Positions 1 to 64,000 of a DNA stretch of 64,000 nucleotides are shown here, in pieces; positions within the stretch are counted from its first letter, which is position 1; every line of letters starts with the position of its first letter. This DNA comes from Eledone cirrhosa (lineage: Eukaryota): the NCBI GenBank assembly GCA_964016885.1, contig OZ024740.1, positions 20,956,001 to 21,020,000 of the forward strand, written 5' to 3'. The position numbers and the translations under genes are program-made. The notes under the pieces are model-generated. The model was given only the letters and a program-made list of their open reading frames with translations. It searched no databases and was not told the DNA's origin.

Positions 1-759
1 AGACAATGTACCATTCCTTCTTTCAAGGTGATATTATCAGACAGTATATCTTGGACTACATTAGACAATGTACCATTCCTACTTTCAATGTGATATTATC
101 AGACAGTATATCTTGGACTACATTAGACAATGTACCATTTATTCTTTCAATGTGATATTATCAGACAGTATATCTTGGGCTACATTAGACAATATACCAG
201 TCCTTGTTTCAACGTGATATTATCAGACAGTATATCCTGGACTACAATAGACAATGTACCATTTCTTCTTTCAATGTGATATCATCAGACAGTATATCAT
301 GGACTACATTAGACAATGTACCATTCCTTCTTTCAATGTGATATTATCATACAATATCTTGGACTACATTAAACAATGTAACATTCCTTCTTTCAATGTG
401 ATATTATCAGACAGTATAACTTGGACTACATTAGACAATATACCTTTCCTTCTTTCAATGTGATATTATCTGACAGTATATCTTGGACTACATTAGACAA
501 TGTACCATTCATTCTTTCAATGTCATATTATCAGACAGTATATCTTGGACTACATTAGACAATATACCATTCCTTCTTTCAATGTGATATTATCAGACAG
601 TATATCTTGGACTACATTAGACAATTTACCATTCCTTCTTTCAATGTGATATTATCAGACAGTATATCTTGGACTACATTAGACAATATACCATTCCTTC
701 TTTCAATGTGATATTATCAGACAGTATATCTTGGACTACATTAGACAATGTACCATTTC

Positions 760-3700
760 TTCTTTCAAGGTGATATTATCAGACAGTATATCTTGGACTA
801 CATTAGACGATGTACCATTCCTTCTTTCAAGGTGATATTATCAGACAGTATAACTTCGACTACATTAGACAATGTACCATTCCTTCTTTCAAGGTGATAT
901 TATCAGACAATATATCTTGGACTACATTAGACAATATACCATTCCTTCTTTCAAGGTGATATAATCAGACAGTATATCTTGGACTACATTAGACAATGTA
1001 CCATTCCTTCTTTCATGGTGATATTATCAGACAGTATATCTTGGACTACATTACACCATGTACCATTCCTTCTTTCAATGTGATATTAACAGACAGTATA
1101 TCTTGGACTACATTAGATGATGTACCATTCCTTCTTTCAATGTGATATTATCAGACAGTATAACTTGGACTACATTAGAGAATGTACCATTCCTTGTTTC
1201 TATGTGATATTATCAGACAGTATATCTTGGACTACATTAAACAATGTACCATTCCTTCTTTCAATGTTATATTATCAGACAGTATAACTTGGACTACATT
1301 AGACGATGTACCAGTCCTTCTTTCAATGTCATATTATCAGACAGTATAACTTGGACTACATTAGACAATGTACCATTCCTTCTTTCAAGGTGATATTATC
1401 AGACAGTATATCTTGGACTACATTAGACGATGTACCATTCCTTCTTTCAATGTCATATTATCAGACAGTATATCTTGGACTACATTAGACAATATACCAT
1501 TCCTTCTTTCAATGTGATATTATCAGACAGCATATCTTGGACTACATTAGACAATGTACCATTCCTTCTTTCAAGGTGATATTATCAGACAGTATATCTT
1601 GGACTACATTAGACGATGTACCATTCCTTCTTTCAATGTGATATCATCATACAGTATATCTTGCACTACATTAGACAATGTACCATTCCTTCTTTCAATG
1701 GGATATTATCAGACAGTATATCTTGGACTACACTAGACAATATACCATTCCTTGTTTAAATGTGATATTATCAGACAGTATATCTTGGACTACATTAGAC
1801 AATGCACCATTCCTTCTTTCAAGGTGATATTATCAGACAGTATATCTTGGATTACATTAGCCAATGTACCATTCCTTCTTTCAAGGTGATATTATCAGAC
1901 AGTATATCTTGGATTACATTAGACAATGTACCATTCCTTCTTTCAAGGTGATATTATCAGATAGTATATCTTGGACTACATTAGACAATGTACCATTCCT
2001 TCTTTCAAGGTAATATTTTCAGACAGTATATCTTGGACTATATTAGACAATGTACCATTCCTTCTTTCAATGTGATATAATCAGATAGTATACCTTGGAC
2101 TACATTAGACAATGTACCATTCCTTCTTTCAATTGATATTATCAGACAGTATATCTTGGACTACATTAGACAATGTACCATTCCTTCTTTCAATGGGATA
2201 TTATCAGACAGTATATCTTCGACTACATTAGACAATATACCATTCCTTCTTTCAATGTGATATTATCAGACAGTATATCTTGGACTACATCAGACAATGG
2301 ACCATTCCTTCTTTCAATGTGATATTATCAGACAGTATATCTTGGACTACATTAGACAATATACCATTCCTTGTTTCAATGTGATATTATCAGACAGTAT
2401 AACTTGGACTACATTAGACAATGTACCATTACTTCTTTCAATGTGATATTATTAGACAGTATATCTTGGACTACATTAGACAATATACCATTCCTTCTTT
2501 CAAGGTGATATAATCAGACAGTATATCTTGGACTACATTAGACAATGTACCATTCCTTCTTTCATGGTGATATTATCAGAGAGTATATCTTGGACTACAT
2601 TACACCATGTACCATTCCTTCTTTCAATGTGATATTAACAGACAGTATATCTTGGACTACATTAGATGATGTACCATTCCTTCTTTCAATGTGATATTAT
2701 CAGACAGTATAACTTGGACTACATTAGAGAATGTACCATTCCTTCTTTCAAGGTGATATTATCAGACAGTATATCTTGGACTATATTAGACAATGTACCA
2801 TTCCTTGTTTCTATGTGATATTATCAGACAGTATATCCTGGACTACATTAAACAATGTACCATTCCTTCTTTCAATGTTATATTATCAGACAGTATAACT
2901 TGGACTACATTAGACGATGTACCATTCCTTCTTTCAATGTCATATTATCAGACAGTGTAACTTGGACTACATTAGACAATGTACCATTCCTTCTTTCAAG
3001 GTGATATTATCAGACAGTATATCTTGGACAACATTAGACGATGTACCATTCCTTCTTTCAATGTGATATTATCAGACAGTATATCTTGGACTACATTAGA
3101 CAATATACCATTCCTTCTTTCAATGTGATATTATCAGACAGTATATCTTGGACTACAATAGACAATGTACCATTCCTTCTTTCAAGGTGATATTATCAGA
3201 CAGTATATCTTGGACTACATTAGACGATGTACCATTCATTCTTTCAATGTCATATTATCAGACAGTATATCTTGCACTACATTAGACAATGTACCATTCC
3301 TTCTTTCAATGGGATATTATCAGACAGTATATCTTGGACTACACTAGACAATATACCATTCCTTGTTTAAATGTGATATTATCAGACAGTATATCTTGGA
3401 CTACATTAGACAATGCACCATTCCTTCTTTCAAGGTGATATTATCAGACAGTATATCTTGGATTACATTAGCCAATGTACCATTCCTTCTTTCAAGGTGA
3501 TATTATCAGACAGTATAACTTCGACTACATTAGACAATGTACCATTCCTTCTTTCAAGGTGATATTAACAGACAGTATATCTTGGACTACATTAGACAAT
3601 ATACCATTCCTTCTTTCAAGGTGATATAATCAGACAGTATATCTTGGACTACATTAGACAATGTACCATTCCTTCTTTCATGGTGATATTATCAGACAGT

Positions 3701-6700
3701 ATATCTTGGACTACATTACACCATGTACCATTCCTTCGTTCAATGTGATATTAACAGACAGTATATCTTGGACTACATTAGATGATGTACCATTCCTTCT
3801 TTCAATGTGATATTATCAGACAGTATAACTTGGACTACATTAGAGAATGTACCATTCCTTGTTTCTATGTGATATTATCAGACAGTATATCTTGGACTAC
3901 ATTAGACAATGCACCATTCCTTCTTTCAAGGTGATATTATCAGACAGTATATCTAGCACTACATTAGACGATATAACATTCCTTCTTTCAATGTCATATT
4001 ATCAGACAGTATATCTTGGACTACATTAGACAATGTACCATTCCTTCTTTCAATGTGATATTATCAGACAGTATATCTTGGACTGCATTAGACAATGTAC
4101 CATTCCTTCTTTCAATTTGATATTATCAGACAGTATAGCTTGGACTACATTAGACAATGTACCATTCCTTCTTTCAATGTGATATTATCAGACAGTATAT
4201 CTTGGACTACAGTAGACAATATACCATTCCTTGTTTCAATGTCATATTATCAGACAGTATATCTTGGACTACATTAGACAATGTACCATTTCTTCTTTCA
4301 ATGTGATATTATCAGACAGTATATCTTGGACTACATTAGAAAATATACCATTCCTTCTTTCAAGATGATATCATCAGACAGTATATCTTGAACTACATTA
4401 GACAATGTACCATTCCTTCATTTAATGGGATATTATCAGACAGTATATCTTGGACTACATTAGACAATATACCATTCCTTGTTTCAATGTGATATTATCA
4501 GACAGTATATCTTGGACTACATTAGACAATGTACCATTCCTTCTTTCAAGGTGATATTATCAGACAGTATATCTTGGACTACATTAGACAATATACCATT
4601 CCTTGTTTCAATGTGATATTAACAGACAGTATATCTTGGACTACATTAGACAATGTACCATTCCTTCTTTCAAGGAGATATTATCAGACAGTATATCTTC
4701 GACTACATTAGACAATGTACCATTCCTTCTTTCAATTTGATATTATCAGACAGTATATCTTGGACTACATTAGACAATGTACCATTCCTTCTTTCAAGGT
4801 GATATTATCAGACAGTATATCTTGGACTACATTAGACAATGTACCATTCCTACTTTCAATGTGATATTATCAGACAGTATATCTTGGACTACATTAGACA
4901 ATGTACCATTTATTCTTTCAATGTGATATTATCAGACAGTATATCTTGGGCTACATTAGACAATATACCAGTCCTTGTTTCAACGTGATATTATCAGACA
5001 GTATATCCTGGACTACAATAGACAATGTACCATTTCTTCTTTCAATGTGATATTATCAGACAGTATATCTTGGACTACATTAGACAATGTACCATTCATT
5101 CTTTCAATGTCATATTATCAGACAGTATATCTTGGACTACATTAGACAATATACCATTCCTTCTTTCAATGTGATATTATCAGACAGTATATCTTGGACT
5201 ACATTAGACAATATACCATTCCTTCTTTCAATGTGATATTATCAGACAGTATATCTTGGACTACATTAGACAATGTACCATTTCTTCTTTCAAGGTGATA
5301 TTATCAGACAGTATATCTTGGACTACATTAGACGATGTACCATTCCTTCTTTCAAGGTGATATTATCAGACAGTATAACTTCGACTACATTAGACAATGT
5401 ACCATTCCTTCTTTCAAGGTGATATTATCAGACAATATATCTTGGACTACATTAGACAATATACCATTCCTTCTTTCAAGGTGATATAATCAGACAGTAT
5501 ATCTTGGACTACATTAGACAATGTACCATTCCTTCTTTCATGGTGATATTATCAGACAGTATATCTTGGACTACATTACACCATGTACCATTCCTTCTTT
5601 CAATGTGATATTAACAGACAGTATATCTTGGACTACATTAGATGATGTACCATTCCTTCTTTCAATGTGATATTATCAGACAGTATAACTTGGACTACAT
5701 TAGAGAATGTACCATTCCTTGTTTCTATGTGATATTATCAGACAGTATATCTTGGACTACATTAAACAATGTACCATTCCTTCTTTCAATGTTATATTAT
5801 CAGACAGTATAACTTGGACTACATTAGACGATGTACCAGTCCTTCTTTCAATGTCATATTATCAGACAGTATAACTTGGACTACATTAGACAATGTACCA
5901 TTCCTTCATTCAAGGTGATATTATCAGACAGTATATCTTGGACTACATTAGACGATGTACCATTCCTTCTTTCAATGTCATATTATCAGACAGTATATCT
6001 TGGACTACATTAGACAATATACCATTCCTTCTTTCAATGTGATATTATCAGACAGCATATCTTGGACTACATTAGACAATGTACCATTCCTTCTTTCAAG
6101 GTGATATTATCAGACAATATATCTTGGACTACATTAGACGATGTACCATTCCTTCTTTCAATGTGATATCATCAGACAGTATATCTTGCACTACATTAGA
6201 CAATGTACCATTCCTTCATTCAATGGGATATTATCAGACAGTATATCTTGGACTACACTAGACAATATACCATTCCTTGTTTAAATGTGATATTATCAGA
6301 CAGTATATCTTGGACTACATTAGACAATGCACCATTCCTTCTTTCAAGGTGATATTATCAGACAGTATATCTAGCACTACATTAGACAATGTACCATTCC
6401 TTCTTTCAAGGTGATATTATCAGACAGTATATCTTGGACTACATTAGACAATATACCATTCCTTCTTTCAACGTGATATTATCAGACAGTATATCTTGGA
6501 CTACATTAGACAATGTACCATTCCTTCTTTCAATGTGATATTATCAGACAGTATATCTTGGACTACATTAGACAATATACCATTCCTTCTTTCAATGTGA
6601 TATTATCAGACAGTATATCTTGGACTACATTAGTCAATGTACCATTTCTTCTTTCAAGGTGATATTATCAGACAGTATATCTTGGACTACATTAGACGAT

Positions 6701-9576
6701 GTACCATTCCTTCTTTCAAGGTGATATTATCAGACAGTATAACTTCGACTACATTAGACAATGTACCATTCCTTCTTTCAAGGTGATATTATCAGACAGT
6801 ATATCTTGGACTACATTAGACGATATAACATTCCTTCTTTCAATGTCATATTATCAGACAGTATATCTTGGACTACAGTAGACAATATACCATTTCTTGT
6901 TTCAATGTCATATTATCAGACAGTATATCTTGGACTACATTAGACAATGTACCATTTCTTCTTTCAATGTGATATTATCAGACAGTATATCCTGGACTAC
7001 ATTAGAAAAAATACCATTCCTTCTTTCAAGATGATATCATCAGACAGTATATCTTGAACTACATTAGACAATGTACCATTCCTTCATTTAATGGGATATT
7101 ATCAGACAGTATATCTTGGACTACATTAGACAATATACCATTCCTTGTTTCAATGTGATATTATCAGACAGTATATCTTGGACTACATTAGACAATGTAC
7201 CATTCCTTCTTTCAATGTGATATTATCAGACAGTATAACTTGGACTACATTAGAGAATGTACCATTCCTTGTTTCTATGTGATATTATCAGACAGTATAT
7301 CTTGGACTACATTAAACAATGTACCATTCCTTCTTTCAATGTTATATTATCAGACAGTATAACTTGGACTACATTAGACGATGTACCAGTCCTTCTTTCA
7401 ATGTCATATTATCAGACAGTATAACTTGGACTACATTAGACAATGTACCATTCCTTCATTCAAGGTGATATTATCAGACAGTATATCTTGGACTACATTA
7501 GACGATGTACCATTCCTTCTTTCAATGTCATATTATCAGACAGTATATCTTGGACTACATTAGACAATATACCATTCCTTCTTTCAATGTGATATTATCA
7601 GACAGCATATCTTGGACTACATTAGACAATGTACCATTCCTTCTTTCAAGGTGATATTATCAGACAGTATATCTTGGACTACATTAGACGATGTACCATT
7701 CCTTCTTTCAATGTGATATCATCAGACAGTATATCTTGCACTACATTAGACAATGTACCATTCCTTCTTTCAATGGGATATTATCAGACAGTATATCTTG
7801 GACTACACTAGACAATATACCATTCCTTGTTTAAATGTGATATTATCAGACAGTATATCTTGGACTACATTAGACAATGCACCATTCCTTCTTTCAAGGT
7901 GATATTATCAGACAGTATATCTAGCACTACATTAGACAATGTACCATTCCTTCTTTCAAGGTGATATTATCAGACAGTATATCTTGGACTACATTAGACG
8001 ATGTAGCATTCCTTCTTTCAATGTGATATTATCAGACAGTATATCTTGGACTACATTAGACAATATACCATTCCTTCTTTCAACGTGATATTATCAGACA
8101 GTATATCTTGGACTACATTAGACAATGTACCATTCCTTCTTTCAATGTGATATTATCAGACAGTATATCTTGGACTACATTAGACAATATACCATTCCTT
8201 CTTTCAATGTGATATTATCAGACAGTATATCTTGGACTACATTAGTCAATGTACCATTTCTTCTTTCAAGGTGATATTATCAGACAGTATATCTTGGACT
8301 ACATTAGACGATGTACCATTCCTTCTTTCAAGGTGATATTATCAGACAGTATAACTTCGACTACATTAGACAATGTACCATTCCTTCTTTCAATGTGATA
8401 TTATCAGACAGTATATCTTGGACTACAGTAGACAATATACCATTTCTTGTTTCAATGTCATATTATCAGACAGTATATCTTGGACTACATTAGACGATAT
8501 AACATTCCTTCTTTCAATGTCATATTATCAGACAGTATATCTTGGACTACATTAGACAATGTACCATTCCTTCTTTCAATGTGATATTATCAGACAGTAT
8601 ATCTTGGACTGCATTAGACAATGTACCATTCCTTCTTTCAATTTGATATTATCAGACAGTATAGCTTGGACTACATTAGACAATGTACCATTCCTTCTTT
8701 CAATGTGATATTATCAGACAGTATATCTTGGACTACAGTAGACAATATACCATTTCTTGTTTCAATGTCATATTATCAGACAGTATATCTTGGACTACAT
8801 TAGACAATGTACCATTTCTTCTTTCAATGTGATATTATCAGACAGTATATCTTGGACTACATTAGAAAATATACCATTCCTTCTTTCAAGATGATATCAT
8901 CAGACAGTATATCTTGAACTACATTAGACAATGTACCATTCCTTCATTTAATGGGATATTATCAGACAGTATATCTTGGACTACATTAGACAATATACCA
9001 TTCCTTGTTTCAATGTGATATTATCAGACAGTATATCTTGGACTACATTAGACAATGTACCATTCCTTCTTTCAAGGTGATATTATCAGACAGTATATCT
9101 TGGACTACATTAGACAATATACCATTCCTTGTTCCAATGTGATATTAACAGACAGTATATCTTGGACTACATTAGACAATGTACCATTCCTTCTTTCAAG
9201 GAGATATTATCAGACAGTATATCTTCGACTACATTAGACAATGTACCATTCCTTCTTTCAATTTGATATTATCAGACAGTATATCTTGGACTACATTAGA
9301 CAATGTACCATTCCTTCTTTCAAGGTGATATTATCAGACAGTATATCTTGGACTACATTAGACAATGTACCATTCCTACTTTCAATGTGATATTATCAGA
9401 CAGTATATCTTGGACTACATTAGACAATGTACCATTTATTCTTTCAATGTGATATTATCAGACAGTATATCTTGGGCTACATTAGACAATATACCAGTCC
9501 TTGTTTCAACGTGATATTATCAGACAGTATATCCTGGACTACAATAGACAATGTACCATTTCTTCTTTCAATGTGA
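760..9576. repeat. 73-monomer offset duplications (4525/4526 bp): ~760-1840 vs ~5285-6365, and ~3965-5050 vs ~8491-9576
   Basis: ORF offsets 1306->5831 and 1554->6079 (4525), 4095->8621 and 4529->9055 (4526 = 73x62). The rare variants occur in the same order (ttacaccatg, tagatgatg, tagagaatg; gactgcatt, tatagctt, cttgaact). Confidence 0.85.
5650..8400. repeat. 25-monomer (1550 bp) local tandem duplication; the second copy has one extra monomer
   Basis: ORF offsets 5831->7381 and 6079->7629 (1550), then 6699->8311 (1612). A private variant ttccttcattcaaggtg is shared at ~5901 and ~7451. Confidence 0.85.
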
Positions 9577-12500
9577 TATCATCAGACAGTATATCATGGA
9601 CTACATTAGACAATGTACCATTCCTTCTTTCAATGTGATATTATCATACAATATCTTGGACTACATTAAACAATGTAACATTCCTTCTTTCAATGTGATA
9701 TTATCAGACAGTATAACTTGGACTACATTAGACAATATACCTTTCCTTCTTTCAATGTGATATTATCTGACAGTATATCTTGGACTACATTAGACAATGT
9801 ACCATTCATTCTTTCAATGTCATATTATCAGACAGTATATCTTGGACTACATTAGACAATATACCATTCCTTCTTTCAATGTGATATTATCAGACAGTAT
9901 ATCTTGGACTACATTAGACAATTTACCATTCCTTCTTTCAATGTGATATTATCAGACAGTATATCTTGGACTACATTAGACAATATACCATTCCTTCTTT
10001 CAATGTGATATTATCAGACAGTATATCTTGGACTACATTAGACAATGTACCATTTCTTCTTTCAAGGTGATATTATCAGACAGTATATCTTGGACTACAT
10101 TAGACGATGTACCATTCCTTCTTTCAAGGTGATATTATCAGACAGTATAACTTCGACTACATTAGACAATGTACCATTCCTTCTTTCAAGGTGATATTAT
10201 CAGACAATATATCTTGGACTACATTAGACAATATACCATTCCTTCTTTCAAGGTGATATAATCAGACAGTATATCTTGGACTACATTAGACAATGTACCA
10301 TTCCTTCTTTCATGGTGATATTATCAGACAGTATATCTTGGACTACATTACACCATGTACCATTCCTTCTTTCAATGTGATATTAACAGACAGTATATCT
10401 TGGACTACATTAGATGATGTACCATTCCTTCTTTCAATGTGATATTATCAGACAGTATAACTTGGACTACATTAGAGAATGTACCATTCCTTGTTTCTAT
10501 GTGATATTATCAGACAGTATATCTTGGACTACATTAAACAATGTACCATTCCTTCTTTCAATGTTATATTATCAGACAGTATAACTTGGACTACATTAGA
10601 CGATGTACCAGTCCTTCTTTCAATGTCATATTATCAGACAGTATAACTTGGACTACATTAGACAATGTACCATTCCTTCTTTCAAGGTGATATTATCAGA
10701 CAGTATATCTTGGACTACATTAGACGATGTACCATTCCTTCTTTCAATGTCATATTATCAGACAGTATATCTTGGACTACATTAGACAATATACCATTCC
10801 TTCTTTCAATGTGATATTATCAGACAGCATATCTTGGACTACATTAGACAATGTACCATTCCTTCTTTCAAGGTGATATTATCAGACAGTATATCTTGGA
10901 CTACATTAGACGATGTACCATTCCTTCTTTCAATGTGATATCATCATACAGTATATCTTGCACTACATTAGACAATGTACCATTCCTTCTTTCAATGGGA
11001 TATTATCAGACAGTATATCTTGGACTACACTAGACAATATACCATTCCTTGTTTAAATGTGATATTATCAGACAGTATATCTTGGACTACATTAGACAAT
11101 GCACCATTCCTTCTTTCAAGGTGATATTATCAGACAGTATATCTTGGATTACATTAGCCAATGTACCATTCCTTCTTTCAAGGTGATATTATCAGACAGT
11201 ATATCTTGGATTACATTAGACAATGTACCATTCCTTCTTTCAAGGTGATATTATCAGATAGTATATCTTGGACTACATTAGACAATGTACCATTCCTTCT
11301 TTCAAGGTAATATTTTCAGACAGTATATCTTGGACTATATTAGACAATGTACCATTCCTTCTTTCAATGTGATATAATCAGATAGTATACCTTGGACTAC
11401 ATTAGACAATGTACCATTCCTTCTTTCAATTGATATTATCAGACAGTATATCTTGGACTACATTAGACAATGTACCATTCCTTCTTTCAATGGGATATTA
11501 TCAGACAGTATATCTTCGACTACATTAGACAATATACCATTCCTTCTTTCAATGTGATATTATCAGACAGTATATCTTGGACTACATCAGACAATGGACC
11601 ATTCCTTCTTTCAATGTGATATTATCAGACAGTATATCTTGGACTACATTAGACAATATACCATTCCTTGTTTCAATGTGATATTATCAGACAGTATAAC
11701 TTGGACTACATTAGACAATGTACCATTACTTCTTTCAATGTGATATTATTAGACAGTATATCTTGGACTACATTAGACAATATACCATTCCTTCTTTCAA
11801 GGTGATATAATCAGACAGTATATCTTGGACTACATTAGACAATGTACCATTCCTTCTTTCATGGTGATATTATCAGAGAGTATATCTTGGACTACATTAC
11901 ACCATGTACCATTCCTTCTTTCAATGCGATATTAACAGACAGTATATCTTGGACTACATTAGATGATGTACCATTCCTTCTTTCAATGTGATATTATCAG
12001 ACAGTATAACTTGGACTACATTAGAGAATGTACCATTCCTTCTTTCAAGGTGATATTATCAGACAGTATATCTTGGACTACATTAGACAATGTACCATTC
12101 CTTGTTTCTATGTGATATTATCAGACAGTATATCTTGGACTACATTAAACAATGTACCATTCCTTCTTTCAATGTTATATTATCAGACAGTATAACTTGG
12201 ACTACATTAGACGATGTACCATTCCTTCTTTCAATGTCATATTATCAGACAGTGTAACTTGGACTACATTAGACAATGTACCATTCCTTCTTTCAAGGTG
12301 ATATTATCAGACAGTATATCTTGGACAACATTAGACGATGTACCATTCCTTCTTTCAATGTGATATTATCAAACAGTATATCTTGGACTACATTAGACAA
12401 TATACCATTCCTTCTTTCAATGTGATATTATCAGACAGTATATCTTGGACTACAATAGACAATGTACCATTCCTTCTTTCAAGGTGATATTATCAGACAG

Positions 12501-13329
12501 TATATCTTGGACTACATTAGACGATGTACCATTCATTCTTTCAATGTCATATTATCAGACAGTATATCTTGCACTACATTAGACAATGTACCATTCCTTC
12601 TTTCAATGGGATATTATCAGACAGTATATCTTGGACTACACTAGACAATATACCATTCCTTGTTTAAATGTGATATTATCAGACAGTATATCTTGGACTA
12701 CATTAGACAATGCACCATTCCTTCTTTCAAGGTGATATTATCAGACAGTATATCTTGGATTACATTAGCCAATGTACCATTCCTTCTTTCAAGGTGATAT
12801 TATCAGACAGTATAACTTCGACTACATTAGACAATGTACCATTCCTTCTTTCAAGGTGATATTAACAGACAGTATATCTTGGACTACATTAGACAATATA
12901 CCATTCCTTCTTTCAAGGTGATATAATCAGACAGTATATCTTGGACTACATTAGACAATGTACCATTCCTTCTTTCATGGTGATATTATCAGACAGTATA
13001 TCTTGGACTACATTACACCATGTACCATTCCTTCGTTCAATGTGATATTAACAGACAGTATATCTTGGACTACATTAGATGATGTACCATTCCTTGTTTC
13101 TATGTGATATTATCAGACAGTATATCTTGGACTACATTAAACAATGTACCATTCCTTCTTTCAATGTTATATTATCAGACAGTATAACTTGGACTACATT
13201 AGACGATGTACCAGTCCTTCTTTCAATGTCATATTATCAGACAGTATAACTTGGACTACATTAGACAATGTACCATTCCTTCTTTCAAGGTGATATTATC
13301 AGACAGTATATCTTGGACTACATTAGACG

Positions 13330-16300
13330 ATGTACCATTCCTTCTTTCAATGTCATATTATCAGACAGTATATCTTGGACTACATTAGACAATATACCAT
13401 TCCTTCTTTCAATGTGATATTATCAGACAGTATATCTTGGACTACATTAGACAATGTACCATTCCTTCTTTCAAGGTGATATTATCAGACAGTATATCTT
13501 GGACTACATTAGACGATGTACCATTCCTTCTTTCAATGTGATATTATCAGACAGTATATCTTGCACTACATTAGACAATGTACCATTCTTTCTTTCAATG
13601 GGATATTATCAGACAGTATATCTTGGACTACACTAGACAATATACCATTCCTTGTTTAAATGTGATATTATCAGACAGTATATCTTGGACTACATTAGAC
13701 AATGCACCATTCCTTCTTTCAAGGTGATATTATCAGACAGTATATCTTGGATTACATTAGCCAATGTACCATTCCTTCTTTCAAGGTGATATTATCAGAC
13801 AGTATATCTTGGATTACATTAGACAATGTACCATTCCTTCTTTCAAGGTGATATTATCAGATAGTATATCTTGGACTACATTAGACAATGTACCATTCCT
13901 TCTTTCAAGGTAATATTTTCAGACAGTATATCTTGGACTATATTAGACAATGTACCATTCCTTCTTTCAATGTGATATAATCAGATAGTATACCTTGGAC
14001 TACATTAGACAATGTACCATTCCTTCTTTCAATTGATATTATCAGACAGTATACTTGGACTACATTAGACAATGTACCATTCCTTCTTTCAATGGGATAT
14101 TATCAGACAGTATATCTTCGACTACATTAGACAATATACCATTCCTTCTTTCAATGTGATATTATCAGACAGTATATCTTGGACTACATCAGACAATGGA
14201 CCATTCCTTCTTTCAATGTGATATTATCAGACAGTATATCTTGGACTACATTAGACAATATACCATTCCTTGTTTCAATGTGATATTATCAGACAGTATA
14301 ACTTGGACTACATTAGACAATGTACCATTCCTTCTTTCAATGTGATATTATTAGACAGTATATCTTGGACTACATTAGACAATATACCATTCCTTCTTTC
14401 AAGGTGATATAATCAGACAGTATATCTTGGACTACATTAGACAATGTACCATTCCTTCTTTCATGGTGATATTATCAGAGAGTATATCTTGGACTACATT
14501 ACACCATGTACCATTCCTTCTTTCAATGTGATATTAACAGACAGTATATCTTGGACTACATTAGATGATGTACCATTCCTTCTTTCAATGTGATATTATC
14601 AGAGAGTATAACTTGGACTACATTAGAGAATGTACCATTCCTTCTTTCAAGGTGATATTATCAGACAGTATATCTTGGACTACATTAGACAATGTACCAT
14701 TCCTTGTTTCTATGTGATATTATCAGACAGTATATCTTGGACTACATTAAACAATGTACCATTCCTTCTTTCAATGTTATATTATCAGACAGTATAACTT
14801 GGACTACATTAGACGATGTACCATTCCTTCTTTCAATGTCATATTATCAGACAGTATAACTTGGACTACATTAGACAATGTACCATTCCTTCTTTCAAGG
14901 TGATATTATCAGACAGTATATCTTGGACAACATTAGACGATGTACCATTCCTTCTTTCAATGTCATATTATCAGACAGTATATCTTGGACTACATTAGAC
15001 AATATACCATTCCTTCTTTCAATGTGATATTATCAGACAGTATATCTTGGACTACAATAGACAATGTACCATTCCTTCTTTCAAGGTGATATTATCAGAC
15101 AGTATATCTTGGACTACATTAGACGATTAACCATTCCTTCTTTCAATGTCATATTATCAGACAGTATATCTTGCACTACATTAGACAATGTACCATTCCT
15201 TCTTTCAAGGTGATATTATCAGACAGTATATCTTGGACTACATTAGACGATGTAGCATTCCTTCTTTCAATGTGATATTATCAGACAGTATATCTTGGAC
15301 TACATTAGACAATATACCATTCCTTCTTTCAATGTGATATTATCAGACAGTATATCTTGGACTACATTAAACAATGTACCATTCCTTCTTTCAATGTTAT
15401 ATTATCAGACAGTATAACTTGGACTACATTAGACGATGTACCATTCCTTCTTTCAATGTCATATTATCAGACAGTATATCTTGCACTACATTAGACAATG
15501 TACCATTCCTTCTTTCAAGGTGATAATATCAGACAGTATATCTTGGACTACATTAGACGATGTAGCATTCCTTCTTTCAATGTGATATTATCAGACAGTA
15601 TATCTTGGACTACATTAGACAATATACCATTCCTTCTTTCAATGTGATATTATCAGACAGTATATCTTGGACTACATTAGACAATGTACCATTCCTTCTT
15701 TCAATGTGATATTATCAGACAGTATATCTTGGACTACATTAGACAATATACCATTCCTTCTTTCAATGTGATATTATCAGACAGTATATCTTGGACTACA
15801 TTAGTCAATGTACCATTTCTTCTTTCAAGGTGATATTATCAGACAGTATATCTTGGACTACATTAGACGATGTACCATTCCTTCTTTCAAGGTGATATTA
15901 TCAGACAGTATAACTTCGACTACATTAGACAATGTACCATTCCTTCTTTCAAGGTGATATTATCAGACAGTATATCTTGGACTACAGTAGACAATATACC
16001 ATTCCTTGTTTCAATGTCATATTATCAGACAGTATATCTTGGACTACATTAGACAATGTACCATTTCTTCTTTCAATGTGATATTATCAGACAGTATATC
16101 TTGGACTACATTAGAAAATATACCATTCCTTCTTTCAAGATGATATCATCAGACAGTATATCTTGGACTACATTAGACAATGTACCATTCCTTCATTTAA
16201 TGGGATATTATCAGACAGTATATCTTGGACTACATTAGACAATGTACCATTGCTTCTTTCAAGGTGATATTATCAGACAGTATATCCTGGACTACATTAG

Positions 16301-19300
16301 ACAATATACCATTCCTTGTTTCAATGTGATATTAACAGACAGTATATCTTGGACTACATTAGACAATGTACCATTCCTTCTTTCAAGGAGATATTATCAG
16401 ACAGTATATCTTGGACTACATTAGACAATGTACCATTCCTTCTTTCAATGTCATATTATCAGACAGTATATCTTGGACTACATTAGACAATATACCATTC
16501 CTTCTTTCAATGTGATATTATCAGACAGTATATCTTGGACTACATTAGACAATGTACCATTCCTTCTTTCAAGGTGATATTATCAGACAGTATATCTTGG
16601 ACTACATTAGACGATGTACCATTCCTTCTTTCAATGTGATATTATCAGACAGTATATCTTGCACTACATTAGACAATGTACCATTCCTTCTTTCAATGGG
16701 ATATTATCAGACAGTATATCTTGGACTACACTAGACAATATACCATTCCTTGTTTAAATGTGATATTATCAGACAGTATATCTTGGACTACATTAGACAA
16801 TGCACCATTCCTTCTTTCAAGGTGATATTATCAGACAGTATATCTTGGATTACATTAGCCAATGTACCATTCCTTCTTTCAAGGTGATATTATCAGACAG
16901 TATATCTTGGATTACATTAGACAATGTACCATTCCTTCTTTCAAGGTGATATTATCAGATAGTATATCTTGGACTACATTAGACAATGTACCATTCCTTC
17001 TTTCAAGGTAATATTTTCAGACAGTATATCTTGGACTATATTAGACAATGTACCATTCCTTCTTTCAATGTGATATAATCAGATAGTATACCTTGGACTA
17101 CATTAGACAATGTACCATTCCTTCTTTCAATTGATATTATCAGACAGTATATCTTGGACTACATTAGACAATGTACCATTCCTTCTTTCAATGGGATATT
17201 ATCAGACAGTATATCTTCGACTACATTAGACAATATACCATTCCTTCTTTCAATGTGATATTATCAGACAGTATATCTTGGACTACATCAGACAATGGAC
17301 CATTCCTTCTTTCAATGTGATATTATCAGACAGTATATCTTGGACTACATTAGACAATATACCATTCCTTGTTTCAATGTGATATTATCAGACAGTATAA
17401 CTTGGACTACATTAGACAATGTACCATTCCTTCTTTCAATGTGATATTATTAGACAGTATATCTTGGACTACATTAGACAATATACCATTCCTTCTTTCA
17501 AGGTGATATAATCAGACAGTATATCTTGGACTACATTAGACAATGTACCATTCCTTCTTTCATGGTGATATTATCAGAGAGTATATCTTGGACTACATTA
17601 CACCATGTACCATTCCTTCTTTCAATGTGATATTAACAGACAGTATATCTTGGACTACATTAGATGATGTACCATTCCTTCTTTCAATGTGATATTATCA
17701 GACAGTATAACTTGGACTACATTAGAGAATGTACCATTCCTTCTTTCAAGGTGATATTATCAGACAGTATATCTTGGACTACATTAGACAATGTACCATT
17801 CCTTGTTTCTATGTGATATTATCAGACAGTATATCTTGGACTACATTAAACAATGTACCATTCCTTCTTTCAATGTTATATTATCAGACAGTATAACTTG
17901 GACTACATTAGACGATGTACCATTCCTTCTTTCAATGTCATATTATCAGACAGTATAACTTGGACTACATTAGACAATGTACCATTCCTTCTTTCAAGGT
18001 GATATTATCAGACAGTATATCTTGGACAACATTAGACGATGTACCATTCCTTCTTTCAATGTCATATTATCAGACAGTATATCTTGGACTACATTAGACA
18101 ATATACCATTCCTTCTTTCAATGTGATATTATCAGACAGTATATCTTGGACTACAATAGACAATGTACCATTCCTTCTTTCAAGGTGATATTATCAGACA
18201 GTATATCTTGGACTACATTAGACGATTAACCATTCCTTCTTTCAATGTCATATTATCAGACAGTATATCTTGCACTACATTAGACAATGTACCATTCCTT
18301 CTTTCAAGGTGATATTATCAGACAGTATATCTTGGACTACATTAGACGATGTAGCATTCCTTCTTTCAATGTGATATTATCAGACAGTATATCTTGGACT
18401 ACATTAGACAATATACCATTCCTTCTTTCAATGTGATATTATCAGACAGTATATCTTGGACTACATTAAACAATGTACCATTCCTTCTTTCAATGTTATA
18501 TTATCAGACAGTATAACTTGGACTACATTAGACGATGTACCATTCCTTCTTTCAATGTCATATTATCAGACAGTATATCTTGCACTACATTAGACAATGT
18601 ACCATTCCTTCTTTCAAGGTGATAATATCAGACAGTATATCTTGGACTACATTAGACGATGTAGCATTCCTTCTTTCAATGTGATATTATCAGACAGTAT
18701 ATCTTGGACTACATTAGACAATATACCATTCCTTCTTTCAATGTGATATTATCAGACAGTATATCTTGGACTACATTAGACAATGTACCATTCCTTCTTT
18801 CAATGTGATATTATCAGACAGTATATCTTGGACTACATTAGACAATATACCATTCCTTCTTTCAATGTGATATTATCAGACAGTATATCTTGGACTACAT
18901 TAGTCAATGTACCATTTCTTCTTTCAAGGTGATATTATCAGACAGTATATCTTGGACTACATTAGACGATGTACCATTCCTTCTTTCAAGGTGATATTAT
19001 CAGACAGTATAACTTCGACTACATTAGACAATGTACCATTCCTTCTTTCAAGGTGATATTATCAGACAGTATATCTTGGACTACAGTAGACAATATACCA
19101 TTCCTTGTTTCAATGTCATATTATCAGACAGTATATCTTGGACTACATTAGACAATGTACCATTTCTTCTTTCAATGTGATATTATCAGACAGTATATCT
19201 TGGACTACATTAGAAAATATACCATTCCTTCTTTCAAGATGATATCATCAGACAGTATATCTTGGACTACATTAGACAATGTACCATTCCTTCATTTAAT

Positions 19301-22300
19301 GGGATATTATCAGACAGTATATCTTGGACTACATTAGACAATGTACCATTGCTTCTTTCAAGGTGATATTATCAGACAGTATATCCTGGACTACATTAGA
19401 CAATATACCATTCCTTGTTTCAATGTGATATTAACAGACAGTATATCTTGGACTACATTAGACAATGTACCATTCCTTCTTTCAAGGAGATATTATCAGA
19501 CAGTATATCTTGGACTACATTAGACAATGTACCATTCCTTCTTTCAATGTCATATTATCAGACAGTATATCTTGGACTACATTAGACAATATACCATTCC
19601 TTCTTTCAATGTGATATTATCAGACAGTATATCTTGGACTACATTAGACAATGTACCATTCCTTCTTTCAAGGTGATATTATCAGACAGTATATCTTGGA
19701 CTACATTAGACGATGTACCATTCCTTCTTTCAATGTGATATTATCAGACAGTATATCTTGCACTACATTAGACAATGTACCATTCCTTCTTTCAATGGGA
19801 TATTATCAGACAGTATATCTTGGACTACACTAGACAATATACCATTCCTTGTTTAAATGTGATATTATCAGACAGTATATCTTGGACTACATTAGACAAT
19901 GCACCATTCCTTCTTTCAAGGTGATATTATCAGACAGTATATCTTGGATTACATTAGCCAATGTACCATTCCTTCTTTCAAGGTGATATTATCAGACAGT
20001 ATATCTTGGATTACATTAGACAATGTACCATTCCTTCTTTCAAGGTGATATTATCAGATAGTATATCTTGGACTACATTAGACAATGTACCATTCCTTCT
20101 TTCAAGGTAATATTTTCAGACAGTATATCTTGGACTATATTAGACAATGTACCATTCCTTCTTTCAATGTGATATAATCAGATAGTATACCTTGGACTAC
20201 ATTAGACAATGTACCATTCCTTCTTTCAATTGATATTATCAGACAGTATATCTTGGACTACATTAGACAATGTACCATTCCTTCTTTCAATGGGATATTA
20301 TCAGACAGTATATCTTCGACTACATTAGACAATATACCATTCCTTCTTTCAATGTGATATTATCAGACAGTATATCTTGGACTACATCAGACAATGGACC
20401 ATTCCTTCTTTCAATGTGATATTATCAGACAGTATATCTTGGACTACATTAGACAATATACCATTCCTTGTTTCAATGTGATATTATCAGACAGTATAAC
20501 TTGGACTACATTAGACAATGTACCATTCCTTCTTTCAATGTGATATTATTAGACAGTATATCTTGGACTACATTAGACAATATACCATTCCTTCTTTCAA
20601 GGTGATATAATCAGACAGTATATCTTGGACTACATTAGACAATGTACCATTCCTTCTTTCATGGTGATATTATCAGAGAGTATATCTTGGACTACATTAC
20701 ACCATGTCCCATTCCTTCTTTCAATGTGATATTAACAGACAGTATATCTTGGACTACATTAGATGATGTACCATTCCTTCTTTCAATGTGATATTATCAG
20801 ACAGTATAACTTGGACTACATTAGAGAATGTACCATTCCTTCTTTCAAGGTGATATTATCAGACAGTATATCTTGGACTACATTAGACAATGTACCATTC
20901 CTTGTTTCTATGTGATATTATCAGACAGTATATCTTGGACTACATTAAACAATGTACCATTCCTTCTTTCAATGTTATATTATCAGACAGTATAACTTGG
21001 ACTACATTAGACGATGTACCATTCCTTCTTTCAATGTCATATTATCAGACAGTATAACTTGGACTACATTAGACAATGTACCATTCCTTCTTTCAAGGTG
21101 ATATTATCAGACAGTATATCTTGGACAACATTAGACGATGTACCATTCCTTCTTTCAATGTCATATTATCAGACAGTATATCTTGGACTACATTAGACAA
21201 TATACCATTCCTTCTTTCAATGTGATATTATCAGACAGTATATCTTGGACTACAATAGACAATGTACCATTCCTTCTTTCAAGGTGATATTATCAGACAG
21301 TATATCTTGGACTACATTAGACGATTAACCATTCCTTCTTTCAATGTCATATTATCAGACAGTATATCTTGCACTACATTAGACAATGTACCATTCCTTC
21401 TTTCAAGGTGATATTATCAGACAGTATATCTTGGACTACATTAGACGATGTAGCATTCCTTCTTTCAATGTGATATTATCAGACAGTATATCTTGGACTA
21501 CATTAGACAATATACCATTCCTTCTTTCAATGTGATATTATCAGACAGTATATCTTGGACTACATTAAACAATGTACCATTCCTTCTTTCAATGTTATAT
21601 TATCAGACAGTATAACTTGGACTACATTAGACGATGTACCATTCCTTCTTTCAATGTCATATTATCAGACAGTATATCTTGCACTACATTAGACAATGTA
21701 CCATTCCTTCTTTCAAGGTGATAATATCAGACAGTATATCTTGGACTACATTAGACGATGTAGCATTCCTTCTTTCAATGTGATATTATCAGACAGTATA
21801 TCTTGGACTACATTAGACAATATACCATTCCTTCTTTCAATGTGATATTATCAGACAGTATATCTTGGACTACATTAGACAATGTACCATTCCTTCTTTC
21901 AATGTGATATTATCAGACAGTATAACTTGGACTACATTAGACAATATACCATTCCTTCTTTCAATGTGATATTATCAGACAGTATATCTTGGACTACATT
22001 AGTCAATGTACCATTTCTTCTTTCAAGGTGATATTATCAGACAGTATATCTTGGACTACATTAGACGATGTACCATTCCTTCTTTCAAGGTGATATTATC
22101 AGACAGTATAACTTCGACTACATTAGACAATGTACCATTCCTTCTTTCAAGGTGATATTATCAGACAGTATATCTTGGACTACAGTAGACAATATACCAT
22201 TCCTTGTTTCAATGTCATATTATCAGACAGTATATCTTGGACTACATTAGACAATGTACCATTTCTTCTTTCAATGTGATATTATCAGACAGTATATCTT

Positions 22301-22420
22301 GGACTACATTAGAAAATATACCATTCCTTCTTTCAAGATGATATCATCAGACAGTATATCTTGGACTACATTAGACAATGTACCATTCCTTCATTTAATG
22401 GGATATTATCAGACAGTATA
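13330..22420. repeat. 50-monomer HOR (3099 bp), about 2.9 tandem copies (HOR-A)
   Basis: ORF series 13454/16552/19651, 14816/17915/21014 and 15870/18969/22068. 3099 = 50x62-1 (the caattgat deletion). The first copy is 3098 bp because of a private 1-bp deletion at ~14053. Confidence 0.95.
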
Positions 22421-25400
22421 CCTTCGACTACATTAGACAATATACCATTCCTTGTTTCAATGTGATATTATCAGACAGTATATCTTGGACTACATTAGAC
22501 AATGTACCATTGCTTCTTTCAAGGTGATATTATCAGACAGTATATCCTGGACTACATTAGACAATATACCATTCCTTGTTTCAATGTGATATTAACAGAC
22601 AGTATATCTTGGACTACATTAGACAATGTACCATTCCTTCTTTCAAGGAGATATTATCAGACAGTATATCTTCGACTACATTAGACAATGTACCATTCCT
22701 TCTTTCAAGGAGATATTATCAGACAGTATATCTTCGACTACATTAGACAATGTACCATTCCTTCTTACAAGGTGATATTATCAGACAGTATATCTTGGAC
22801 TACATTAGACAATGTACCATTCCTACTTTCAATGTGATATTATCAGACAGTATATCTTGGACTACATTAGACAATGTACCATTTATTCTTTCAATGTGAT
22901 ATTATCAGACAGTATATCTTGGGCTACATTAGACAATATACCAGTCCGTGTTTCAACGTGATATTATCAGACAGTATATCTTGGACTACAATAGACAATG
23001 TACCATTTCTTCTTTCAATGTGATATCATCAGACAGTATATCATGGACTATATTAGACAATGTACCATTCCTTCTTTCAATGTGATATTATCATACAATA
23101 TCTTGGACTACATTAAACAATGTAACATTCCTTCTTTCAATGTGATATTATCAGACAGTATAACTTGGACTACATTAGACAATATACCTTTCCTTCTTTC
23201 AATGTGATATTATCAGACAGTATATCTTGGACTACATTAGACAATGTACCATTCATTCTTTCAATGTCATATTATCAGACAGTATAACTTGGACTACATT
23301 AGACAATATACCATTCCTTCTTTCAATGTGATATTATCAGACAGTATATCTTGGACTACATTAGACAATGTACCATTCCTTCTTTCAATGTGATATTATC
23401 AGACAGTATATCTTGGACTACATTAGACAATATACCATTCCTTCTTTCAATGTGATATTATCAGACAGTATATCTTGGACTACATTAGACAATGTACCAT
23501 TTCTTCTTTCAAGGTGATATTATCAGACAGTATATCTTGGACTACATTAGACGATGTACCATTCCTTCTTTCAAGGTGATATTATCAGACAGTATAACTT
23601 CGACTACATTAGACAATGTACCATTCCTTCTTTCAAGGTGATATTATCAGACAGTATAACTTGGACTACATTAGACAATATACCTTTCCTTCTTTCAATG
23701 TGATATTATCAGACAGTATATCTTGGACTACATTAGACAATGTACCATTCATTCTTTCAATGTCATATTATCAGACAGTATATCTTGGACTATATTAGAC
23801 AATGTACCATTCCTTCTTTCAAGGTGATGTTATCAGACAGTATATCTTGGACTACATTAGACAATCTACCATTCCTTCTTTCAAGGTGATATTATCAGTC
23901 AGTATATCTTGGACTACATTAGACGATGTACCATTCCTTCTTTCAATGTCATATTATCAGACAGTATATCTTGGACTACATTAGACAATGTACCATTGCT
24001 TCTTTCAAGGTGATATTATCAGACAGTATATCTTGGACTACATTAGACGATGTACCATTCATTCTTTCAATGTCATATTATCAGACAGTATATCTTGGAC
24101 TACATTAGACAATATACCATTCCTTCTTTCAATGTGATATTATCAGTATCAGACAGTATATCTTGGACTACATTAGACAATGTACCATTCCTTCTTTCAA
24201 TGTGATATTATCAGACAGTATATCTTGGACTACATTAGACAATATACCATTCCTTCTTTCAATGTGATATTATCAGACAGTATATCTTGGACTACATTAG
24301 ACAATGTACCATTTCTTCTTTCAAGGTGATATTATCAGACAGTATATCTTGGACTACATTAGACAATGTACCATTCCTTCTTTCAATGGGATATTATCAG
24401 ACAGTATATCTTGGACTACATTAGACAATATACCATTCCTTGTTTCAATGTGATATTATCAGACAGTATATCTTGGACTACATTATACAATGTACCATTC
24501 CTTCTTTCAATGTCATATTATCAGACAGTATATCTTCGACTACATTAGACAATATAGCATTCCTTCTTTCAACGTGATATTATCAGACTTTTTTTCTTGG
24601 ACTACAGTAGACAATGTACCATTCCTTCTTTCAAGGTGATATTATCAGACAGTATATCTTGGACTACAGTAGACAATGTACCATTCCTACTTTCAATATG
24701 ATATTATCAGACAGTATATCTTGGACTACATTAGACAATGTACCATTCCTTGTTTCAATGTGATATTATCAGACAGTATATCTTCGACTACATTAGACAA
24801 TATAGCATTCCTTCTTTCAATGTGATATTATCAGACAGTATATCTTCGACTACATTAGACAATATAGCATTCCTTCTTTCAATGTGATATTATCAGACAG
24901 TATATCTTGGACCACAGTAGACAATGTACCATTCCTTCTTTCAAGGTGATATTATCAGACAGTATATCTTGGACTACAGTAGACAATGTACCATTCCTAC
25001 TTTCAATGTGATATTATCAGACAGTATATCTTGGACTACATTAGACAATGTACCATTTATTCTTTCAAGGTGATATTATCAGACAGTATATCTTGGGCTA
25101 CATTAGACAATATATCAGTCCTTGTTTCAACGTGATATTATCAGACAGTATAACTTGGACTACAATAGACAATGTACCATTTCTTCTTTCAATGTGATAT
25201 CATCAGACAGTATATCTTGGACTACATTAGACAATGTACCATTCCTTCATTCAATGGGATATTATCAGACAGTATATCTTGGACTACTTTAGACAATATA
25301 CCATTCCTCTTTTCATTGTGATATTATCAGACAGTATATCTTGGACTACATTAGACAATGTACCATTCCTTCTTTCAAGGTGATATTATCAGACAGTATA

Positions 25401-28400
25401 TCTTGGACTACATTAGACAATGTACCATTTCTTCTTTCAAGGTGATATTATCAGACAGTATATCTTGGACTACATTAGACGATGTACCATTCCTTCTTTC
25501 AAGGTGATATTATCAGACAGTATAACTTGGACTACATTAGACAATATACCTTTCCTTCTTTCAATGTGATATTATCAGACAGTATATCTTGGACTACATT
25601 AGACAATGTACCATTCATTCTTTCAATGTCATATTATCAGACAGTATAACTTGGACTACATTAGACAATATACCATTCCTTCTTTCAATGTGATATTATC
25701 AGACAGTATATCTTGGACTACATTAGACAATGTACGATTTCTTCTTTCAAGGTGATATTATCAGACAGTATATCTTGGACTACATTAGACGATGTACCAT
25801 TCCTTCTTTCAAGGTGATATTATCAGACAGTATAACTTCGACTACATTAGACAATGTACCATTCCTTCTTTCAAGGTGATATTATCAGACAGTATATCTT
25901 GGACTACATTAGACGATATAACATTCCTTCTTTCAATGTCATATTATCAGACAGTATATCTTGGACTACATTAGACAATATACCATTCCTTCTTTATTAT
26001 CAGACAGTATATCAGGGACTACATTAAACAATGTAACATTCCTTCTTTCAATGTGATATTATCAGACAGTATATATTGGACTGCATTAGACAATGTACCA
26101 TTCCTTCTTTCAATTTGATATTATCAGACAGTATAGCTTGGACTACATTAGACAATGTACTATTCCTTCTTTCAATGTGATTTTATCTTGGACTACAGTA
26201 GACAATATACCATTTCTTCTTTCAAGGTGATATTATCAGACAGTATATCTTGGACTACATTATACAATGTACCATTCCTTCTTTCAATGTCATATTATCA
26301 GACAGTATATCTTCGACTACATTAAACAATATAGCATTCCTTCTTTCAATGTGATATTATCAGACAGTATATCTTGGACTACAGTAGACAATGTACCATT
26401 CCCTCTTTCAAGGTGATATTATCAGAGAGTATATCTTGGACTACAGTAGACAATGTACCATTCCTACTTTCAATGTGATATCATCAGACAGTATATCCTG
26501 GACTACATTAGACAATGTACCATTCCTTCATTCAATGGGATATTATCAGACAGTATATCTTGGACTACATTAGACAATATACCATTCCTTGTTTCAATGT
26601 GATATTATAAGACAGTATATCTTGGACTACATTAGACAATGTACCATTCCTTCTTTCAAGGTGATATTATCAGACAGTATATCTTGGACTACATTAGACA
26701 ATATACCATTCCTTGTTTCAATGTGATATTAACAGACAGCATATCTTGAACTACATTAGACAATGTACCATTCCTTCTTTCAAGGAGATATTATCAGACA
26801 GCATATCTTCGACTACATTAGACAATGTACCATTCCTTCTTTCAATGTGATATTATCAGACAGTATATCTTGGACTACATTATACAATGTACCATTCCTT
26901 CTTTCAAGGTGATATTATCAGACAGTATATCTTGGACTACATTCGACAATGTACCATTCCTTCTTTCAATGTCATATTATCAGACAGTATATCTTCGACT
27001 ACATTAGGCAATATACCATTCCATCTTTCAATGTGATATTAACAAACAGTATATCTTGGACTACATTAGACAATGTACCATTCCTACTTTCAACGTGATA
27101 TTATCAGACAGTATATCTTGGACTACATTAGACAATGTACCATTTATTCTTTCAATGTGATATTATCACACAGTATATCTTGGGCTACATTAGACAATAT
27201 ACCAGTCCTTGTTTCAACGTGATATTATCAGACAGTATATCTTGGACTACAATAGACAATGTACCATTTCTTCTTTCAATGTGATATTATCAGACAGTAT
27301 ATCTTCGATTACATTAGACAATCTACCATTCCTTCTTTCAATGTGATATTATCAGACAGTATATCTTGGACTACATTAGACAATGTACCATTCCTTCTTT
27401 CAATGTGATATTATCAGACAGTATATCTTGGACTACATTAGAAAATATACCATTCCTTCTTTCAAGGTGATATTATCAGACAGTATATCTTGGAGTACAT
27501 TAGACAATGTACCATTCCTTCTTTACATGGGATATTATCAGACAGTATATCTTGGACTACATTAGACAATATACCATTCCTTGTTTCAATGTGATATTAT
27601 CAGACAGTATAACTTGGACTACATTAGACAATGTACCATTCCTTCTTTCAAGGTGATATTAACAGACAGTATATCTTGGACTACATTAGACAATGGACCA
27701 TTCCTAATTTCAAGGAGATATTATCAGACAGTATATCTACGACTACATTAGACAATGTACCATTCCTTCTTTCAAGGTGATATTATCAGACAGTATATCT
27801 TGGACTACATTAGACAATGTACCATTCCTTCTTTCAATGTCATATTATCAGACAGTATATCTTGGACTATATTAGACAATGTACCATTCCTTCTTTCAAG
27901 GTGATGTTATCAGACAGTATATCTTGGACTACATTAGACAATCTACCATTCCTTCTTTCAAGGTGATATTATCAGTCAGTATATCTTGGACTACATTAGA
28001 CGATGTACCATTCCTTCTTTCAATGTCATATTATCAGACAGTATATCTTGGACTACATTAGACAATGTACCATTGCTTCTTTCAAGGTGATATTATCAGA
28101 CAGTATATCTTGGACTACAATAGACAATGTACCATTCCTTCTTTCAAGGTGATATTATCAGACAGTATATCTTGGACTACATTAGACGATTAACCATTCC
28201 TTCTTTCAATGTCATATTATCAGACAGTATATCTTGCACTACATTAGACAATGTACCATTCCTTCTTTCAAGGTGATATTATCAGACAGTATATCTTGGA
28301 CTACATTAGACGATGTAGCATTCCTTCTTTCAATGTGATATTATCAGACAGTATATCTTGGACTACATTAGACAATATACCATTCCTTCTTTCAATGTGA

Positions 28401-31400
28401 TATTATCAGACAGTATATCTTGGACTACATTAAACAATGTACCATTCCTTCTTTCAATGTTATATTATCAGACAGTATAACTTGGACTACATTAGACGAT
28501 GTACCATTCCTTCTTTCAATGTCATATTATCAGACAGTATATCTTGCACTACATTAGACAATGTACCATTCCTTCTTTCAAGGTGATAATATCAGACAGT
28601 ATATCTTGGACTACATTAGACGATGTAGCATTCCTTCTTTCAATGTGATATTATCAGACAGTATATCTTGGACTACATTAGACAATATACCATTCCTTCT
28701 TTCAATGTGATATTATCAGACAGTATATCTTGGACTACATTAGACAATGTACCATTCCTTCTTTCAATGTGATATTATCAGACAGTATATCTTGGACTAC
28801 ATTAGACAATATACCATTCCTTCTTTCAATGTGATATTATCAGACAGTATATCTTGGACTACATTAGTCAATGTACCATTTCTTCTTTCAAGGTGATATT
28901 ATCAGACAGTATATCTTGGACTACATTAGACGATGTACCATTCCTTCTTTCAAGGTGATATTATCAGACAGTATAACTTCGACTACATTAGACAATGTAC
29001 CATTCCTTCTTTCAAGGTGATATTATCAGACAGTATATCTTGGACTACAGTAGACAATATACCATTCCTTGTTTCAATGTCATATTATCAGACAGTATAT
29101 CTTGGACTACATTAGACAATGTACCATTTCTTCTTTCAATGTGATATTATCAGACAGTATATCTTGGACTACATTAGAAAATATACCATTCCTTCTTTCA
29201 AGATGATATCATCAGACAGTATATCTTGGACTACATTAGACAATGTACCATTCCTTCATTTAATGGGATATTATCAGACAGTATATCTTGGACTACATTA
29301 GACAATGTACCATTGCTTCTTTCAAGGTGATATTATCAGACAGTATATCCTGGACTACATTAGACAATATACCATTCCTTGTTTCAATGTGATATTAACA
29401 GACAGTATATCTTGGACTACATTAGACAATGTACCATTCCTTCTTTCAAGGAGATATTATCAGACAGTATATCTTGGACTACATTAGACAATGTACCATT
29501 CCTTCTTTCAATGTCATATTATCAGACAGTATATCTTGGACTACATTAGACAATATACCATTCCTTCTTTCAATGTGATATTATCAGACAGTATATCTTG
29601 GACTACATTAGACAATGTACCATTCCTTCTTTCAAGGTGATATTATCAGACAGTATATCTTGGACTACATTAGACGATGTACCATTCCTTCTTTCAATGT
29701 GATATTATCAGACAGTATATCTTGCACTACATTAGACAATGTACCATTCCTTCTTTCAATGGGATATTATCAGACAGTATATCTTGGACTACACTAGACA
29801 ATATACCATTCCTTGTTTAAATGTGATATTATCAGACAGTATATCTTGGACTACATTAGACAATGCACCATTCCTTCTTTCAAGGTGATATTATCAGACA
29901 GTATATCTTGGATTACATTAGCCAATGTACCATTCCTTCTTTCAAGGTGATATTATCAGACAGTATATCTTGGATTACATTAGACAATGTACCATTCCTT
30001 CTTTCAAGGTGATATTATCAGATAGTATATCTTGGACTACATTAGACAATGTACCATTCCTTCTTTCAAGGTAATATTTTCAGACAGTATATCTTGGACT
30101 ATATTAGACAATGTACCATTCCTTCTTTCAATGTGATATAATCAGATAGTATACCTTGGACTACATTAGACAATGTACCATTCCTTCTTTCAATTGATAT
30201 TATCAGACAGTATATCTTGGACTACATTAGACAATGTACCATTCCTTCTTTCAATGGGATATTATCAGACAGTATATCTTCGACTACATTAGACAATATA
30301 CCATTCCTTCTTTCAATGTGATATTATCAGACAGTATATCTTGGACTACATCAGACAATGGACCATTCCTTCTTTCAATGTGATATTATCAGACAGTATA
30401 TCTTGGACTACATTAGACAATATACCATTCCTTGTTTCAATGTGATATTATCAGACAGTATAACTTGGACTACATTAGACAATGTACCATTCCTTCTTTC
30501 AATGTGATATTATTAGACAGTATATCTTGGACTACATTAGACAATATACCATTCCTTCTTTCAAGGTGATATAATCAGACAGTATATCTTGGACTACATT
30601 AGACAATGTACCATTCCTTCTTTCATGGTGATATTATCAGAGAGTATATCTTGGACTACATTACACCATGTACCATTCCTTCTTTCAATGTGATATTAAC
30701 AGACAGTATATCTTGGACTACATTAGATGATGTACCATTCCTTCTTTCAATGTGATATTATCAGACAGTATAACTTGGACTACATTAGAGAATGTACCAT
30801 TCCTTCTTTCAAGGTGATATTATCAGACAGTATATCTTGGACTACATTAGACAATGTACCATTCCTTGTTTCTATGTGATATTATCAGACAGTATATCTT
30901 GGACTACATTAAACAATGTACCATTCCTTCTTTCAATGTTATATTATCAGACAGTATAACTTGGACTACATTAGACGATGTACCATTCCTTCTTTCAATG
31001 TCATATTATCAGACAGTATAACTTGGACTACATTAGACAATGTACCATTCCTTCTTTCAAGGTGATATTATCAGACAGTATATCTTGGACAACATTAGAC
31101 GATGTACCATTCCTTCTTTCAATGTCATATTATCAGACAGTATATCTTGGACTACATTAGACAATATACCATTCCTTCTTTCAATGTGATATTATCAGAC
31201 AGTATATCTTGGACTACAATAGACAATGTACCATTCCTTCTTTCAAGGTGATATTATCAGACAGTATATCTTGGACTACATTAGACGATTAACCATTCCT
31301 TCTTTCAATGTCATATTATCAGACAGTATATCTTGCACTACATTAGACAATGTACCATTCCTTCTTTCAAGGTGATATTATCAGACAGTATATCTTGGAC

Positions 31401-34400
31401 TACATTAGACGATGTAGCATTCCTTCTTTCAATGTGATATTATCAGACAGTATATCTTGGACTACATTAGACAATATACCATTCCTTCTTTCAATGTGAT
31501 ATTATCAGACAGTATATCTTGGACTACATTAAACAATGTACCATTCCTTCTTTCAATGTTATATTATCAGACAGTATAACTTGGACTACATTAGACGATG
31601 TACCATTCCTTCTTTCAATGTCATATTATCAGACAGTATATCTTGCACTACATTAGACAATGTACCATTCCTTCTTTCAAGGTGATAATATCAGACAGTA
31701 TATCTTGGACTACATTAGACGATGTAGCATTCCTTCTTTCAATGTGATATTATCAGACAGTATATCTTGGACTACATTAGACAATATACCATTCCTTCTT
31801 TCAATGTGATATTATCAGACAGTATATCTTGGACTACATTAGACAATGTACCATTCCTTCTTTCAATGTGATATTATCAGACAGTATAACTTGGACTACA
31901 TTAGACAATATACCATTCCTTCTTTCAATGTGATATTATCAGACAGTATATCTTGGACTACATTAGTCAATGTACCATTTCTTCTTTCAAGGTGATATTA
32001 TCAGACAGTATATCTTGGACTACATTAGACGATGTACCATTCCTTCTTTCAAGGTGATATTATCAGACAGTATAACTTCGACTACATTAGACAATGTACC
32101 ATTCCTTCTTTCAAGGTGATATTATCAGACAGTATATCTTGGACTACAGTAGACAATATACCATTCCTTGTTTCAATGTCATATTATCAGACAGTATATC
32201 TTGGACTACATTAGACAATGTACCATTTCTTCTTTCAATGTGATATTATCAGACAGTATATCTTGGACTACATTAGAAAATATACCATTCCTTCTTTCAA
32301 GATGATATCATCAGACAGTATATCTTGGACTACATTAGACAATGTACCATTCCTTCATTTAATGGGATATTATCAGACAGTATACCTTCGACTACATTAG
32401 ACAATATACCATTCCTTGTTTCAATGTGATATTATCAGACAGTATATCTTGGACTACATTAGACAATGTACCATTGCTTCTTTCAAGGTGATATTATCAG
32501 ACAGTATATCCTGGACTACATTAGACAATATACCATTCCTTGTTTCAATGTGATATTAACAGACAGTATATCTTGGACTACATTAGACAATGTACCATTC
32601 CTTCTTTCAAGGAGATATTATCAGACAGTATATCTTCGACTACATTAGACAATGTACCATTCCTTCTTTCAAGGAGATATTATCAGACAGTATATCTTCG
32701 ACTACATTAGACAATGTACCATTCCTTCTTACAAGGTGATATTATCAGACAGTATATCTTGGACTACATTAGACAATGTACCATTCCTACTTTCAATGTG
32801 ATATTATCAGACAGTATATCTTGGACTACATTAGACAATGTACCATTTATTCTTTCAATGTGATATTATCAGACAGTATATCTTGGGCTACATTAGACAA
32901 TATACCAGTCCGTGTTTCAACGTGATATTATCAGACAGTATATCTTGGACTACAATAGACAATGTACCATTTCTTCTTTCAATGTGATATCATCAGACAG
33001 TATATCATGGACTATATTAGACAATGTACCATTCCTTCTTTCAATGTGATATTATCATACAATATCTTGGACTACATTAAACAATGTAACATTCCTTCTT
33101 TCAATGTGATATTATCAGACAGTATAACTTGGACTACATTAGACAATATACCTTTCCTTCTTTCAATGTGATATTATCAGACAGTATATCTTGGACTACA
33201 TTAGACAATGTACCATTCATTCTTTCAATGTCATATTATCAGACAGTATAACTTGGACTACATTAGACAATATACCATTCCTTCTTTCAATGTGATATTA
33301 TCAGACAGTATATCTTGGACTACATTAGACAATGTACCATTCCTTCTTTCAATGTGATATTATCAGACAGTATATCTTGGACTACATTAGACAATATACC
33401 ATTCCTTCTTTCAATGTGATATTATCAGACAGTATATCTTGGACTACATTAGACAATGTACCATTTCTTCTTTCAAGGTGATATTATCAGACAGTATATC
33501 TTGGACTACATTAGACGATGTACCATTCCTTCTTTCAAGGTGATATTATCAGACAGTATAACTTCGACTACATTAGACAATGTACCATTCCTTCTTTCAA
33601 GGTGATATTATCAGACAGTATAACTTGGACTACATTAGACAATATACCTTTCCTTCTTTCAATGTGATATTATCAGACAGTATATCTTGGACTACATTAG
33701 ACAATGTACCATTCATTCTTTCAATGTCATATTATCAGACAGTATATCTTGGACTATATTAGACAATGTACCATTCCTTCTTTCAAGGTGATGTTATCAG
33801 ACAGTATATCTTGGACTACATTAGACAATCTACCATTCCTTCTTTCAAGGTGATATTATCAGTCAGTATATCTTGGACTACATTAGACGATGTACCATTC
33901 CTTCTTTCAATGTCATATTATCAGACAGTATATCTTGGACTACATTAGACAATGTACCATTGCTTCTTTCAAGGTGATATTATCAGACAGTATATCTTGG
34001 ACTACATTAGACGATGTACCATTCATTCTTTCAATGTCATATTATCAGACAGTATATCTTGGACTACATTAGACAATATACCATTCCTTCTTTCAATGTG
34101 ATATTATCAGTATCAGACAGTATATCTTGGACTACATTAGACAATGTACCATTCCTTCTTTCAATGTGATATTATCAGACAGTATATCTTGGACTACATT
34201 AGACAATATACCATTCCTTCTTTCAATGTGATATTATCAGACAGTATATCTTGGACTACATTAGACAATGTACCATTTCTTCTTTCAAGGTGATATTATC
34301 AGACAGTATATCTTGGACTACATTAGACAATGTACCATTCCTTCTTTCAATGGGATATTATCAGACAGTATATCTTGGACTACATTAGACAATATACCAT

Positions 34401-37400
34401 TCCTTGTTTCAATGTGATATTATCAGACAGTATATCTTGGACTACATTATACAATGTACCATTCCTTCTTTCAATGTCATATTATCAGACAGTATATCTT
34501 CGACTACATTAGACAATATAGCATTCCTTCTTTCAACGTGATATTATCAGACTTTTTTTCTTGGACTACAGTAGACAATGTACCATTCCTTCTTTCAAGG
34601 TGATATTATCAGACAGTATATCTTGGACTACAGTAGACAATGTACCATTCCTACTTTCAATATGATATTATCAGACAGTATATCTTGGACTACATTAGAC
34701 AATGTACCATTCCTTGTTTCAATGTGATATTATCAGACAGTATATCTTCGACTACATTAGACAATATAGCATTCCTTCTTTCAATGTGATATTATCAGAC
34801 AGTATATCTTCGACTACATTAGACAATATAGCATTCCTTCTTTCAATGTGATATTATCAGACAGTATATCTTGGACCACAGTAGACAATGTACCATTCCT
34901 TCTTTCAAGGTGATATTATCAGACAGTATATCTTGGACTACAGTAGACAATGTACCATTCCTACTTTCAATGTGATATTATCAGACAGTATATCTTGGAC
35001 TACATTAGACAATGTACCATTTATTCTTTCAAGGTGATATTATCAGACAGTATATCTTGGGCTACATTAGACAATATATCAGTCCTTGTTTCAACGTGAT
35101 ATTATCAGACAGTATAACTTGGACTACAATAGACAATGTACCATTTCTTCTTTCAATGTGATATCATCAGACAGTATATCTTGGACTACATTAGACAATG
35201 TACCATTCCTTCATTCAATGGGATATTATCAGACAGTATATCTTGGACTACTTTAGACAATATACCATTCCTCTTTTCATTGTGATATTATCAGACAGTA
35301 TATCTTGGACTACATTAGACAATGTACCATTCCTTCTTTCAAGGTGATATTATCAGACAGTATATCTTGGACTACATTAGACAATATACCATTCCTTCTT
35401 TCAATGTGATATTATCAGACAGTATATCTTGGACTACATTAGACAATGTACCATTTCTTCTTTCAAGGTGATATTATCAGACAGTATATCTTGGACTACA
35501 TTAGACGATGTACCATTCCTTCTTTCAAGGTGATATTATCAGACAGTATAACTTCGACTACATTAGACAATGTACCATTCCTTCTTTCAAGGTGATATTA
35601 TCAGACAGTATAACTTGGACTACATTAGACAATATACCTTTCCTTCTTTCAATGTGATATTATCAGACAGTATATCTTGGACTACATTAGACAATGTACC
35701 ATTCATTCTTTCAATGTCATATTATCAGACAGTATAACTTGGACTACATTAGACAATATACCATTCCTTCTTTCAATGTGATATTATCAGACAGTATATC
35801 TTGGACTACATTAGACAATGTACGATTTCTTCTTTCAAGGTGATATTATCAGACAGTATATCTTGGACTACATTAGACGATGTACCATTCCTTCTTTCAA
35901 GGTGATATTATCAGACAGTATAACTTCGACTACATTAGACAATGTACCATTCCTTCTTTCAAGGTGATATTATCAGACAGTATATCTTGGACTACATTAG
36001 ACGATATAACATTCCTTCTTTCAATGTCATATTATCAGACAGTATATCTTGGACTACATTAGACAATATACCATTCCTTCTTTATTATCAGACAGTATAT
36101 CAGGGACTACATTAAACAATGTAACATTCCTTCTTTCAATGTGATATTATCAGACAGTATATATTGGACTGCATTAGACAATGTACCATTCCTTCTTTCA
36201 ATTTGATATTATCAGACAGTATAGCTTGGACTACATTAGACAATGTACTATTCCTTCTTTCAATGTGATTTTATCTTGGACTACAGTAGACAATATACCA
36301 TTTCTTCTTTCAAGGTGATATTATCAGACAGTATATCTTGGACTACATTATACAATGTACCATTCCTTCTTTCAATGTCATATTATCAGACAGTATATCT
36401 TCGACTACATTAAACAATATAGCATTCCTTCTTTCAATGTGATATTATCAGACAGTATATCTTGGACTACAGTAGACAATGTACCATTCCCTCTTTCAAG
36501 GTGATATTATCAGAGAGTATATCTTGGACTACAGTAGACAATGTACCATTCCTACTTTCAATGTGATATCATCAGACAGTATATCCTGGACTACATTAGA
36601 CAATGTACCATTCCTTCATTCAATGGGATATTATCAGACAGTATATCTTGGACTACATTAGACAATATACCATTCCTTGTTTCAATGTGATATTATAAGA
36701 CAGTATATCTTGGACTACATTAGACAATGTACCATTCCTTCTTTCAAGGTGATATTATCAGACAGTATATCTTGGACTACATTAGACAATATACCATTCC
36801 TTGTTTCAATGTGATATTAACAGACAGCATATCTTGAACTACATTAGACAATGTACCATTCCTTCTTTCAAGGAGATATTATCAGACAGCATATCTTCGA
36901 CTACATTAGACAATGTACCATTCCTTCTTTCAATGTGATATTATCAGACAGTATATCTTGGACTACATTATACAATGTACCATTCCTTCTTTCAAGGTGA
37001 TATTATCAGACAGTATATCTTGGACTACATTCGACAATGTACCATTCCTTCTTTCAATGTCATATTATCAGACAGTATATCTTCGACTACATTAGGCAAT
37101 ATACCATTCCATCTTTCAATGTGATATTAACAAACAGTATATCTTGGACTACATTAGACAATGTACCATTCCTACTTTCAACGTGATATTATCAGACAGT
37201 ATATCTTGGACTACATTAGACAATGTACCATTTATTCTTTCAATGTGATATTATCACACAGTATATCTTGGGCTACATTAGACAATATACCAGTCCTTGT
37301 TTCAACGTGATATTATCAGACAGTATATCTTGGACTACAATAGACAATGTACCATTTCTTCTTTCAATGTGATATTATCAGACAGTATATCTTCGATTAC

Positions 37401-38174
37401 ATTAGACAATCTACCATTCCTTCTTTCAATGTGATATTATCAGACAGTATATCTTGGACTACATTAGACAATGTACCATTCCTTCTTTCAATGTGATATT
37501 ATCAGACAGTATATCTTGGACTACATTAGAAAATATACCATTCCTTCTTTCAAGGTGATATTATCAGACAGTATATCTTGGAGTACATTAGACAATGTAC
37601 CATTCCTTCTTTACATGGGATATTATCAGACAGTATATCTTGGACTACATTAGACAATATACCATTCCTTGTTTCAATGTGATATTATCAGACAGTATAA
37701 CTTGGACTACATTAGACAATGTACCATTCCTTCTTTCAAGGTGATATTAACAGACAGTATATCTTGGACTACATTAGACAATGGACCATTCCTAATTTCA
37801 AGGAGATATTATCAGACAGTATATCTACGACTACATTAGACAATGTACCATTCCTTCTTTCAAGGTGATATTATCAGACAGTATATCTTGGACTACATTA
37901 GACAATGTACCATTCCTTCTTTCAATGTCATATTATCAGACAGTATATCTTGGACTATATTAGACAATGTACCATTCCTTCTTTCAAGGTGATGTTATCA
38001 GACAGTATATCTTGGACTACATTAGACAATCTACCATTCCTTCTTTCAAGGTGATATTATCAGTCAGTATATCTTGGACTACATTAGACGATGTACCATT
38101 CCTTCTTTCAATGTCATATTATCAGACAGTATATCTTGGACTACATTAGACAATGTACCATTGCTTCTTTCAAG
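18123..38174. repeat. ~10-kb direct tandem duplication: 18123-28086 (9964 bp, 161 monomers) and 28087-38174 (10088 bp, 163 monomers)
   Basis: ORF offsets 18969->28933, 21014->30978, 22998->32962 and 24366->34330 are all 9964 = 161x62-18 (indels -1,-2,+6,-9,-12). The offset becomes 10088 after two extra monomers near 35.4-35.6 kb (25792->35880, 27879->37967). Confidence 0.95.
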
Positions 38175-41100
38175 GTGATATTATCAGACAGTATATCTTG
38201 GACTACATTAGACGATGTACCATTCATTCTTTCAATGTCATATTATCAGACAGTATATCTTGGACTACATTAGACAATATACCATTCCTTCTTTCAATGT
38301 GATATTATCAGTATCAGACAGTATATCTTGGACTACATTAGACAATGTACCATTCCTTCTTTCAATGTGATATTATCAGACAGTATATCTTGGACTACAT
38401 TAGACAATATACCATTCCTTCTTTCAATGTGATATTATCAGACAGTATATCTTGGACTACATTAGACAATGTACCATTTCTTCTTTCAAGGTGATATTAT
38501 CAGACAGTATATCTTGGACTACATTAGACAATGTACCATTCCTTCTTTCAATGGGATATTATCAGACAGTATATCTTGGACTACATTAGACAATATACCA
38601 TTCCTTGTTTCAATGTGATATTATCAGACAGTATATCTTGGACTACATTATACAATGTACCATTCCTTCTTTCAATGTCATATTATCAGACAGTATATCT
38701 TCGACTACATTAGACAATATAGCATTCCTTCTTTCAACGTGATATTATCAGACTTTTTTTCTTGGACTACAGTAGACAATGTACCATTCCTTCTTTCAAG
38801 GTGATATTATCAGACAGTATATCTTGGACTACAGTAGACAATGTACCATTCCTACTTTCAATATGATATTATCAGACAGTATATCTTGGACTACATTAGA
38901 CAATATACCATTCCTTCTTTCAATGTGATATTATCAGACAGTATATCTTGGACTACATTAGACAATGTACCATTCCTTCTTTCAAGGTGATATTATCAGA
39001 CAGTATATCTTGGACTACATTAGACAATATACCATTCCTTCTTTCAATGTGATATTATCAGACAGTATATCTTGGACTACATTAGACAATGTACCATTTC
39101 TTCTTTCAAGGTGATATTATCAGACAGTATATCTTGGACTACATTAGACGATGTACCATTCCTTCTTTCAAGGTGATATTATCAGACAGTATAACTTCGA
39201 CTACATTAGACAATGTACCATTCCTTCTTTCAAGGTGATATTATCAGACAGTATAACTTGGACTACATTAGACAATATACCTTTCCTTCTTTCAATGTGA
39301 TATTATCAGACAGTATATCTTGGACTACATTAGACAATGTACCATTCATTCTTTCAATGTCATATTATCAGACAGTATAACTTGGACTACATTAGACAAT
39401 ATACCATTCCTTCTTTCAATGTGATATTATCAGACAGTATATCTTGGACTACATTAGACAATGTACGATTTCTTCTTTCAAGGTGATATTATCAGACAGT
39501 ATATCTTGGACTACATTAGACGATGTACCATTCCTTCTTTCAAGGTGATATTATCAGACAGTATAACTTCGACTACATTAGACAATGTACCATTCCTTCT
39601 TTCAAGGTGATATTATCAGACAGTATATCTTGGACTACATTAGACGATATAACATTCCTTCTTTCAATGTCATATTATCAGACAGTATATCTTGGACTAC
39701 ATTAGACAATATACCATTCCTTCTTTATTATCAGACAGTATATCAGGGACTACATTAAACAATGTAACATTCCTTCTTTCAATGTGATATTATCAGACAG
39801 TATATATTGGACTGCATTAGACAATGTACCATTCCTTCTTTCAATTTGATATTATCAGACAGTATAGCTTGGACTACATTAGACAATGTACTATTCCTTC
39901 TTTCAATGTGATTTTATCTTGGACTACAGTAGACAATATACCATTTCTTCTTTCAAGGTGATATTATCAGACAGTATATCTTGGACTACATTATACAATG
40001 TACCATTCCTTCTTTCAATGTCATATTATCAGACAGTATATCTTCGACTACATTAAACAATATAGCATTCCTTCTTTCAATGTGATATTATCAGACAGTA
40101 TATCTTGGACTACAGTAGACAATGTACCATTCCCTCTTTCAAGGTGATATTATCAGAGAGTATATCTTGGACTACAGTAGACAATGTACCATTCCTACTT
40201 TCAATGTGATATCATCAGACAGTATATCCTGGACTACATTAGACAATGTACCATTCCTTCATTCAATGGGATATTATCAGACAGTATATCTTGGACTACA
40301 TTAGACAATATACCATTCCTTGTTTCAATGTGATATTATAAGACAGTATATCTTGGACTACATTAGACAATGTACCATTCCTTCTTTCAAGGTGATATTA
40401 TCAGACAGTATATCTTGGACTACATTAGACAATATACCATTCCTTGTTTCAATGTGATATTAACAGACAGCATATCTTGAACTACATTAGACAATGTACC
40501 ATTCCTTCTTTCAAGGAGATATTATCAGACAGCATATCTTCGACTACATTAGACAATGTACCATTCCTTCTTTCAATGTGATATTATCAGACAGTATATC
40601 TTGGACTACATTATACAATGTACCATTCCTTCTTTCAAGGTGATATTATCAGACAGTATATCTTGGACTACATTCGACAATGTACCATTCCTTCTTTCAA
40701 TGTCATATTATCAGACAGTATATCTTCGACTACATTAGGCAATATACCATTCCATCTTTCAATGTGATATTAACAAACAGTATATCTTGGACTACATTAG
40801 ACAATGTACCATTCCTACTTTCAACGTGATATTATCAGACAGTATATCTTGGACTACATTAGACAATGTACCATTTATTCTTTCAATGTGATATTATCAC
40901 ACAGTATATCTTGGGCTACATTAGACAATATACCAGTCCTTGTTTCAACGTGATATTATCAGACAGTATATCTTGGACTACAATAGACAATGTACCATTT
41001 CTTCTTTCAATGTGATATTATCAGACAGTATATCTTCGATTACATTAGACAATCTACCATTCCTTCTTTCAATGTGATATTATCAGACAGTATATCTTGG

Positions 41101-43240
41101 ACTACATTAGACAATGTACCATTCCTTCTTTCAATGTGATATTATCAGACAGTATATCTTGGACTACATTAGAAAATATACCATTCCTTCTTTCAAGGTG
41201 ATATTATCAGACAGTATATCTTGGAGTACATTAGACAATGTACCATTCCTTCTTTACATGGGATATTATCAGACAGTATATCTTGGACTACATTAGACAA
41301 TATACCATTCCTTGTTTCAATGTGATATTATCAGACAGTATAACTTGGACTACATTAGACAATGTACCATTCCTTCTTTCAAGGTGATATTAACAGACAG
41401 TATATCTTGGACTACATTAGACAATGGACCATTCCTAATTTCAAGGAGATATTATCAGACAGTATATCTACGACTACATTAGACAATGTACCATTCCTTC
41501 TTTCAAGGTGATATTATCAGACAGTATATCTTGGACTACATTAGACAATGTACCATTCCTTCTTTCAATGTCATATTATCAGACAGTATATCTTGGACTA
41601 TATTAGACAATGTACCATTCCTTCTTTCAAGGTGATGTTATCAGACAGTATATCTTGGACTACATTAGACAATCTACCATTCCTTCTTTCAAGGTGATAT
41701 TATCAGTCAGTATATCTTGGACTACATTAGACGATGTACCATTCCTTCTTTCAATGTCATATTATCAGACAGTATATCTTGGACTACATTAGACAATGTA
41801 CCATTGCTTCTTTCAAGGTGATATTATCAGACAGTATATCTTGGACTACATTAGACGATGTACCATTCATTCTTTCAATGTCATATTATCAGACAGTATA
41901 TCTTGGACTACATTAGACAATATACCATTCCTTCTTTCAATGTGATATTATCAGTATCAGACAGTATATCTTGGACTACATTAGACAATGTACCATTCCT
42001 TCTTTCAATGTGATATTATCAGACAGTATATCTTGGACTACATTAGACAATATACCATTCCTTCTTTCAATGTGATATTATCAGACAGTATATCTTGGAC
42101 TACATTAGACAATGTACCATTTCTTCTTTCAAGGTGATATTATCAGACAGTATATCTTGGACTACATTAGACAATGTACCATTCCTTCTTTCAATGGGAT
42201 ATTATCAGACAGTATATCTTGGACTACATTAGACAATATACCATTCCTTGTTTCAATGTGATATTATCAGACAGTATATCTTGGACTACATTATACAATG
42301 TACCATTCCTTCTTTCAATGTCATATTATCAGACAGTATATCTTCGACTACATTAGACAATATAGCATTCCTTCTTTCAACGTGATATTATCAGACTTTT
42401 TTTCTTGGACTACAGTAGACAATGTACCATTCCTTCTTTCAAGGTGATATTATCAGACAGTATATCTTGGACTACAGTAGACAATGTACCATTCCTACTT
42501 TCAATATGATATTATCAGACAGTATATCTTGGACTACATTAGACAATGTACCATTCCTTGTTTCAATGTGATATTATCAGACAGTATATCTTCGACTACA
42601 TTAGACAATATAGCATTCCTTCTTTCAATGTGATATTATCAGACAGTATATCTTCGACTACATTAGACAATATAGCATTCCTTCTTTCAATGTGATATTA
42701 TCAGACAGTATATCTTGGACCACAGTAGACAATGTACCATTCCTTCTTTCAAGGTGATATTATCAGACAGTATATCTTGGACTACAGTAGACAATGTACC
42801 ATTCCTACTTTCAATGTGATATTATCAGACAGTATATCTTGGACTACATTAGACAATGTACCATTTATTCTTTCAAGGTGATATTATCAGACAGTATATC
42901 TTGGGCTACATTAGACAATATATCAGTCCTTGTTTCAACGTGATATTATCAGACAGTATAACTTGGACTACAATAGACAATGTACCATTTCTTCTTTCAA
43001 TGTGATATCATCAGACAGTATATCTTGGACTACATTAGACAATGTACCATTCCTTCATTCAATGGGATATTATCAGACAGTATATCTTGGACTACATTAG
43101 ACAATATACCATTCCTCTTTTCATTGTGATATTATCAGACAGTATATCTTGGACTACATTAGACAATGTACCATTCCTTCTTTCAAGGTGATATTATCAG
43201 ACAGTATATCTTGGACTACATTAGACAATATACCATTCCT
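23800..43240. repeat. HOR-B family marked by +6/-9/-12 indels and a T7 patch: units of 66 (23802-27878), 68 (33766-37966) and 59 (37967-41609) monomers, plus a partial unit (41610-~43240); interrupted at ~28.1-33.7 kb by duplicated upstream sequence
   Basis: Offsets 4077 = 66x62-15, 4201 = 68x62-15 and 3643 = 59x62-15. Shared markers are tatcagtatcag (+6), tctttattatc (-9), gtgattttatcttgg (-12) and cagacttttttt. Confidence 0.92.
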
Positions 43241-46200
43241 TGTTTCAATGTGATATTAACAGACAGTATATCTTGGACTACATTAGACAATGTACCATTC
43301 CTTCTTTCAAGGAGATATTATCAGACAGTATATCTTCGACTACATTAGACAATGTACCATTCCTTCTTTCAATGTGATATTATCAGACAGTATATCTTGG
43401 TCTACATTAGACAATGTACCATTCCTTCCTTCAAGGTGATATTATCAGACAGTATATCTTGGACTACATTAGACAATGTACCATGCCTTCTTTCAATGTC
43501 ATATTATCAGACAGTATACCTTGGACTACATTAGATAATGTACCATTCCTACTTTCAATGTGATATTATCAGACAGTATATCTTGGACTACATTAGACAA
43601 TGTACCATTTATTCTTTCAATGTGATATTATCAGACAGTATATCTTGGGCTACATTAGACAATATACCAGTCCTTGTTTCAACGTGATATTATCAGACAG
43701 TATATCTTGGACTACAATAGACAAGGTACCATTCCTTCTTTCAATGTGATATCATCAGACAGTATATCATGGACTACATTAGACAATGTACCATTCCTTC
43801 TTTCAATGTGATATTATCAGACAGTATATCTTGGACTACATTAGAGAATGTACCATCCCTTCTTTCAAGGTGATATTATCAGACAGTATATCTTCGATTA
43901 CATTAGACAATGTACCATTCCTTCTTTCAATGTGATATTATCAGACAGTATATCTTGGACTACATTAAACAATATACCTTTCCTTCTTTCAATGTGATAT
44001 TATCAGACAGTATATCTTGGACTACATTAGAAAATATACCATTCCTTCTTTCAAGGTGATATTATCAGACAGTATATCTTGGACTACATTAGACAATGTA
44101 CCATTCCTTCTTTACATGGGATATTATCAGACAGTATATCTTGGATTACATTAGACAATATACCATTCCTTGTTTCAATGTGATATTATCAGACAGTATA
44201 ACTTGGACTACATTAGACAATGTACTTACTATTCCTTCTTTCAAGGTGATATTAACAGACAGTATATCTTGGACTACATTAGACAATGGACCATTCCTAA
44301 TCTCCAGGAGATATTATCAGACAGTATATCTACGACTACATTAGACAATGTACCATTCCTTCTTTCTAGGTGATATTATCAGACAGTATATCTTGGACTA
44401 CATTAGACAATGTACCATTCCTTCTTTCAAGGTGATATTATCAGACAGTATATCTTGGACTACATCAGACAATGTACCATTCCTTCTTTCAATGTCATAT
44501 TATCAGACAGTATATCTTGGACTATATTAGACAATGTACCATTCCTTCTTTCAAGGTGATGTTATCAGACAGTATATCTTGGACTACATTAGACAATGTA
44601 CCATTCCTTCTTTCAAGGTGATATTATCAGACATTATACCTTGGACTACATTAGACGATGTACCATTCGTTCTTTCAATGTCATATTATCAGACAGTATA
44701 TCTTGGACTACATTAGACAATGTACCATTGCTTCTTTCAAGGTGATATTATCAGACAGTATATCTTGGACTACATTAGACGATGTACCATTCATTCTTTC
44801 AATGTCATATTATCAGACAGTATATCTTCGACTACATTAGACAATATAGCATTCCTTCTTTCAATGTGATATTATCAGACAGTATATCTTGGACTACATT
44901 AGACAATGTACCATTCCTTCTTTCAATGTGATATTATCAGACAGTATATCTTGGACTACATTAGACAATATACCATTCCTTCTTTCAATGTGATATTATC
45001 AGACAGTATATCTTGGACTACATTAGACAATGTACCATTTCTTCTTTCAAGGTGATAGTATCAGACAGTATATCTTGGACTACATTAGACGATGTACCAT
45101 TCCTTCTTTCAAGGTGATATTATCAGACAGTATATCTTGGACTACATTAGACAATGTACCATTCCTTCTTTCAATGGGATATTATCAGACAGTATATCTT
45201 GGACTACATTAGACAATATACCATTCCTTGTTTCAATGTGATATTATCAGACAGTATATCTTGGACTACATTATACAATGTACCATTCCTTCTTTCAATG
45301 TCATATTATCAGACAGTATATCTTCGACTACATTAGACAATATAGCATTCCTTCTTTCAATGTGATATTATCAGACAGTATATCTTGGACTACTGTAGAC
45401 AATGTACCATTCCTTCTTTCAAGGTGATATTATCAGACAGTATATCTTGGACTACAGTAGACAATGTACCATTCCTACTTTCAATGTGATATTATCAGAC
45501 AGTATATCTTGGACTACATTAGACAATGTACCATTTATTCTTTCAAGGTGATATTATCAGACAGTATAACTTGGGTTACATTAGACAATATATCAGTCCT
45601 TGTTTCAACGTGATATTATCAGACAGTATAACTTGGACTACAATAGACAATGTACCATTTCTTCTTTCAATGTGATATCATCAGACAGTATATCTTGGAC
45701 TACATTAGACAATGTACCATTCCTTCATTCAATGGGATATTATCAGACAGTATATCTTGGACTACATTAGACAATATACCATTTCTTCTTTCAATGTGAT
45801 ATTATCAGACAGTATATCTTGGGCTACATTAGACAATATACCAGTCCTTCTTTCAAGGTGATATTATCAGACAGTATATCTTGGACTATATTAGACAATG
45901 TACCATGCCTTCTTTCAATGTCATATTATCAGACAGTATATCTTGGACTACATTAGACAATGTACCATTCCTACTTTCAATGTGATATTATCAGACAGTA
46001 TATCTTGTACTACATTAGACAATGTACCATTTATTCTTTCAATGTGATATTATCAGACAGTATATCTTGGGCTACATTAGACAATATACCAGTCCTTGTT
46101 TCAAAGTGATATTATCAGACAGTATATCTTGGACTACAATAGACAATGTACCATTTCTTCTTTCAATGTGATATCATCAGACAGTATATCATGGACTAAA

Positions 46201-49200
46201 TTAGACAATGTACCATTCCTTCTTTCAATGTGATATTATCAGACAGTATATCTTGGACTACATTAGAGAATGTACCATCCCTTCTTTCAAGGTGATATTA
46301 TCAGACAGTATATCTTCGATTACATTAGACAATGTACCATTCCTTCTTTCAATGTGATATTATCAGACAGTATATCTTGGACTACATTAGAAAATATACC
46401 ATTCCTTCTTTCAAGGTGATATTATCAGACAGTATATCTTGGACTACATTAGACAATGTACCATTCCTTCTTTACATGGGATATTATCAGACAGTATATC
46501 TTGGATTACATTAGACAATATACCATTCCTTGTTTCAATGTGATATTATCAGACAGTATAACTTGGACTACATTAGACAATGTACCATCCCTTCTTTCAA
46601 GGTGATATTAACAGACAGTATATCTTGGACTACATTAGACAATGGACCATTCCTAATTTCAAGGAGATATTATCAGACAGTATATCTACGACTACATTAG
46701 ACAATGTACCATTCCTTCTTTCAATGTGATATTATCAGACAGTATATCTTGGACTACATTAGACAATGTACCATTCCTTCTTTCAAGGTGATATTATCAG
46801 ACAGTATATCTTGGACTACATTAGACAATGTACCATTCCTTCTTTCAATGTCAGATTATCAGACACTATATCTTGGACTATATTAGACAATGTACCATTC
46901 CTTCTTTCAAGGTGATGTTATCAGACAGTATATCTTGGACTACATTAGACAATGTACCATTCCTTCTTTCAAGGTGATATTATCAGACAGTATATCTTGG
47001 ACTACATTAGACGATGTACCATTCATTCTTTCAATGTCATATTATCAGACAGTATATCTTGGACTACATTAGACAATATACCATTCCTTCTTTCAATGTG
47101 ATATTATCAGACAGTATATCTTGGACTACATTAGACAATGTACCATTCCTTCTTTCAATGTGATATTATCAGACAGTATATCTTGGACTACATTAGACAA
47201 TATACCATTCCTTCTTTCAATGTGATATTATCAGACAGTATATCTTGGACTACATTAGACAATGTACCATTTCTTCTTTCAAGGTGATATTATCAGACAG
47301 TATATCTTGGACTACATTAGACGATGTACCATTCCTTCTTTCAAGGTGATATTATCAGACAGTATAACTTCGACTACATTAGACAATGTACCATTCCTTC
47401 TTTCAAGGTGATATTATCAGACAGTATATCTTGGACTACATTAGACGATATAACATTCCTTCTTTCAATGTCATATTATCAGACAGTATATCTTGGACTA
47501 CATTAGACAATATACCATTCCTTCTTTATTATTAGACAGTATATCAGGTACTACATTAAACAATGTAACATTCCTTCTTTCAATGTGATATTATCAGACA
47601 GTATATCTTGGACTGCATTAGACAATGTACCATTCCTTCTTTCAATTTGATATTATCAGACAGTATAGCCTGGACTACATTAGACAATGTACCATTCCTT
47701 CTTTCAATGTGATTTTATCTTGGACTACAGTAGACAATATACCATTCTTTGTTTCAATGTCATATTATCAGACAGTATATCTTGGACTACATTCGACAAT
47801 GTACCATTTCTTCTTTCAATGTGATATTATCAGACAGTATATCTTGGACAACATTAGAAAATATACCATTCCTTATTTCAAGATGATATCATCAGACAGT
47901 ATATCTTGGACTACATTATACAATGTACCATTCCTTCTTTCAATGTCATATTATAAGACAGTATATCCTCGACTACATTAGACAATATAGCATTCCTTCT
48001 TTCAATGTGATATTATCAGACAGTATATCTTGGACTACAGTAGACAATGTACCATTCCTTCTTTCAAGGTGATATTATCAGACAGTATATCTTGGACTAC
48101 AGTAGACAATGTACCATTCCTACTTTCAATGTGATATTATCAGACAGTATATCTTGGACTACATTAGACAATGTACCATTCCTTCTTTCAAGGTGATATT
48201 ATCAGACAGTATATCTTCGATTACATTAGACAATATACCATTCCTTGTTTCAATGTGATATTATCAGACAGTATATCTTGGACTACATTAGACAATGTAC
48301 CATTCCTTCCTTCAAGGTGATATTAACAAACAGTATATCTTGGACCTTTCCTAACTTCAAGGAGATATTATCAGACAGTATATCTACGACTACATAAGAC
48401 AATGTACCATTCCTTCTTTCAACGTGATATTATCAGACAGTATATCTTGGACTACATTAGACAATGTACCATTCCTTCATTCAAGGTGATATTATCAGAC
48501 AGTATATCTTGGACTGCATTAGATAATGTACCATTCCTTCTTTCAATGTCATATTATCAGACAGTATATCTTGGACTAAATTAGACACTGTACCATTCCT
48601 TCTTTCAAGGTGATGTTATCAGACAGTATATCTTGGACTACATTAGACAATGTACCATTTATTCTTTCAATATGATATTATCAGACAGTATATCTTGGGC
48701 CACATTAGACAATATACCAGTCCTTGTTTCAACGTGATATTATCAGACAGTATATATTGGACTACATTAGACAATGTACCATTGCTTCTTTCAAGGTGAT
48801 ATTATCAGACAGTATATCTTGGACTACATTAGACAATGTACCATTCCTGCTTTCAATGTGATATTATCAGACAGTATATCTTGGACTACATTAGAGAATG
48901 TACCATTCCTTCTTTCAAGGTGATATTATCAGACAGTATATCTTCGATTAAATTAGACAATCTACCATTCCTTCTTTCAATGTGATATTATCAGACAGTA
49001 TATCTTGGACTACATTAGACAATGTATCGTTCCTTCTTTCAATGTGATATTATCAGACATCATATCTTGGACTGCATTAGACAATGTACCATTCCTTCTT
49101 TCAAGGTGATATTATCAGACAGTATATCTTGGACTACATTAGACTATGTACCATTCATTCTTTCAAGGTGATATTATCACACAGTTTATCTTGGACTACA

Positions 49201-52200
49201 TTAGACAATATACCATTCCTTGTTTCAAGTGATATTATCAGACAGTATATATTGGACTACATTAGACAATGCACCATTTCTTCTTTCAATGTGATATTAT
49301 CAGACAGTATATCTTGGACTACATTAGACAATATACCATTTCTTGTTTCAATGTCATATTATCAGACAGTATATCTTGGACTACATTAGACAATGTACCA
49401 TTTCTTTTTTCAACGTGATATTATCAGACAGTATAGCTTGGACTACATTAGAAAATATACCATTCCTTCTTTCAAGGTGATATTATCAGATAGTATATCT
49501 TGGACTACATTAGACAATATACCATTCCTTCTTTCAATGGGATATTATCAGACAGTATATCCTGGACTACATTGGACAATGTACCATTCCTTCTTTCAAT
49601 GTGATATTATCAGACAGTATATCTTGGACTACATTAGAGAATGTACCATTCCTTCTTTCAAGGTGATATTATCAGACAGTATATCTTCGACGACATTAGA
49701 CAATGTACCATTCCTTCTTTCAATGTGATATTATCAGACAGTATATCTTGGACTACATTAGACAATATACCTTTCCTTCTTTCAACGTGATCTTATCAGA
49801 CAATATATCTTGGACTACATTAGACAATGTACCATTCCTTCTTTCAAGGTGATATTATCAGACAGTATATCTTGGACTACATTAGACAATGTACCATTCA
49901 TTTTTTCAAGGTCATATTATCAGACAGTATATCTTCGACTACATTAGCCAATATACCATTCCTTCCTTCAATGTGATATTATCAGACAGTATATCTTGGA
50001 CTACATTAGACAATGTACCATTCCTTCTTTCAAGGTGATATTATCAGACAGTATATCTTGGACTACATTAGACAATGTACCATTCCTTCTTTCAATGTGA
50101 TATTATCTGACAGTATATCTTGGACTACATTAGACAAGGTACCATTCCTTCTTTCAATGTGATATTATCAAACAGTATATCTTGGACTACATTAGACAAT
50201 GTATCGTTCCTTCTTTCAATGTGATATTATCAGACATTATATCTTTGACTAATTTAGACATGTACCATTCCTTATTTCAAGGTGATATTATCAGACAGTA
50301 TATCTTGGACTACATTAGACAATGTACCATTCATTCTTTCAAGGTGATATTATCAGACAGTATATCTTGGACTACGTTAGACAATGTACCATTCCTTCTT
50401 TCAATATGTTATCATCAGCCAGTATATCTTGGACTACATTAGAAAATGTACCATTCCTTCTTTCTAGGTGATATTATCAGACAGTTTATCTTGGACTACA
50501 TTACACAATGTACCGTTCCTTCTTTCAATGTGATATTTTCAGGCAGTATACCTTGGACTACATTAGACAATGTACCATTCATTCCTTCAAGGTGATATTA
50601 TCAGTCAGTATATCTTGGACTACATTAGACAATGTATCGTTCCTTCTCTCAATGTGATATTATCAGACAGTATATCTTGGACTACATTAGACAATGTACC
50701 ATTCCTTCTTTCAAGGTGATATTATAAGAGAGTATATCCTGGACTACATTAGACAATGTACCATTCCTTCTTTCAATGTGATATTATCAGACAGTATATC
50801 TTGGACTACATTAGACAATGTACCATTCCTTCTTTCAACGTGATATTATCAGACAGTATATCTTGGACTACATTAGACAATGTACCATTCCTTCTTTCAA
50901 GGTGATATTATTAGACAGTATATCTTGGACTACATTAGACAATCTACCATTCATTTTTTCAAGGTGATATTATCAGACAGTATATCTTGGACTACATTAG
51001 ACAATGTACCATTCCTTCTTTCAAGGTGATATTATCAGACAGTATATCTTGGACTACATTAGACAATGTACCATTCCTTCTTTCAATGTCATATTATCAG
51101 ACAGTATATCTTCGACTACATTAGACAATATAGCATTCCTTCTTTCAATGTGATATTATCAGACAGTATATCTTGGACTACAGTAGACAATATACCATTC
51201 CTTCTTTCAAGGTGATATTATCAGACAGTATATCTTGGACTACACTAGACAATGTACCATTCCTTCTTTCAACGTGATATTATCAGACAGTATATCTTGG
51301 ACTACATTAGACAATGTACCATTCCTTCTTTCAAGGTGATATTATTAGACAGTATATCTTGGACTACATTAGACAATGTACCATTCCTTCTTTCAATGTG
51401 ATATTATCAGACAGTATATCTTGGACTACATTAGACACTATACCATTCCTTGTTTCAATGTGATATTATCAGACAGTATATCTTGGACTACATTAGACAA
51501 TGTACCATTCCTTCTTTCAAGGTGATATTATCAGACAGTATATCTTGGACTACATTAGACAATGTACCATTCCTTCTTTCAAGGTGATATTATCAGACAG
51601 TATATCTTGGACTACATTAGACAATGTACCATTCCTTCTTTCAAGGTGATATTATCAGACAGTATATCTTGGACTACATTAGACAATGTACCATTCCTTC
51701 TTTCAATGGGATATTATCAGAGAGTATATCTTGGACTACATTAGACAATATACCATTCCTTCTTTCAATGTGATATTATCAGACAGTATATCTTGGACTA
51801 CATTAGACAATGTACCATTCCTTCTTTCAAGGTGATATTATCAGACAGTATATGTTGGACTACATTAGACAATGTACCATTCCTTCTTTCAATGTGATAT
51901 TATCAGACAGTGTATCTTGGACTACATTAGACAATCTAGCATTCCTTCTTTCAATGTGATATTATCAGACAGTATATCTTGGACTACATTAGTCAATGTA
52001 CCATTCCTTCTTTCAATGTTATATTATCAGACAGTATAGATTGGACTACATTAGACAATGTACCATTCCTTCTTTCAAGGTTATATTATCAGACAGTATA
52101 TATTGGGCTACATTAGACAATATACCAGTCCTTGTTTCAATGTGATATTATCAGACAGTATATCTTGGACTACATTATAAAATATACCCTTCCTTCTTTC

Positions 52201-54190
52201 AAGGTGATATTATCTGACAGTATATCTTGGGCTACATTAAACAATGTACCATTTCTTCTTTCAATGTGATATTATCAGACAGTATATCTTGGACTACATT
52301 AGACAATGTACCATTTCTTCTTTCAATGTGATATTATCAGACAGTATAACTTAGACTACATTAGACAATACACCATTCTTTCTTTCAATGTGATATGATC
52401 AGACAGTATATCCTGGACTACATTAGACAATGTACCATTCCTTGTTCAACGTGATATTATTAGACAGTATACCTTGGACTACATTAGACAATGTACCATT
52501 CCTTCTCTCATTGTGATATTATCAGACAGTATATGTGATATTATCAGACAGTATATCTTGGACTACATTAGACAATATACCATTCCTTGTTTCAATGTGA
52601 TATTATCAGACAGTATATCTTGGACTACATTAGACAATGTACCATTTCTTCTTTCAATGTGATATTATCAGACAGTATATCTTGCACTACATTAGACAAT
52701 ATACCGTTCCTTTTTTCAATGTGACATTATCAGACTGTATATCTTGGACTACATTAGACAATGTACCATGTATTCTTTCAATTTGATATTATCAGACAGT
52801 ATATCTTGGACTACATTAGACAATATACCCTTCCTTGTTTCAATGTGATATTATCAGACAGTATATCTTGGACTACATTAGACAATGTACCATTCCTTGT
52901 TCAACGTGATATTATTAGACAGTATACCTTGGACTACATTAGACAATGTACCATTCCTTCTTTCAATGTGATATTATCAGACAGTATATGTGATATTATC
53001 AGACAGTATATCTTGGACTACATTAGACAATATACCATTACTTGTTTCAATGTGATATTATCAGACAGTATATCTTGGACTACATTAGACGATGTACCAT
53101 TTCTTCTTTCAATGTGATATTATCAGACAGTATATCTTGCACAAAAATAGACAATATACCGTTCCTTTTTTCAATGTGATATTATCAGACAGTATATCTT
53201 GGACTACATTAGACAATGTACCATGTATTCTTTCAATGTGATATTATCAGACAGTATATCTTGGACTACATTCGACAATGTACCATTCATTCTTTCAATG
53301 TGATATTATCAGACAGTATATCTTGGACTACGTTAGACAATATACCATTACTTCTTTCAATGTGATAGTATCAGACAGTATATCTTGGACTACGTTAGAC
53401 AATGTACCATTCCTTCTTTCAAGGTGATATTATCAGACAGTATATGTTGGACTACATTAGACAATGTACCATTCCTTCTTTCAATGTGATATTATCAGAC
53501 AGTATATCTTGGACTACATTAGTCAATGTACCATTCCTTCTTTCAATGTTATATTATCAGACAGTATAGCTTGGACTACATTAGACAATGTACCATTCCT
53601 TCTTTCAAGGTGATATTATCAGACAGTATATCTTGGACTACATTAGACAATGTACCATTTCTTCTTTCAATGTGATATTATCAGACAGTATATCTTGGAC
53701 TACATTAGACAATACAACACTCCTTGTTTCAAAGTGATATTATCAGACAGTATATCTTGGACTACATTAGACAATGTACCATTCCTTGTTTCAACGTGAT
53801 ATTATTAGACAGTATACCTTGGACTTCATTAGACAATGTACCATTCCTTCTTTCAATGTGATATTATCAGACAGTATATGTGATAGTATCAGACAGTATA
53901 TCTTGGACTACATTAGACAATATACCATTCCTTGTTTCAATGTGATATTATCAGACAGTATATCTTGGACTACATTAGAGAACGTAACATTTATTCTTTC
54001 AATGTGATATTATCAGACAGTATATATTGGGCTACATTAGACAATATACCCGTCCTTGTTTCAATGTGATATTATCAGACAGTATATCTTGGACTACATT
54101 ATACAATATACCATTCCTTCCTCCAAGGTGATATTATATGACAGTATATCTTGGGCTACATGAAACAATGTACCATTTCTTCTTTCAATG

Positions 54191-57100
54191 TGATATTATC
54201 AGACAGTATATCTTGGACTACATTAGACAATGTACCATTTCTTCTTTCAATGTGATATTATCAGACAGTATAACTTGGACTACATTAGACAATGTACCAT
54301 TCCTTGTTTCAACGTGATATTATTAGACAGTATACCTTGGACTTCATTAGACAATGTACCATTCCTTCTTTCAATGTGATATTATCAGACAGTATATGTG
54401 ATGGTATCAGACAGTATATCTTGGACTACATTAGACAATATACCATTCCTTGTTTCAATGTGATATTATCAGACAGTATATCTTGGACTACATTAGACAA
54501 TGTACCATTTATTCTTTCAATGTGATATTATCAGACAGTATATCTTGGACTACATTAGACAATATACCGTTCCTTTTTTCAATGTGATATTATCAGACAG
54601 TATATCTTGGACTACATTAGTCAATGTACCATGTATTCATTCAATGTGATATTATCAGACAGTATATCGTGGACTACATTAGACAATATACCATTCCTTG
54701 TTTCAATGTGATATTATCAGACAGTAGATCTTGGACTACATTAGACAATGTACCGTTTCTTCTTTCAATGTGATATTATCAGACAGTATATCTTGGACTA
54801 CATTAGCCAATATACCATTCCTTGTTTCAATGTGATATTATCAGACAGTATATCTTGGACCACATTAGACAATGTACCATTCCTTCTTTCAAGGTGATAT
54901 TATCAGACAGTATATCTTGGACTACATTAGACAATGTACCATTCCTTCTTTCAAGGTGATATTATCAGACAGTATATCTTGGACTACATTAGACAATGTA
55001 CCGTTCCTTCTTTCAAGGTGATATTATCAGACAGTATATCTTGGTCTACATTAGACAATGTACCATTCCTTCTTTCAAGGTGATATTATCAGACAGTATA
55101 TCTTGGACAACATTAGACAATGTACCATTCCTTCTTTCAATGTCATATTATCCGACAGTATATCTTCGACTACATTAGACAATATACCATTCCTTGTTTC
55201 AATGTGATATTATCAGACAGTATATCTTGGACTACATTAGACAATGCACCATTCCTTCTTTCAAGGTGATATTATCAGACCGTATATCTTGGACTACAAT
55301 AGACAATGTACCATTCCTACTTTCAATGTGATATTAACAGACAGTATATATTGGACTACATTAGACAATGTACCATTCCTTCTTTCAACGTCATATTATC
55401 AGACAGTATATCTTAGACTACATTAGACAATATACCATTCCTTCTTTCAATGTGATATTATCAGACAGTATATCTTGGACTACATTATACAATACCATTC
55501 CTTCTTTCAACGTGATATTCTCAGACAGTATATCTTGGACTACATTATACAATACCATTCCTTCTTTCAACGTGATATTCTCAGACAGTATATCTTGGAC
55601 TGCATTAGACAATGCACCATTCCTTCTCTCAATGTGATATTATCAGACAGTATATCTTGGACTACATTAGACAATGTACCATTCCTTCTTTCACTGTGAT
55701 ATTATCAGACAGTATATCTTGGACTACATTAGACAATGTACCTTTCCTTCTTTGAATGTTATATTATCAGACAGTATATCTTGGACTACATTAGACAATG
55801 TACCATTCCTTCTTTCAATGGGATATTAGCAGACAGTATATCTTGGACTACATTAGACAATATACCATTCCTTCTTTCAAAATGATATTATCAGACAGTA
55901 TATCTTGGACTACATTAGACAATGTACCATTTCTTCTTTCAATGTGATATTATCAGACAGTATAACTTGGACTACATTAGACAATGTACCATTCCTTGTT
56001 TCAACGTGATATTATTAGACAGTATACCTTGGACTTCATTAGACAATGTACCATTCCTTCTTTCAATGTGATATTATCAGACAGTATATGTGATGGTATC
56101 AGACAGTATATCTTGGACTACATTAGACAATATACCATTCCTTGTTTCAATGTGATATTATCAGACAGTATATCTTGGACTACATTAGACAATGTACCAT
56201 TTATTCTTTCAATGTGATATTATCAGACAGTATATCTTGGACTACATTAGACAATATACCGTTCCTTTTTTCAATGTGATATTATCAGACAGTATATCTT
56301 GGACTACATTAGTCAATGTACCATGTATTCATTCAATGTGATATTATCAGACAGTATATCGTGGACTACATTAGACAATATACCATTCCTTGTTTCAATG
56401 TGATATTATCAGACAGTAGATCTTGGACTACATTAGACAATGTACCGTTTCTTCTTTCAATGTGATATTATCAGACAGTATATCTTGGACTACATTAGCC
56501 AATATACCATTCCTTGTTTCAATGTGATATTATCAGACAGTATATCTTGGACCACATTAGACAATGTACCATTCCTTCTTTCAAGGTGATATTATCAGAC
56601 AGTATATCTTGGACTACATTAGACAATGTACCATTCCTTCTTTCAAGGTGATATTATCAGACAGTATATCTTGGACTACATTAGACAATGTACCGTTCCT
56701 TCTTTCAAGGTGATATTATCAGACAGTATATCTTGGTCTACATTAGACAATGTACCATTCCTTCTTTCAAGGTGATATTATCAGACAGTATATCTTGGAC
56801 AACATTAGACAATGTACCATTCCTTCTTTCAATGTCATATTATCCGACAGTATATCTTCGACTACATTAGACAATATACCATTCCTTGTTTCAATGTGAT
56901 ATTATCAGACAGTATATCTTGGACTACATTAGACAATGCACCATTCCTTCTTTCAAGGTGATATTATCAGACCGTATATCTTGGACTACAATAGACAATG
57001 TACCATTCCTACTTTCAATGTGATATTAACAGACAGTATATATTGGACTACATTAGACAATGTACCATTCCTTCTTTCAACGTCATATTATCAGACAGTA

Positions 57101-57620
57101 TATCTTAGACTACATTAGACAATATACCATTCCTTCTTTCAATGTGATATTATCAGACAGTATATCTTGGACTACATTATACAATACCATTCCTTCTTTC
57201 AACGTGATATTCTCAGACAGTATATCTTGGACTACATTATACAATACCATTCCTTCTTTCAACGTGATATTCTCAGACAGTATATCTTGGACTACATTAG
57301 ACAATGCACCATTCCTTCTCTCAATTGGATATTATCAGACAGTATATCTTGGACTACATTAGACAATGTACCATTCCTTCTTTCACTGTGATATTATCAG
57401 ACAGTATATCTTGGACTACATTAGACAATGTACCTTTCCTTCTTTGAATGTTATATTATCAGACAGTATATCTTGGACTACATTAGACAATGTACCATTC
57501 CTTCTTTCAATGGGATATTAGCAGACAGTATATCTTGGACTACATTAGACAATATACCATTCCTTCTTTCAAAATGATATTATCAGACAGTATATCTTGG
57601 ACTACATTAGACAATGTACC
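54191..57620. repeat. 27-monomer (1692 bp) tandem duplication
   Basis: ORF offsets 54292->55984, 54996->56688, 55244->56936 and 55368->57060. 1692 = 27x62+22-2-2 (one 84-bp monomer and two 60-bp monomers). Confidence 0.93.
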
Positions 57621-59218
57621 ATTCCTTCTTTCGATGGGTTATTATCAGACAGTATAACTTGGACTACATTAGACAATGTACCATTCCTTCTTTCAAGGTT
57701 ATTTTATCAGACAGTATATCTTGGACTACATTAGACAACGTATCGTTCCTTCTTTCAAGATGATATTATCAGACAGTATATCTTGGACTACATTAGACAA
57801 TGTACCATTCCTTCTATCAAGGTGATATTATCGGACAGTATATCTTGGGCTACATTAGACAATGTACCATTCCTTCTTTCAATGTGATATTATCAGACAG
57901 TATATGTGATGGTATCAGACAGTATATCTTGGACTACATTAGACAATATACCATTCCTTGTTTCAATGTGATATTATCAGACAGTATATCTTGGACTACA
58001 TTAGACAATGTACCATTTATTCTTTCAATGTGATATTATCAGACAGTATATCTTGGACTACATTAGACAATATACCATTCCTTCTTTCAATGTGATATTA
58101 TCAGACAGTATATCTTGGACTACATTAGACAATATACCATTCCTTCTTTCAATGTGATATTATCAGACAGTATATCTTGGACTACATTAGACAATGTATC
58201 GTTCCTTCATTCACTGTGATATTATCAGACAGTATATCTTGGACTACATTAGACAATGTACCATTCCTTCTTTCAACCTCATATTATCAGACAGTATATC
58301 TTGGACTACATCAGACAATGTACCATTCCTAATTTCAATGTGATATTATCAGACAGTATAGCTCGGACTACATTAGACAATGTACCATTCCTTCTTTCAA
58401 TGTGATATTATCAGACAGTATATCTTGGACTACATTAAACAATATACCATTCCTTGTTTCAATGTGATATGATTAGACAGTATACCTTGGACTACATTAG
58501 ACAATGTACCATTCCTTGTTTCAATGGGATATTATCAGACAGTATAGCTTGGACTATATTAGACAATGTACCATTCCTTCTTTCAATGTGATATTATCAG
58601 ACAGTATATCTTGGACTACATTAAACAATATACCATTCCTTGTTTCAATGTGATATGATTAGACAGTATACCTTGGACTACATTAGACAATGTACCATTC
58701 CTTGTTTCAACGTCATATTATCAGACAGTATATCTTGGACTACATTAGACAATATACCTACCTTGTTTCAATGTGATATTATCAGACAGTATATCTTGGA
58801 CTCCATTAGACAATGTACCATTCCTACTTTCAATGTGATATTATCAGACAGTATAGCTCGGACTACATTAGACAGTGTACCATTCATTCTTTCAATGTGA
58901 TATTATCAGACGGTATATCTTGGACTACAATAGACAATATACCTTCCTTGTTTCAATGTGATATTATCAGACAGTATATCTTGGACTTCATTAGACACTG
59001 TATCGTTCCTTCTTTCAAGATGATATTATCAGACAGTATATCTTGGACTACATTAGACAATGTACCATTCCTTCTTTCAATGTGATATTATCGGACAGTA
59101 TATCTTGGACTACATTAGATAATGTACCATTCCTTCTTTCAATGTGATATTATCAGAGTATATCTTGGACTACATTAGACAATGTACCATTCCTTCTGTC
59201 AATGTGATATTATCAGAC

Positions 59219-59305
59219 TGTCTAATGTAGTCCAAGATATACTGTCTGATAATATCACATTGAAAGAAGGAATGGTACATTGTCTAATGTAGTCCAAGAT
59301 ATACT
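59219..59305 (-). other. 87-bp inverted segment of the satellite (1.4 monomers in reverse orientation)
   Basis: The sequence tgtctaatgtagtccaagatatactgtctgataatatcacattgaaagaaggaatggtacattgtctaatgtagtccaagatatact is the exact reverse complement of consensus agtatatc...ttagaca. Flipping it restores tatcagac|agtatatc and ttagaca|atgtacc. Confidence 0.97.
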
Positions 59306-60924
59306 ATGTACCATTCCTTCTTTCAATGTCATATTATCAGACAGTATATCTTGGACTACATTAGACAATGTACCATTCCTCATTTCAAGGTGATATTACA
59401 AACAGTATATCGTGGACTACATTAGACAATGTATCGTTCCTTCTTTCAATGTGATATTATCAGACAGTATATCTTGGACTACATTAGACAATGTACCATT
59501 CCTTCTTTCAATGTGATATTATCAGACAGTATATCTTGGACTACATTAGACAATGTACCATTCCTTCTTTCAAGGTGATATTATCAGACAGTATATCTTG
59601 GACTACATTAGACAATGTACCATTTCTTCCTTCAAGGTGATATTACCAGACAGTATATCCTGGACTAAATTAGACAATGTACCATTCCTTCTTTCAATGT
59701 CATATTATCAGACAGTATATCTTGGACTACATTAGACAATGTACCATTCCTTCTTTCAAGGTGATATTATCAGACAGTATATCTTGGACTACATTAGACA
59801 ATGTACCATTCCTTCTTTCAATGTTATATTATCAGACAGTATAGCTTGGACTATATTAGACAATGTACCATTCCTTCTTTCAATGTGATATTATCAGACA
59901 GTATATCTTGGAATACATTAAACAATATACTATTCTTGTTTCAATGTGATATGATTAGACATTATACCTTGGACTACATTAGACAATGTACCATTCCTTG
60001 TTTCAATGGGATATTATCAGACAGTATATCTTGGACTACATTAGATAATATACCATTCCTTGTTTCAATGTGATATTATCAGACAGTATATCTTGGACTA
60101 CATTAGACAATGTACCATTCCTTCTTTCAAGGTGATATTATCAGACAGTATATTTTGGACTACATTAGACAATGTACCATTCATTCTTTCAAGGTGATAT
60201 TATCAGACGGTATATCTTGGACTACATTAGACAATGTACCATTCCTTCTTTCAAGGTGATATTATCAGACAGTATATCTTGGTCTACATTAGACAATGTA
60301 CCATTCCTTCTTTCAATGTGATATTATCAGACAGTATATCTTGGACTACATTAGACAATGTACCATTCCTTCCTTCAAGGTGATATTATCAGACAGTATA
60401 CCTTGGACTACATTAGACAATGTAACATTCCTTCTTTCAAGGTGATATTATCAGACAGTATATCTTGGACTACATTAGACAATGTACCATTCCTTCTTTC
60501 AATGTGATATTATCAGACAGTATATCTTGGACTACATTAGACAATCTAGCATTCCTTCTTTCAATGTGATATTAGCAGACAGTATATCTTGGACTACATT
60601 ATTCAATGTACCATTCCTTCTTTCAATGTTATATTATCAGACAGTATAGCTTGGACTACGTTAGACAATGTACCATTCCTTCTTTCAAGGTGATATTATC
60701 AGACAGTATATCTTGGACTACATTAGACAATGTACCATTCCTTCTTTCAATGTCATATGATCCGACAGTACATCTTCGACTACATTAGACAATATACCAT
60801 TCCTTGTTTCAATGTGATATTATCAGACAGTATATCTTGGACTACATTAGACAATGTACCATTCCTTCTTTCAAGGTGATATTATCAGACAGTTTATCTT
60901 GGACTACATTAGACAATGTACCAT

Positions 60925-62690
60925 TCCTTCTTTCAATGTGATATTATCAGACAGTATATCTTGAACTACATTAGATGATGTACCATTCCTTCTTTCAATC
61001 TGATATTATCAGACAGTATATCTTGGAGTACATTAGACAATGTACCATTCCTTCTTTCAATGTGATATTATCAGACAGTATAACTTGGACTGCATTAGAC
61101 AATGTACCATTCCTTCTTTCAATGTGATATTATCAGACAGTATATCTTGGACTACATTAGACAATGTACCATTCCGTCTTTCAATGTGATATTATCAGAC
61201 AGTATATCTTGGACTACATTAGACAATATACCATTACTTCTTTCAATGTGATATTATCTGACAGTATATCTTGGACTACATTAGACAATGTACCATTCCT
61301 TCTTTCAAGGTGATATTATCAGACAGTATATCTTGGACTACATTAGACAATGTACCATTCCTTCCTTCAAGGTGATATTATCAGACAGTATATCTTGGAC
61401 TACATTAGACAATGTACCATTTCTTCCTTCAAGGTGATATTATCAGACAGTATATCTTGGACTAAATTAGACAATGTACCATTCCTTCTTTCAATGTCAT
61501 ATTATCAGACAGTATATCTTGGACTACATTAGACAATGTACCATTCCTTCCTTCAAGGTGATATTATCAGACAGTATATCTTGGACTACATTAGACAATG
61601 TACCATTCCTTCTTTCAATGTTATATTATCAGACAGTATATCTTCGACTACATTAGACAATATACCATTCCTTCTTTCAATGTGATATTATCAGACAGTA
61701 TATCTTGGACTACATTAGACAATGTACCATTCTTTCTTTCAAGTTGATATTATCAGACAGTATATCTTGGACTACAATAGACAATGTACCATTCCTACTT
61801 TCAATGTGATATTATCAGACAGTATATCTTGAACTACATTAGATGATGTACCATTCCTTCTTTCAATCTGATATTATCAGACAGTATATCTTGGACTACA
61901 TTAGACAATGTACCATTCCTTCTTTCAATGTGATATTATCAGACAGTATATCTTGGACTACATTAGACAATGTACCATTCCTTCTTTCAATGTGATATTA
62001 TCAGACAGTATATCTTGGACTACATTAGACAATGTACCATTCCGTCTTTCAATGTGATATTATCAGACAGTATATCTTGGACTACATTAGACAATATACC
62101 ATTACTTCTTTCAATGTGATATTATCAGACAGTATATCTTGGACTACATTTGACAATGTACCATTCCTTCTTTCAAGGTGATATTATCAGACAGTATATC
62201 TTGGACTACATTAGACAATGTACCATTCCTTCTTTCAAGGTGATATTATCAGACAGTATATCTTGGACTACATTAGACAATGTACCATTTCTTCCTTCAA
62301 GGTGATATTATCAGACAATATATCTTGGACTAAATTAGACAATGTACCATTCCTTCTTTCAATGTCATATTATCAGACAGTATATCTTGGACTACATTAG
62401 ACAATGTACCATTCCTTCCTTCAAGGTGATATTATCAGACAGTATATATTGGACTACATTAGACAATATACCCTTCCTTCTTTCAATGTTATATTATCAG
62501 ACAGTATATCTTCGACTACATTAGACAATATACCATTCCTTCTTTCAATGTGATATTATCAGACAGTATATCTTGGACTGCATTAGACAATGTACCATTC
62601 TTTCTTTCAAGGTGATATTATCAGACAGTATATCTTGGGCTACAATAGACAATGTACCATTCCTACTTTCAATGTGATATTATCAGACAG
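60925..62690. repeat. 14-monomer (868 bp) tandem duplication, moderately diverged
   Basis: ORF offsets 61350->62218 and 61474->62342. Shared markers are gaactacattagatgatg...caatctgat (60963/61831), attccgtctt, ccattacttc and actaaattag. Confidence 0.85.
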
Positions 62691-63107
62691 TATATCTTGG
62701 ACTACATTAGACAATGTACCATTCCTTCCTTCAAGGTGATATTATCAGACAGTATATCTTGGACTACATTAGACAATGTACCATTCCTTCTTTCAATGTG
62801 ATATTATCAGACAGTATATCTTGGACTACATTATACAATGTACCATTCCTTCTTTCAATGTTATATTATCAGACTGTATATCTTGGACTACATTAGACAA
62901 TATACCATTCCTTCTTTCAATGTGATATTATCAGACAGTATATCTTGGACTACATTAGACAATGTATCGTTCCTTCTTTCAATGTGATATTATCAGACAG
63001 AATACCTTGGACTATATTAGACAATATACCATTCCTTCTTTCAATGTGATATTATCAGACAGTATATCTTGGACTACATTAGACAATGTACCATTCCTTC
63101 TTTCAAG

Positions 63108-64000
63108 GTGATATTATCAGACAGTATATCTTGGACTACATTAGACAATGTACCATTTATTCTTTCAATGTGATATTATCAGACAGTATATCTTGGACTA
63201 CATTAGACAATATACCGTTCCTTTTTTCAATGTGATATTATCAGACAGTATATCTTGGACTACATTAGTCAATGTACCATGTATTCATTCAATGTGATAT
63301 TATCAGACAGTATATCGTGGACTACATTAGACAATATACCATTCCTTGTTTCAATGTGATATTATCAGACAGTAGATCTTGGACTACATTAGACAATGTA
63401 CCGTTTCTTCTTTCAATGTGATATTATCAGACAGTATATCTTGGACTACATTAGCCAATATACCATTCCTTGTTTCAATGTGATATTATCAGACAGTATA
63501 TCTTGGACCACATTAGACAATGTACCATTCCTTCTTTCAAGGTGATATTATCAGACAGTATATCTTGGACTACATTAGACAATGTACCATTCCTTCTTTC
63601 AAGGTGATATTATCAGACAGTATATCTTGGACTACATTAGACAATGTACCGTTCCTTCTTTCAAGGTGATATTATCAGACAGTATATCTTGGTCTACATT
63701 AGACAATGTACCATTCCTTCTTTCAAGGTGATATTATCAGACAGTATATCTTGGACAACATTAGACAATGTACCATTCCTTCTTTCAATGTCATATTATC
63801 CGACAGTATATCTTCGACTACATTAGACAATATACCATTCCTTGTTTCAATGTGATATTATCAGACAGTATATCTTGGACTACATTAGACAATGCACCAT
63901 TCCTTCTTTCAAGGTGATATTATCAGACCGTATATCTTGGACTACAATAGACAATGTACCATTCCTACTTTCAATGTGATATTAACAGACAGTATATATT
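63108..64000. repeat. Third, non-adjacent partial copy of the 1692-bp unit (offset 6956 from the second copy), truncated by the window end
   Basis: ORF 63644 is identical to ORFs 54996 and 56688. The rare variants occur in the same order (ataccgttcctttttt, catgtattcattc, atatcgtgg, agtagatct, ttagccaata, ggaccacatt, tatccgacag, cagaccgtat). Confidence 0.92.

What the first reader, a model, noticed from the sequence alone, without database searches (positions are those of the whole stretch)
59219..59305. Single blunt, in-register 87-bp micro-inversion in an otherwise unidirectional 64-kb satellite
Seen: this is the only reverse-strand stretch I found among about 1,030 monomers. Reverse-complementing 59219-59305 restores the consensus at both junctions (tatcagac|agtatatc and ttagaca|atgtacc) with no base gained or lost. 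There is no junction microhomology, so the breakpoints are unambiguous, and the inverted part matches the consensus perfectly although its neighbours carry SNPs. Phase check: 58813->59553 = 740 = 12x62-4, fully explained by three separate small deletions, so the inversion is length-neutral. Inference: unequal crossover and slippage, which explain the rest of the array, cannot produce this. It needs two precise breaks with blunt rejoining or a double template switch. Both breaks fall at the AGAC(A) motif, which occurs twice per monomer.
Basis: partly seen in the sequence, partly recalled or inferred. Interest (0 to 1): 0.8.

Follow-up and report, generated by a model that had tools for sequence, protein, structure and literature searches.

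The report
One old satellite flip, copied 121-fold
The 87-base back-to-front piece is real but not unique: 121 copies with the same junctions fill the right three quarters of this 353-kb repeat array, likely all inherited from one cut-and-flip event that ordinary array duplication then spread, so it is a useful ancestry marker rather than a new mechanism.

Summary
Confirmed: window 59219-59305 is a blunt, length-neutral 87-bp inversion, the only reverse stretch among about 1,030 62-bp monomers in the window, with unambiguous breakpoints. It is not single. The window is the left part of one 353-kb array (5,673 monomers) that holds 121 inverted units (119 full, 2 shortened), all in its right 270 kb; the window copy is the leftmost and has an exact twin 6,956 bp away. 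All 119 share both breakpoints, and two flanking SNPs tie them to one founder. Read-derived contigs of two runs, possibly the assembly's own sample, carry the left junction at depths 365 and 493, so a chimeric read is excluded. Exact reciprocity without microhomology favours two breaks rejoined flipped (about 0.6) over a double template switch (about 0.3). The spread looks passive: copy number, span, haplotype decay and duplication ends match ordinary SNP markers. The AGAC-motif idea rests on one event. Known kind of event; its value is as a lineage tracer of array growth. Interest 0.27.

The parts
1..64000 (+). 62-bp satellite, left-central part of a single 353-kb array (G000:C1:20,932,175-21,284,998; window = 20,956,001-21,020,000)
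59219..59305 (-). 87-bp inverted piece (one monomer plus 25 bp, so it has 25-bp direct repeats at its ends); ancestral core type; leftmost of 121 copies
59218..59219 (.). left junction, blunt, no microhomology; 23-mer found 52 times genome-wide, all + strand, all in this array; the other copies differ by SNPs 3-4 bp inside the core or in the flank
   Evidence: read-derived contig
59305..59306 (.). right junction, blunt, no microhomology; 23-mer found 90 times genome-wide, all + strand, all in this array
59198..59198 (+). founder SNP (G, 21 bp left of the junction): 89 of 119 copies, against 10 of 5,223 other monomers
59330..59330 (+). founder SNP (C, 25 bp right of the junction): 114 of 119 copies, against 279 of 5,223 other monomers
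56152..63014 (+). 6,863-bp block containing the inversion, repeated without a difference 6,956 bp downstream (twin inversion at G000:C1:21,022,175)
47500..64000 (+). transition zone between the array's two compartments: monomer pairs here are mostly found in neither the left (inversion-free) nor the right (inversion-bearing) compartment; richest in indels; left edge approximate
59095..59305 (.). predicted single-strand hairpin of the inverted piece with the forward monomers to its left (about 87-bp arms, 37-nt spacer); a predicted fold only
   Evidence: -95.5 kcal/mol for the 335-mer against -25.0 +- 3.1 for 20 forward-only 335-mers

Best explanation
This is one of 121 copies of the same blunt inversion in a single 62-bp satellite array, which likely arose once, when two double-strand breaks released a piece of the array that was rejoined back to front without loss or gain, and was then likely carried along passively as the surrounding stretch was duplicated into the right-hand 270 kb of the array. 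Shown: exact reciprocal junctions, identical breakpoints in 119 of 119 full copies, shared founder SNPs, confinement to one array compartment, spacing mostly in multiples of 62. Inferred: single germline origin (about 0.95); end joining of two breaks rather than a polymerase switch (about 0.6); amplification by the same unequal exchange or break-induced copying that shapes the rest of the array (about 0.9). The released piece measured 25+62n bp; 87 may be the original size or what was left after a longer inverted tract shrank by whole monomers, since going below 87 needs only-25-bp homology (seen once, in 1 of 121). The window copy is likely a relic of the oldest lineage, left at the edge while younger sub-variants expanded inside.
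For: Reciprocity: left flank, piece and right flank join at exactly complementary phases; two independent switches in a 62-periodic template would do so about 1 time in 62x62 (arithmetic; the adjacency argument is that of PMC5829575, passages read). No inverted homology to guide a switch: exact microhomology 0; best nearby inverted repeat 3 nt, reached by 87% of random phase pairs. One origin: same breakpoints in 119 of 119; G at -21 in 89 of 119 vs 10 of 5,223; C at +25 in 114 of 119 vs 279 of 5,223; no other reverse run in the array apart from 2 derivatives that keep parts of the same core. Descent with modification: 16 core haplotypes; ancestral type (53 copies) at both ends, a derived SNP (47+19 copies) within 21.027-21.243 Mb, a second derived SNP (19) within 21.108-21.163 Mb. 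Passive spread: 13 unlinked right-compartment SNP alleles have 37-292 copies over 229-269 kb and similar decay of flanking identity; duplication ends within 2 monomers of an inversion are 0.97 of expectation, 18 control markers 0.59-1.19; left and right compartments share 0-2% of monomer pairs outside the boundary bins, and the inversions lie only in the right one and the transition zone. 81.5% of spacings are multiples of 62, median 1,860 bp.
Against: One founding event cannot prove its mechanism. Pure in-place inversions are the commonest short template-switch class in human-chimp comparisons (type 1-3-2-4, 45% of 794 events) and need no marked prior similarity (PMC5453318, passages read). 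No un-inverted parent haplotype was found: the 10 other monomers with the G SNP sit in different contexts, so original length and context are unverified. The layering is interleaved, not a clean mirror. Read support is for the left junction only, from one sample that may be the assembly's source, with 30 letters on the shorter side (one short of the tool's 31-letter rule), and the third run of that sample did not list it.
Confidence: 0.57

Rival explanations
1. Same single origin and passive amplification, but the founding event was a double inter-strand template switch at a replication fork (type 1-3-2-4): the polymerase jumped to the opposite strand, copied 87 bases backwards and returned in register.
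For: Known and common class that creates no repeat and needs little prior similarity (PMC5453318, passages). The ends of the piece pair imperfectly (5 of 10 inside) and the right break lies in a 6-bp-stem hairpin of the monomer, which could stall a fork.
Against: No terminal homology at either switch (0 nt); imperfect pairing is at chance level (11.6% of phase pairs do as well). Nothing forces both return points to be exact in a periodic template. All 59 pure human-chimp microinversions in PMC8755829 (parts 1-2 of 5 read) have flanking inverted repeats; here only 3 nt at chance level.
Confidence: 0.28
2. A sequence-preferring nuclease or recombinase cut at the same register of the AGACA motif in both places with a 1-nt stagger, and the flipped piece was ligated across one mismatched pair at each junction.
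For: The breaks share a 5-nt direct motif within one base of register, as 78 of 3,658 phase pairs (2.1%) do; a 1-nt stagger resolved in favour of the piece at both ends would give exactly the observed junctions (inference from the sequence).
Against: One event, pattern noticed after the fact; with more than 11,000 such motifs in the array no second independent inversion exists and none of about 10 other indels breaks at these positions (by eye); no enzyme candidate was found or sought.
Confidence: 0.07
3. The inversion promoted its own spread: each copy can fold back on neighbouring monomers into a long hairpin that stalls forks or breaks, raising local duplication, so the right compartment grew because of it.
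For: Predicted hairpin of -95.5 kcal/mol against -25; the inversion range coincides with the larger compartment, 76% of the array; 3 of 121 copies are secondarily rearranged.
Against: No excess of duplication ends near inversions (0.97; controls 0.59-1.19; 138 unique contexts); flanking identity decays as around SNP markers; the inversion-free compartment is as recently duplicated (exact 300-mers duplicated 0.39-0.94 per 20-kb bin vs 0.52-0.96, last bin 0.07); core SNPs are not mirrored in adjacent monomers.
Confidence: 0.06
4. Library or assembly artefact (chimeric read, or a read error multiplied by the assembler).
For: Satellite arrays are error-prone in assemblies (general knowledge); the supporting runs may be the assembly's own sample; no second individual shows the junction (0 of 6 reads in X11; 8 reads in X10 not resolvable).
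Against: 121 copies in 41 distinct 211-bp contexts with nested SNP lineages; left-junction contig at depth 365 and 493, about 6 and 8 per assembly copy given a mean 31-mer count of 64; the RAD runs have almost no power (6-8 reads on the array, about 1 inversion per 36 monomers).
Confidence: 0.02

Closest known systems
Pure in-place microinversion (type 1-3-2-4 of the four-point model, PMC5453318; human-chimp microinversions, PMC8755829)
   Same: A segment replaced by its exact reverse complement, no gain or loss, no repeat created at the junctions.
   Different: Longer than the 17-33 nt cases of PMC8755829, lacks their flanking inverted repeats, lies inside a tandem array (original size known only modulo 62) and has been amplified about 120-fold.
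Strand switches in satellite arrays: human beta satellite and HSat3 (over 200 inversion breakpoints, 10.1101/2021.07.12.452052; numbers scale with array length, 10.64898/2026.07.22.740206), Hieracium HintCl-18 block-type arrays (PMC11566620), Tribolium macro-dyad symmetries with conserved inversion sites (PMC13081366)
   Same: Many orientation changes inside one satellite array; in Tribolium the same inversion junction recurs, in Hieracium forward and reverse blocks are repeated as a unit.
   Different: Here the inverted tract is 1.4 monomers, junctions are perfectly blunt and reciprocal, and all copies trace to one founder by flanking SNPs; the passages read describe kilobase sub-arrays or degenerate junctions and do not trace them so.
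Intra-array layered expansion (10.1101/2021.07.12.452052)
   Same: New variants expand inside an array and older types remain towards both sides; right compartment slightly less divergent (about 2.0 vs 2.5 differences per monomer).
   Different: Small single-locus array with no evidence of centromere function; layers interleave.
Inverted re-insertion of double-cut fragments at meiotic hotspots (10.1101/2020.06.23.168138)
   Same: Closely spaced breaks, short fragment (16-709 bp) rejoined in opposite orientation by end joining in the germline.
   Different: Those events come with deletions and about 5 bp inverted microhomology at one end; this one has neither. No evidence ties it to SPO11.

Membership tests
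Pure in-place inversion (1-3-2-4) | Segment equals reverse complement of the ancestral segment with switch points in order 1-3-2-4 and no repeat created | tested here: met
   flip restores the majority sequence, unique best breakpoints, no gain or loss modulo 62; ancestor inferred from the majority monomer, no parent allele found
Pure in-place inversion (1-3-2-4) | Made by polymerase template switching | not testable with these tools
   The model itself is agnostic on cause; sequence alone gives only the reciprocity and homology arguments
Inverted-repeat-flanked microinversions (PMC8755829) | Flanking inverted repeat of 3 nt or more with inner edges within -5 to +4 nt, beyond chance | tested here: not met
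   best is 3 nt, not adjacent, reached by 87% of 3,844 phase pairs; exact microhomology 0
Amplified strand switch in a satellite array | Same inversion junction recurring along the array | tested here: met
   119 of 119 full copies share both breakpoints
Amplified strand switch in a satellite array | Common descent of the copies rather than recurrence | tested here: met
   founder SNPs and nested core variants
Tribolium-type macro-dyad symmetry | Inverted sub-arrays of kilobases forming array-level palindromes | tested here: not met
   no reverse run longer than about 91 bp in the 353-kb array
Intra-array layered expansion | Younger variants central, older types on both sides | tested here: inconclusive
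   ranges are nested and the ancestral core is at both ends, but types interleave and younger alleles have smaller ranges under any local-spread model
Centromeric satellite | CENP-A occupancy; presence on many chromosomes | not testable with these tools
   No chromatin data; the 25-mer tested occurs only in this one array (3,034 + 116 genome-wide, all recovered inside it); diverged arrays elsewhere not excluded
Hairpin-driven fragile site | Excess rearrangement ends next to the inverted repeat | tested here: not met
   0.97 of expectation; flanking decay like controls

The most novel reading that the evidence does not exclude
The 87-bp piece is the stable end state of a once larger inversion: inside a tandem array an inverted tract shrinks by whole monomers until too little internal homology is left (here 25 bp), so satellite inversions of any size collapse to 1-2 monomers and then ride array expansion as units shielded from exchange with forward monomers. 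Its core (15 alleles in 118 copies, pi 0.016) is less variable than its flanks (0.037, 0.032) and than the 87 bp around each of 13 control SNPs (0.019-0.055), so such cores would be built-in point-mutation clocks that separate mutation from conversion and date satellite growth in any assembled genome.
Probability: 0.25. Interest if true: 0.5.

Novelty: new member of a known kind. Interest (0 to 1): 0.27.

Why it matters
Modestly. Pure microinversions and repeated strand switches in satellites are both described. What this case adds is a clean pedigree: one homoplasy-proof mark, traced through 121 descendants, shows that about three quarters of a 353-kb array was built after the event from a founder stretch of roughly 36 monomers, that sub-variants spread locally and nested, and that about 120 long predicted hairpins were tolerated without visible effect on duplication ends. 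The two junctions are cheap population markers for array turnover, and the inverted core may serve as a conversion-free clock. It also warns that a 'unique' event in a 64-kb window of satellite can be the edge copy of a large family.

Tried and rejected
Lone or artefactual event: rejected. Further independent inversions: none; all 121 reverse runs in the array belong to this family, and 2 short runs outside the array look like chance. Un-inverted parent: searched through the G SNP, none among 10 other carriers. Homology-guided switch: no exact or above-chance imperfect inverted homology. AGAC hot spot: not supported by other indels; about 5 of 20 indel ends fall in the 10 phases around the first motif, near the 3 expected. 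Hairpin-templated conversion: 15 core alleles are only marginally biased towards common array alleles (p = 0.053) and are not mirrored in adjacent monomers (the complex copy at 21,277,771 was left out). Hairpin drive: rejected as above; the apparent depletion (0.11 vs 0.21 within 1 monomer) comes from a null that treats paired ends as independent and is not claimed. Other samples: of 12 runs listed 8 were laid (X1, X4-X8, X10, X11); X1, X7, X8 (three other organism labels) hold the majority monomer with no difference at depth 6-14 and show no junction, X11 shows none in 6 reads, X10 is unresolved; these are absences without power. Rfam found nothing in the two 10-kb stretches holding the array ends. 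Earlier findings: none for this genome. Literature searches returned no listing that describes a single-origin, 1.4-monomer inversion amplified through an array; the library lacks most subscription papers and no supplements were opened, so this is weak. No tree was built, because the flanks recombine; no date is given, for lack of a mutation rate.

Full report
Observation. The window is pure 62-bp satellite (period 62, 1031.8 copies). A k-mer scan finds one reverse-strand stretch, 59219-59305. Of 289 breakpoint pairs tried, this pair alone leaves 2 mismatches to the majority monomer over 207 bp after flipping; the flipped piece is a perfect match, and the flanks end and resume at exactly the phases the piece covers. 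Exact inverted microhomology is 0.

Beyond the window. The window lies at G000:C1:20,956,001-21,020,000 of a 3.0-Gb assembly. The left junction 23-mer occurs 52 times and the right one 90 times, all on the + strand between 21.015 and 21.285 Mb, with 0 for the reversed controls. I fetched 450 kb of contiguous neighbouring sequence and 15 probes further left. The array runs from 20,932,175 to 21,284,998 (5,673 monomers). A monomer 25-mer counted 3,034 forward and 116 reverse genome-wide, and the same numbers were recovered inside this array, so by that word the family is one locus and all its reverse copies are here. There are 121 reverse runs in the array: 119 full 87-bp copies, one 25-bp core and one copy trimmed at both ends. 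None lies in the left 83 kb; the window copy is the first, its twin lies 6,956 bp on within a 6,863-bp identical block, and the last lies about 200 bp from the array end. Median spacing is 1,860 bp, 81.5% of spacings are multiples of 62, one inversion per 36 monomers.

One origin. All 119 full copies have the same two breakpoints; junction 12-mers differ only by point changes. A G 21 bp left of the junction is in 89 of 119 copies and 10 of 5,223 other monomers; a C 25 bp right is in 114 of 119 and 279 of 5,223. The cores fall into 16 haplotypes, 1.3% from the founder on average. The ancestral type (53 copies) holds both ends, a derived SNP (66 copies) lies within 21.027-21.243 Mb, and a further SNP on it (19) within 21.108-21.163 Mb, with interleaving. 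Monomer-pair sharing splits the array into a left compartment without inversions and a right one with them; the window copy sits in the transition zone whose monomers belong mostly to neither. I infer it is a relic of the oldest lineage.

Is it in reads? Contigs from runs X4 and X5 include an 80-bp record matching 59169-59248 with no difference at depths 365 and 493; the mean assembly count of its 31-mers is 64, about 6 and 8 per copy. Limits: one sample, perhaps the assembly's source; 30 letters on the shorter side, one under the tool's bridging rule; X6 of the same sample did not list it; the right junction is not among the 24 of 355 pieces shown. Other individuals (X10, 8 reads; X11, 6 reads) and three other organism labels (X1, X7, X8, which hold the perfect monomer at low depth) show no junction, without power. 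The nested SNP lineages are the stronger argument against artefact.

How it arose. The junctions are exactly reciprocal. Two independent switches in a 62-periodic template would be so about once in 3,844; two breaks and a flip are so by construction, the adjacency argument of PMC5829575 (passages). There is no homology to steer a switch: 0 nt exact, imperfect pairing at the 12% level, best nearby inverted repeat 3 nt, matched by 87% of phase pairs, whereas all 59 pure human-chimp microinversions of PMC8755829 (parts 1-2 of 5 read) have flanking inverted repeats. Against this, in-place inversions are 45% of short template-switch events in PMC5453318 and need little prior similarity (passages), and the right break is in a small hairpin of the monomer. 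Germline double cuts with inverted re-insertion are documented in mouse, though with deletion and microhomology (10.1101/2020.06.23.168138, passages). I put end joining at about 0.6 and a double switch at about 0.3. The AGAC idea: 2.1% of phase pairs share as long a direct motif, and a 1-nt staggered cut would fit, but it is one event, with no recurrence and no support from about 10 other indels. The founder length is known only as 25+62n, n at least 1; the 25-bp derivative shows that the tract can lose a monomer, no longer core exists here, and no parent allele survives.

How it spread. Each copy is predicted to fold back on its neighbours (-95.5 vs -25.0 +- 3.1 kcal/mol, n = 20), so I tested whether it drives duplication. 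It does not show: 13 unlinked SNP alleles of the right compartment have 37-292 copies over 229-269 kb and similar flank decay (a 14th is the linked G); ends of duplicated blocks (138 unique contexts from 500 ends) are 0.97 of expectation within 2 monomers of an inversion, 18 controls 0.59-1.19; the inversion-free compartment is as recently duplicated. Core alleles are not mirrored in adjacent monomers and only marginally resemble common alleles (p = 0.053). The core is less variable than its flanks and than windows around all 13 control SNPs (pi 0.016 vs 0.019-0.055), as expected if inversion shields it from exchange, though controls may be older or recurrent.

Comparison. Many strand switches per array are known in human beta satellite and HSat3 (10.1101/2021.07.12.452052, passages; 10.64898/2026.07.22.740206, passages), Hieracium (PMC11566620, passages) and Tribolium, with conserved inversion sites (PMC13081366, passages); layered expansion is described in the first of these. 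PMC7954356 (passages) added nothing; PMC3081327, PMC13532658, PMC12019632 and PMC12887540 were seen as listings only. Eight searches listed no paper tracing one short blunt inversion through an array, which is weak evidence given the library; no supplements were read.

Verdict. Real, precisely as described locally, but the edge copy of a 121-member family: a known kind of mutation amplified by ordinary array dynamics. Interest 0.27; the collapse-and-clock reading (probability 0.25) would merit 0.5.

Noticed in passing
G000:C1:20,932,175-21,284,998 (window is inside): The whole satellite family, by one exact 25-mer, is this one 353-kb array at 21 Mb of a 443-Mb contig; both ends are abrupt joins to non-satellite DNA.
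   Followed up: yes
window about 47,500-64,000 and on to G000:C1:21,025,700: Two compartments of the array share almost no monomer pairs; the transition zone between them has its own, indel-rich monomers, including seven 84-bp units from one 22-bp duplication.
   Followed up: partly
G000:C1:21,238,929: One copy has lost exactly 62 bp from inside the inversion, leaving a 25-bp inverted core; it carries the derived core SNP and both founder SNPs, so it comes from an 87-bp copy.
   Followed up: yes
G000:C1:21,274,946-21,275,905 and 21,277,771: A cluster of deletions (33, 45, 8 bp) near the right end, with one inversion copy trimmed at both junctions at 2-3 bp microhomologies, and another copy with an 11-bp replaced patch that resembles pieces of its own flanks.
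   Followed up: partly
runs X1, X7, X8: Three other organism labels hold the majority monomer without a single difference as one 92-bp contig at depth 6-14: a short conserved array in relatives, or cross-sample carry-over.
   Followed up: no
L053, about 500 bp left of the array start: Two diverged direct copies about 240 bp apart of a dispersed-repeat-like sequence (seen in the printout); no Rfam match; not identified.
   Followed up: no
all copies, 21 bp left of the junction: The founder G is replaced by the majority base in 23 and by a common array variant in 7 of 119 copies, while the right founder SNP is kept in 114: exchanges occurred within 21 bp of the left junction more than once.
   Followed up: partly
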